The notes under the pieces: generated by a model
Seen by the model: only the letters and a program-made list of their open reading frames with translations
Database searches by the model: none
Told to the model about the DNA's origin: nothing
Made by a program: the position numbers and the translations under genes
NCBI GenBank assembly: GCA_030704615.1
Contig: CM060733.1
Location: 62,930,001 to 62,994,000, forward strand
DNA from: Takakia lepidozioides
Lineage: Eukaryota; Plantae; Bryophyta
DNA: 64,000 nt
Direction of reading: 5' to 3'
Part shown: in pieces, positions 1-64,000 of the stretch
Position numbering within the stretch: the stretch's first letter is position 1
How the letters are laid out: each line of letters begins with the position of its first letter

Positions 1-682
1 GCGCACTGCTATGCTGTTGCGGTGGAACTGCTGCCACTGGACGTGGGTGGACTCCATCGGAGAGACCTATTCTCCTCGAGGAGTGCGCTCCTCTTCTCCA
101 TTGTATGGGGACATTCGCATTGGTGTGGACGACGAAAACGTGAAGATTTCCATATTCGATGGTGGTATGATTGAAGGGCAGGACATTGTGGTGAACATCA
201 CTAGGGGCGGTACAACGGCTGCAATCGACTTTACATGGAGGAGCCCCAGGACTCATGAGCTAGTTCTGAGAGCAGTCGAAGTCCCATTGACAACGTGACT
301 TGTATTCAGTAGGCACAGGGCTCAAGATTTGAGGGCACAATCAGCACAGTAGACGTGCTTCAAATGCAATTCATGTGGATCAATAAAAACCTCATTGTGC
401 CCTCTTTTTATTCTATTCTGTGTCCATTGTTCCGAGAATGCGTCATTGCTCATTTCGTTTGGGATTGGGAGTGTGGGTGAATTTTGCAAATGGCTGGTAG
501 GCTGAAATGGGCCCCCATTGTACAGAGCAGTACCACCCTACCATTCGCGAAACATTGCCTTTCAATATATAATTCTAAATAACATTGCCGAACCTCCTTC
601 ATCGGGAGGTCCTTCTCCCCCTATGACCGTGGCACCCTAAACCCTATTCCCGCGGACACTCATTTCCGGAAAATAGTGCTGC

Positions 683-763
683 TCATGTTTTTTTCCACAC
701 TTACGACTCTGCTCATGGCTCATGCCGCTCATGGCTCATGGCTCATGAAATAACAGCCCCCCC
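683..763. repeat. GCTCATG repeat cluster ending in a probable DNA-transposon terminus (reverse strand GGGGGCTGTTATTTCATGAGC; Harbinger/MITE-like)
   Basis: Six GCTCATG units abut the point where the CACTA transposase is truncated. A similar cluster lies at 16937-16982. Confidence 0.35.
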
Positions 764-3297
764 ACTTGGCATGAGCCCACGGATAGCAAGCGGTATAATT
801 TGTTGCATGAGCACATGATAGTCATGTGATTTCATGCCTGACAACTTCTTCTTCACCACATGCTTTTTGAAAGCTGATGCGTAGCCTGTTGGCACTTTCA
901 AGTTCTGCACAATCTCCAGAAAGACTTGTAACTCAGCCTCAGTGAGGACATAAGGGGCAGGAGGCATAATTAACGTATCTACTCTGTCAAGATCACGTTG
1001 TAGCCACAATTCCGGGCGCATCCCAAGTAGCTCCAAATCACGGCAAACTTTCAATGTGTCTTTCTCACCAAAGATAGTTTTAATAATATTTTCAGCCAAG
1101 TTCTTCTCGCAATGCATTGCGTCAAACGTGTGGCGGATGAGGAGACCCTACAAAATGAACACATAAGCAATTGAGCATTTACTCATCACAATTTAAACAG
1201 AAAACGCAAAAATGTACACAGCCAATTTAAAGGCCATGAAGGAATTACCTCCCAATAAGGTAAGACATATAAAATTGACAATCGCTTAACTCCATGAGTT
1301 TTTGCTGGGTCTGTCCTGCTATCTGGCATCCCTCCGTTTTCCACCCATGCAGTGCGAGCTGTTGCAAGGTCCTTGATTGTGTTCCAGTCTGCGTTTTTGG
1401 AGGAGTTCCATGCTCAGTAGCGCCATTGAACATTCTTGACCTTCTATATGGATGATTGCGGGCCAAAAATCTTCGGTGGCCTAGGAAAACAATTTTTCCA
1501 CATGTGTGTAACTGCTGTGAAGTCACCCCGGGTCCACAAGCTGGACAACCAGCATAACCTTTTGTCACTTGACCTGAGAGCAAGCCATATGCAGGGTAGT
1601 CATGGATTGACCACATCAACACTGCCCTCAGTGTGAATTCGCGTTGACCACGAGGACGGGAAACATCATGAGCTGCAATCCCTCTCCATAGTTCTTCCAC
1701 TAGGGGCATTAGGTAAACATCTACGTAGTCCGAGGTAACAGACTCTTTACCAGGAATCAGTAGCGCTAACATGACAAAGAACTTTTTGGTCATTAACCAC
1801 AGAGCCAGATTGTAATTGACCAAGAGAATGGGCCATGTGCTCCAACTTGTGGATTGAGCTCCGTAGGGATTTACACCGTCTAAGGCCAATCCAAATCGCA
1901 GAGATTGTGGCTCTGCAGCAAAATCCGCAAATGTGGTGTCAATGTGTCTCCATGCTTTGCTATCAGCTGGATGTCGAACCAACCCATCCTGGCTCTTATG
2001 TCTGTCATGCCATGTCATGAGATTAGCGATCGATTTACATCGGTACATACGTTTCAACCTTGGAATGACAGGGAAGTGTCGCAATATTTTCTTGGGCACA
2101 CTTCCACGACCTGGAATGTAACGGGAACTGCGGCACACTGGGCAAATGTCTACATTCTCGTACTCCCCACGGAAGAGTACACAGGCATGAATCATCGTGT
2201 ACTGCAATCCCATCTTGGCAATCATGGTTTTTGCTTCATAGTGAGTTTTCGGCAATGAATTCTCTTTAGGCAAAAAACTCTTACGCAACAATCCCAGAAG
2301 CTCATCCACAAATGCATTGGTGCACTTGTGGGTAGTGCATGCGTTCAACAACGTCAAAGTTGCTTGCAGCCGGCTGATGGAGCACCCTTCAAAAAGTGGA
2401 CATTGCGACGCTCGAAAGAGTTTATCATACTCGAGATCAACGTGCAGGTGAGCATTCTCATCAAATTCATTATCTCCGGAATCGTTGAGATCATCATCAT
2501 GATCGGCAAATGTGTGATCGGTTCCACCATGAATGGGGTCCTCTCTGTTTGCATCTGCAAAGAGAAACGCTTCCTGCAATGCACGCTGCATTTCTACCTC
2601 CAATCCACCACTCTCATCTGCGTTCTCTGTGACATTGGGCTCCCGCTGTGCCACAGGGCCTTCGTCTTCATCATCTGAATATTCACATCCCTGCATCCCA
2701 ATAGTCATCTTGTGAGTGGACCAACAACGATGTGACACTTGTTCATATTATGACATAGGAGGCACGGTGACATTGCAGTGATGCAGTCATATTTACGTAT
2801 GTATCTTATGAATATACACCCAATCAAAACACGACATTTGTAACCATTGAAGTCATAGTTGCAGTCACTTACTTAGTCATATATGACTACGTGACTACAC
2901 ATGACCAATGAAAACACGACATGTGCATTAATTAAAGTGATAACGGAAGTGGCGTAGTCATAGTCACGTCTGTATCTTATGACTTCTTGACTACAATCAC
3001 CCAACGAAATGTCGACATGTGGAGAAGAGGATCGTTGCATTCAAAATTCAAACTAAAGTGCTGAAGGGAAAGTGACGATCTTACCGGAAGAGAACAGCGT
3101 TGGAGAAGAGGATCCCTCCCGTGTATCATGTAGTGATTCCTCACTGTTTCCAACAACAATACTTTTCCTCCATGACACTCATCGCAGTTGCATAGCATTT
3201 TTGTATGCCCATTCCTTGTGGCATAAGCTTCTTCCATTCGCCATAGATGGTCATCTATTCTACGCCTACGCATCCGTTCGCCACCTGCACTATACAT
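763..3297 (-). pseudogene. CACTA/En-Spm transposase (TnpD/Tnp2, Transposase_21 type), spliced, frameshifted and 3'-truncated
   Basis: ORF 2977-3297 has the transposase-associated motif CNCDEC...VRNHYMIHG. ORF 1245-2738 has IHAC...CPVCRSSRY, RHPADSKAW, LALDGVNPY, WPILLVNYNL, LMWSIHDYPAYG, GHRRFL. ORF 743-1117 has MHCEKN and LSGMKSHDYHVLMQQ. Homology ends near 763. Confidence 0.92.
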
Positions 3298-3877
3298 GCT
3301 TTGAACGTCACCCCTTCCCTCTTTGCATGCTACGCACAGTGCATTGTCTCTAGTTTTGCACTAGCTGCCAATGTGCTATTTCTATATCTATAGTATACTA
3401 TAAGTATCGTTTCTGAGTGTCCATGGTGAAGCGGAAGGTCTTCGAAGTGACAGTCCCTCTCACTGAGTACGAGAAGTTCCGAGAGCGCCGGATTGCTGCC
3501 ATAAAGGAGGTGGAAGCAACGTTCAAGCAGTCGATAGATGGGTGAGTTTAGTTCCTGACTTTGGATACCCACCCACTAAACTTGCAATTCGCCTTATCCT
3601 CTAACCTTCCTACAACGATCATAAGCTTCATAGCACAAATGGGGGCGAGTAGCTGCGACTTGTACAAACAGAGAGGCAAACAACATGCAGTGAGTGACGA
3701 TTAGGTTTGAGGAGGGTGTGTCATTAGGCGGGAGATGTCCGCCGTCATTCGTGGGCAGGCATTACGTCCTGGTAGGGTGCGGTTGTGGTTCAGCGTAGGC
3801 TTAAGAGTATTAGGGTATGTATGCTTGCATTTGTTTGTGATTGTTTGAGAGGGAGGTCATGGAGGTGTTTGTGCAGG

Positions 3878-5478
3878 CTTGCGGGAGCGAATCGCCCTCG
3901 CAAGCCACGCGCTCCAAAGGAAAAAGCTAGGGATCAAGGTCCTGCAAGGCAAAGTGCCAGACTGAAGACGATGAAGACTATGATTCTGCACGAGGGCTCT
4001 TCTGAGGACGATGAGGACGATCCACTCCTCCCACGCCAGTGCGAGGCGAGTGCGTCGTTGGCGGATGCCACGGCAAGCCGAGGAGAACATGCCTATGCTC
4101 ATGTCGCAGGACAAAAACGCCCATCGTCTACACTACGAACACCTTCTCCGTCTGTGAGTTATAGTTATTCACAATGACCATGATTCAAATTATGTATGTT
4201 TTTGGTAAAATCACGAAGAGATAGGGTATGGTAAGATCATGAAGAGATAGGGTATGTCTGTCAAGACAGGGAAGTTGGACAATGCAGGGGTCAGCCAATG
4301 CACAATCACAAATGATTTCCACTAGACAAGTTGACGTGCCAAAGGCATGATGTCAGGCCAATGTAGACTTCAGGTGTGTTCAAATTCTTTGCCCCATGAA
4401 ACCAACGTCCTGGTACTAAGCTACAATGACTACTTATAGAGATACTTGGGTTACTTATGCACCCAGAATATCAGTAAAACTTGGAGGGATACTTCTCATG
4501 GACCCATCAGGTTTGTCCATTTGAATTCTTGCTATGGATTTCAGGAACACCCCATACCTAAGAGGGCTCAAAAATGTACTGGGAGGACATCATTGGGCCA
4601 ATCAAATTTGGGAGATTTACTGCCCAAGATCATACTGAGTTTTGGTTAATCTTGTCTTTACAAATGATATGTGCTTCCAGTTTGTTTTGCCTAAATTCAA
4701 GGATTTGCTGCTTGCTGCCTATATGTATGTGTAATCACCCACATTGTACTGGGGGAATTTCTTTTCAGGGCAAGCACAAGCGCACTGGATCCACGATCCC
4801 TACTGCTAGCAATGGAGATGGCGCCACAAGAACGCAGGAGGTGGCCCTAACTCTCCCAACGTTGTGGGTTCTGTGCCACCAGTACCCCACCTTATTATGG
4901 TATGCCTCAGTACCCACAGTCTGGCACTCAGTATGGTCAGGGTCAATATGGTGCTCCTCCATATGGGCAGTATGGCCAGTATCCTCCTCCACCATATTTG
5001 CCACCCCCTAATAGCTATGGGGTGGCAGGCCACCGGAATATCCTCCTACTTATGGACAGTATGGCCAGTATGGTCCTCGGCCTTCTGGCCAACAGCCATG
5101 GCCACCAGTCCCTACTTGGCAGGATCATGCTTTGAATTCTCCTGAACGCACGGAGGTCTCTGAAGGAGGGGAGGGTGCCGTTTCAAAGAATGATAGAACC
5201 AATGCTTTAAGGAGGGCTAATAGCTCAGCCAAAATTGAAGCTGCCAAGGTCAAGGAAGAGAGAATAGCTGCAGGTCTTCCTCCCACGGTGATTTTGACGA
5301 ACCTCAAAGGAGCCCCGTATGGTCAGACCCGGAATGTATGGCACGCTGCCCTTAAAGGACAGGCTTATCGCAAGCTAGATTGTTCCCTTGCCATCAACAA
5401 CCAACCTGATGAAATTGTATACGAAATCAGAGATCACCTGGCTAAGCTATTTTCATATACGCCACACGAGTTAAAAGA
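3878..5478 (+). pseudogene. CACTA second gene (TnpA/Ptta-like) fragments, interrupted by the Penelope-like insertion
   Basis: Exon-like segments 3878-4155, 4769-5120 (P/Y/G/Q-rich) and 5132-5478 (GAPYG..W...LK...LDCS..NQ...I...L..LFSY). These resemble the N-terminus of plant En/Spm ORF2 proteins and lie next to the Tnp2 gene. Confidence 0.5.
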
Positions 5479-5489
5479 CTTCCCGGGCT

Positions 5490-7640
5490 ATGGAATGGAT
5501 AAGTCCTAAGGGTATGATAAAAGAAGCATTCTTGAATTTCGGACAGAATGACCTGGCTATGTTAACTGAGGAAGTGATGTTTGGATGGACATACCATAAA
5601 CAGAGTAGTACAGAGTACTATCTGCCTGCATCTACTTTTCGTGACTTTCACTTCCTACCTGATCTGATTGAATCTCCCCCTTGCCTCTGCAATACAGCCA
5701 AGAGGTTCAAGGCTTTTTGTGATGTGAATACTTTGGCTGAGATTCAAATAACTGATTCTGCCCCCATACAACATGTCAGAACTATGGATCTGAACATTAT
5801 AAGACATCCCAAGCTGAGAGAACTCTTCAGCCTAGGTATGAACCACGTTCCATTAAAAAAAACCTTAATAAAGGATGTTGTTATAGAGATAGCTTCTGCC
5901 TTCTCTAAAACATGTGACATTCTTCATGTGAACATTTCAGAACCCTGGATAGTAGAATGTTGTCAATGGTTGAAGATTACATGTTGGGACAGGCTGAAGA
6001 AAAAAGCCAGTTTGACACGGTGCAATTACTGTCATCATGAGGGTAACCCACTTGTCAAAAAAGAAGCTCGGGAGGAACTGGATTGGCTTCTTAAACACTT
6101 GTACATGTCTGGTCTTGATAAGGCTAACAACAACGTATGTTTTCTTTGTGTGAAGCACATCCGAACCCAAGCTTATCACCGACTTATGGGTAAGGATTTC
6201 AAACCATGCACCCAAAATGAGGTATGGTCATCACCTGATTCAGTCTTGGAAAGCCTGTTTACTGAGGTACAGAATCTGATCCCTGAAGTTGAGGTGGCTT
6301 TTTGTAGTCTTCCCTACATGATGGGAATATACAAGCTACACAAAAAAAAGTACCGTTGGATTACCAATGCACATAATTGTGTGTTCAGTGAAATTACTTG
6401 TCTTCTTACACGTGCCACTATGTTCCTACTACCCTTGGTCAAGGAATGGGCCTTAGACACCTACAAACAATTTTTCAAAGTGTCTACTGCCATGTATTGG
6501 ATTATAGACAGCATCACTGATTTCACTTTAAACCTCCCTGCAAAAATCTATGATGTGTTTGTGGCTGACATTACCCAATGCTATGAAAACATCCCTTTGG
6601 CAGGTGACGATAATCTGGGTGATGCTATTGAATACGTGATCAAAATTGCTTTCCAGCAATATCATGTAAACCACCCAAGGTCACATCACACCATTTGGAT
6701 CCAAACCAAAAACGGGATCTTCGGGAAGTGCAAGTGGAGTCTTTCTTCCCCAAAGAATGGTACTTGGATAGAGCTTCCTGAAGCCAAGTTGCTTCAGCTC
6801 CACAAGTGGTTGATGTCCCACTGCTTCGTAGCATTGGGTGACCGTGTTTGGCATCAAGTGTCAGGTATTCCTATGGGATTTTCGTGTTCACCATTATGGT
6901 GCAACATATATTTCCTTTCCTATGAGCTTAAATTTATCTTGAGACTGGCAGCTCTTGGACAATATCAATTGATGCCTAAGTTTCAATATGCTTTCAGATA
7001 TATAGATGACATCTGTTGGCTTAATATTGGCAATGCTATGTTATTCCTTAATCCTGACGCAGACAGGAGCAGCAGTAATCCATGGTGGATTTACCCATTG
7101 AATGTTGTGGAAATCAAACCTGAATTGTTGAGAACCAAGCCAGGATCCCAATATGAAGGTTTGGAAGCATGTTTTATGAACGTTCAGATCTCTGTGTTAA
7201 ACCCAGACTCAGGTGAGTTTCAATTTCAGAAATATGATAAGAGAAGACTCTTGCATTTCTCTTATACTCAGTATATCCAGTTCTTATCCAATAGACATGT
7301 GAATCAATCCTACAATGTAGTGATTTCACAAGCTTTTCCGATTTTGTATATTTCCAGCAGTGTTAATCTTGCTTGGAATGAATGCTATATTCTCATACAT
7401 ACCCTTGGGAGGAATGGTTTCAAAACCAAAAAACTAACCCGGATTTTGATAAGTTTCCTTGAGCAAGGCTCCTTCCTTGGTCTTTTCTTCCCTTTACAAG
7501 AGCTCATTGAAAGATTAAAAGGTACACTCTACACTCTTTCTTACATGATTGTATACCTTTTTCCTTTGCAGTTTTCCTTTTTTTTGACCATGGGAGATGT
7601 GAGTGTAGACCTTCATATCCATCTGGTTTTTCTAAAATAG
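5490..7640 (+). CDS. Penelope-like retroelement reverse transcriptase (Naiad/Chlamys-type architecture, no C-terminal GIY-YIG), apparently 5'-truncated
   Basis: Uninterrupted 716-aa ORF: PPCLC...HVRTMDLNII..KLRELFSLG, DKANNNVCFLC, YMMGIYKLHK, ADITQCYENIP, QVSGIPMGFSCSPLWCNIY, FRYIDDI, IYP, YDKRR...SN...YNVVISQ...NGF. In-frame stop at 5472, next to the CACTA junction. Confidence 0.9.
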   Translation: MEWISPKGMIKEAFLNFGQNDLAMLTEEVMFGWTYHKQSSTEYYLPASTFRDFHFLPDLIESPPCLCNTAKRFKAFCDVNTLAEIQITDSAPIQHVRTMDLNIIRHPKLRELFSLGMNHVPLKKTLIKDVVIEIASAFSKTCDILHVNISEPWIVECCQWLKITCWDRLKKKASLTRCNYCHHEGNPLVKKEAREELDWLLKHLYMSGLDKANNNVCFLCVKHIRTQAYHRLMGKDFKPCTQNEVWSSPDSVLESLFTEVQNLIPEVEVAFCSLPYMMGIYKLHKKKYRWITNAHNCVFSEITCLLTRATMFLLPLVKEWALDTYKQFFKVSTAMYWIIDSITDFTLNLPAKIYDVFVADITQCYENIPLAGDDNLGDAIEYVIKIAFQQYHVNHPRSHHTIWIQTKNGIFGKCKWSLSSPKNGTWIELPEAKLLQLHKWLMSHCFVALGDRVWHQVSGIPMGFSCSPLWCNIYFLSYELKFILRLAALGQYQLMPKFQYAFRYIDDICWLNIGNAMLFLNPDADRSSSNPWWIYPLNVVEIKPELLRTKPGSQYEGLEACFMNVQISVLNPDSGEFQFQKYDKRRLLHFSYTQYIQFLSNRHVNQSYNVVISQAFPILYISSSVNLAWNECYILIHTLGRNGFKTKKLTRILISFLEQGSFLGLFFPLQELIERLKGTLYTLSYMIVYLFPLQFSFFLTMGDVSVDLHIHLVFLK

Positions 7641-7745
7641 AAAAACCAGCGATGAAGACTACAAAGAGAAGGGAGAGTTTTTATGAGAATGGGTCTGGTA
7701 TGCACTCCCTTACGGGGTGAGTGCATACCACACTCATCCCATAAG
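7604..7745. other. Two stem-loops at and after the RT stop codon
   Basis: CTGGTTTTTCTA-AAA-TAGAAAAACCAG, extended by GTAG..CTTCAT/ATGAAGACTAC. Also TGGTATGCACTC-CCTTACGGGGT-GAGTGCATACCA, extended by TTATG..ATGGGT/ACTCAT..CATAA. Confidence 0.75.
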
Positions 7746-7778
7746 GGAATGCCATACCAGGGGCTGGCTGGTGGGATC

Positions 7779-9240
7779 CCTCTCTCTCCCTCTCTCTCTC
7801 CCTCTGTACATGGATCCTGTTGGTAACCTATTCCATAACCCAGAGGGTTTGGTACTAAGGTAATTTTTGACTAAACTATAATTAACTTTATGCTATCTTC
7901 ATCCATACCGGATATAGTTAATAATGGATGAATTCCATTAAATGTTAATTATGGTTATCATTTTTTACCTGGTTCCTTTGGATTATTAAGGTCATTTATA
8001 TCTAACCCTAATGAATGCCAGGTTCTGGTCATCGATTTTAGGATGTCATCCCTGCTGGATGACATGGCGATGACAACAGGGGAATATTCACCTTTCATTT
8101 CTTATTTTTCATCCCACATGGATGAAATCGCAATGGTTTGCCATATTTCCTCTCCTGCCATAAAACTTGCACGATACTGTGCGTTTTCTCTACGGGAGAT
8201 GAAGTGATGGTGTCAGAGGGATCTCTTAGCACGAATTTTATGATTTTGATGGCTATGGAGACGCTTCAATGTTGTTTACAAGTACTCTGGCAAGATTCCA
8301 GTCCTTTCTCATCTCCCTTGGGAGGCGTAACGGCGGCGGTGCTTCAATTCCCTCAGTATGGTGACCTATTCCCTTGGCGGGCAATCTACCTTAGGCTGCC
8401 CGACTGCTTGTAGATCCTCTCTGGATCATTAAGTTTCAGCACTACTCATAAAAACTCAGGGGGTTTCTTCACCTGTTAAAATGCGCATAGATTTCAAGCA
8501 AACCATTGCTTGTTTGTGCTGTTGATTGTCAAGTGCTTGGAGTGATGTCGAGTCCTCTTCCGCAATCGATTAAGGTTGTGGATAACCTTAATCCAGAGAG
8601 GATCTACAAGCAGTCGGGCAGCCTAAGGTAGATTGCCCGCCAAGGGAATAGGTCACCATACTGAGGGAATTGAAGCACCGCCGCCGTTACGCCTCCCAAG
8701 GGAGATGAGAACGGACTGGAATCTTGCCAGAGTACTTGTAAACAGCATTGAAGCGTCTCCATAGCCATCAAAATCATAAAATTCGTGCTAAGAGATCCCT
8801 CTGACACCATCACTTCATCTCCCGTAGAGAAAACGCACAGTATCGTGCAAGTTTTATGGCAGGAGAGGAAATATGGCAAACCATTGCGATTTCATCCATG
8901 TGGGATGAAAAATAAGAAATGGAAGGTGAATATTCCCCTGTTGTCATCGCCATGTCATCCAGCAGGGATGACATCCTAAAATCGATGACCAGAACCTGGC
9001 ATTCATTAGGATTAGATATAAATGACCTTAATAATCCAAAGGAACCAGGTAAAAAATGATAACCATAATTAACATTTAATGGAATTCATCCATTATTAAC
9101 TATATCCGGTATGGATGAAGATAGCATAAAGTTAATTATAGTTTAGTCAAAAATTACCTTAGTACCAAACCCTCTGGGTTATGGAATAGGTTACCAACAG
9201 GATCCATGTACAGAGGGAGAGAGAGAGGGAGAGAGAGGGA
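7779..9240. repeat. Near-perfect large inverted repeat (arms about 7779-8426 and 8591-9240, loop about 165 nt)
   Basis: The arms are reverse complements with about 4 mismatches in about 650 bp. The same 91-aa ORF appears on both strands (8138-8413 +, 8604-8879 -). Confidence 0.97.
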
Positions 9241-10109
9241 CAGATCAGGAAACAAAAAAAAACAAAAAAAAAAAGATGGGAGGGGAGTGACTGAGCAACA
9301 GCTGCTCAGTCACCCCCCCCCCCCCCCCCCCCCCAACCCATTTTTTTCATTGTTGCCCCCTCTCTCCCTCTGTCTCCCTCTTCGGAATTGGCTGGTTGTA
9401 TCAGTGTTCTTTTCATGATTTTCCATCTATACCAGATGGACTCTAAACAGTGTTTTCACCCACCTTATAAAGGTTTTCTATCCATACCGGAAGAATCTCC
9501 TGGGTGGACACTAAAATACCTCTAAAAAGGACCTATAATTTTTCATTCCTCTTTTATTGACTTTCATCTATACCAGATGCTAGAGAATGAAAAATTACCT
9601 CCGTAGGGGTTGTGACACTGGCATCCTATCTATAATTTTTCCATCCAGGCCGGATGAAAAATACCAGGATATGAATTCGTTTTATTCCTCCTTTATGCCT
9701 TTTTTTCCATACTAGATGAGGCTTTCTCTTAAGGGATGATGAAATACCTGTTAGCATGAGAAACCGATGCCCTGGATGATGTGTACTGCTTTTTTATCCT
9801 GCTGATGGACCTCCTCCAAATAAATGAACCTATTAATTTTTCATCTGAACCGGATGAAAAAAACAGCTTATGATGGCCCTGGAGAATTGTTTAATTATCC
9901 TTAATTATTGCTAATTAAGGAGTGAAACCCTAACCCCTACCCTATAATCTACTATTTAAACCTAGCTAACGGATGACATCCGTCGGGTTTTTGAGTTAAA
10001 GGGTGTTGATTATTCATCCTCCACGGATGAAAAATTGGGCTTTGCCCTAGGTGTCTCTCCCGCCGTCAGCTGCACTCCTCGTGCTGCTGTGCTCGCGAGT
10101 TGAGAGTTA

Positions 10110-12980
10110 TGGCGTCTGAGCTCTGCTGCTTCGTGCCCATGCCGGATGAGCTCCTGGGGATGCGCAATGGCGGCGTCTTGTCTCTTCTCACAGGCGGGAG
10201 AACCCGCTGTGATGGCATCGTCCCTTTCCCTCCTCTGGCTTTTATGTTTCGCAGCGGCGCTTGGGTGGGGAAGTATATCTCTCTCTCTCCCTTCTTAAAC
10301 CTAGCATTTGTATGCTTCGCTTCTCCTTAGCTGTGCTGGAGGTGGCTTGCTGGTGGCGATGGCGCAGAGTTATCTTCCCCAATCGCTTAAGGTGCTTTTG
10401 GTGATTAGGGTTCCTTTTACTTCATGTCTTTGTCTCTTGTTTTTGGGGTTCTTAGTTGACATCGATGACAAGTGTAGGGGTCTGTGATTCACCTGGGGTT
10501 CCACAATCCTCACTAACCCATTGGTTTTTGTGGGGGCTTGTGATGGGACCAGGTGAGGATCCCTACCTACTTTGAATTCTCTTGAGCTTGCAGATAAGGA
10601 TGTGTGCAAAAGGAACATATTGCTGCTGCCTGCAGCCCCGATTTCGGCCCGCTGGCTCCCGGTTTGACATGATGATGCTTGCCTTTTGACCTATCTTTTG
10701 CTGATGCTGATGGAGCATTTCGGCCTGGCAGCTTTGTCTCATGTAGCACAGCATGTGAATCCTACCCTGTCTTTGAATCTTTGACAGCTTTGCCTGTGGA
10801 TTTTTAGACTAGGTTCCTTTGTTTTGGGCTTAAAAGAGGATTGATGGTGTAAGGGTAAAGGCATCAGTGGCTGTTTGGCTCTAAGGATGAGGAGGTCTGG
10901 TTTTTGTTAAAGAAGACAGCCTGATAAGGCAATGATAGGCCGTTTTCAGACCTGGATTTGTTGTGGAATGGAGCATAGTGAGGTTCTATTTGCAAAACAT
11001 GGCATTAGCCTTCTGTGAAACAGTGACGGTAAGTTCTAAAGGACTCTGGCCAGTGATTAGTTACTTTATTTTGCCATATGAACAGCCACCTGCATTGTAT
11101 GATTTATCTTGGCCAAGAGGACTTGGTCTTGGGCACTCAAATTGTATGTGTGTCCATATCTGGATGTTGTGACAGGGCCGGCCTTTCTTCCATGCCAAAA
11201 TGCCTTACATGATGCATATCTTGGGGCAACTGTACATGATGTAGAATGAAGTCGTAGTCAGTCTTGTCATGCCCAAAGTGTTCACTTGGTTGCATGTTTG
11301 GAGTCCGATTTACTGCAGGATCGGCCAGCAAGAGTCCTATGTGCACAGGTCCTGAATATGTATAATGACAGGTTGTTCTTACATACCCAGAAGGCCTAGC
11401 ACGATGCATGCTTTGGGGTGCTTACATTTGGCCAAATGTGAAGCTGCAATATGGCTTGCCATGCCCAAGAAGTGTACTTGGTGGCAAGCCCGAAGTGTAA
11501 TTAATTGCCTGCTGCCGATGTGAACACTCCCTGAATGTGTTGTAGGGCAGGCTGTTCTTACCTACTTTGCATAATGCTTGTCTTGGATCACCTCAAGGTA
11601 CTTGTGTATACATATCTTGGATCTGTAATGTGGCAAGATGTTCTTATATGCCCATGATATCTTGCATGGTGCATATCTTATGGATAACTATGGATGATAT
11701 AATCTGAGGCTGCAATCTAACTTATATTGTGCAAGAGGGTCACTTGGGTACATGACAGGAATCTGATTATGAACATACCCGCCCTCCCACCCTATTTTAT
11801 CATGACTGAAGGGTGGCGTCACTTGGTGTGTTATGACAAGACTGGAAATGTTAGATGGTGCCCTGTCATGGGGCTGTTTATGTCTTTAATTGACAATGAC
11901 CCTTGTTGGTCTTGTCCATGTCTTGACATGAATATCTTCCCACTCTCTCCCTCTCTCTTATTAACTTTTTCTACCCCCTCTTTCCCTCTGTGGTTTTTAT
12001 TTTTTTGTGAGGAGCACGAAAGAGAGGGAAGATATTCATGTCATGTCAAGACATAGACAAGACTTTTAAAGTCATTGTCAGAAAAGGACATAGCAGCCTC
12101 CTTAGAAGGCACTATCTAACATCTCCGTTCACACATAACATCCAATTTGATTGAATCATGAAGACTTCAGGGTATCTGAAATCTCTGGGTGGGAGGGTGG
12201 GAATTGTAAGATATTCATCATAGAAAGAAAAAAATTCCATCACCATCAAGACAGACTGGGTTTCATATTCCATAGAGCAAAGTAATTCCATCTCTCAGCC
12301 ATATTGAGATATATCTGCCACTTAGCAAGATATGTTCCCAAGAACAGCTGGAAAGTTTTAAAAGAAACCATGTCTTTTAAACAAACATCCTCAAGAGCAT
12401 TTGCATAGTGGTTAGCAAAACAAACAATGCATTCATAGATCGTATTTGAACTTATCAGCAGCAGGCCCAGGCCTGAAGTGTTTGCTTCAGGGCTTTATCC
12501 ACATTATGCTAAAGTACAAAACAGATAGGCTTCCATAAGGCAGCTTTTAGGTCCGGGGTACCAGTACCTAATAGTTATAAGTGTGATTGCCCCATTGTTC
12601 CTGGTTCAAACACTATAACTATGTAGCAGGTTATGTTCCCAAAATGATTGGCAGCATTTAGTGAGGATGCGTCGGGTAGGTAACAAACCTTCACACTTGC
12701 TATCGATGTCATACATACAATCTAAAGCAAGCATATGCAGGGAACAAAGCATTAAACCACCAAGACCTTGAAGGCTTGTGGAAGTGGCGAAGCCTGCGAC
12801 ATGGTGTCCAAGACGTGCATTCAAACAAGTGCAAATAGATTGCTTTGCTGAAAAGAATGAGGAGTTTATCAAGTGAGAGAGACTCCCTGAAAACCATGCA
12901 AGTGCTGCAGCTTCATCAATGAGCATTCAAGAGTTCAGCTAGCAACCAAATTGATTGCTTCGCAGAAAAAAAGAAGTAGC
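10110..12980. repeat. Old, diverged large inverted repeat centred near 11941-12026
   Basis: Collinear reverse-complement blocks: 11910-11940/12027-12063, 11848-11900/12070-12122, 11778-11792/12186-12201, 10650-10730/12465-12565, 10457-10515/12658-12711, 10370-10415/12740-12785, 10141-10170/12910-12945. Confidence 0.8.
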
Positions 12981-12984
12981 TACC

Positions 12985-13775
12985 AGTAAAGGAGTTGAAG
13001 ACCCAGCCGCACATGCGCATGCAAAGCCTGGTAATTAGGCCTGGATTTCAGATGCCAGGCTGCATAGCCTTCAATGTGCATGTCCAGAAACATCAAAACA
13101 CCCTGAATGCATTTAATTCCAGCCGCATTTCCAGTGTAAAGACATAGCCGCCAATGCACATGGCAATTAGGCCTGGAATCAGGCTGTAAAGTCTTCATAA
13201 GGCCTCACCATAAGCATCAAATGCTTCAGATTCCTGCAGTAAAAGCACTTAGCAGCCCCCATTCACACCAGCAGAAGCTCATGCAATCAGGTGTGAAGAC
13301 ATAGCCGCCAATGCACATGCCGAGACCAGCAATTAGGCCTGGAATCAGGCTCAAATGCTTCGGACTCCTGCAGTAAAAGCACCTAGCAGCCACCATTCGC
13401 ACTAGCAGAAGCTCATGTAATCAGGTATGAAGACATAGCCGCCAAGGCACATGCCGAGACCAGCAATTAAGTCTGGAATTATGCTGCCAGGCTGCAAAGC
13501 CCTCATTACGCCTCTCCATAAGCACCAAATGCCTTGGATTTATGGAGTATAAGCACCTAGCCGCCATCATTCACACCAGCAGAAGCTTGAATGCAATCTA
13601 GTAGCTCAGGTATGAAGACATAGCCGCCAAAGCATATGTTGAGACCATCAATTAAACCTGGAATTCAGCTGCCAGGCTGCAAAGCCTTCATTACGCTTCT
13701 CCATAAGCATCATGTCAAACGACATGAATTCATGCAGCAGGAGCACTTAGCCGTCACCATTCACTCCAACACAAG
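12985..13775 (+). repeat. Tandem repeat, about 130-190 bp units (GAAGACATAGCCGCCAA core), 4-5 copies
   Basis: The core recurs at about 13140, 13295, 13430 and 13615. More degenerate, roughly 190-bp units also occur at 11170-11690. Confidence 0.85.
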
Positions 13776-13916
13776 CTTAAGCACGAGCTTCGTGCTTTTT
13801 CTTAGGTTTAGCAAAGTGATAAGACCTCACTCCACGCGACTTCATCCAGCGTGGATGAAATCGTGTATAACCGATAACATTAATAGGCATTCATCTCTGA
13901 TATCATCCTGTATGGA

Positions 13917-16622
13917 TGTCGCGCACCTCACTTCGGTAAGCTCCCCTTCAAGTCATAGTTACTCACTTCGATGCGCGCGCCTGACTCCCAACCTGGCCGC
14001 CCGGGCCAACTTGGAGCTTCGGCTGCTCACCGGGGCATAACGGTCCCCCTTCGCTTCCCACTAAATCCTCCACCTATTTGGGACTAGGAGAATTCCCTTT
14101 GGTAGATGGCAGTCCGGAACAGCTCCCCACTCTTTGGTCGCTTTCCGGCTCGCTCGCTTACTCACTAGTTTTTGGTCACCAACGGGCTTGCACCGTTCTC
14201 GGGGTTACTACTCCCTATATATACTTCTGTAGCTGTCCGCGGGGGTTTCACAACCAGCCATGCCATTTTATGGCGAACCACCACGAAAACCCTCGACTCC
14301 CGGTGATGAGTCGCGGTGAGTCTTGGCCCGCTCACCACGGCCCCTATGGACCGTGATGAGTCCCAAGACTCCCCACGACTCCCACCACGAGGTCTCCGCC
14401 CCCATGGTGAGTCCTATGCCACCCCCACTAAGTCCCGCTAAGCTACCACCACCCCTTGTGGAGCCACCCCCACCGCAACCCGGTGTGCGGGGCTCCACCT
14501 AGTGAGCGCCTCCGCTTCCCTGAGTGCCTTGGGCACTCAAGGGTGCTTCAGCCCCCCATACCTATCGCTCCGCTGCCCCCACCACAGGGGCAGCCCCTCA
14601 TGTGTCCCGACCCCCTGCCCTCAATGCAAAGGGCCGCGACACACACCCCTACCAACAGGGAGTCGATGTCCTCATCGACTTGTTCATTTTGTAGAAACGA
14701 ACATCCAAGTTGTGGCGTCCCACATCAAGGAGTTTGTTTCCGTACCATGGCGTCCCATGGCAAAGAACCAAACCCCACACTTGACTCTACTCTCCACTAG
14801 CTAGTTCGGCCGACTTCCTCCAAGTCCCGGCCAAGGGTGGAGCCTCTCCAGCTCCTCCCAGTGCACTCTTCTTGGCCTACTTCAAGGCCAAGGAACGATC
14901 CTCCCCGAGGATCGAATCGCCTTACTGCAACAACATTGCTTGCGACCGCTCATGATGCCGCTTTTGGCATCACCTTGAGCAAGGGTTCACCTCAAACCCT
15001 CTTTGACTAGGAAGATAACCTTGAACAAACCGTGCGCCCCAATCACTACAATTGGGTCCGCCTTGGAATGCTGGCCTGAGGTACGGGAACACGCCGAAGC
15101 CGCACTACGGCTTCGTCCCGAGGCTACACGATTATAGTACGTGAACGGAAGCACGTAGCTTCCGCGTTAACCCGCACTACAAGGCAACCCCCTCGGTAGC
15201 GCAGTTATAGTACGCGCACGCGCCAGGTGCGCACTAGCACGTGAACTCCCAAAGAAGGCGCAAGTTTCCTTGCCCCTTGGATGGGGGTCACCCGATTTCG
15301 GCACTACGCAAACACACGATTAACCCAATTTACCTCTCCCACTTTTATAAGCTAGCATGCATTCTACACACTAGCCAACCACACCATGCATCACCATTCC
15401 AAACAAAATAGGACGCACCGAATTTGGAACCCATTTCCTTTATAACAAATTTTTGTACAATACAAGTTTTTGCAATCGGATTCCTAAGCTAGCTAAGCCA
15501 GGCTAAGCATGCATTTCCTCCCCCACGCTCCAAGGTTGATGTCCCCATCAACGCTTCTTCCGCTTTTTAGGTCGCCCTTCGAAAGCTGCGACCGCCTCAG
15601 ATGCGTTTCCCATTTCTGAGGCACGCACCCAAGATGCCTCCACATGATGATAACCCTTCCATTTGACGAGATACTCCGTTTCTTGGTTCTTGAACCTCCT
15701 TGACTTAAGTATTGCCTCCACCTCGTACTCAGGTTCATTTTCATGATCCAACAGCATAGGTGGCGGACGCAACACTTGATGCCGATTCGGACGCGCTTCA
15801 TCTTTGAAGTAAGGCTTCAAAAAGGAGACATGGAATACTGGGTGCACCTTGCTGTTTGCCGACAGCTCCAATTCATACACATCCTCATTCATAACCTTCC
15901 GAATGCGAAAGGGTCCCGCATACGGAGGTACGAACTTCGGACTCACTTCCGGAGGTAGTCAAAAATTCTTGATGTTCAACTAGACCTCCGTGCCTGCCTC
16001 AAACTTCACTTCCCTCCGCTTCCGATTCGCCTGCATTTCATACCGTTTCCTAGCTTTGGCAATGTTGTACTTTGCGAGCTTCAACAAACGCTCGCGTTCT
16101 TCCAGTACTGCCGCTACTGCCGGTTCCTCAACGTCCTGGGCGGCCCAACTTGTCGGCACCAGAGGTGCTTTTCCATAGACCAATACGAAAGGGGAAACTC
16201 CCGTTGCGGAGTGTTCTGTGTTATTATAACAAAACTCTGCCGCGTCTAAGTGTTCCACCCAGTCTGTTTGGTCTGCCGACACGTAATTCCGCAAGATCTG
16301 CTTCACTACGGAATTCACCCTTTCTGTTTGGCCATCAGTCGTAGGTCGGAAGGCGGTGCTCATCTTCAGCCTCGTCCCCATCTTCTTCCAAAGTGCTCTC
16401 CAGAATTTACTCGTAAACTTTGGATCGCGGTCCGAGACAATATCCTTCGGGACTCCATGATGCTTTAAGACGTGGGCGAAGTAAAGTCGCCCTGTCTCCT
16501 GCGCCGTTGCCGTCTCCTTGGTGGGGATGAAATGGCCCATTTTACTGAACCTATCTACCACCACCATGATTGCATCAAATCCTTTTGACAGCGGCATAGC
16601 AGTCATGAAATCCATCGAGACG
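13917..16622 (-). mobile_element. Truncated Ty3/gypsy chromovirus copy: 3' LTR (13917-15513), PPT, integrase C-terminus and chromodomain
   Basis: TG...CA LTR highly similar to 31795-33393. PPT (minus strand TGGGGGAGGAAA) at 15514-15525. Integrase motifs SMDF...SDRD...QTERVN; chromodomain YEVEAILK..EYLVKWKGY..ASW. Confidence 0.95.
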
Positions 16623-16924
16623 TCGGCGCTCCCACCAACGCCGTCGGCTGGAGGGCCGCGATGGCGAGATGTCGCTCGAAGGAGGCCCCTGCCATCGGCA
16701 CGGACGGCCTGAAAAGCAACGTCCGGCAGTCGCGGGAGTTGGGGCGGGGGGCTCACGACCCCCATACGTCGCATTTTTGCGACGTCATTTTGGCGACGCC
16801 CATGCGACTGCCGGGCGACGGCCGAGTGTCGCAAATTCTGCGCCTGCCCTCTGCCCGAAATGAACGTTTTCCCGACGCTGCGGCATGGCTCGGGCATCGC
16901 AAAGGCCCCCCTTTTCCTGTAGTG
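16623..16924. mobile_element. CACTA terminus with subterminal repeats
   Basis: Ends in TTTCCTGTAGTG (reverse CACTACAGGAAA), with repeated GTCGC/GCGAC motifs inside. Confidence 0.75.
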
Positions 16925-17099
16925 TTCGTAGTGGGTGGCTCATGGGTCATCCATGCCCGCTCATGAGCTCATGAGTTCATGGAATAGCAACCCTCTGTTG
17001 TGGTGCAGTGACAACAATATAGTAGCAATACTAGTTGAGGGAGAAAAAAGCAGTTACCCACCACATTTCTACAAAGAAAGAGAAGGGGAAATGGAAATC

Positions 17100-18912
17100 C
17101 TAGAAGAACCAGCCACCATTAGTTTACAGGATGAAATAGTGGCTGGGTTGAAGAGCACGTAAGGGAAGTAAATGTGGAAACTGAGGAGGAACCAAGAATG
17201 GTAAAAGTAGGGGCTGACTTGGAACCTGAATTCTTTGAGGAAGCTAAGAGCTTATTCATTAAATACAAAGATGTATTTGCTTGGAGCTATGAAGATTTGA
17301 AGGGGATACCCCCTGAGATTTGCCAACACAAGATTGAGTTGGAACCAGGTTTAGTACCAATTAAACAGACAAGGTACAAGATGAATCCCAACTATGCACA
17401 GAAGGTTGGGAAGGAGATAAAGAAGTTGGCTGAGGCTCAGTTCATATACCCGATAGAGTACACAACTTGGCTATCACCCATTGTGAAATAGTTCCAAAGA
17501 AGAATGGCAAGCTGAGAGTTTGTGTTAACTACAAGAAACGGAATGATTGCACAAAGAAAGATCCATTTCCTTTGTCATTCAAAGAAGCTCTGCTAGATAC
17601 TGTAGCAGGCCATGAAATGTACTCATTCATGGATGGTTTCAGTGGGTATAACCAAGTACAAGTAGCTGAAGAGGATGAAAGAAAAACTGCTTTTCATTAC
17701 TGATTGGGGTGCTTATGCTTACAAAGTCATGCCTTTTGGACTTCGTAATATTGCACCAACAACTTTCCAAAGAGTAATCAGTGAATCCTTAGTACTTGGA
17801 TGACTTCATGCATGTGTTCTTAGATGACTTCAGTGCTCTAAGAATGAACACTTGCAGAAATTGGAATTATGCTTAGCCAGATGCAGGATGAGGGGCTTTG
17901 GGTTGAATCCAGAAAAGTGTACTTTCTGCGTGAACTCAAGAGTTCTTCTGGGACACATTGTGTGTCAGAAGGGACTGTTTGTGGACCCTAAGAAGACAGA
18001 GGCTATCAAAGCATCTCCACCACCAGCTAATGTTAAAGCTCTAAGGAGATTCCTTGGACAAACCAATTATTATAGAAGGTCCGATATGCACAGAAGGCTG
18101 CACCATTGAGCAAGCTCTTAAAGAAGGATGCAGTGTATGCATGGACAGCTGAATGCCAACAGGCCTTCGAGGAACTTACATTGTCAGTAACAACTGCACC
18201 TATGCAGCGATAAACCCACATTGGCATATGGTATTTCATATACATTGTGATGCCTCAGGAGAAGCATTGGATGTTGTGTTAGCTCAAAACATCACATGAA
18301 ACATAGATTCACTTGTATACTATGCTAGCAGGTTATTGAACAATGCTGAAAGGAACTATAGCACCACGAAAGATAAGCTTTTACAATGATTTATTCAGTC
18401 AAGAAGTTCAGACATTATTTGATGGGAAGGAAATTCATGTTCTATGTGGATCATCAGGCTCTGATTAATTCGGTGAACAAGCATTTGATAAGTGGAAGGA
18501 TAGCAAGATGGTTAATTATACTCCATGAGTTTGGAGTTGTTTACAAGCCTGGACGATTGCATCTTGTGGCAGATCACTTGTCACGCCTCACAATAGGAAA
18601 GTAAGTACGGATCTGCTGCAATAAATAAAGGGGCATGGAAGGATGGAAAGGAGGGATGAAGGACGAGGCGGATGGATGAGATCCGTGAAGGGAACATGAG
18701 ATCAAACCCAAGGGGGCAGTACTTATGGATATCAAGGCAATATAGCAATATTTCAGGAGATCCAAGGTTCAAAGCTGGGAAATGACACTTTTAATAAAAT
18801 AAGTGTTATTAGATGGGCAAGAACCAGGGTTCAAACATGGAAAACCATGATTTTTGGTATTGTATCTCAGGAAAATATTGTTTATAGGGAAGGTGGGCCA
18901 TCTCCATAAACC
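17100..18912 (+). pseudogene. Decayed non-chromovirus Ty3/gypsy pol (RT, RNase H, start of integrase)
   Basis: KDVFAWSYEDLKGI, WLSPIV.VPKKNGKLRVCV, HEMYSFMDGFSGYNQ, LNPEKC, KKFRHYL..YVDHQAL, YKPG..H.VADHLSR. Many stops and frameshifts. Confidence 0.92.
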
Positions 18913-20028
18913 GCCTCTCATTTTAAGATAAGAGGGTCTTCAATGGGCACGTGCGATGTGGCCGGTGGGCCCCGCGCACGGACGCCCGGCTCCCCAGCAC
19001 CCCGCTCGCCCCGCCCGCCGCTGCGCGCGGTCGCCCAGCCGCGGGCGCGGCTGCAGCAACCGCGCCCGCGCCCCGTCCGCCGCGCGGCCAGTCCCCCGCC
19101 CATGAGTCCGCTGCCCTCCAGTCTGCCAATCCGCTGCTGGCCAGTCGGCTGCCCAGCAGTCTGCCAGTCCGCCGGTCCGCTACCCAGCAGTCCGCTAGTC
19201 CGCCAGTCCGCCCGCCAGTCCGATGACGGCGCAGGATCGCCACCGTCCATTCCCATAACCCATCCGAGCCCTCCATTTTTAGGGCTGCGAAAATGGCAAT
19301 GATCTTCCCACCAAATCCCAGCCGCTCTCTATTGATGGCTGTTTGTTGTCCGATGTTGCGGTAGGCGTTTCCATGCACGCGACTGTTCCTCTTTTGCGCG
19401 CGATGTTCATGATGATGATGAAGCGTGTGCTTGAACATGAGAGGACTGTCTGGGCACTACAGCCACCATCGTGCATATGCTTCCACTATTTTTGCCTTCT
19501 TGTTGTGCTTTCGGGAACCTTCGTTTTATGGTTTGGTTCTATGTCATAAATATGGAAAATGCGGACATCTGTCGCCGATAACGTCCTCTGCTTGTGATCC
19601 GTCATGATACGTTTAGCCCCTTTGTACTGCATCCCTCATGAGAGCCTTCACAAGTTTAGTTCGTTAAAGGAACCCATGGATAACATGGGCGCGAAAATGG
19701 TGGAAGCGTATGCACATGGGGGCGTGTATTGCAGATTTCGTATCGGACGATGGGACTGTTTATGTGACCAAGTATAGCGGCTTGCATCCGTCGTGCATAA
19801 GTTGTGGAAAAGGGTGGAGAATCTGAAGAAACCCAGCTTTGTGATGGATCCACATGGTATTATATAAGGGATGGCAGCAAAAAAAAACAATTCGAGTCGT
19901 CACGGAACACCATCCAGTCGTAAGGTCCTCAAACATCCACGCGCACCTGCTGAATGCAGATGTCTGAGCCACGACGGGAGATGTCCGAGACAATTGCATC
20001 TGCAAATGCGCGTGGATGTTTGAGGTCC

Positions 20029-20680
20029 GTTGTGTCGCGAGTCTGTTCACAGTGGGTCCGCTGGCCCGTCAGTGCTCCGGATATTCCCCTTATCGCGTGC
20101 ATAACAGTCAGTTTGGAGGCGGTCTGCTGGAAGTCCGTCTGTTGGGATAACAGTCTGTTGCACTTGTGAATTTGTTAGTCTGTTGTGTCGGAAGTCTGTT
20201 GCACTAAGTCTGTTTGACTTCTTATTTTCCCTTCGGTCAGTATTTTGGCTTGTTCTCCCGCCAGTCTGGCGAAATGTCCGTCTGCTGGACATTTCTCCTC
20301 TATGGATATCAGTCTGTTGGACTGTGCATGCATCAGTCTGTTGTGTCGCGAGTCTGTTCACAGTGGGTCCGCTGGCCCGTCAGTGCTCCGGATATTCCCC
20401 TTATCGCGTGCATAACAGTCAGTTTGGAAGCGGTCTGCTGGAAGTCCGTCTGTTGGGATATCAGTCTGTTGCACTTGTGAATTTGTCAGTCTGTTATGTC
20501 GGAAGTCTGTTGCACTAAGTCTGTTTGACTTCTTATTTTTCCTCTGGTCAGTCTTTTGGCTTGTTCTCCCGCCAGTCTGGCGAAACGTCCGTCTGCTGGA
20601 CAGTTCTCCTCTATGGATATCAGTCTGTTGGACCGTGCATGCATCAGTCTGTTGTGCCACGAGTCTGTTCGCAATGGGTG
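20029..20680 (+). repeat. 311-bp tandem duplication (2 copies plus a partial third) inside the MULE
   Basis: GTTGTGTCGCGAGTCTGTTCACAGTGGG at 20029 and 20340; a variant at about 20650. Confidence 0.95.
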
Positions 20681-21297
20681 TGTTCGACTTTCCTGTTCTC
20701 CCCTTACTCTCTTTTGTCTTCAGTCCGCTGGCAGGGAAGTGCCTCCAATATGAAGTCGCGTCGCCTCAGCAAAGCGAATAGTCCGCTGGACTGGCGGTCC
20801 GGTGGACTCTCGGCCCGATGGGAAATGAGTCTGCTGCACTTGCGAGGAGCGTGGATGAATTTAGTACGATCCGTTTGTTTGGTGGACGTATTCAATGCGA
20901 TGACGGCGGATAGTTGGCGCTTGTGAAATTGCGCCACGTTGGCAGTGCCATGCCCGCTTTCCCCCTTCTACTTCTACTTTCTCCATTCTCTTCGCACCTG
21001 TTTCTTCGCACAGTTTTGCACTGCTTTGTTTTCCTCTTTGCGTTTCCATCACCGTAACGAAAGACGACCGTTCTTCCCCAGGTGTGGAGAGTCGCGGTGA
21101 GCCACGAAGCGTCGCAAACACGCTCGCCTTCGTAACAACTCGAAGTTCATCGGCTCGGTGAGGTTCTCACTTGCTGCGGTGTTTCCATTCCATTATGTGT
21201 CCTCTTCTTGCTTAGGGTGAGTCTTTTCATAGGACTTCTATCTGTCGCTCTGTCGCTCTGTCGCTCATTGTCCTTGCACCTTCGTTTCATTCTGCAG

Positions 21298-24200
21298 CGA
21301 TGGAGGATGCTTGTGAAAAAGGTGGAGCGGACTTGGTTGGATTTTGTGCACCAAACCAGACTGAAGAAGGAGCAAAGGTACTGGTACTCACCAGACAAGT
21401 TTGATCATAAAATAGTGGAAGCATTTGTAGACCTCCGCGCCCGGAAGCCCAAAAAACTCGAATTGGCAGAAGGACAAGCTCTTCTGTCCCTTCTGTGAAG
21501 AGGTAATCAAGGACAAAATCCAACTAAATCGGCATTGTGTTGACACGGGTTGCAAGGAGACTGTTGCAATGATTCCACGGGATTTCAAGCCTTGGCCGAT
21601 ACTGAAAGAAATGTCGATTGTCAAAGAGGCCACAATGCGCTTGCGCGGATCAGTGCTTGACCCCCACACTTTGGAATTAGACGAAGTGCACGCACGGTAT
21701 GGCGTCCATTGTGGTGGCCCGTCAATGGAGGATTTGCAAGTGCAAGGAACGCTGGACGCTCCCAGAAAACGTAAACTGAGTGATGGGGCCCAAAAAAAGG
21801 AGAGGCAAAAAAAGGAGAAGGCTGCAAGATCTGCTCGCGAGGCAAGGGCAAAATCCACGCAACAGACTGAACCCCGTCCTGGGCGGCAGACCCACACCAT
21901 CAGTACTGATACTGAAAGTGAATGTGCTCAGGGCCTGGAAGGGGTGACAAGTCCAGTGGACATTGACTTGCCTGACCAGACTCGGCAGCAGGCTCACACA
22001 AATATCGCGACCCATGCCATCGGTTTAGGGTCAAAACCAAAAACTCAACAGAGCACTGAAGGGCCAGTCTGCCCTGGCACATTGCGCCTCGTTGACTTTG
22101 GGCTTTTCCCACCTGAGTGCCCACCAATTGGGGATCCAGACTTCTTCCGTTATTTCTACAGAGTTGCTCAGTCAGGTTTGCTACGCACATTAATCCGACA
22201 GGCGGAACAGAACTGGTTGAACAGCTTTGAAGATGAAGATGACGATGATGAAGTAGAGGAGGTAATGGTCAGTCTGACCGCCCAGTCTGACCGCCCAGTT
22301 TGTTCTCTGTGTTGTTTGAGTCCATCATTGGGGTCACGTTGCCTATTCAGTCTGGTCAGTCCCCTGCGTTCTCTCCTCAGTCCGCTGGCTCAGTCCGCTC
22401 GTCAGTTAGTCTGTTTTATATCGTTGCATTACTTACTGAGTCCGTTTGTCAGTCCGCTGGTCCAGTCCACTGGTATAGTCTACTAGTTGCCTCCACCCTA
22501 CGTACGCACGTTACAGTCTGCTCGTCTGTGAGTCCAGTCCGCTGCATGAGGTGAATATAGAGTCCACGTCCATGTTCCTGACGTCGAAGTTCTCTGCCGT
22601 GTACCAGGATGAACGTGTTTCTATTCATAGGGCCATTCAGGCTTGGCGGATACCTAGCAATGATGCTCCTTTACAAGCGACTGCAGTGCGTGCGGAAGTG
22701 GACTGCGTGCGAGATTACATATTATTGAAGTATCCTGGGTCATCTGCTGCTATAGCGGCATTACATATTGAAGACACGTCGGGGGGGAATGCATCTGGGA
22801 CAGCCGAGTCTGCCATCCAGCAGACTCCCATTCAGCAGGCCGTCATCCAGCAGACTCCCGTTCAGCAGCCTGTCATCCAGCAGACTCCAAGATCGCAGAC
22901 TCCCAACGAGCAGCCTGTCATCCTGCAGACTCCTCTCCAGGAGCCCATCATGCAGCCCATGCCAATGGGAAGTCCTGTCATCCAACAGACTGCGGACCAG
23001 CAGACTGCCTTTCTCTCACATAGCACGACGCTTTTTGCAGTTTGGCGATCGCCATCACCGGTAATTCGCCCCGGAACTGAAGACCTCACACTTCCCCGGC
23101 TTAGGGTGGGAGAAATTAATCCCCATTTGGATTGGCATAATGAGCTCCACCGGATCGTTGCGGACCGCCGGTGGTCATTTGTACCATTTCATTATTCCAT
23201 GGAGTTTTCTATTGAGGAAGCCAACCATGTTCTAGAAGCCACCTCTGCTGTTGCCATTGAAGCCACAAGCGACCAAAATGCGCCGCCTCTACTTGTGCAG
23301 CTGATTCTCATGGATGACCCACGGCCTGAAGACCTCAGACATATGCCTATGGCACATCCAATTTTTTGGGGTGCGAAGAAAGCACTTGTACGGATTGACT
23401 GAGGAGGACTTTGAGCGCATGGCAGCTTCCTTCCTACAACACAGATGGATGCAATTTGGCAATTTCCACTCATACAACAAGTTGATGAAGGATCTGCATA
23501 GTTTGAGGATGGACTTACTCCATGGAACAGACCATTCACAGAAGTTTGTGGTGGATGAGGCATTGCACTGGTTTGCATTGGTGATGGAGCGAGCTGTATT
23601 CGACATTGTTTTGCAGAATCCCAATGACTTCAAAGTCCTGTGGTGTGGGATCCCAACTGAAGACCGCATCGGCGCCATTGCTCATCTCGATGGAGCATGC
23701 CTGTGCCGGCAAATCAAGGACATTGGCCTCGTCGGAAATCTCTTGGAAGGTAAAGTGTTATGGGCAACTTTCGTGTTTCAGCTCAATTTCTTTTGCCAAT
23801 TTTTTTACAAGTTCACATTTGCATAAACATGTGTTGCAGGGCGAGTTGATCTAGGAGACAAGCAAGTGCAGGTTGCTTTCGACTCTTTTGCCAGAGGTGC
23901 AAGGGACCTTGTCCTGGCTTTACAAGGAGTTCGGGAGACTGTCCAGCAGACTGGCCTCCAAACCACCATAGATGTACCCAACGACCTAACTTACAGAATT
24001 CAATATGCATCTTGCGGCCGAGTCTGATGAGAGGGCAACACAGGCTGAAATAGGTTGAAGAAGAAGGTGCCCTACCACATTGTCCTTGACATGTCCTGAC
24101 CCATGGAGGATTTGACCGATGACCTCTTGTGTGTGCTGCTTGTGTCTGTAGTCAGGTAATGTCGGATTGGTCTGTCAGATCGAACCACTACGGCGTAGAT

Positions 24201-25948
24201 GAGTAGTCAGAGATTGAAACACGCTTGCTAAGACCAAGCTGACTCTCCCAAGAACGGCGAGCTCACGGTATCCTCACAGGATGTTCGTCCCTCCGTCGGC
24301 AGACTGTCTACTTCTGAGGACATGACATCTTCCGCCCATGCTGCAAACGTGGGATCGACAGCCAAGAAAGGTGTGGGGGTGAGCACGCCCCCCGATGCGC
24401 GGGTCAGTTCTATGCATGCGACCCATGAAGCTGCAAAGACAGGTCCAGCAAGTGTAAACAAACCTGCTGACCAGCCTCTGTTGCGAAGTAGGGCGGCAGC
24501 GCTGCGTTTGTCTGCTCTATCCAGCCCGCCTACAATTGTCCCTGCTTCCCAGGGGAGAGGCGAAGCCAAGAAGCGGACTGTCGTGGACCATGCTGAGGAG
24601 GTCGAGGAGGGTCCGAGTACCAAGAGACCGGCGAAGAAAAAGTCTGGCGTCTTTATGAACAAGAACCGCAAGCTGGCCTTGGACATGGACAAAGATGTGG
24701 GTCGTTTCTTGGAGCAACACAGGTGAGTACTGTGCTCAGTCTCCTTGTCTGTCTTTGTCGTTAAGTGCTTTGCGCTCTGTTGTGGTCAGTCTGCTGCTGG
24801 TTTCATCATTGTCTGTTGTGGTTAGTCTTGTCAGTCTGATGAATTGTTCAGCCTGTAGAGTGTTTGGTACCATGTTGACATCAGTCTATTCAGTACATGA
24901 GGCTTCCCGAAGGATGGTCTGCTCTGTGCAGGATGGGTGCTCGGTTTGGCAAAGCACATGCTCTGCACATGAAGGCAGGTAATTCCATGCTGATGTTTTT
25001 TGAAGGGGACCCACGGTTTGAATGCGGACTGTCGCCGGATGACATAAAGGCGGTCCAGAAGGTTGAGTCGGAGTGCACAGATAGACTCCTGGAGCTGTGG
25101 TGTCGATTCTATGAAAGTCGGTTGAGGCTGCGTTCATCAACACTATTGTTGTTCTTCCAACGTCGACGTGGACGGTGTTGAAGTCATTGGGGGTGGGGCA
25201 ACATGAAAGCCTTCTGGGGGTCTTGAAAGGTTGCCTCAGCACTGAACGACTGGGCAAGGACTTGAAAGAGTGCGATTTCATTTTGGTGCCAATTGGGGAC
25301 AAGTAAGAACTCTTCTGAGTCTGCTGAGACTGTCTCCTGAGTCATAGTCTGGTTTCGCAGTGTCGTCTTGACTCTCAGCGATTAAGTTGACCTCTGTATT
25401 TGTGCAGTGGACTGGGTTTGAAGATTGAGTCTGCTGAGTGTTGAGTCTGCTGAGTGGTCGGTCTGCTGAGTGTCAGTCTGCTGAGTCTGCCCATCATGAT
25501 TGTGCAATGACGCCACCATTGCAGGGGGCACTGGAGTGTTTGTATCATCGACCTCCGCAAGGGCTGTTACACTCACCTGAACTCTATCAGGGACTTGCAT
25601 AAATGTCCATTTGTTCTAGGGTGGATTCGGAAGCTTCATGCGCAGTGCTTAGGGTACTCGATGGACTCACCAGAGTGACAAGAGATTGTCCAAGCATTTC
25701 AGTTCCACGCGCCTGATGTGCCCCAGCAACCATTCAGCTAGGAGTGTGGCTTTTACGTCATGTCATTCATTCAAGTGTTTTATGAGTGGGTAAAAGTCAG
25801 AGCAAATGTCTCCAAGACTGCAAAGCCAGAGAGAGGAACACCTTTCACGAAGGACTGGTTTACTTTCAAGTTTGCACTTGGGCAGCGAATGCAGTGTGCC
25901 CAGTATATCGTGCAGGGGTTGGACAATGTAGAGAAACTGCTCTCATGA
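21298..25948 (+). pseudogene. MULE accessory gene(s), multi-exon, ending in a Ulp1-like (C48) cysteine protease domain
   Basis: Near 25270-25780: CDFILVPI / GHWSVCIIDL..YTHLNS / VPQQPFS*ECGFYVMSFI. Upstream exons include basic, acidic and QQTP-repeat segments. Transcribed convergently with the transposase. Confidence 0.7.
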
Positions 25949-26470
25949 GTATGATGTACTTGTCATGTGAAGTCTATGTACCGAAATAAAAAATGCGAGT
26001 CTTTTCGCGTACTATTCCAGTGGCGATGAGCATTTTTGTGTACTGTGGGTGCTGGCATGTTTTGTAATGTTGTCACTAAACTCAATGGACACAATGGTGT
26101 CAATTTTTCCATGCACTGTGCACACGAGTCTGCTGAGCTTGAATGTGCGAGCAGTACGCTGCCGAGGCTAGGACTGCTGGGTCTGGTACCTAGTCTGGGA
26201 GGCACCATGTCCATGAGTCCGCTGGGACGCTGGATTGGCATAAGTTGCAGGGATGAGGTGGAAGTGTGGTGAGCAGACTTTTGGAGTGGGCAGCAGACTG
26301 ACTAGCAGACTGGCTTACTGGCGCTCGCAGTCTGTTGACTGTGACTCTGTTGGGAGACTGTGCGTGAGTCCGTTGGGAGACTATGTTGGGAGACTGGAGG
26401 AGTCCGTTGGGAGACTGTGCATTAGTCCATTGCGGACTTGTATTTCAGAAAGGGACAATGCTACCAGAAG

Positions 26471-26670
26471 AAATTGCAAACTTATATTGTCTTCTTTGTG
26501 ACACCTACACGATATGTCACCTTGTCTCTTTTCGAGGAATTGCAGACTTATATTGTCTTCTCCGTGACACCTACACGACGTGAAACCTTGTCTGTTTTCG
26601 AGGCATTGCAAACTTATATTGTCTTCTTCGTGACATCTACACGACCTGAAACCTTGCAAATTTTCGAGTA
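26471..26670 (+). repeat. About 60-bp tandem repeat (3 copies) at the transposase 3' end
   Basis: TTGCARACTTATATTGTCTTC..TGTGACAYCTACACGA repeated three times. Confidence 0.9.
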
Positions 26671-29600
26671 TATATGTGCTGCAGGTGCAGGTGCAGACAC
26701 CCTCTTGCTGGTTCTCCGCAAAACCCTAGGCCGGGTTTTCCAGGCCTCCACGAAATCTCGTCTCCTTTTCAGAGACATGTTGTTGTTGTCGTTCAAAGGA
26801 CGGAAAGCCTTTGCTGCCGCAGGGTGCAACATTCCAGCCGCACTTTTCGCCAGGATATCAACGAGCTGCCCTCTGCACATATGAAGAGCAGATCGGGCAT
26901 GTGCCTCCAAGTATTTTTCATCACCTACAATGCGAAGTATGTCCGTGAATTCTTGTTCCAATGAGGCTGAGACCTGCAGAGGTGCCTCGTCGTAGGGGAA
27001 GTCGTCCGGAGGATGTCTTTCCATGAACTGATTGGATTCGTCGATGCCGCCGGCACCATTGCCCAAGAGCAAGTTAGGTAATCCTCCATGAATGGTTCCC
27101 AGCGCCGTGCCACAAGCGCGCACAAGGAGGCCATCCTGCAGGTCAGGGTGAAGCATCTTCAGGACACGGACCTGATGCTTGCATAAGTTTCCCTTCATTG
27201 CCCATGGGCACGTGCAACAACCCCAATCGCAATCAGGATTGTAAACAATGTATGTTGTGCCGGGGTGGTTGCTGCTGAGAACGTAGGCTGGTTCACCAGG
27301 ACCCAAGGGAAGAGTAACACTCTCAGCAGGAATGTCTCGTGCCGCAAGTATAGAACTGGATATGTACTTTTCGTGTTTGTCATTTCTTATGAACCCGTGG
27401 GTCTTCAAATGGATTGCGTACCAGTAGTGTGTTAGCACACGGCCAGTGAGTTCCCATATAAGCCAGTCCACTCTACGACCACTCATCTTGCCTTTCCCCA
27501 TGGCAAGTCTTGCCTTCAGATTTCCATGGTATGCCTCAATGCTTGCGTTTGTGTCTTGGCTCGCATGAGGGACATTGCGGGCTGCTGTACACCACATTGC
27601 TATTTGGGCTTCCAGTACTGTTCGATATAGTCAAGAAATTCATGTCCTTTCGGGTATTTTGACCTCATACGATGGATTCTCCTTGCAACCCACCGAAGCG
27701 CTCTTTTCTCGTTGCGTGGTCCCCCTCTACAGTACATGAGGTCTCCCATATCCTTCAACAAGTTTACAACGGTCACCGGATCCTTTGTTTTCTTGCATGA
27801 TTGCTTCACCCATGCCTTGCGGACATGCCAAAGGCAGAGGAAAATGAGTACTCCTTCAAAAACAATTCTGCACAACACATATGGTACACATTAGAGTCTT
27901 GGGATCGGACTGCAATGGTGGACTGCCGGAGTGGACTGTAACAGCAACCTGTATCAGCGGGCAAAGCCACTGGACTCGCCTAGCTAGGACTGGGGCAGCG
28001 GACTGCCCCAGGGACTGCCGAGTGGACTTGGCAGCGGACGGCCGACCCCAGGGACTGCTGAGTGGACTTGACAACGGACTTGGCAGCGGACTGCCGAGCG
28101 GACTTGCTGGGGACTGCCAGCGGACTTGCCAGGGGACTGATGACCGGACTTGACAGCGGACTACCAATGGATTTGTCCAGCGAACTGCCATCGGGTTTTG
28201 CCACAAGAGTCTGCCAGTGGACTGTAGCAATGGACTTCAACAATGGACCGGTGCTGTGGACCAACAGACTTACCAAATATCGTTGATTTCTGCTTCGGCA
28301 TCGTCCACAATGAAGGCATTGGGTCGCCAGCTCGGCAAATCTGCGAGGAGTGAATCACGCAAGGCTCTCATCCACGGAACCAGGTCTCTTGTCCGATTCC
28401 TCACGGATAGGATATAGGCAACTGGTATACCGTTCAACCACTCGTCAAAGACCATCAACGTGTACAATGGGAACTGTTGGAATGCACAATGTAAGATGGT
28501 CAGAGCATGCAAATTCCGCTCTGTTCTGCACGAGAAGACTTCATAAGAGTGATGAGGTCTGTAGCGGTTCACAATGGGTCGGCCTCTCGGTCTTCCGCAA
28601 CGTACACAACCCTAAACATACAGAAAGGGTCAGCACACCAAATATTATGTGAATGTTGCATGGTACTATGCTATTATGCTCGTACAAATCCATGGAATCG
28701 TTCGAATAGTACCTTGTCATGATTTGTCCCAAAGGTTGCATCACATGCAACGATATGGTCATGTCCTAGTTCCAGCATTCGTCGTTTCTGCCACGGAGTT
28801 TGTATGCCAATAGTGAATGTCAAATCTCCATCAAAATGCTCGAATGTTGGCTCTAATTTCTCCTCTTGGTAGAAAAAAACGGACGCAGGATTCTGGTCTC
28901 TCCACATGCGCACACTCTCTGCATCAACCGCGTGCTTTTTGAAGGTTTGCCACGCACGTTTCTCGGCAAGGTTGCGAACATCTTGCTCCAACAAGAAATC
29001 ATCGCGGGTCCATGCATCGCCCAAGCCGGTGTTGTTTATCACGTGCTCTTTATGCTCCATCATGATTTGGGCGACCGACAGGCCTCGGCACAAACACTCG
29101 ACGACCCAGGCTTTCAATTCCTCGCTAATGTGTGGTGCATAGGTGTGGCGGGTATTCCTGAACTCTGCGGACTTCCCATGCGAGGGTTTCCCTTGCGCAT
29201 CTGTATGATCCATGTTGTTGTAGTACGTGAGGACACAGATGTCAGGGGCGAGATAGCATTGCTGGACCTTGAAACAGCATTGGCAACCACGTTTGTAAGG
29301 CTCTCCATACTCCGACTTCTTTCTCCTTGGGCCTTTATGAGGGCAAGATGTTCCAGCACCCACAAGAGGTCCTCCACGCTTCTGTTTTGGATCCTCCACT
29401 ATTGCCTTGTTGGTGCGCTTGTCATCAGGACTGTAGCAGCATTGATACCTGGACAGAAAATTCTAAAATCAATATCCAATGACTTGAGGAAGCATAAAAT
29501 CAGAGAACTCGTGAAACAAAAAATGGCAACAGACATGCAATGAAACGTCAAAAGGACTGAGGATGGTGCACACATAATACTGGACAGAAATGTGTTGGCT

Positions 29601-29896
29601 CTGGGTGCTTTTCGCGAGCCGGGTTCCACTTTAGAATGGACATTCACCCAAAACTGAGTGGGGTAGTCCTCCAAACTCTCCTCTCCCAGGACAAAGTCAC
29701 CAACTCTATCCCAAGGTATGCAGGCCTTTTCAACATTCACTCGCACACCCATAAACCCATATTGCGTCTCACTCTTCCAATGGAGATCCTTCCTGTCGAA
29801 GGGTCCTGGTTTTGCTGTTTGCAAACATTGTCCAAGAGGCCGTACAAGCGGGCTTTCCGTGATCAGTATATCATCGGGTTTTGCTTCCACGTCCAT
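26614..29896 (-). pseudogene. MULE transposase with C-terminal SWIM zinc finger, spliced, at least one frameshift near 27600
   Basis: KRGCQCCF...H, CDATFGTN, LYTLMVFD..NGIPVAY, AFIVDDAEAE, LCLWHVRKAW, DTNASIEAYH, SWIM CTC......CKH. Introns near 29451-29573, 28480-28715 and 27860-28270. Confidence 0.92.
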
Positions 29897-31794
29897 GCCC
29901 TATACAGTACAAAGGACACGCTTCTGAACATACAAGAAACGCGCCACAGTACAAGACACGATCGACAACGTGCCAGGAGAACAGTGCGCACGTTCGCGGC
30001 TGCTGGCAAGTGGCAGGCGGCAAGGATGCAGGTTTGAATTGCAGCCCTAAAAATGGAGGGCTCGGATGGGTTATGGGAATGGACGGTGGAGATCCTGCGC
30101 CGTCATCAGACTGGATGGCAGGGGACTGGCCAGCGGACTGGCGGGCAGACTGGCGGACTGGCAGACTGCTGGGCAGCGGACTGGCCAGCAGTGGACTGGC
30201 GGACTGGCAGACTGCTGGGCAGCCGACTGGCGAGCAGCGGACTGGCCGACTGGAGGGCAGCGGACTCATGGGCGGGGGACTGGCCGCGCGGCGGACGGGG
30301 GCGCGGGCGCGGTTGCTGCAGCCGCGCCCGTGGCAGGGCGACTGCGCGCAGCGGCGGGTGGGGCGGGCGGGGTGCTGGGGAGCCGGGCGTCCGTGCGCGG
30401 GGCCCACCAGCCACATCGCACGTGCCCATTGAAGACCCTATTATCTTAAGATGAGAGGCCCATAAACCAGTGCGGAAATAACGACGGTGGCACTAAAACT
30501 TACAAGCCGGCATTAGTAAGTGCAAGGCCTAGGAGCAAGTAAATTATTAATAATTCCAGGAAAAAAATCTGCAACCAGCCAAGCTTAAATAGAGGGCTCC
30601 TCGTTGCACTAAGGAGGCTGATCGTGATGAAGAAAGAGGCGATGGAGAAACTGAGAGAAGGACGTAGGGAGAAAGGTTGAGGGAGATCAGAGTACCAGGG
30701 TGAAAGGCCTGGTATCAAAGGCATTACGAGATCGTGGGTCCGTAGGTTCATTGGTGGAGACACGAGACAGAGTGCTCACTTGAAGTTTTAAGCTTACTTT
30801 TAAGTCTTGGAGATGATGGAGACAGAAGGAGAGAACATGGATTAAGGTCGAGAGGATTTAGCAAAGCGATTAGTGAGATGCGTGTACAGTGTACAGACCA
30901 TGTTGATACTTAGCGGCCATGATGGTGAGCCATGTGATATAAATGAGATCGGCAGTATTTACAAACTGGAGTATGTATAGTTGAACCTGATTAAGAAAGT
31001 AGATTGGGAAATATTTGAACTGTAAGATCTGTTGAGGGCACAATCATTGTGGGCAATTATGCCAGGACACCTTGTAAGCGTAATGAGATAGGCACTTAGA
31101 GAGAGAGGATCCATGGGAAAGAAGACCAGAAGAAGGTAGTTCAGTGGGATCACAAGAAGAACTGATCAGGGCAGTCCCTGGAATCACGAGATGGGAATGC
31201 AAGGTAGAAAGAGAGACCTGCGTAGCATGTGCAAAGGATAAAGGTGGATGAAGGCCACTGCCGTAACGGATAGGTGGAATGTGTGTTAAGAAATGAACCG
31301 TGCGCGTGGTGCACCAAAGCAACGAGATGCTGCAGGCAGACGCCCTACGTCGGGTCAAGATATCTTTTCTGAGCATTTGCCATGTTGAAGTGAGGGAAGT
31401 GACGTGATGTCAACGAAACAAACAAGTAGGATAACAGTCCGGTCTAGGCTAGGTGTCATGATGTTTTCCTGCTTCCGCTGCGGCTCATGTAGCATTGAAA
31501 CTGGACTGACGGGTTGTCTGATCAAGAGGGAACGTATAGATTTTCCCTGGGTGGTGAAACAAGGCCCCCATTTTTACATTACACAACCTTTGTAATTGAT
31601 GAAGAAGAGAGCGGATTTGGGAGATTGAGTGCGAGTGGAGGTATCCAATACATGTTTCTGGGAGAGGGGGGATGATGATGATAAGGGAGAAGAGGAGAAT
31701 GTGGCGTAGGGAAAGACTTGAGTTTGAGGAGGGTTTTGGAAAGTGTCGGATAGCAGCTGGACGGGAGTCCAAATGTTGGGATGTGTTGCGTGTG

Positions 31795-34700
31795 TGTCGC
31801 GCACCTCACTTCGGTAAACTCCCCCCTCAAGTCATAGTTACTCGCTTGACGCGCGCGCCTAACTCCCAATCTGGCCGCCGGGCCAACTTGGAGCTTCGGC
31901 TGCTCACCGGGGCATAACGGTCCCCCTTTGATCTCCCAAAGAACCCTCCAACGATTTGGAACCAGCGGAATTCCCTTTGGTGGTTGGCAGTCCGGAACAG
32001 CTCCCCACTCTTTGGTCGCTTTCCGGCTTGCTCGCTTACTCACTAGTTTTTGGTCACCAACGGGCTTGCACCGTTCTCAGGGTTACTACTCCCTATATAT
32101 ACTTCTGTAGCTATCCGCGGGGGTTTCACAAACAACCATGTCATTTTATGGCGAACCACCACAAACACCCTCGACTCCCGGTGATGATTCGCGGTGAGTC
32201 TTGGCCCACCCACCACGGCCCCAATGGACCGTGAAGAGTCCCAAGACTCCCCACGACTCCCACCATGAGGTCTCCGCCCCAGGGTGAGTCCTGTGCCACC
32301 CCCACTAAGTCCCGCTAAGCTACCACCACCCCTTGTGGAGCCACCCCCACCGCAACCCGGTGTGCGGGGCTCCACCTAGTGAGCGCCTCCGCCTCCTTGA
32401 GTGCCTTTGGGCACTTAAGGGTGCTTCAGCCCCCCCATACCTATTGCTGCCACTGCCCCCACCACAGGGGCAGCCCCTCTTGTGTCCCGACCCCCTGCCC
32501 TCAAGGCAAAGGGCCGCAACACACACCCCTACCAACAGGGAGTCGATGTCCTCATCGGCTTGTCCATTTTGTGGAAACGAACATCCAAGTTGTGGCGTCC
32601 CACATCAAGGAGTTTGTTTCCGTACCATGGCATCCCATGGCAAAGAACCAAACCCCACACTTGACTCTACTCTCCACTAGCTAGTTCGGCCGACTTCCTC
32701 CAAGTCCCGGCCAAGGGTGGAGCCTCTCAAGCTCCTCCCAGTGCACTCTTCTTGGCCTACTTCAAGGCCAAGGAACGATCCTCCCCGAGGATCGAATCGC
32801 CTTACTGCAACAACATTGCTTGCGACCGCTCATGATGCCGCTTTTGGCATCACCTTGAGCAAGGGTTCACCTCGAACCCTCTTTGACTAGGAAGATAACC
32901 TTGAACCAACCGCGCACCCCAATCACTACAATTGGGTCCGCCTTGGAATGCTGGCTTGAGGTACGGGAACACGCCGAAGCCGCACTACGACTTCGTCCCG
33001 AGGCTACACGATTATAGTACGTGAACGGAAGCACGTAGCTTCTGCGTTAGCCCGCACTACAAAGCAACCCCCTCGGTAGCGCAGTTATAGTATGCGCACG
33101 CGCCAGGTGCGCACTAGCACGTGAACTCCTAAAGAAGGCGCAAGTTTCCTTGCCCCTTGGATGGGAGTCACCCGATTTCGGCACTGCGCAAACACACGAT
33201 TAACCCAATTTACCTCTCCCACTTTTATAAGCTAGCACGCATTCTATACACTAGCCAACCACACCATGCATCATCATTCCAAACAAAATATGACGCACAA
33301 CATTTGGAACCCATTTCCTTTATAACAAATTTTTGTACCATACAAGTTTTTGCAATCGGATTCCCAAGCTAGCTAAGCCAGGCTAAGCATGCATTTCCTC
33401 CCCCACGCTCCAAGGTTGATGTCCCCATCAACGCTTCTTCCGCTTTTGAGGTCGCCCTTCAAAAATTGCAACCGCCTCGGATGCGTTTCCCATTTCTGAG
33501 GCACGCACCCAAGATGCCTCCACATGACGATAGCCCTTCCATTTGACGAGATACTCCGTTTGTCGGTTCTTGAACCTCCTCGACTTAAGTACTGCCTCCA
33601 CCTCGTACTCAGGTTCATTTTCATGATCCAACAGCACAGGTGGCGGGCGCAACACTTGATGCCGATTCGGACGCGCTTCATCTTTGAAGTATTCAAAAGG
33701 GAGACGTGGAATACTGGATGCACCTTGCTGTTTGCCGGCAGCTCCAATTCATACACATCCTCATTCATAACCTTCCGGATGCAAAAGGGTCCCGCATACG
33801 GAGGTACAAACTTTGGACTCACTTCCGGAGGTAGTCGGAAATTCTTGATGTTCAACCAGACCTCCGTGCCTGCCTCAAACTTCACTTCCCTCCGCTTCCG
33901 ATTCGCCTACCTTTCATACCGTTTCCTAACTTTGGCAATGTTGTACTTTGCGAGCTTCAACAAACGCTCGCGTTCTTCCAGTACCGCCGCTACTGCCGAT
34001 TCCTCAACGTCCTGGGCGGCCCAACTTGTCGGCACCAGAGGTGTTTTTCCATAGACCAATACAAAAGGGGAAACTCCCGTTGCGGAGTGTTCTGTGTTAT
34101 TATAACAGAACTCTGCCGCGTCCTAGTGTTCCACCCAGTCTGTTTGGTCTGCCGACACGTAATTCCGCAAGATCTGCTTGACTATGGAATTCACTCTTTC
34201 CTTTTGGCCGTCGGTCGTAGGTCGGAAGGCGGTGCTCATCTTCAGCCTCGTCCCCATCTTCTTCCAAAGTGCCCTCCAAAATCGTAAACTTTGGATCGCG
34301 GTCCGAGACAATATCCTTTGGGGATTCCATGATGCTTTAAGACGTGGGCGAAGTAAAGTCGCCCTATTTCCTGCGCCGTTGCCATCTCCTTGGTGGGGAT
34401 GAAATGGCCCATTTTACTGAACCTATTCACCACCACCATGATTGCATCGAATCCTTTTGACAGCGGCATAGCAGTCATGAAATCCATCGAGACGCTTTCC
34501 CAAGTCCCCTCTGGAATCGGCAAGGGTTGTAACAGCCCCGCTTGCTTTTTGTACTCGCTCCGGTTTTGTTGGCATGTGGTGCATGTCTTGATATACTCCT
34601 CTGCCTCCTCCCTCAGTTTGGGCCAGAAATACTCTTTCTTCAAGAGTGCCGTAGTGCGTTTGGCTCCGCCGTGGCCCGCAAGCGGGCTATCATGGCATTC

Positions 34701-37700
34701 TCTCAAGAGGCTATCTCTGATCCCTCCCTTCGGCACGTAGAGACGCTTTTGCTTATACCGGAGCAGTCCATTTTGCAAGTGGAACTGCGATTTAACCCCC
34801 ATCCTTAAGTCCTGCATCACGGACTTTGCCAGCTCATCCTTCCGGCAAGCCTTCCGGATCTTCCTTTGGAGCGCCGTCTCGCCCCTGTACACCAACAAGA
34901 GCTGCTGCTTTCTACTTAAAGCATCGGCGTTGTCCCGTCCCGGTTTGTACTGGATATCCACGTCGAACACCGCCAAAGTATCTTGCCACCTAAGTTGTTT
35001 TGGGGACAACTTGGGCTGCGTGGCAAAATACTTCACCGTGACATTGTCCATGAACGCCTTCACTGGGTTGGAACCAACATAGTGGCGCCAAAGCTCAAGA
35101 CAGTGCACCACCGCCTTCATCTCTTTCTCGTGCGTCAGCCACCGTCGCTCCACTTCATTCAGTTTCTTACTTTCGTAAGCCACTGGACGTCCATCTTCCA
35201 TCAGTACACCCCCAATCGCGAAGTCCGACGCATCTGTATGAATCTCGAACGGACGATCGAACTCCGGGATTTTCAAGACTGGAGCTTCCGCCATCCGCTG
35301 CTTCAATTCAGCAAAAGCTTGGCCACAAAAGGTGTTCCATGCCCAGACTTTGGATTTACACAGAAGGTCTGACAGCGGCCCCGCGATCTTGGCGAAATTT
35401 CTCACATACTTCCGGTAATAGGAGGCGAGTCTTAGGAAGGATCGCACTCCCGGGACCGAAGTCGGAGGCTCCCAGTCCAAGATTGCCCTCACCTTCCTGT
35501 TATCCATTCTGATCCCATCCTGTGTAATCACATGCCCCAGGAACTCCACTTTTGTGACCCCAAATTCGCATTTTGAAGCTTTGGCATACAGCTTCCTTTC
35601 CCGCAATTTCTGGAACACCCTTTTGAGGTGCTCCAAGTGCTCCTCCTTTGTTTTCGAATACACCAAGATGTCGTCGATGTACACAATCACAAAGTCATCC
35701 AACCACTCCTAGAAAAGGCTGTTCATCAGCGTGCTAAAGGTCGCGGGAGCGTTGGTGAGTCCAAAAGGCATTACCAAGAACTCATATGAACCATACCTTG
35801 TCCTGCACGCGGTCTTCTCCTCATCTCCTTCCACCACTCGAATTTGATGATAGCCGGAGCGCAGATCGATCCGGCTGAAATACTTTGCTCCTGCCAACCA
35901 ATCGAAAAGGTCGTCGATCCTTGGCAAAGGGTACCGGTTTTTTATAGTCACCTTATTCAAAGCCCTGTAATCGACACACATCCGCAGCGTCCCATCCTTC
36001 TTGTCTGCGAATAGCACCGGGGCTCCGTAAGGTGACTTACTCGGCCGGATGTACCCCTTTGACATTAGATCTTTGAGCTGAGTCTTCAGCTCGACCAACT
36101 CTCTGTGGCTCAACCGGTAAGGCGCCTTGGCAGGCGGTTCCGATCCCGGTATCAGCTCAATCTTGTGGTCAACTCCACTTCGCGGTGGCAAGCCGCTTGG
36201 TAAATCCTCCGGCATCACATCCTGGTATTTCTCCAAAATCCCCTTGATCCAATCTGGGCTCGGCTCCCCATCGCCTTCTCCCTTCACTTCTCTAATGTAT
36301 AGCAAAAAGTGGGGCTCGTGTGCCTCCTCCACGGCCCACTCCCTTGTTGACAGAAGGTTTATTCTCCCTCCCACGGGTTTGGGCGTTTCCGACACTCGTA
36401 AGACCTCGCCACCATTCCCACATGGTAGCGTGACTACTCTCTTGCGGCCATCTATGACCGCTCCGGATTTGCTCAAAAAGGTCATCCCCAAAATGAGATC
36501 CACTCCATCGATCTCGCAGATGGTGAAGTTCTCACGTCCCTCCCAACTCCCCAGTTGAAGAGGAACATCAAACGCCAACCTTGTCGCCAATTGCGGTTCT
36601 TCTTTGGCAGAACTCACCTCAATAGAGGCCCCCACGTCACTTGTCGGGAGTCCCAGCTTTTGCGCCGTTGCCGGTGTCATGAAGGAGTGCGACGCTCCTG
36701 TGTCCACCAACAACGACACGTTAGTTCCGGATATTATCCCATCCACGAACAATAACTGACTCCCTTTACGTAAGGTGCCAGTTTCCTGATACAACTCACA
36801 AGAAAATTTGCCTACCTTGCAAGTCCTGGCGACCACTGCTTCCACCAAGTGACTGATGGTATCTTCCGACAGCTCTGTGGTCGCCCGAGTCATGTTCAAT
36901 TGTCGGGGCTTCATGCACTTCTTGGCCATGTGCCCGGGCTCCCCGCAATTGAAACACACTCCATCAAAGGTCGCCTTCTATCCGCCATAGGCCGCTCCAC
37001 CCGCTTTTCCTTTCGAAGCACCGGGTGCCGCCTTGACTTGTGAAGGCCCTCCCTTCGATTTCCACGTGCCATTGTCGCCGCGTGGCCTATCCCACTTCTT
37101 TTCCGGTCGGAAGGAGTCACCTTCCCGCCGGGTCTTCTTGTGGTTCAGTTCCGTACGGCCTTGTCTTTCACCCTTAGGGACATCCGAGAAACATTCAGCC
37201 CTCTCAATTGCCTCGTTCAAAGTCTTAGGTGGCTTCTCCTCCAACTTCCGCCTGGCCCATGGGGCCAGTCCCGCCACAAAGTTGAAGACCATTTCTGGTT
37301 CTGCCATGTCCGTGACTTTGAGCAACAGCATATTGAAAGCCTGGACATATCCCCAAATGTCATCTGTTTGCTTCAAATTCCTCATCTTGTCCCGAGCGAG
37401 CCAGGACGCGTTGAGGGGCACAAACTGCCTCTTCATCAATTCCTTGAACCCACTCCAGTTCAATGTTTCCGGGCTTGGACCTCGGTCGTGAAGGCGTTTC
37501 TGCCACCATTGTTGAGCATAGCCCCTCAAATAGGTGGGAGCCACTTCCACCCGATCCTCGTCACTCAACTTGGCCGCCCGGAAGTACTGCCCTAGCTCCA
37601 AGAGCCAGGTGTTGAGTGCCTTCCGATTTTGGACGCCCTCGAAGGTGCTGGGTTCCTTAGGCTTCACCTTAAACTTTGCCTTAGTGGAAGTGGCATTAGC

Positions 37701-38755
37701 CACCTTCAACACGTCTTTCAACGTCCCGCCAAATTGCGCCAACAACCCTTCCCAAAAGGCTGCCGGCATGGGAGGCATCTGTTGGTCGGTCGGAGCTCTC
37801 AGGGATTCCTCAGGCTCCGACTCCTCAGATTCCTCCCGCTCTTGAGCGGCCTCATTTTCGGAAACATGTATCTCTTCCTCAAACGGCCGCCTCGGTGACA
37901 CGTCGCCCCCATCGGGCTCACCAGGATCATCATCTTTTGGGCCGCGCTTTCGCTTTGGCTTGCCCGACCCCATGATGAGGCCAATCCCAAGGACGATCGC
38001 GTACTGAACTCTAAGTTCTGATACCAAGTGTCGCGCACCGCACTTCGGTAAACTCCCCCCTCAAATCATAGTTACTCGCTTGATGCGCGCGCCTCACTCC
38101 CAATCTGGCCGCCGGGCCAACTTGGAGCTTTGGCTGCTCACCGGGGCATAACGGTCCCCCTTTGATCTCCCAAAGAACCCTCCAACGATTTGGAACCAGC
38201 GGAATTCCCTTTGGTGGTTGGCAGTCCGGAACAGCTCCCCACTCTTTGGTCGCTTTCCGGCTCGCTCGCTTACTCACTAGTTTTTGGTCACCAAAGGGCT
38301 TGCACCGTTCTCGGGGTTACTACTCCCTATATATACTTTTGTAGCTGTCCGCGGGGGTTTCACAAACAACCATGTCATTTTATGGCGAACCACCACGAAC
38401 ACCCTCGACTCCCGGTGATGAGTCGCGGTGAGTCTTGGCCCACCCACCACGGCCCCAATGGACCGTGATGAGTCCCAAGACTCCCCACGACTCCCACCAC
38501 GAGGTCTCCGCCCCAGGGTGAGTCCTATGCCACCCCCACTAAGTCCCGCTAAGCTACCACCACCCCTTGTGGAGCCACCCCCACCGCAACCCGGTGTGCG
38601 GGGCTCCACCTAGTGAGCGCCTCCGCCTCCTTGAGTGCCTTTGGGCACTTAAGGGTGCTTCAGCCCCCCCATACCTATCGCTGCCACTGCCCCCACCACA
38701 GGGGCAGCCCCTCTTGTGTCCCGACCCCCTGCCCTCAAGGCAAAGGGCCGCGACA
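31795..38755 (-). mobile_element. Ty3/gypsy chromovirus, near full length (3' LTR 31795-33393; 5' LTR shortened, 38029-38755)
   Basis: LTR pair, tRNA-Met-type PBS (minus strand TGGTATCAGAAC, about 38015-38026), PPT at 33394-33405, imperfect 5-bp TSD GTGTG/ATGTG. Confidence 0.96.
33428..38027 (-). pseudogene. Chromovirus gag-pol (gag, CCHC, protease, RT, RNase H, integrase, chromodomain)
   Basis: [46 protein letters not shown] integrase zinc finger, chromodomain. The three large ORFs share one frame and are separated by TAG stops at 36978 and 35709; frameshifts occur in the integrase. Confidence 0.96.
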
Positions 38756-39499
38756 ATGTGTGTATGATCATTGGATTGGTCACGCGGAAAAAAAGGGGTG
38801 AAGTGGTCTGAAATATGACGGTAGTTGTGCATGAGCGACACGGTGTCAGGTTGGAAGTATAGCGCATATCTTTCTTGTGCGTCTAGAGAGAGTTCCTTGA
38901 CAAGTTCGCTGATAGTGGCAGGCCCTGGGTTTGGATGAATATCACCGCATCGTAATAATATTAGGTTTGAGCAAGTATTTAAGTTTGCGTTATCTAGGGC
39001 GGGGGGATTTTTTTGGAAATATAGATCATATCTATCTTGTGGATCGGTGGGTAACTGACAAATGATATCATCTATAGAAGAGGGCCCTGGGTTTGGGTGG
39101 ATGTCTCCACATCTGAGGAGTATCAGGGCAATGCATGTGTCTGTGTATGTTGTGTCGGGTGAGGGAGGATGATGGTAGTAGTGCTTGGATTTTAGAGGGT
39201 TTTGAGGGCGGGTTCCATGTGGGTGAACGACAAATTTAAGGGGTACAATATATATTTGGTAGAGTATGTTGGGAGGGTGGGGATAGTTGGGATGTGGGTG
39301 GATTATGTGGAGGAGGAGATATGCAGTGCGTGGGAAGGGCATAGATTTGGAGGTTTGTTGGTGAATATGAGGTGTTGTGGAGCTAGTGGTTAATGACTGA
39401 ATGAGGGGTATATATTGGGGATAATTTGGAGTATATACTGGACTTTGAGCGACTGCCCTTCAGCTGTGCTGACACTGTAGGACTTGGTCGTGGGCCTGA

Positions 39500-40030
39500 C
39501 ATGCTCTATCAAGCTTGAGTTGTCAGTTACAAGCTTAGAAGCTCCAGAGTCCACAATCCAAGAGGCATCTTAAACAAGGCTGCAGTAACATCGTCAAATA
39601 CGTCATCTACAACTACTTCCTCTGCAACCTCATCTCCTGCTAGCTCTCCTTCTTCATAAACAGATAGCATGTGGGCATGTTGGTTACCAAGTTGACCTCC
39701 TTCACAGACATAATTACAATTTCGGGCCCGGTGACCAATCTTGCCACACTTGTGGCACACATCGTTTTCCTTGGACGGGCCTCCATGTTCTTCTATTTCA
39801 CGCTTGTGGTAGTTGTTTGAGGCACCTCCGTAGCGACGTTCCTTTAGCAGTTTGAGGAAACGTACCACCAGTGCTTCCTCCCCATCTACCTTCTTGGCTT
39901 TGTTGGATAGACGAGCCTCCTCCAAGATCATCCGGTCAGTGTTCATCTAGACTAGGAAGCTCATTCTCATTGGATACAGCTCGGGTGTAGAGACCCTCGA
40001 AACTGTCTGGCAGCGCGTTGATCAGTTGCT
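39500..40030 (-). pseudogene. Ty1/copia gag fragment with zinc knuckle
   Basis: LINALPDSFEG...LPSLDE..RMILEE and CHKCGKIGHRARNC. A second gag-like scrap lies on + at 40030-40170. Confidence 0.7.
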
Positions 40031-40179
40031 CAACGATCATCTATGGAGTGGGATGATCACCAACCTCCGTGAGCTCATTGATGACTTCGATCACGTTCCG
40101 CATGAATTCGCTTACGGTACTCTACTCGGACATCTTCAAACTGCAGAAGCGGTTTCTCACACCTTGAACAAATCTAGGC

Positions 40180-41100
40180 TGTCATTATCAGCTGCAAGGC
40201 AAGGAAGTATGCATGATTTGTGCAGAAGCAGTGATAGCTGAAAGAGCAAGGATAGAGTCAGGAGGGCCAGATTTCAGGCACATGATTACCTATGATTACC
40301 TGTGGATCAATAGCTATAAGAAACCTGCATGGGTAGATAGTGAACTGGAAGCCGCAGGAGTAGCGGCACAATTGATAAAATTAGGCATTGCTAATAAAGA
40401 CACCTTCTTCAACACATTTCACCCTGTTTTTCCCTCTTATCAGAACCGAACCTAAATTTCCATGTGTGCAAGTTAGCTGGTTGAGTGAATCTAGTTTGGA
40501 GTGACTTTGACATGATATTGCCAATGTGACAACAGGAAAGTATCAAAAAACAGTTAACGGAGATGAGGGGAAGCTGTGGAATGAATACTTTTCTGACCCC
40601 AGTCAATGGTGGGACAACTGAGGCAAAAAGGTAAATGCCTGTTGGATTACAGAGAGTAGCAGATGCAATTGAGAATATGAACTAGTGTGATAAGTTGAGT
40701 TGGGTGTTTGCTATTTGTAGGCTGTCATTGTCAGCTGCTAATAGCAATGCAAGGATATATGCATGATCTGTGCAGAGGCATGGATAGCTGAAGGAGCAGG
40801 GATAGAGTGTGGGTCCAGATCATCCAAGAGAGCCGGATTTCAAGCTCCAGATTACCGATGATTCCCTGTGGAAGGATAGCTACAAGAAACCTGCATGGGT
40901 AGATGGTCATGGGTAGATGGTAGATAGTTTGGAGTGACTTTGATATGATACTGCCAAAGTGACAGTAGGAAAGTATCCAAAAACAGGTAATAGAGATGAG
41001 AAGAAGTTGTGGAATGAACTTTTCTGACCCCAGTCAATGGTAGGACAACAGAGGCAAAAAGGTGCATGCCTGTTAGATTACAGAGAGTAGCAGACGCAAT
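40180..41100 (+). pseudogene. OSB-like (organellar ssDNA-binding) PDF-motif gene fragment, tandem exon/intron units
   Basis: PDFRHMITYDYLWINSYKKPAWVDSEL (40266-); KLWNEYFSDPSQWWDN*GKK then a GT donor (40572-40631); HPREPDFKLQITDDSLW (40820-); a second W*DNRGKK plus GT donor (41038-41062). Contains stops and a frameshift. Confidence 0.75.
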
Positions 41101-41238
41101 TCAACATAGGCACTAAGACAAACTCTCATTCCCCGTAAGGGTGTGTTTTGGTATCTGAGCGAATAAATATTTTATCTAAGAATATAATTTCAAAAATTCG
41201 TTAATTAATAATGTGCCGCTGTCCCCTGTTGGTCAAAA

Positions 41239-41361
41239 GTAATAATAATAATAATAATAATAATTATTATTATTATTATAGTAATAATAATAATAATAAT
41301 TATTATTATAGTAATTATAATAACAATAAATTAAATCCCCAACCACCCCCCCCCCCCCCCC
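41239..41361. repeat. (AAT)n/(ATT)n microsatellite blocks followed by poly-C
   Basis: Directly visible in the sequence. Confidence 0.9.
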
Positions 41362-41379
41362 ACAGCGACGCGTGTCAAT

Positions 41380-41732
41380 TGGCATGAGGAACCACATGTC
41401 AGAATCACGATGCGACACGTGCTGACGTCTGATTCCCTCATCTGCGGTCAGGATGGCGTCGCAGTCTGACACGTGGCGTGTTATGTAGAGAGCACGTGTC
41501 TCTCTTACATTGCGGCTGACATGGACCCGTTCAGTCATTCAGTAAAGCCAGCGTGTATGACTACCCCCACAGCTGCTCAGGCGCCACGTCACAGCCAGGC
41601 TGGCGAGTCATATCTGCCATGCCACAACTGACTAGGGTTTTACGACTACAGAGTCATGAAGTCGTAAATGGCTTTCATAATTGCATTTGCAGTCATAACA
41701 CAAAGTCGTAAAAACTGCAATCTGTTGTAGTG
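41380..41732. mobile_element. CACTA terminus with subterminal repeats
   Basis: Ends in TCTGTTGTAGTG (reverse CACTACAACAGA), with TTTACGAC/GTCGTAAA/GTCATA motifs. Confidence 0.75.
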
Positions 41733-42789
41733 TAATCATTGTTCCTTCCCTTCATTGTGGTTGCACCATCTACCTCCTGTTGATCTTTGCTTGTTTTTAT
41801 TTTTTGTTGACATCCCACATCTCTACTTTCACCACTTTTCTCTCTTGTACCACTCTTCCCTGGTTTTGGTGACGGTGTCTTTGTTTGTGCGATAACAGTG
41901 TTTGCAGTATATTATGAGCCTATGTGGGCAGTCGGTGATATTGTGTGGTGAAGAAGGAGAGTGAGCACGTATAAATGAGAGCTCTAGGAAGAAGATAGCA
42001 CCAGTTTACATATGATACTTGGAATGGATTGAGAAGCGAGGAAGGTATAAGCATGTAGTGTGCCTTGTTGTTTTCATAACCAGCGAGTAGGATGGTGTAT
42101 CAGGCCTGTTCGGCTGAAATATATAGTGCTGATTTTGATTTATGCATTTGAGTCTCATGATCACGGGAGAAAGTTTTGTTACTTATTTCCTTCACTATGT
42201 ACTAGATTGATCATAGAATTAGGATCTATTTTTTCACTAACACTAAGGATGAGAGCTGTTTGTACTTAGAATATGTAACACCATCAGATCATATGCAAGT
42301 GGTTTCCAGCATAGATAAATGGATTTAACAATTAGCTAGACTAGTATTATATTAACTAACTTACTATAGAGGCATAGAGTGGAGGCAAGAAATACAACAT
42401 AGAGTAATCTGATTTGGTCCCTGATTAATGGACTAACTCCTTACTGATATTACGATCAGAAAATTATATGCAATAGCAATGCCTAGTGGAGAGAAGTATA
42501 AAACACCTTAAGGGGAGACGAGGATTCTGATACTACTGTTTCTTCAGCGGACTCTTTTGACATGGCAGAGGACTATGCACTTCAGATGGCAGAGAAGAAA
42601 CGACGGGGATCTCCTATGCCTGAGAGGTTACCTCGTTATCAGCCAAAGGAGAGTCAGACATTTCCAGGTAGTGCTCAGTCATCTCCGTCAACCAGTGACA
42701 GAATTCGGGCTCGCACACGGAGTCCTTCACGAGACTCTCATCATCAGAAGGGTGCTCGCTCACAAAGGTTTGCTAATCCCAAACAGTAA

Positions 42790-43330
42790 ACCGTGAGGAC
42801 ACGGCTTTTTGAGAGGGGAAGGGGTAAATGTTAGAGGGCTGCTTGGGACTTAGATGCTTTTACGGGTTCTGTGGGGTACCCTTAATTTTTGCGCAGACTG
42901 AGACCAACAGGAGCCTTAGGGGTGGCAGCAGTAGGCTTTAGGGGGGTTACACAGCCCGACACAGCTTTACACAGCCGCAAAGCTTCACACAGCCCGTCAC
43001 AGCCAGTCACAGCCGCCACAGTTTCGCACAGCTTCACATAACCCGTCACAGCCAGTCACAGCCGCCACAGCTTCGCACAGCCCGACACAGCCTAACACAG
43101 CTTTACACAGCCAGTCACAGCTCGGCATAGCTTGACACAGCCTGTCACAGTACACGGGGAACAGTTATCATTGACAGGGAACGACTGTGTGGGAACAACA
43201 TCTGCAGGGGGAACGTGTTATTTCAGGGGTAACGGTTAGTTAGTTAGGTGGTTAGAACAGCTTGCGGGAGATTAAGGAGAGCGGCAACAGGAAGGGGGCA
43301 CTTCACGGGAAGGGATTCTTGGTCATGTAT
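42790..43330 (+). mobile_element. 3' end of an LTR retrotransposon: PPT (42811-42824) and LTR start TG at 42829, with a CACAGC repeat array at 42948-43150; right end not found
   Basis: GTGAGGACACGGCTTTTT-GAGAGGGGAAGGGG-TAAA-TGTTAG is a typical gypsy PPT/U3 junction. About 18 (CA)CAGC units follow. Confidence 0.6.
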
Positions 43331-46300
43331 GTGAGGAGATCAGGCGGAGAGCAAAAACGAAAGATGAACAGTAGATGCTTGTACATGCAAAGCTGTAGTG
43401 ATACTGTAGGGCAGATTAGAGTCACCATGGCATTGGTCTGATATATGATAAATCATAATCTGATACTTATTCGATACAATCACACTGTGTAGAGAGACAT
43501 GAGTGAAGCTGTGGAATGAATGCATGATTAACTGGAACTTAGTAGATACTAAAACAATCTGATGCTTCAGTATACACGGAAAGGTAAATTGATAACATGA
43601 AGGCAAGAAGGAATACAAATAGGAAGCACAACCAAGCAAGTAAAATTACAAATAGTTCACATACCTCATACAATTAGTAGAGCTGAAGCTTTCCAGAGAT
43701 AACTCCCTTGCCTGTCATGTATTAAGAAATGCATTAGTCCTGACCCAAGCATCAGTAGATGATAACTGATCTCTTCAGGTCAAGACTAACTAAGTGGCAC
43801 TCATTGAACGTTCTTCAGCAAATGGAATGCTAGGATATTGAAGTGTAGGAAACGAGACGACATATGAACTCCAAAGGGATGATATTTCCTACTGTGCTTG
43901 GGCAAAATCAACACTAGAATACAATAAGTTTCATGCACAAATTTTATTGTCTATTCTTGGTTTTCTCTTCCGCTGCAGCCTAGGATAGACAGAGTACTAA
44001 CGGTTGATCAAGTTGATGTCTGGGTAGGTCCCCTCGTTTATGGACCAGTAAAGCAAACAGGCTGGCTTCTCATCAGAAAATATCGAGTTCAACAAGATGG
44101 AATGCCAAAGAAAACTATCTGAGTGCATCACCTCAAATGGGTGATCTCGTAATCAGGATTGTTGGATTTGCTAATATAGAACTACTAGGATTTGACCTGT
44201 CTCCAGCCTTTTCTCATCGACAGATGCCTTTCCTACTTTCTTCTTCCTGCAGATAATGTGGGTCTAGCTTCGCTGTCTCATTTCCTTCATTGCCTTTGTT
44301 GCTTGGTGTCTCTGCCTCATCATCCCTTGCATTGGTTGCTTCCCCATTGTTTGCCCTTTCCCTATACATCTGTTCTCCATTTTCTAATTGGTGTGTCTTT
44401 TCCTTAATTGCAGAGTCTGTTTGCTGCTCAATCTCCTCTCCATTCAATCCTCCCTTTGGATTACTGCTCTTGGGCTGTGGTGCACACACTCTTGCTGTTC
44501 TCATATAGTTTGAAAAAAGATACGTCTCCCACTTCTGCTTCCTTGATAGTGTTGCTGCTCATCTTCATGTTGTATGCAAGCTCCAGGCAATGCTGGCCCT
44601 GCATTGATCCCACTTTCTCAACACCCATACCAACTGCACTTCCATGATTCACCTCCTTCTCCTCTGATTGTTCCATGCTTAATGATCGTGTCTGTCTTGT
44701 TGCATTTGCAGGGCTGGTCTCCTATTCAGCTCCATTCACTTGAAGGTCCTCCTATCGCAGCCCCTTTTCTTGCAACCCCAAAAGAGATGAGTCTGCCCTC
44801 TCTGTCTTACTCCCTAATTTCCCTTCATCAGTGCCTTCAAGTGTCCTCTTGGAACCTCTCATGCCCTCACTTCGGATTAGATCTTCTTACTGTGCTTGGT
44901 CTGCAGTACTCAGTGGCAGTCTATACTCATAGTTGTATTCAATTCCAGTTGTTTGTCCCACAATGTTTACCCCAGGTAGTAATTCAAACTTGACCCTCTT
45001 ATGCTTCAGTTTCCTTTCAGTTATTTTGCATGCAGTTGGAATGACATCTTCTATTGTTTCCTTGATGACCTCAAAGTCAAACCTAGTGGTCAAGTCTATG
45101 CCCTTAATATTTCCCAGCTGTCTCCACTCAAGCGGATTTAGACTTGTTCTAACCTTGAAGGCTACCCCAGTTAGTTGCCTCGTGAACTGCCACAGGGCCC
45201 AAACAAAGAGACAGTAATGTACCTCACTCATCTTTGATTTATCCTCACTGACTTTCCGTGCAATATAGCCTTTCTCGAGATGTCCACCCTAGTTTGTACA
45301 AAGCCTTTGACCTTTTGTTCTTAAAATATTCACGGTGAGTTCATGCTATCTTCATTTCAACTTAAACTAGTGTGTATCTCAGAGGATGGGCATAACATGG
45401 GCCGGTGCCGGGGAGGGTTGGGGAAAATGCAAGGGTGTTGCAATGCCAGCAATGAATAACTTGCTATCACGTTGGGTGCCAGTTGGGGAGCGGGCCTTTT
45501 CCCCGGGTCTTATTCATAAATTCAACTCGTTATCCATATCTTGATTTGTTGTGTGGCAATGATATGTAAGCCTGCATGTCTTATCCATTCTTCCCTGGTT
45601 AGCCCGCTTCTCCTTTCCAGTTGCCCTCTCTAGGTGAATCTTCTTCCATCAGAGCTTTGAATTCTCAGTACTGCTCTCACTCTTTCTTCAATTTATTTTT
45701 TGTTGTGCTTAACTGGGCAAATGAACTAGATATGCTGCTCTATCGGCAGGATTGGGGAAAAAGATAGCTATGGGGATTCTATGGTGTACAACTTGTATCT
45801 CAGTGTTGTGATGATGCATCCAAGGCACCTGCCCAAGGTTATCTGCCCCTCATTTCATCTCTCTCCTCATCATCCCTCCCCTTCACCATCTTCCGCTAAA
45901 AAAGGTGCAGGGTATTATCAAACAGCTGTCAATGTTTCCATCTGTGACTGAGACAAGGGACTCCATAATTGAAGTGAAATGGCAGCAGATAGCAGGGAGA
46001 ATGACATAAGGATTACAACAACTGGACTGGTAACTTGCTGGAGACTGATGAAAGCCAATCGCTGTTTGCAAAAGCCTGGCCTTTGTTGTCCTGCCCCTGG
46101 GATCTGGGCGTGGAAGAATTGGTGTGATTCATCCCATTCAATATCCCCCCTCCCTATCAACATGTGTAATTAAACTCATTCTGTTGTAATCAATTGATAT
46201 ATGGATTATGATAGGGCTGTTGTACAAGCTGGTCTTGGCAAGGACAATCTGGTTGGAAAAACACTTTCACAGTATCTTTTGACTGGGAGCAAAAGCCCTT

Positions 46301-46814
46301 GCTCAAAAAAAATGCTTTAAATAAGGACAAAATAAATGATGAACACTCGAACAAATATGCATAGAAAATAACAAAGTTTTTTTCATGAAACTGTGACATT
46401 AAATCAAAATCCAAATTATTTCAAATCTAATCCAATTGAAAATGAAGATAAAAAAGATATCAGCGGTCTGGAACTGGCTAAACGGATTTTCATGTAGGTT
46501 TTGAGTCCTCTAATTCATATGGTCTGACAAATGCAGAAAGAATGTATTCATAAACATTGTTTGCTTGTAGTGCTTTAGCCTTGTGGCCATCGACCCTCTG
46601 TCTAGTTTTGTGAGGATCAAAAGGAAAAAGATGCTACATTCGTGAATTGGTCGCTCGATTCTGCTTAGAAGCAGCAAGTGTTTTCTCTTTTGAAAGTAGT
46701 ATAGAACGGTGCGAGAGAATAGTTATCTTTGTCATTCTCTTCAAGCCTCTGCAAAGGCTGATCAACTGAAAAAGTAAGTTGTAGTTTAGCTATTCCAACT
46801 GCATTGCTTACACT

Positions 46815-49800
46815 GGAGTCATGTCGAGGCCCAAATGCAACCTCTAGGGTAGCTTTTGCCGTTGGCCCAAGTGTCCAATGTCATCTAAGTAAGTTTTTTT
46901 CCACAGAGCCTACGACCAGATTTGAACCGGAGACCTTTGCCTTGATATCTCTCCCGTCGAGGCTCCAACCATTGTCCAATGAATGCCCACTTTGCCATTT
47001 TTGCTATTTTTTGTGAATTTCCAGCGACCAAAAGTACTTGGAATTCCACATCTCCCACACCGCAGGTCCAACAATCATGAGACCAAGCCCGTGGCCCCCC
47101 CCCCCCTCGTCGAGGGCTTTCCAACAGTACCAAGCACCACGGTTGGGGCCCGCAGTTTGGGACATCTCAACGTGACAAAACAAAACAAAACAAACGTCTC
47201 GATTCATATATTGACTAGGGTAGCCTATGCCGTTGGCCCAGTTGTCCAGTGTCATCTAAGCCCAATTGTAAGATCTTCTATGTATCCCAGTGCGTCTCCT
47301 GTGACGAGGCCCAAGTGCGACCTCTAGGGTAGCTTGTACCTTTGGCCCATGTGTGAAGAATTGAAATCTAAAATCATGTATCCAAGTGCGTCTCCTATGT
47401 CGAGGCCCAAATGTAACCTCTACGGTAGCCTGTGTTGTTGGCCCAAGTGTCCAATGTCATCTAAGCCCAAGTGTAAGATCTTCTATGTATCCTAGTGCAT
47501 CTCCTATGTCGAGGACCAAATGCGACCTCTAGTGTAGCCTATGCCGTTGGCCAATGATTGAAAAATTGAAATCTAAGACCAAGTGCAATTTCCTATGTAT
47601 CCCTGTGCGTCTCCTATGTCTAAGTGCAATCTTCTATGTATCCAAGTGCATCTCCCATGTAGAGGCCCAAGTGTCCACTGTCATCTAAGCCCAAGTGCGA
47701 TATCCTATGTATCCAAGTGCGTCTCCCATGTGCGTCTCCTATGTTGAGGCCCATCTAAGCCCAATGTGCAATCTCCTATGTACCCAAGTACGTCTCCCAT
47801 GTCAAGGCCCCATTTATTATTTTTCATGAATTTATTGAGTAGTAATATCCATCATTATTGATATATCTCCCGTCTCTAGGGTAGCCTGTGCCGTTGGCCC
47901 AAGTGTCCAACTCGTCATCTAAGTCCAAGTGCGTCTCCTATGTCGAGGCCCAAGTGCGACCTCTAAGGTAGCCTGTGCCTTTGGCCCAAGTGTCCAATGT
48001 TATCTAAGTCCAAGTGCATCAATATACCGTGGAGGCCGCTCTATTTCGACGGACCGTGATGGAATCATTAAATACATGCAGGTCGTCAGCTTCGGCAGGC
48101 TTAATGACAATATTAATATTCAGGCTTCATCCAATTTTTCAAGAATTCGGCACCCTGGGTACTTTTCATTAAATTAGGTGGGTAATGTCAAGATTCACGT
48201 ATAGTTGACATTCTCTGTGGCAAGTCATAATTATGGTCAGCCATAACTCTCTCGCAAGCCATAGTCATGGTTAGTGGTAAACATTTTTAATAAGTCTCAA
48301 ATTTTGTTTTTTTTGTTTTTTGTTTTTTTTCCCAAACTTGACGTTTAGGAGTTACCACATTGCTAGTCACACCTTTTGTTTTCAAAGTTCATCTCTTTAA
48401 ATGCAGATTATTCCCATATTTCGTCTACTCCCAGGGCAGAATTTTAAAATATTTGTTCTCTCTTAGAGTGAATTAATTTAAGACGGAATAGAGCGACCTC
48501 TACAGTATGAAGCAAGCCATATCTAATCATTTTTTTTCCCACAGAGCTACGACCAGATTTGAACCGGAGACCTTTCCCTTGATATCTCTCCTGTCGAGGC
48601 TCCAACCATTGTCCCAGGAATGCCCACCAATTTTTCGTGAATTTCCAGCGACCCAAAGTACTTGAAATTCATCTCCCACACCGCACGTCCAAAAATCGTG
48701 AGACCAAGCCCGTGCATCCCTCCTCGTTGAGGGCTTTCCAACGGGACCAAGCACCAGTGCCGGGGCCTCGTGGTTTGGGACACCTCAACGTTACAAAACA
48801 AAACAAAACAAACAAACGTCTCGCTTTATATATGAATAGGTAGCCTGTGCCGTTGGCCCAAGTGTCCAATGTCATCTAAGTCCAAGTGTAAGATCTTCTA
48901 TGTATCCCAATGCCTCTCCTATGTTGAGGCCCAAGTGTGACCTCGAGGGTAGCATGTGCCTTTGGCCCATATATGAAGAGTTGAAATCTAAGTGACCGAG
49001 TGCAATTTCCTATGTATCCCAATGCGTCTCCTAAGTCGAGGCCCAAGTGCGACCTTTAGTGTAGCCTATGCCGTTGGCCCATGTGTGAAAAATTGAAATC
49101 TAAGTCTATGTGCAATTTCCTACGTATCCAAGTGTGTCTCCTATGTCGATGCCCATCTAAGCCCAAGTGCAATCTTCTATTTATGTATCCAAGTGCATCT
49201 CCCATGTAGAAGCCCAAGTGTCCAGTGTCATGTAACATGCCCAAGTGCAATCTCCTATGTATTCAAGTACGTCTCCCATGTCAAGGCCCAATTTATTTAT
49301 TTTCCATTAATTTATTGAGTAGTAATATGTCCATTCATTATTGATATATCTCCCCTCGAGGCTCCCAGGAAAGCCCGCTTTGCTATTTTTTGCAAATTTC
49401 CAGCGACCAAAAGTACTTGAAATGCCACATCTCCCACACCGGAAGTCCAAAAGTCATGAGACCAAGCCGGTGCACCCCTCCTCATCGAGGGCTTTCCAAC
49501 GGTACCAAGCACCAGCGCCGGGGCCTCGCGGTTTGGGACATCTCAACGCTACAAAACAAAACAAAACAAAACAAAACAAACAAACAAACAAACGTCTCGC
49601 TTCATATATTGACTAGGGTAGCCTGTGCCGTTGGCCCAAGTGTCCAGTGCCATCTAAGCCCAAGTGCAATCTTCTATGTATCCCAGTGCGCCTCCGATGT
49701 CAAGGCCCAAGTGCGACCTCTAGGGTAGCCTGTGCTGTTGGCCCATGTGTGAAGAATAGAAATCTAAGTCCAAGTACAATTTCCTATGTATTCCAGTGCG

Positions 49801-50730
49801 TCTCCTATGTTTAGGCCCATCTAAGCCCAAGTGCAATCTTCTACATATCTCCCACATGAAGGGCCAATCACTGCTCCAGGAAAGCCCACTTTGCTATTTT
49901 TCGCAAATTTCCAGCGACCCAAAACACTTGAAATTCCAGATCTCCCACACCGCTTGTCTAAAAAATCATGAGACCAAGCCGGTGCACCCCTCCTTATCGA
50001 GGGCTTTCCAACGACACCAAGCACCCGCGCTGGAGCCCCGCGGTTTGGGAGATCTCAACGACGCTACAAAACAAAACAAAACAATTGTATGTAAAGAAGT
50101 ATTAATATAAACTTCTAACTCTTTCACCAAATTCCAATCTTTGAATCACATTAGATTGTCAATTTCAATTCTTCACACATGGGCATCGACATAGGAGACG
50201 CACTTGGATACATAGGGGATTGCACTTGGACTTAGATGACACTGGACACTTGGGCCAACGACACATGCTACCCTAGCACCGGCTTGGTCTTATGATTTCT
50301 GGATCTGCGGTGTGGCAGATGTCGAATTTCAAGTACTTTTGGTCGCTGGAAATTCGTGAAAAATAGCAAAGTGGGCTTTCCTGGAGCAATGATTGGGCCT
50401 TCACGTGGGAGATTTGGAATTTCAAGTGTTTTCGGTCACAGGAAATTCATGAAAAGAAATAAATTGACAACAATGATTGGCCTTGGGCTTAGATGGGCCT
50501 CGAAGAGACCCACATGGGAGACGGCGCCCTTGGATACATATGAGATTGGGCTTAGATGACACTGGAACACTTGGGCATCTACATGGGATACACTTCGATA
50601 CAGAGAAGATTGCACTTCACTTGGGCTTAGATGGGCCTAGACATAGGAGACGCACTTGAATACATAGGAAATTGCACCTCGTCTTAGATTTCAATTCTTC
50701 ACACATGGCCAACGGCACACAGGCTACCCT
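46815..50730. mobile_element. Non-autonomous Helitron-like concatemer/satellite (mostly minus strand; 50160-50730 inverted)
   Basis: Minus-strand junctions ...GGGCCAACGGCAYAGGCTACC-CTAG|TC-AATATATGAA... at about 47215 and 49613. Many repeated 3'-end modules; the long module with GGGCTTTCCAAC and (CAAAA)n occurs 4 times. Confidence 0.7.
46900..46985 (-). other. tRNA-like/SINE-head module with Pol III A and B boxes (second copy 48540-48620)
   Basis: Minus strand TGGACAATGGTTGGAGC...GTCTCCGGTTCAAATCTGG. No full cloverleaf is evident. Confidence 0.5.
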
Positions 50731-51821
50731 GTAATTATAATAAAACAAGGTGCAAGAGGGAGACTGATGTCATAATTGTGGCATTTGCTTCTCTCGCAAC
50801 TTCTAAAAATAAAATAAAATATGACTCAATTCCGCCGTAATAGGTCTAATTTTTTTGTGACTATAGGACCAGGCTTGTCGGGCAAGGTGGACTTCCGTGA
50901 GCCTAATTAGGCTCACGTTCTAGCATCCTCGGCACGATTAGTTCCCAATGACTGAGGGCCTTGTCCCAAAAACCTAAAACTTGGCCACAAAATTCCTTGA
51001 AGTACCCTTAAAATACTTGCCAAACTGTAGGTCCAATGGCCTTGACCACCAACAACAACACATTACCAAACCGCAAAAACAGCCTGGAAAAGTCGCATCC
51101 ATTGTGGAGCAAATTAAAAAGTGGTGGATAGATTGCCGCTTTGCCTTGTAACCAGCCATTCTTTTAGTGGCGAATAATCGCCAGATTTCGACCTCAAAAA
51201 ATAAAATCGAATATTCTGTCGCAAATCCACTGTTTTTTCATGGATGAAATCGCCAAATTTCTCCAAATAAAAAATAAATTATGGATGAATTTGCCAAATA
51301 TGGATGGTATATATGGATGATGGCACATAGGTGGATGAATTACAGTGGATGAACAGAATAAATGGCTATTTCCTGCAAAACTCTGTAGCCACTCGTGCTG
51401 TTTTCCAAATTTCTTTAAAAAAACACTGCTTGTAACCTGAAGCACAATACATTTGAACACCATTGAATACAGAAAATAAAGCCACACCGCCAACGGCGCT
51501 CGAAGCTACCTCCAGGTTGAGACTTCGCCGTGAAAAACATTTTTAGGAATTTTACCCAGAGTTTAATTACCTTAATAACTCGCTAATAGTTCTATAGAAA
51601 TAATAGGGGCCATCCCCCAGATGGCCAGTCGCCGCAAGTTGAACTGGCTCATAAGTACGCGGACATGGCCGGCATCTTCTCTCTTCTATGGCCGTTTAAT
51701 TTGAGATTTCATACTAGATGACTTACAAAGGTGCAGCAATCCAGATTGAACGATCGTCACCAACCTCCCTACCACGCCAATGAGCAGCACAAAAAGCACA
51801 TGTGCGCCTGCGGCTCTCGAG

Positions 51822-51848
51822 AAACGTGGACACGTGGACAGGCCACGG
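51822..51848. promoter_or_regulatory. Tandem ACGTGG (G-box/ABRE-like) motifs upstream of Nup50
   Basis: AAACGTGGACACGTGGACAGGCCACG about 350 bp upstream of the ATG. Motif match only. Confidence 0.4.
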
Positions 51849-52180
51849 CTAAACGCGGAGCCGGGTATAGCCAGGGGTGGCAAAACCTAAATTGGTCCCG
51901 CCATGAAACAGCCTACCTGCGGTCGGAGAGAGCACTCGGCGGTTGGCCAGAGAGAGACACGGAGAAGAGAGGTGACGAAACCCTGAAGAAGATGGCACAG
52001 TCCGTTGCTTGCTCTCATTGAAGCTGCTCGCTCTCTCGTGGTCCGCAAAAAGATTGATCGAGAGGCAGCAGGAGGTTCCATACAGGCGCCTGCACAGTCG
52101 TGCACACCAGGTCTGTAGTACTGGGCTTATCTCTTTGTCCTGGTCGTCTTCTTGTCTCGTTTTCTCATTTTAGAAGACAG

Positions 52181-53389
52181 ATGGCATCCCCTCCAGATCA
52201 AAGCCCTGGAAATTCCTCAAAGAAGCGAGTGGCTGCACGTCAGTTGTCAAAAGATGACGATCCAGATAATGAAGAGACCCCTGTTGAAGAAGGGGCAACA
52301 TTCCAAAGGGCAAGTGAAGCAGTGCTCGCAAACAGGCGGATAGTCAAAGTTCGCCGCACTCCAGCTACAGGGGCTGGTACTGCCCCCAACCCCTTCGCCT
52401 CCATCCGCCTTGTACCCCCTTCTGCCTCAGTCCCTCAAGAGAAGCCTCCTGCTCCTGCTCTCTCGGCTAAGCCGTTGACGCCGGATGAAAGGAAAGCAGG
52501 GGAGAAGGGTGAGGCAAGGGGAGGAGATGCAGTGGGTCCGAGTGGTTCTAGTTCTGAGACCTTTCAGCAGCTGTCATCTGCAAAGAATGCGTTTTCTGGT
52601 TCTTTTGGAACTGGTTTTACTAGTACAACTTTCTCCTTTGGGAATACGCAATCATCGTTTGCTTCCTCGTCAGGATTTGCTTCGTTCAGCTCTGGGGGTT
52701 CTTTTGGATCAGGAACATCGTTTGGCTCAGGTCTCTTTGGTTCAAGCTCCACAACTGGAGCTGCTACATTCCCATCTCTCTCCAGCGTCTTTGGCAAGGC
52801 AAATGGGAGCACTACTCCTTTCCAGCTCTTTGGGACTCCATCAGCAGACACTCTTCCTCCTCTTTCAGGGCAGCAAAACCCCTGTGGACTAACCCTTCAA
52901 GAAGTGCCGCTAGAAACAGGAGAGGAGAAAGAGAAGGCTGTCTTTACAGCGGATGCTTCACTATTCGAGTTTCTTGATGGGGGATGGAAGGAGCGTGGGA
53001 AGGGAGAACTCCGAGTTAATATCCCTGAGGAGAAAGACAGAAGGGCGCGGTTGGTAATGAGGTCGAAAGGAAATTATAGACTACTGCTGAACGCTAGTCT
53101 CTTCCCTGACATGAAGCTGACAAAGATGGATAATCGTGGCGTTACCTTTGCATGCGCCAATAGTGCGGGAGAGGGGAAACAGGGCCTGACCACCTATGCA
53201 GTGAAGATGAAGGATGGCATGGTGGCTGCAGAATTTTTTGCCTCTGTCCACGACCACAAGGGTAACACAAATGCCGAACCGAGAACTCCAGAAAGCTCCC
53301 CAAAGGCCCACGATAGACCTTCAAAAGTCCGTGATGAGTCTTCAAAGGATATTGAAACAGGGGTTGAGGTTGATGCTGTTGTAGTCTGA
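52181..53389 (+). CDS. NUP50: Nuclear pore complex protein Nup50 (402 aa)
   Basis: N-terminal KKRVAARQLSKDD..FQRASEAVLANRRIVKVRR, central FG repeats, C-terminal RanBP1-type domain (ETGEEKE, WKERGKGELRVN, ARLVMRSKGNYRLLLNA). A probable 5' UTR intron at 52111-52173 (GT..TTTAG) makes ATG 52181 the start. Confidence 0.95.
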   Translation: MASPPDQSPGNSSKKRVAARQLSKDDDPDNEETPVEEGATFQRASEAVLANRRIVKVRRTPATGAGTAPNPFASIRLVPPSASVPQEKPPAPALSAKPLTPDERKAGEKGEARGGDAVGPSGSSSETFQQLSSAKNAFSGSFGTGFTSTTFSFGNTQSSFASSSGFASFSSGGSFGSGTSFGSGLFGSSSTTGAATFPSLSSVFGKANGSTTPFQLFGTPSADTLPPLSGQQNPCGLTLQEVPLETGEEKEKAVFTADASLFEFLDGGWKERGKGELRVNIPEEKDRRARLVMRSKGNYRLLLNASLFPDMKLTKMDNRGVTFACANSAGEGKQGLTTYAVKMKDGMVAAEFFASVHDHKGNTNAEPRTPESSPKAHDRPSKVRDESSKDIETGVEVDAVVV

Positions 53390-53899
53390 CTGATTGCATA
53401 AGCTGGTTTAGCTAGGTTCATATGACTCATACAGGCTGGTGTCTTGCTTGTGAAGTCTATTTTGGGAGACTCTTATTTGCCCGAGGAACAATTCAAACCC
53501 ATTGGAAGTTTGTTAAGGTATATAGATAGTATTTGTATGCATAAACAGTATTCTGCTAGCAAGAAATGCCAGAGTTTTGCACTCTTAGGTCCAAAGCTTG
53601 CCATTCAGATGCATCATAGCATGCTAGATTGTTGAGTGATTGAAATTTGACTAGATCATGAGGGGGGATGGTGACAGGTAAGGTAGATTAGAAAGGAACA
53701 TAGGCTGTAATTCAGTGGGTAGTAGAACACTCTTGAAGTGAGGAACATGGCAGACAAGGCATCATAGCAAAAACCTGTAGATGTAGAAATACCTTTGCTT
53801 ACGAGCACCTTCGGCTGTATCTGCATGTGGTGCTTCGGACTTCTTTCTCAAAATGTGAAGTTGTCCTCATTTTGTTATAATTAGTGCAGGTGTGTATGC

Positions 53900-55870
53900 T
53901 TCATGCATTGTTTGTGTGTGTGTGAGCAAGAGAGAATGTACTCATGCTGTTCCGACCATTGACCCCGCGGGAAACCAACCTTTCCAAGCTGTTTGCGGGG
54001 TTTGCACCCACCAGGGTTTAGCTTATCCCTGCAGGTATAAACTTAATTTTCCTGCAACTGCCATTAAGGTATTCACAGAGGCACTTGTCCGCATGCCAAC
54101 TCGACAGCCTAGTTGAGTTTAGTTTTATAGCCCAGCCTTTAAAACAGAAATGACATGCTTGGGGAAGGCTTCTGCCTGTCCCTCTGGGCTGTGTGCAGGG
54201 CGGGAGAGAATGTACTCATAAGTCTTTGTTTGCCATAGCCTTGAGGCCATAGACCCCGCACCAGTTTGGCCTGAAACATAGGGAATAGGTACTACCTTTG
54301 TGAGGGGCTCAGGCCAGTAGTGTGACTTACCTCGGTGTAATCAATTAGTTCGAGCTTTCCAGATATCCTGTAGAAAGCCCTTCACACAAGCATTGATCTG
54401 CTGGATGTGAGCAGCCCAAAAGTAAGTCCCCAACTGGGCCAGGGCTGAGGGTCGGCCTCGAGATTTTGAAAGATGGTGAACGGAGGTGCAGGAATCATGT
54501 TCTTGATGTTCCTGCAGAGGGTCACCCTGGCTGTTTGTCAAGGGGTGACGCCGGTAGTATGACTTACCTTGAGATAGACGAGTTTTCCAGACATCCTCTA
54601 GAAATCCCTTCACACAAGCATCAATCTGCTGTGTGTGATTTGCTGACCTCAAAAGGGCCTGGGCTTTTGGCTCAGCCTCGAGATTTTCAAAGTTGGTAAA
54701 CAGAGGTACAAGAACAATTCCTTGAAGAGGGTGTCTCTTTGGTGCGAGTACCAAGGACAATGAATCAGGAAGTGAATGTTGCCTTCAGGTTGCCCACACA
54801 AGGGGCATTTGCAATCTTCCTTTCCTCTCTGCATCTGTTTGTTGTTCCAAGGTAGACTTCCTGCCCTGAGTTTGAAATTGTAGTCTAGTGTAAACCCTTG
54901 AGGTCATCCATGATGGCCTCCCCCATGTTAGAGACTGGAAACAAGTTGAGGGAAGTGTTCTGCCTAACTTCATTTTCATCAGACATTTTCCTGGCAACAG
55001 ACCCTGCAGTCAGATTTATCCAGCAGGGTCAAGACTTGCGGACTTAGATGCAGATCCTTGAAAATCTCTTCTACCCTCTTCCCCCAGGACTTGGCCTATT
55101 TGACAGGGCGATTCTGCATCCAAGATATAGAGTCGATTAACTGAGGATATCTGAAATAAGTCATACGTTGTAGCTAACCCCGCCATCTGACCTTGAAATC
55201 ATCTCGTTGTGAGCTTGAGGGAGGGATGAGCTTGAGGGAGGGATGCCAAACTCACCCTGAACAGCCACAATACGGGCCACAATAGCTGTTTTGGAGCATG
55301 TTGACATATTGTACTTCTTGAGCACCCCCACTTGAATGGATCTATTTTATTTCAGAGTTCATCCCTCTGCAATGGAAAGATTTAGTGAGACCCAACGCTT
55401 TGCGCTTGCCAGATTGAACAACTTTTTGAATATGTGCATCCCAATTACAATTGGAACTCAACGCCATCGTATGTGTAGGAAGGGAGGACAAGTATCTCTT
55501 GGCTTTTTCACTGCCACTTGAGATTGCCTCCTCCCGCCCCTAGGTCGTTGAATGCCACCACTGCACATTTACTGGCATTGGTCTCTAGCCCCCAAAGGTC
55601 AAAGTATCTATGAATACTGAATCCTGAAGATTGGATGGAGTCTCCCCTAGGTCTGAGAAGTCATCCGCAAACATAAGGGCTGGTATGGTGGCATCACCCA
55701 CCCTTAACCCAATCCCTCACTTTCCACATCCTCGAGAAGTTGATTGATGAAAACATTGAAGAGAAGGGGAGAGGGTACATCCTCGAGCTACACCTTGGCC
55801 TATGTCAAAGAAGTTAGACTTCTGTCTATTAACAGTGACACCCCTGGAAACCTATAATTTATGCCAAGGA
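53900..55870 (-). mobile_element. Decayed 5'-truncated LINE (RT C-terminal half plus CCHC finger)
   Basis: GQGVARGCTLSP/LLFNVFINQL (55740-55800), LMFADDF (about 55660), CPLCGQPEGNIHFLIHCPWY (about 54750-54810). Internal duplication 54340-54520/54580-54720. Confidence 0.8.
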
Positions 55871-57627
55871 TACTGTAGCACCTGGAGCACTCTCTCCGTC
55901 TCTACTGCCCTCTCCCCGGCTTCACCTCGAACTTGCACCTCCTCCAGTCTCCACCGTATGGGTAATTGCGGGGGCTGCTCCTGCCCGCGATGGTGTAACC
56001 GGTGTGTTACTGCCTCTTTGTGGTGTCTTGGAAGGATCCACCGTCTCTGTGCGTCCCTCGTTTACATGGGCATCTGTCATTTCGACACCCCTGGCCTCTT
56101 CAGTGGCATTTTCTCTTGCCTCCTGGCTAGCCTTCTATCTCGCCTGTTCTTTTGCCCTCTCTTTTGCCCTCTCACGGGCCTTCTGTTTCTTACTAGGGGT
56201 AGCAGCAGAGGAGGCCTCTAGGACGACCACCTTTGATTGAGGCGAATTGACACCCTCGCGCGCCCTGCTCACTCCCCCCTCTGCAGCCCGTGACGGCTCT
56301 GTCGCTAGGGATTGCATGTGCTTGGCTTTCTTCTTCTTCTTTGCGTGGGCGGGCCCTACTGCATGTGCATTAACATCCTCCATTGCTAGATCTGTTGTCC
56401 TCATCCGACACCCTTCACCTGCCATGCCGCCTGCACCAACCTCCCCAATGCCTATTCTGTCGTACTCACGCTACAGGTCCTCCCGTCCACCAACAAAAGG
56501 TTTTAGTTTGCCCTCCCGCCCCAAGTTGGGCGATCCAAACATGCGATGAGTAGCGGCTTTTGGAGTCACTACTCGAGCAGTTGGAGCTGTCGATGATACC
56601 ACCAGCATGTCGGGCTCGTCGTCACTCTGTCATCCCCAAAAATCGTGAGAACCAATATCGGAATGAAAACCACCATCGCAACAATCGTGGAACAACAATG
56701 AAAACAAAACAAAACCAAGTATGGAGTGGCATGGAACAACAATGAAAAACAAATCCAACCAATGCCTAAGAATGACATGCACAAGCAGCCTTCTCCAGAG
56801 CTGCCGGCTTTGCACACGCATTGCAAACTATCTAAGGTTCACTCAACCAGTAACTTGCAGAAATCAACATGAAACACGAACAAATGAACACGAATTCCAT
56901 AAGACGGGAAAACAGGGTGAAAATTTTGAAGGCACTTCATCTGCTCAGACAATCTTCTCAGCTCAGCATGGATTTCCTTAATTCCGAGATGCAACTTGTT
57001 ATCTACAGCGAGGTGTGCACCCTATTCTGGCAAGCAATCTGATTGCAGCAACAACCTGACTCCTTTCTAACCACTCTCACCTTGATCATTCTTCTCAACA
57101 ACTCGTGTTTTTGCGATGCAACCATGCGCTTCCAGGGCTGCCAGGCGGAAGATGTGAAAACAAACTAAAAAAACGAAGAAAACCGAAAGAGGAAGGGGCA
57201 GAACCTGAGAGTGCTCGGCTTCAGTTGGCGCGGGCTGTGAGCAAGACAATGGAATTTCCTGCTGGAGCTTAAGTTTGGCCATGCGAGAGGTTGGACGTCG
57301 CCCGTAGTACAAAGCCTTCAACTTCCACCGCGGTCTGGATGTGGGGTTTCTCTCAGGAGAGCCACGCCCTTCTCCACGCGTCATAAGTCCAGCAAAAAAA
57401 AAAAAATCTCGCAATATGTGTGCGTACATGCCTCGAATAGAAGTTCATCCGAGTTTAGCATCAGGTTTCCAAGGCGTATCCGGGAAGCAAGCGCGGAATC
57501 CCTCTGTCGCCAGCCCGGTTCCAAACCGACGGCGGAGGACATTTAATGCGCAACTACGCCATTAAATGTCGTAGGTATGGAGGTCGGTCACAGGCGCCCA
57601 CCCCCCTCGAGACTTCGTCAATCGCCC

Positions 57628-58045
57628 GCTGGATGGAAAAAATCGGCGCCAAATTTCCATCCAACGGATGAAGTATGACGCAACGAGGCCATCCCTCCGC
57701 CCGAGTCGTTCTCATCCAGGAGACGCCGGATGGAAATCCGGCGCCGCATTTCCATCTTGCAGGTAATTCGGAGCGCGGCAGGATGGAAATCCGGCGCCGA
57801 ATTTCCATCCGCCAGGTAATTCGGAGCGCGGCCGGATGGAAAAACGGCGCCGAATTTCCATCCTGGAGGTAATTCGGAGCGCGGCCGGATGGAAATCCGG
57901 CGCCGAATTTCCATCCCAGAGGTAATTCGGAGCGCGGCCGGATGGAAAAAAGGCGCCGAATTTCCATCCAACAGGTAACACGGAGAGAAGCCGGATGGGA
58001 AACCGGCGCCGAATTTCCATCCTGCAGGTAATTCGGTCCACCTCA
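57628..58045. repeat. About 53-bp tandem array of the palindrome GGATGGAAAWYCGGCGCCGAATTTCCATCC
   Basis: About 7 units directly visible. Confidence 0.95.
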
Positions 58046-58217
58046 TCGATGGAAAACCGGCAACGAATTTGTCTTTAGCGGACCAGAATGGTGGGAATAA
58101 CGTGCCAAATGTGGCCTGTAGGCAAAAAACGCCAAGTTAAGTGTGTAACCAGACAAAAAAACGCGAAAAAACTTGATGCAACGACTAAAAATTGTTGAAG
58201 AATTGCCGATACGGGCT

Positions 58218-59235
58218 TCATTCAACGGGCCTCGGATGGATCGACTTCATCCAATGGGCCTCGGCTGGAAATTCGGCGCCGTTTTTCCATCCGGGGGATG
58301 TTCTCTGTCGGCCATGTGTCGGCCTCTCCCCCCGAGATGACTTCATCCAACGGGCCTCGGATGGAAATTTCGGCGCCGAATTTCCATCTGGGGGATGTTT
58401 TCTGTCGGCCAGGTGTCGGCCTCTCCCCCCGAGACGACTTCATCCGGCCGGCTCGGATGGAAAAACGGCGCCGAATTTCCATCCGGGGGATGATCTCAGT
58501 CGGCCAAGTGTCGGCCTATCCCCCCGAGACGACTTCATCCAACGGGCCTCGGATGGAAATTCGGCGCCAAAGTTCCATCCGAGGGATGTTCTCTGTGAGT
58601 GTCGGCTTCTCCCCCCGAGACAACTTCATCCAACGGGCCTCGGATGAAAATTCGGCACCGAATTTCCATCCGGGGGATGTTCTCTGTCGGCCAGGTTTCG
58701 GCCTCTCCCCCCGAGACGACTTCATCCGGCCGGCTCGGATGGAAAAACGGCGCCGAATTTCCATCCGGGGGATGATCTCAGTCGGCCAGGTGTCGGCCTA
58801 TCCCCCGAGACGACTTCATCCAACGGGCCTCGGATGGAAATTCGGCACCAAATTTCCATCCGGGGGATGTTCTCTGTCAGCCAAGTGTCGGCCTCTCCCC
58901 CCGAGACGATTTCATCCAATGGGCCTCGGATGGAAATTCGGCGCCGTTTTTGCATCCGGGGGATGTTCTCTGTCAGCCAAGTGTCGGCCTCTCCCCCCGA
59001 GACGACTTCATCCATCGGGCCTCGGATGGAAATTCGGTGCCATTTTTCCATCCGGGGGATGTTCTCTGTCGGCCAGGTGTCGGCCTGTCCCCCCCGAGAC
59101 GACTTCATCCAACGGGCCTCGGATGGAAATTCGGCGCCGTTTTTCCATCCGGGGGATGTTCTCTGTCGGCCCGGTGACTGACTCACCCCCGAGACGACTT
59201 CGTCCGACCGGCCTCGGCTGCAAATTCGGCGCCGC
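58218..59235. repeat. About 95-bp tandem array with the same palindromic core
   Basis: About 10-11 units of CGACTTCATCCAACGGGCCTCGGATGGAAATTCGGCGCCG...CCATCCGGGGGATG. Confidence 0.95.
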
Positions 59236-59651
59236 TGTTGTATGTTGACGATTGCAGCGAGGTTCTGGCACTCAATCTTGTAATCAGACCCACTGGAATG
59301 CCACCTCTATCAGTTCCCTCTATCCATGGCGAAGGTGCTTGCACGCTCGCCCCCCAACGCTTCTTGTCAGACGCCGTAATGATTGGTTTGCCCAGCGCAT
59401 CTACACAAGTCATATACCTTCTGACTGCATACCGTTGGCAGTTATTGCGCAAAGGCCAGGGGCCGCATTCCGCAGACAAGGTTCATTAACTCTCTGGCAG
59501 TGGATTTTCGGGAGAGTGGGCTCCCCGGATTCGTGAATAGGCTTCGTCGCTTGCAAAAATCGGCCCTGCATTCCTTCCCCTCGCTGCATCCCCCCTTCTC
59601 CCAGGGCGCTTGTCCGAACGCCGTCCTGGCAGTCTTGTGTGCACAACTCCC

Positions 59652-62600
59652 ATGGCAGAAAACCCGAGCGCTATAGTGTACTGCTCTCCTCACGAGCATA
59701 GAGCTACATTTCCGTACAGAGGGGAGATCTGCCGGGTGATGGAGAAATATCTCTGCGTTCGATACCACCTGAAACCGGGGTCGGTATTTTTGGAGGAGGA
59801 AAGGAAGGATTCAAACGGAGTTGTAATCGAAAGTATTGTTGTGCTCCACGATGATTTCGGCGATGGCAGGGAATGGCGAGTTCCACCATCGGACAACGTC
59901 ATATACAGGGCTGTTGGGGACTTCATTTGCCCGCCAAATGCGCCTTCTATCCTGGCGCCTTCCACGAAACAATCCGCGAATCAGAGAGTGGGCACCTCAA
60001 AGAGAGAAGTCCGCAACGAAGTAAATCCAGAGCCGAACCCATCAATGAAGACGAGCGAGAACCGGGTTGTTCACAACCTGTCCAACTCCGACGAGGTCAT
60101 GGAAGTTTCGAGATCATCCTGGAGATCAGGCAAGTCCTCGATGGACATCAGCGGACGAGGGAGTCATATTCCCAGCACGAACACAGCATTTCGATCCATT
60201 CTTGAAATTCTGCGAGGGCTTCATATGGAGGGACACTGCTCGGAGCTGGCTAGGCTGGACTACAGCAAGTTCGCCATTAAATCCGTTACATGCCTTCCCG
60301 CAGACATCGACGGTAATATGTTCTTTGACTTCCCTCCTCGAATGGACTATTCGAGGGCGTCCGGAATGTTGACAGATATGGATAGGAAACATGACGGTCA
60401 TCCTTGGTGCGTCACCAAAACCACCAGCATGAAGATGCTCGATGGTATGCGGGTGCGCTACATTGTTTGTGCGGGCGCGTTGCGGTGTTTCTCTCCAACT
60501 TGCTTCCACTTTAAATCTAGAGGTCACAGGAACGAGACGGATTGGACAGGCACAACTCATCAACCATTTTGAGCTCAGGAGAAGGTTCCAAACTCCACAT
60601 TTAAGTGTGCGCATTGCAAAGAACCACCACATTGCATGTCTGTTTGTAATGCCAAGCAGTTCTATGTGTTGCACCGTTTCTCTGACCTCACACGAGCTTG
60701 CATACACGTTGGTTCCCATTGTCACAAATTGGCGAGGGGGAACTCGCGGGAGGCTGCCCACGAGGCAGAGCAGCTCGTTCAGGACGAGGTTAGGTTGAAA
60801 CCTGGTGCCAAACCCAAACAGATACAGCTGCAGGCCGCCCATAAGATGGCATTGGCCAAAATTATGTCGGAAGACGGCTCCGACAAAGTTCCTCTCGATG
60901 AGATGGAAATGGAGGCATTGCTGGAGTCGGTGTCCCACGTCTGTTCACCGAATGTCCAAAACCACATTGTCTCCTACAAATAGAAAATTGGGCGTGGCTC
61001 GGATATGCACTCCATTCTGGAGGTGAAGCGACGATGTGGATATGACTACATTCATGGAAGTAGGTTTCCTGGACAAGGGACTGAGGCAGATCGTTGTTTC
61101 GTATTCAAAATGTCCACGTGTGGGCCTGGCAGCGGCATCGAACTGGTCGACCGGATGACGAGTGGGGACTTGTCAAACAGTTGGGTCATGTTCGACCATA
61201 TCAAGCGAATTACAAATCACCAGTGGGTGACAATGGCTGCACATGTCTACAACATCCACTGCAGGATGCTAATGACAATTGCTATTTGTGAGATGAAAGG
61301 AGATGACACACAATCGGATATGCTTCTTTGGCAAGGAATAAACGAACAGATGGCCAGGGCGGGATTGCCCCCTCCCAATTTCCGTGGTTTCATGGCGGAC
61401 AACGCACAAGCAAATTGGGCTACCATCCGAAGGGTGTACGGGGAAGACCCCAATGTTCCGATGGAAGGCACGGAGAGATCTTGTGGGTTCCATTTTCTGC
61501 AGAGCTTGTCGCAGTACACAACCCGGCTCGTGGCGCCAGATTTCATAGAGGAGCACCGTTCCATGTGTCTTGCGTGGAAGCGTGCTCCCACCTTGGATGA
61601 TGTAGAGACACAATTTGCATGTATACGGGCTTGGTGGACAACGTCAGGTGCTGTAAAGAAATCAGACGAGGGAGTAATGGTCAGTTGGCTAGCATGGTGG
61701 CATTATCGTTTCCTCCAGTTCGGTGACTATATGCGGGAGGTGAGTTGGACGAATTCGCGTCCCGTTGAATATTATGCTACTCGTTATTTGTAACTTGCTT
61801 GTAACCTCAACATGTGCATGTGCAGGAAATGTGTCTGGACTCCGATACCGACATGCCGACAACAAACATGGCCGAATCAGTATATTCTTCCTGGCGTGTC
61901 TCATCTGCGGCGCATCTGGTGGACATCCTCACTGCCACAACGGAGGACATTGTCAGGTCAATTATGCAGCAATGCAGGTACAACGAGTTCTTGAAAGGGA
62001 AACAGTGGGGCTTGGGGCCGGACAGGCAGGAAATGCTGATGCGGACTGCCTCCAGATCGAAGAATCCTCGCAAGTGGGCGGCAGCCTTGCGAGAGGGCCT
62101 TTGGGACACGCCATTGCTTCGAAGAGGCCAACACTTGGAATGAGATGTTCACACCCGTCCAGTGAGACGAAGACTTGACGAGGCACCTGGCGGAGAAGAG
62201 GATTCATGGCGAGCTGACAAGAATATTCGCACGCTCCCTCGTGGTCCGGTGATGTTGCCCGAGGAGGTCTCGTCGAGCACCGCAAGTCCTGCACGTTCAA
62301 GATCGCCATCTCCTTTGAGCACAGGGCGCGTGCCCCGGCAACATAACGAGCCATCTGTAGTAAAGCAGTACAACATTCCCATTGTGGAGACAAGAGTGTC
62401 AAAGTCACAGTGGAGAATTGCGAGGACATTGCCGGGATTTCGAGGGAAGTGCTGCGCCATCCGGGTGGATACGAGAGCACGCTGTGGTGAGATGATTCGG
62501 AGGAACCCACACGGTGCTGTACCTGCACCTTGTTTCAGCGGCAGATTTTTGACTCCCACATTCTCTCATGCCACAACGCAGACGTTTTGGTTCTGTAGGC

Positions 62601-63244
62601 ACGACATAATGACCTGTGTATTTGGCAAGCCCAAGTACGAGATTCAGGGAATGCCGGAGCCTCCGGGCGTCTAGCCTGTTGCACCGGGTTGCAACCTCTC
62701 TCAGAATGAGGCGGATGCTCTTTCTGCAGCAGGATTTTGAATGGTGCAACGCACAGACGTTCCGGCCCACTCGTTTCCAGTTCCTCAGACCCAGCCATTG
62801 CAGACTGCTCGGTCCAGTAGAGACGGATTGGACAATTCTGCACATCCCACACTGCGATTCGGAAGAGTGAAGAGACGACACCCTCCCAACAAGTTGAATG
62901 AGACTCGGATTGCCAATGCTCTTGGGATGGCTTGCACTATTCAGAGCTCCGTGGACGTACCCCCACCCGGCCTTGGGCGTGTTTATCGGATTGCAACGGC
63001 CGGCTCAGCTGTACGCGACGACGTATACACAATTACGATTGGAGTGGAGCCGACTTGCAATTATACGGACTTCTCATTGATGGAAACAAATAAGGGGTCA
63101 AAGTATTATCCGTGCAAACATCTGTATTACATTTACCTGAAGAGGTTGAGGATGAACTTGACTATTGATGACTTTATTCATGCACCAGCGTTGAGCGTGA
63201 ACGAGCTGCACAAACTCCTCTGCCGGGATTCCAGAAATCATTGA
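59652..63244 (+). pseudogene. SWIM-domain MULE-type transposase with Cys/His-rich (GCM-like) N-terminal domain, four in-frame stops, one intron (about 61740-61826)
   Basis: CAGALRC...C, CAHC..C...C...RACIHVGSHCH; WVMFDHIKR, FMADNAQANW, SCGFHF, TTNMAESV; terminal TC..DF...CKHLYY. The ORFs share a frame on each side of the intron. Confidence 0.82.
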
Positions 63245-63514
63245 TGGGGAAAAGGGAATCCACCATATGGATATTTGCAATTGCATTTTGATGCATTAGA
63301 CTTTGTTTTGCAATGTAATGAAATTGCACCCCAAAACTCCTGGAATGAGACAGACAATATTAAAGTGATGTCTTTTAAACACTAGGGACTGCTGGATATC
63401 CGTTGACGTCCAGTGGCAATTCAATGTCGAAACAAAATCAATACAAAGATGGCGGTAGGAAAAATTTGCAAATCTTCCAGAAAACTGAGTTCCAACAGTT
63501 GCAGTTGAGGGGGC

Positions 63515-63870
63515 CATTTCTGGAAAAATGGCGCCGACTTTCCCTTTTTTGGGCCGAAAACTGGCTAAGTCCCAACATTGTCTGGAAACGATGTCTGGAA
63601 AAATGGCGCCGAATTTCCAGTTACATGGCCCAGAACTGCCCAACATTTGTGCAATGCCCGGCACCATGTACCGAAATTCGGCGCCACATTTCCAAATTTT
63701 GGGCTTACACTTCAATGAAGTTGGGACCTATAACCGCGAAATTCGGCACCATTTTTCGCCGGAGACACCTATTACCGCGCAATACGTCGCCGATTTTTCT
63801 GCTTGCGGAACCTATTACCGTGAAATTCGGCGCCATTTTTGCAAATGTCGCTCAGAATTCGCATGAGCGG
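63515..63870. repeat. Downstream subterminal-type repeats (AAAATGGCGCCGAATTT core)
   Basis: At least 6 copies in both orientations, with the same core as the upstream arrays. Confidence 0.8.
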
Positions 63871-64000
63871 AAGACGAAATATCATGAGCACGGCTCTCAA
63901 AACTACAATTTCTACTTCAAACAATGAATATTATATTGTTTTTTCCTGACACATCCCCATTAAAATAATGTTTTTAATGTTTTTTATTTGCAGAATTTGT

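Follow-up and report, generated by a model that had tools for sequence, protein, structure and literature searches.

The window (the whole stretch of DNA analysed) consists of 64,000 nt of Takakia lepidozioides DNA (GCA_030704615.1, CM060733.1, positions 62,930,001–62,994,000, forward strand). It contains a reverse transcriptase (RT) gene of a Penelope-like element (PLE), followed by the conserved non-coding block CNB1, tract 1, a young variable region (Z′), an inverted copy, a small older palindrome, an older tract–Z–CNB2–tail series and an older inverted module:

5409–7640, + strand: RT gene of an endonuclease-less PLE, delimited by homology and an open frame at 5490–7640 (716 aa)
7687–7776, + strand: CNB1, an RNA-like stem-loop with the closing stem CTGGTA...TACCAG, which nhmmer shows to be conserved in 26 related loci (also examined by alignments and folds)
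7777–7805, + strand: CT-rich tract 1, with which the left arm of the 650-bp inverted repeat begins on its outer side
7806–8590, + strand: Z′, the variable region behind tract 1, a young copy collinear in + orientation with 9382–10412
8591–9240, − strand: secondary inverted copy of 7777–8426 (tract and first 620 nt of Z′), 99.4% identical
9202–9393, no strand: small diverged palindrome, reading (AG)n, A-rich, G-rich, 5-nt loop, C-rich, T-rich, (CT)n
9357–9381, + strand: CT-rich tract 2, direct repeat of tract 1
9382–10423, + strand: Z, the older, diverged counterpart of Z′ behind tract 2; dyad sites at 9477, 9640, 9840 and 10013
10424–10599, + strand: CNB2, the second conserved non-coding block (TGACATCGAT.ACAAGT ... 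ACACCTG ... ATGGG.C.AGGTGAGG)
10600–11959, + strand: tail of the older + copy, ending CT-rich (11938–11958)
11775–12204, no strand: centre of an old tail-to-tail palindrome, with core arms 11837–11959 and 12008–12133 and a CT-rich spacer
12008–13916, − strand: older module with part of the non-coding region in inverted orientation, containing CNB2 (−) at 12657–12720 and an array at 12972–13783, cut by an LTR
13917–16622, + strand: truncated LTR retrotransposon (5′ LTR 13917–14641) that interrupts the inverted copy and lies outside the PLE

Homology of the RT gene to its relatives starts near 5409, and an in-frame stop codon (5472–5474) lies just 5′ of the ATG at 5490. As there is no ORF1 5′ of the RT, the window copy is 5′-truncated; the gene, called intact in an earlier sequence-only reading, does hold an RT-like ORF of 716 aa but is not fully intact. 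The ORF has 114 homologues with 43–50% identity (46–47% for the best matches), including a Selaginella protein (E = 3e-80), and its sole Pfam match is a sub-threshold one to RVT_1 (E = 0.022). In agreement with that reading, Pfam finds no endonuclease domain, including an N-terminal GIY-YIG, in the RT ORF or in the ORFs upstream. The relatives' RTs are about 700 aa long and have the same N-terminus as the window RT; with GIY-YIG missing as well, only an endonuclease-less (EN-less) offshoot of Naiad/Chlamys therefore fits. Both cysteines of the CxC motif N-terminal to the RT (C65-x-C67) are invariant across 28 sequences, as is D210-K211-A212, the DK(A) in place of DKG; these motifs are Naiad/Chlamys features (PMC8557442). 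About 99 aa separate D360 of motif A from G459–P461 of motif B, which, as a matter of spacing alone, is sufficient for an insertion-in-fingers domain (IFD). The AF2 model of the RT has a pLDDT of 77, and the 18 best Foldseek matches in the PDB are all telomerase RTs (E from 1e-8 to 6e-4), ahead of group II intron RTs. By motifs and fold, the RT is of the TERT-like, endonuclease-less Naiad/Chlamys (‘PLE-X’-like) kind. The RT tree, built from the relatives only and containing no reference PLE, TERT or LINE sequences, is poorly resolved.

EN-less PLE-X families of the Naiad/Chlamys clade are known from Chara and Selaginella, with BlastP matches in mosses; they are reported to have canonical hammerheads and, at the N-terminus, an extension that is set off by an intron and contains CxCX1-8C (Craig et al. 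2021, PMC8557442). The window family resembles them in the CxC upstream of the RT, DK(A) for DKG, the lack of GIY-YIG, the green-lineage host, extended non-coding stretches that contain tandem repeats, and joints made of simple repeats. However, it has a CNB1 stem-loop with a tract, its relatives carry a separate, conserved ORF1 of about 430–600 aa instead of the intron-separated extension, and it lacks an Rfam hammerhead where PLE-X has canonical ones. No hammerhead ribozyme was matched by Rfam at 3000–16000 (E ≤ 1), in the whole window (gathering score) or in eight related loci, in line with the earlier failure to find a canonical hammerhead core. The Athena/Coprina PLEs are EN-minus, telomere-attached elements with reverse-complement telomeric repeats and an adjacent hammerhead (Gladyshev and Arkhipova 2007, as cited in PMC8557442). 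They are similar in having no endonuclease and in carrying reverse-complement repeats of the DNA to which they attach (compare relative L061 below), and they differ from the window copy, whose tract is CT-rich, whose site is internal and which has no adjacent hammerhead. The CxC and DKA motifs of the window RT also point to Naiad/Chlamys rather than to Coprina.

The relatives, identified in metagenome contigs, are two-ORF elements (ORF1 and RT) of 5.4–6.8 kb with a fixed order behind the RT: the CNB1 stem-loop, a simple-repeat tract, variable Z, CNB2 and a tail with a tract-like end. According to nhmmer, CNB1 lies 3′ of the RT in 26 loci, with CNB2 405–1821 bp beyond; CNB2 occurs solely behind RTs of this PLE family, and the variable DNA between tract and CNB2 comprises 0.4–1.8 kb. 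The closing stem of CNB1 has two compensatory pairs, and the stem-loop is followed by a G-rich run (GGGG...GGTGGGA) adjoining the tract. The tract is (CT)n, (TTC)n or (CCCTAAA)n according to lineage, and the 3′ end of the unit agrees with its type: TTC in L004 and L065, CT in L001 and the window, telomeric in L061. In L061, a close relative (53% core identity), (CCCTAAA)n is found directly after CNB1, 5′ of the RT and, in degenerate form, near the 3′ end; no telomeric array occurs near the window PLE, where the tract is CT. Direct terminal repeats measure at least 1.25 kb in L001 and at least 1.6 kb in L004, other relatives form tandem or circular contigs with a period of 5392–6608 bp, and tract–Z–CNB2 modules are stacked in L005, L058 and L065, with tracts at the module joints. 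Pseudo-LTRs and partial tandems are thus present in the relatives, whereas the window has stacked and inverted partial modules only, and no direct pseudo-LTR was found for its copy. These contigs derive from short-read metagenomes that cannot show large inverted repeats, so that the absence of such repeats is uninformative.

Within the 64-kb window, the relatives' non-coding DNA matches only 7691–7805 and 10392–10564 (+) and 12658–12711 (−); CNB1 and CNB2 alone are matched, and region Z has no detectable similarity to the relatives. The distance from CNB1 to CNB2 is 2636 bp, or 1060 bp with 7806–9381 removed, which is inside the relatives' range. The window retains the relatives' CNB1...CNB2 order, and the DNA 3′ of the RT therefore derives from the PLE and not from a separate fold-back transposon. 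The family's conserved blocks, in the family's order, uphold the earlier view that this DNA belongs with the same kind of retroelement as the RT. The question of an independent fold-back element or a short RT unit has a divided answer: the relatives' coding module does end, in stem-loop and tract, 25–450 bp past the stop codon, but the unit continues for 1.3–2.9 kb of non-coding DNA. As noted previously, the region is non-coding, the ORFs of at least 60 aa within 7640–13916 having no Pfam match.

The near-perfect inverted repeat with 650-bp arms recognised earlier is confirmed at 7777–8426 and 8591–9240, with sharp ends, 646 of 650 nt identical (99.4%; four differences, all substitutions, no indels) and a loop of 164 nt. 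The repeat, which takes in the CT tract, begins at the very end of CNB1; complementarity is lost abruptly at 7776/9241, and the flanks of the repeat are reverse complements, mirroring each other because the tract is part of the repeat. They share no direct repeat, and no direct target-site duplication flanks the inverted repeat. Z′ is made up of the left arm (7806–8426) and the loop (8427–8590), has dyad sites at 7898, 8045 and 8108, and stops about 35–45 nt before the expected start of CNB2. The left arm and loop are collinear with the older copy at 9382–10412 in + orientation only (z = 7.7; for the loop alone, z = 5.6 forward and 0.3 reversed), which makes the right arm the secondary, inverted one.

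In the small palindrome at 9202–9393, the (AG)n also belongs to the right arm and the (CT)n to tract 2. The diverged third copy of the arm proposed before was recovered from 9356 onwards (local alignment, z = 5.8 against shuffles, with a score twice that of the best control region). The tail of the older + copy contains degenerate direct repeats of about 190 bp at 11126–11769; by analogy with the pseudo-LTR ends in L001, L004 and L065, its end at 11959 is probably the unit's 3′ end. There it meets, tail to tail, the inverted copy at 12008–13916, which has dyads at 13841 and 13902 and a tandem array of 134–157-bp units at 12972–13783, matching the tandem repeats reported earlier. A diverged inverted repeat spanning 2.9 kb, as originally suggested, is reduced to three short blocks (two alignments and the dyads), with one further block out of order; 11775–11949 aligns with 12018–12204 at 68% identity (E = 5e-18) and 10374–10516 with 12658–12784 at 61% (E = 0.006). 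The alignment of such short blocks tentatively suggests an old palindrome. The LTR start at 13917 is corroborated by 94–95% identity to 31795–34494 and 38029–38755.

The description of some 6.3 kb as almost entirely self-complementary was overstated. A self dot-plot (30 nt, 70%) shows three palindromes only (7765–9252, 9202–9393 and 11837–12133), which account for about 2 kb of the 6.3 kb. Two small hairpins were correctly placed, at 7623–7649 and 7695–7760, and the recurring dyad is real: CATCC-N5-GGATG has nine sites against 0.47 expected, eight of them within 8047–13918. CT-rich tracts lie at the junctions (7777–7805, 9212–9244 as AG, 9357–9381 and 11938–11958). The pile has at least three layers of different age, with identities of 99.4%, roughly 63–80% and 61–68%.

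The stretch is probably a pile of PLE-derived DNA rather than the candidate new system proposed earlier. Copies of the non-coding tail region are stacked at CT-rich simple repeats and at least two fold-backs are present, which is mostly known Penelope-element behaviour. In the relatives it is normal for a long non-coding region to follow the RT, for pseudo-LTRs and stacks of partial copies to occur and for joints to consist of simple repeats, and Craig et al. (2021) described these features for PLEs (PMC8557442). Nor is this one large retroelement: there are at least three age layers, and the RT copy is 5′-truncated and lacks ORF1. A rod-like RNA from the region found no support.

It is very improbable that the palindromic DNA came from a fold-back or MITE-like DNA transposon of independent origin, with long TIRs and dyad binding sites, which inserted behind the RT by chance. 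The dyad TTCATCC-N5-GGATGAA does recur in the arms and beyond, resembling subterminal transposase sites. However, this candidate is largely refuted by the missing target-site duplication, the start of the repeat exactly at the end of conserved CNB1, the collinearity of left arm and loop with a second copy running into CNB2, a block specific to this RT family, and a dyad array at the matching position in L061, with its telomeric tract. It is improbable too that the 650-bp repeat arose in assembly, for instance from a chimeric long read folded back on itself, with the remainder as described. Short-loop palindromes are a known long-read artefact and PLE structures often cause assembly trouble (Craig et al., PMC8557442), but the unique 164-nt loop continues the native sequence, the arms differ by four substitutions and no indels, and the sharp boundaries coincide with landmarks that have a biological meaning.

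Less remote, though still rather unlikely, is an origin of the fold-backs in the element's own RT, which would have switched strands or snapped back while synthesising cDNA, in a single retrotransposition event or in several; the palindromes would then be a by-product of the way in which this family copies itself. Every module is part of a PLE and joined at the family's own tract, the inverted arm comes to its end precisely at CNB1, with its stable hairpin and G-run, and complex tandem and inverted insertions are known for PLEs (PMC8557442). The right-arm end at the CNB1/tract boundary and the loop end about 35–45 nt 5′ of CNB2 fit an RT-made switch more naturally than random breakage. Against this, the palindromes differ so greatly in age (99.4%, about 63–80% and 61–68%) that no single event made them, the inverted arm is not a natural unit 3′ end, and a perfect 650-bp hairpin in the transcript would invite silencing. 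The window copy otherwise resembles canonical PLE insertions in being 5′-truncated, in its stack of partial non-coding ends, in having repeats of both orientations and in its microsatellite junctions. In the canonical inverted form, however, copies stand head to head at the 5′ end, whereas here the copies of either inverted pair meet by their tails, and the younger pair is cut at a non-terminal point. Because this orientation is the opposite of the head-to-head pattern of twin priming, host replication or repair is somewhat more likely than the RT to have made the fold-backs. Of the earlier proposal of snap-back self-priming, a strand-switch origin fits the anatomy of the 650-bp repeat, but nothing singles out the RT over host repair as the maker of the fold-backs.

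Template-switch fold-back duplications, produced in replication or repair, have two arms and a single-copy spacer that continues the native sequence of one arm. The young repeat is similar in its spacer, in junctions at or near microhomology and in the adjoining polypurine/polypyrimidine tract, and differs in that its arm ends coincide with element landmarks. The reading preferred here is a pile of PLE copies whose fold-back duplications lie at CT/AG tracts and were made by host repair; as a whole it can be given a probability of about 0.5. New copies and 5′-truncated fragments of the family would land at CT/AG tracts, including each element's own, probably because the CU-rich 3′ end of the RNA pairs with (AG)n at an exposed DNA 3′ end, in the way that PLEs attaching to telomeres pair with telomeric repeats; modules would thereby become stacked at tracts. 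The inverted copies would have formed later and separately, since the three palindromes differ in age, through fold-back strand switches beside polypurine/polypyrimidine tracts, where breakage followed by host replication or repair may have produced them.

Transcription of the 650-bp hairpin, should it occur, would probably give rise to double-stranded RNA directed against the non-coding region of this same family. A bolder and doubtful possibility is that the family picks its landing sites in a telomerase-like manner, the RNA stem-loop and tract pairing with exposed DNA 3′ ends that carry the complementary repeat; exchange of the tract among (CCCTAAA)n, (CT)n and (TTC)n would have moved close relatives between telomeres and internal microsatellites, and strand switching by the same RT would have made the fold-backs. 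If true, this tract pairing would explain how EN-less Chlamys-type PLEs integrate.

The stretch at 5478-13916, which the sequence-only reading had put forward as a candidate new system (a Penelope-like element, PLE, reverse transcriptase followed by a 6-kb serial fold-back region), turns out to be of an already known kind. It is an elaborate but ordinary PLE pile-up, belonging to a little-described plant subfamily. The reverse transcriptase (RT) frame at 5490-7640 was confirmed as real and encodes 716 aa. Its sole Pfam match is to RVT_1, below threshold (E=0.022); no endonuclease domain was found in this search, in agreement with the earlier claim. The RT has 114 homologues; the best, about 700 aa long and 43-50% identical, are located almost entirely on metagenome contigs of 2-10 kb, and partial matches were found to one moss (Ceratodon) protein and one Selaginella protein. 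The motifs C65-x-C67 and D210-K211-A212 are invariant in an alignment of 28 RT sequences. A CxC motif and DK(A) replacing DKG are diagnostic of the Naiad/Chlamys clade (Craig et al. 2021, PMC8557442), and both are present in the window RT. Endonuclease-less ‘PLE-X’ relatives have been described from Selaginella and Chara, and BlastP also gave matches in mosses (Craig et al. 2021, PMC8557442). Searches of the PDB by sequence and by profile with the window RT gave nothing meaningful. The 18 best PDB matches of its AlphaFold model (pLDDT 77) are all telomerase RTs; PLE RTs and telomerase RTs are sister groups, a relationship that the predicted structure fits.

The RT had been called intact. It is of PLE type and has a long open frame, but the gene is nearly, not fully, intact, since the similarity to relatives reaches back to about 5409, and an in-frame stop (5472-5474) lies ahead of the 5490 ATG. 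On homologue contigs, an ORF1 is conserved directly upstream of the RT; it is about 430-600 aa long, and the relatives share 31-81% identity in it. No ORF1 was found in the window by tblastn or with a profile from seven relatives' ORF1s, and the window copy is thus 5′-truncated at about the RT start. The DNA just upstream of the RT (4574-5509) contains a P/Q/Y/G-rich low-complexity ORF lacking a Pfam match; a 125-aa ORF (5132-5509), with neither homologues nor a Pfam match, overlaps the RT start in a different frame. These ORFs may be what is left of a lineage-specific ORF1, or may have no relation to the element.

The structure of a complete unit can be read from the relatives, designated here by the L numbers of their metagenome contig loci. 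Direct terminal repeats measure 1585 bp in L004 and at least 1255 bp in L001, where the contig end cuts the repeat; contigs of other relatives are tandem or circular assemblies with a unit length of 5392-6608 bp. Each unit therefore has 1.3-2.9 kb of non-coding DNA 3′ of the RT. Fragments of Replitron_HUH and DDE_Tnp_4 (Harbinger-type) genes, found at 9000-9230 of L001 and on a JGI contig, both carrying RT relatives, indicate that these contigs are eukaryotic and rich in transposable elements; their source is probably a moss or an alga.

The non-coding DNA of the relatives matches the whole 64-kb window solely at a first conserved block (CNB1) and at both sites of a second (CNB2). A simple-repeat tract follows CNB1, and variable DNA, region Z, separates the tract from CNB2; Z of the window has no detectable similarity to Z of the relatives. 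In the window the order is RT, CNB1, CT tract 1, a young copy of Z (Z′), its inverted copy, a small palindrome, CT tract 2, Z, CNB2 and a tail.

Features downstream of the RT, with the corresponding blocks of relatives
7687-7805, CNB1 plus tract
7777-7805, CT tract 1
7806-8590, region Z′
8591-9240, inverted copy
9357-9381, CT tract 2
9382-10423, region Z
10424-10599, plus strand, CNB2 (profile match)
11938-11958, CT-rich end of the tail of the CNB2 module
11775-11949 / 12018-12204, central palindrome (68%, E=5e-18)
12657-12720, minus strand, partial CNB2 (profile match, E=7e-5)
12972-13783, tandem repeats
L004 5762-5876, L061 4652-4765, L064 3055-3166 and L012 1426-1552, CNB1 plus tract
L004 6699-6859, L012 2092-2255 and L064 3969-4093, CNB2

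In the relatives, CNB1 follows the stop codon as a stem-loop closed by CTGGTA...TACCAG, with a G-rich run and then, at once, the tract. The closing stem has compensatory changes at two pairs, and single-sequence folds concur in a long irregular hairpin. In 26 loci, many of them absent from its building set, the CNB1 profile has a match 3′ of the RT; it matches the window once (7687-7788). As the earlier failure to find a hammerhead core had indicated, Rfam returned no hammerhead and no other family in the window or in eight related loci, only sub-threshold miRNA-like matches on hairpins. The tract is (CT)n in the window, L001 and L007-L012, (TTC)n in L004, L058 and L064, and (CCCTAAA)n, the plant telomeric repeat, in L061. 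Its type varies among close relatives, and the 3′ end of the unit has bases of the same type; a swap of tract may be a mechanism of retargeting.

CNB2 lies 405-1821 bp past CNB1 in the relatives and is strongly conserved, with the consensus TGACATCGAT.ACAAGT ... ACACCTG ... ATGGG.C.AGGTGAGG, a near-invariant 17-mer, TGACATCGATAACAAGT, and an ACACCTG / CAGGTG pair. Its ATGGG.ACAG/GTGAGG (the slash marking the junction) looks like a start codon with a 5′ splice donor. The idea that CNB2 is a first coding exon spliced to ORF1 is not supported: the sole clear acceptor, in L012, would break the reading frame, and ORF1 of other relatives begins with an ATG of its own. A role as a 5′-UTR intron donor is possible. 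Unit ends, where the terminal repeats stop, are located 430-1130 bp past CNB2 and have tract-like bases: TTC-like in L004 and L065, the latter joined to another module's (TTC)n tract. In L001 these bases are CT-like; in L061, about 480 bp past CNB2, they are telomere-like. A short telomere-type motif, CCCTAAACCC, also occurs at 635-645 of the window, at the edge of a neighbouring element near the window start.

The near-perfect inverted repeat with 650-bp arms was borne out: 7777-8426 and 8591-9240 are identical at 646 of 650 positions, with a 164-nt loop, sharp inner and outer ends and four differences, all substitutions. The proposed diverged third copy of the arm also held up, the left arm aligning to DNA after tract 2 with a score of 59.5, where shuffled sequences scored 29.0 ± 5.2 and no other region of the window exceeded 29.8. 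Taken with the loop, the GC-rich part of the arm matches 10041-10393 in plus orientation, and the match continues over the boundary between arm and loop (z=7.7); for the loop by itself against Z, z is 5.6 in the forward and 0.3 in the reverse orientation. Because the alignment is collinear across this boundary, left arm and loop constitute one uninterrupted native copy of Z. The right arm is a secondary inverted copy, joined at 8590/8591, about 35-45 nt before the expected CNB2 start. CNB1 and CNB2 lie 2636 bp apart in the window; taking out 7806-9381 reduces this to 1060 bp, within the range of the relatives. An ordinary transposon insertion is excluded for this repeat, which takes in the CT tract, begins exactly at the end of CNB1 and has mirror-image flanks with no direct duplication.

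The description of the whole 6.3 kb as almost entirely self-complementary did not survive a self dot-plot of 7600-14000 (70% identity, 30-nt windows), which showed only three palindromes (7765-9252, 9202-9393 and 11837-12133), about 2 kb in total. Beyond the plus-strand tail lies an inverted module consisting of the central palindrome, the minus-strand CNB2, the tandem array, confirmed as proposed, and dyads at 13841 and 13902. In outline, then, the diverged 2.9-kb inverted repeat exists, but its support consists of short blocks only; one is out of order, and for this reason a strictly collinear old palindrome was rejected. The recurring dyad, CATCC-N5-GGATG, is genuine (9 sites against 0.47 expected, 8 of them in the downstream region). 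About ten AACTTTG-N5-CAAAGTT dyads, spaced by ~60 bp, occupy in L061 (4912-5672) the same post-tract position as the TTCATCC-N5-GGATGAA dyads of the window; seven other relatives have no such arrays, which are not a general family feature of Z. Pfam matched none of the ORFs of 60 aa or more in 7640-13916, consistent with the claimed lack of coding sequence. The module is cut at 13917 by an LTR insertion, as had been stated. This LTR retrotransposon family (LTRs of ~725 bp, TG...CA ends) has two copies in the window, one breaking off at 16622 (13917-16622) and a complete one of ~7 kb at 31795-38755 (LTRs 97.7% identical). Elsewhere, satellite-like tandem arrays occur at 46883-50730 (units of about 100-110 bp, inverted block at 50173-50730) and 57595-59243 (units of ~96 bp, 85-88% identity). 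An inverted pair (19288-18913 and 30041-30459; ~420 bp, 86% identity, 11 kb apart), near a tandem duplication of ~310 bp (95%) at 20025-20679, may mark a further transposon bounded by terminal inverted repeats.

The downstream DNA is layered and of PLE origin. The palindromes differ in age, with identities of 99.4% (650-nt repeat), about 63-80% (9202-9393) and 61-68% (old pair), and so represent separate events. Copies and fragments of the subfamily would have been added at their own kind of tract, the likely route being that the RNA, CU-rich at its 3′ end, pairs with (AG)n at an exposed end of DNA. Athena/Coprina elements attach by pairing with telomeric repeats (PMC8557442), and the proposed pairing is modelled on them by analogy. 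This route is supported by L061, which has a telomeric tract and an RT as close to that of the window (53% core identity) as those of CT-tract relatives; the RT tree is too poorly resolved for ordering the tract switches. Stacked tract-Z-CNB2 modules are present in L005, L058 and L065.

Inverted copies would additionally require a fold-back strand switch. Both inverted pairs in the window are tail to tail; the product of twin priming would be head to head. The origin preferred for the inverted copies is host replication or repair acting at fragile polypurine/polypyrimidine tracts, with strand switching by the RT a close second, favoured by arm ends that coincide with CNB1 and fall near CNB2. 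The young repeat could also be an assembly artefact, though the native sequence of the loop and the substitution-only differences between the arms speak against this. The relatives are uninformative on fold-back frequency, since their short-read contigs cannot show large inverted repeats.

These data define how a plant PLE subfamily, so far poorly described, is built, with two ORFs, no nuclease and no hammerhead, and provide annotators with CNB1 and CNB2 as markers for its protein-free fragments. Small RNAs against the family could plausibly arise from the young 650-bp hairpin, which is made of the element's own regulatory region. The most worthwhile part of the result is the relation of CNB1 to its tract: among close relatives, the type of the tract (CT, TTC or telomeric) changes jointly with the bases found at the unit 3′ end, which suggests how nuclease-less PLEs locate 3′ ends, a question left open by Craig et al. 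2021 (PMC8557442).
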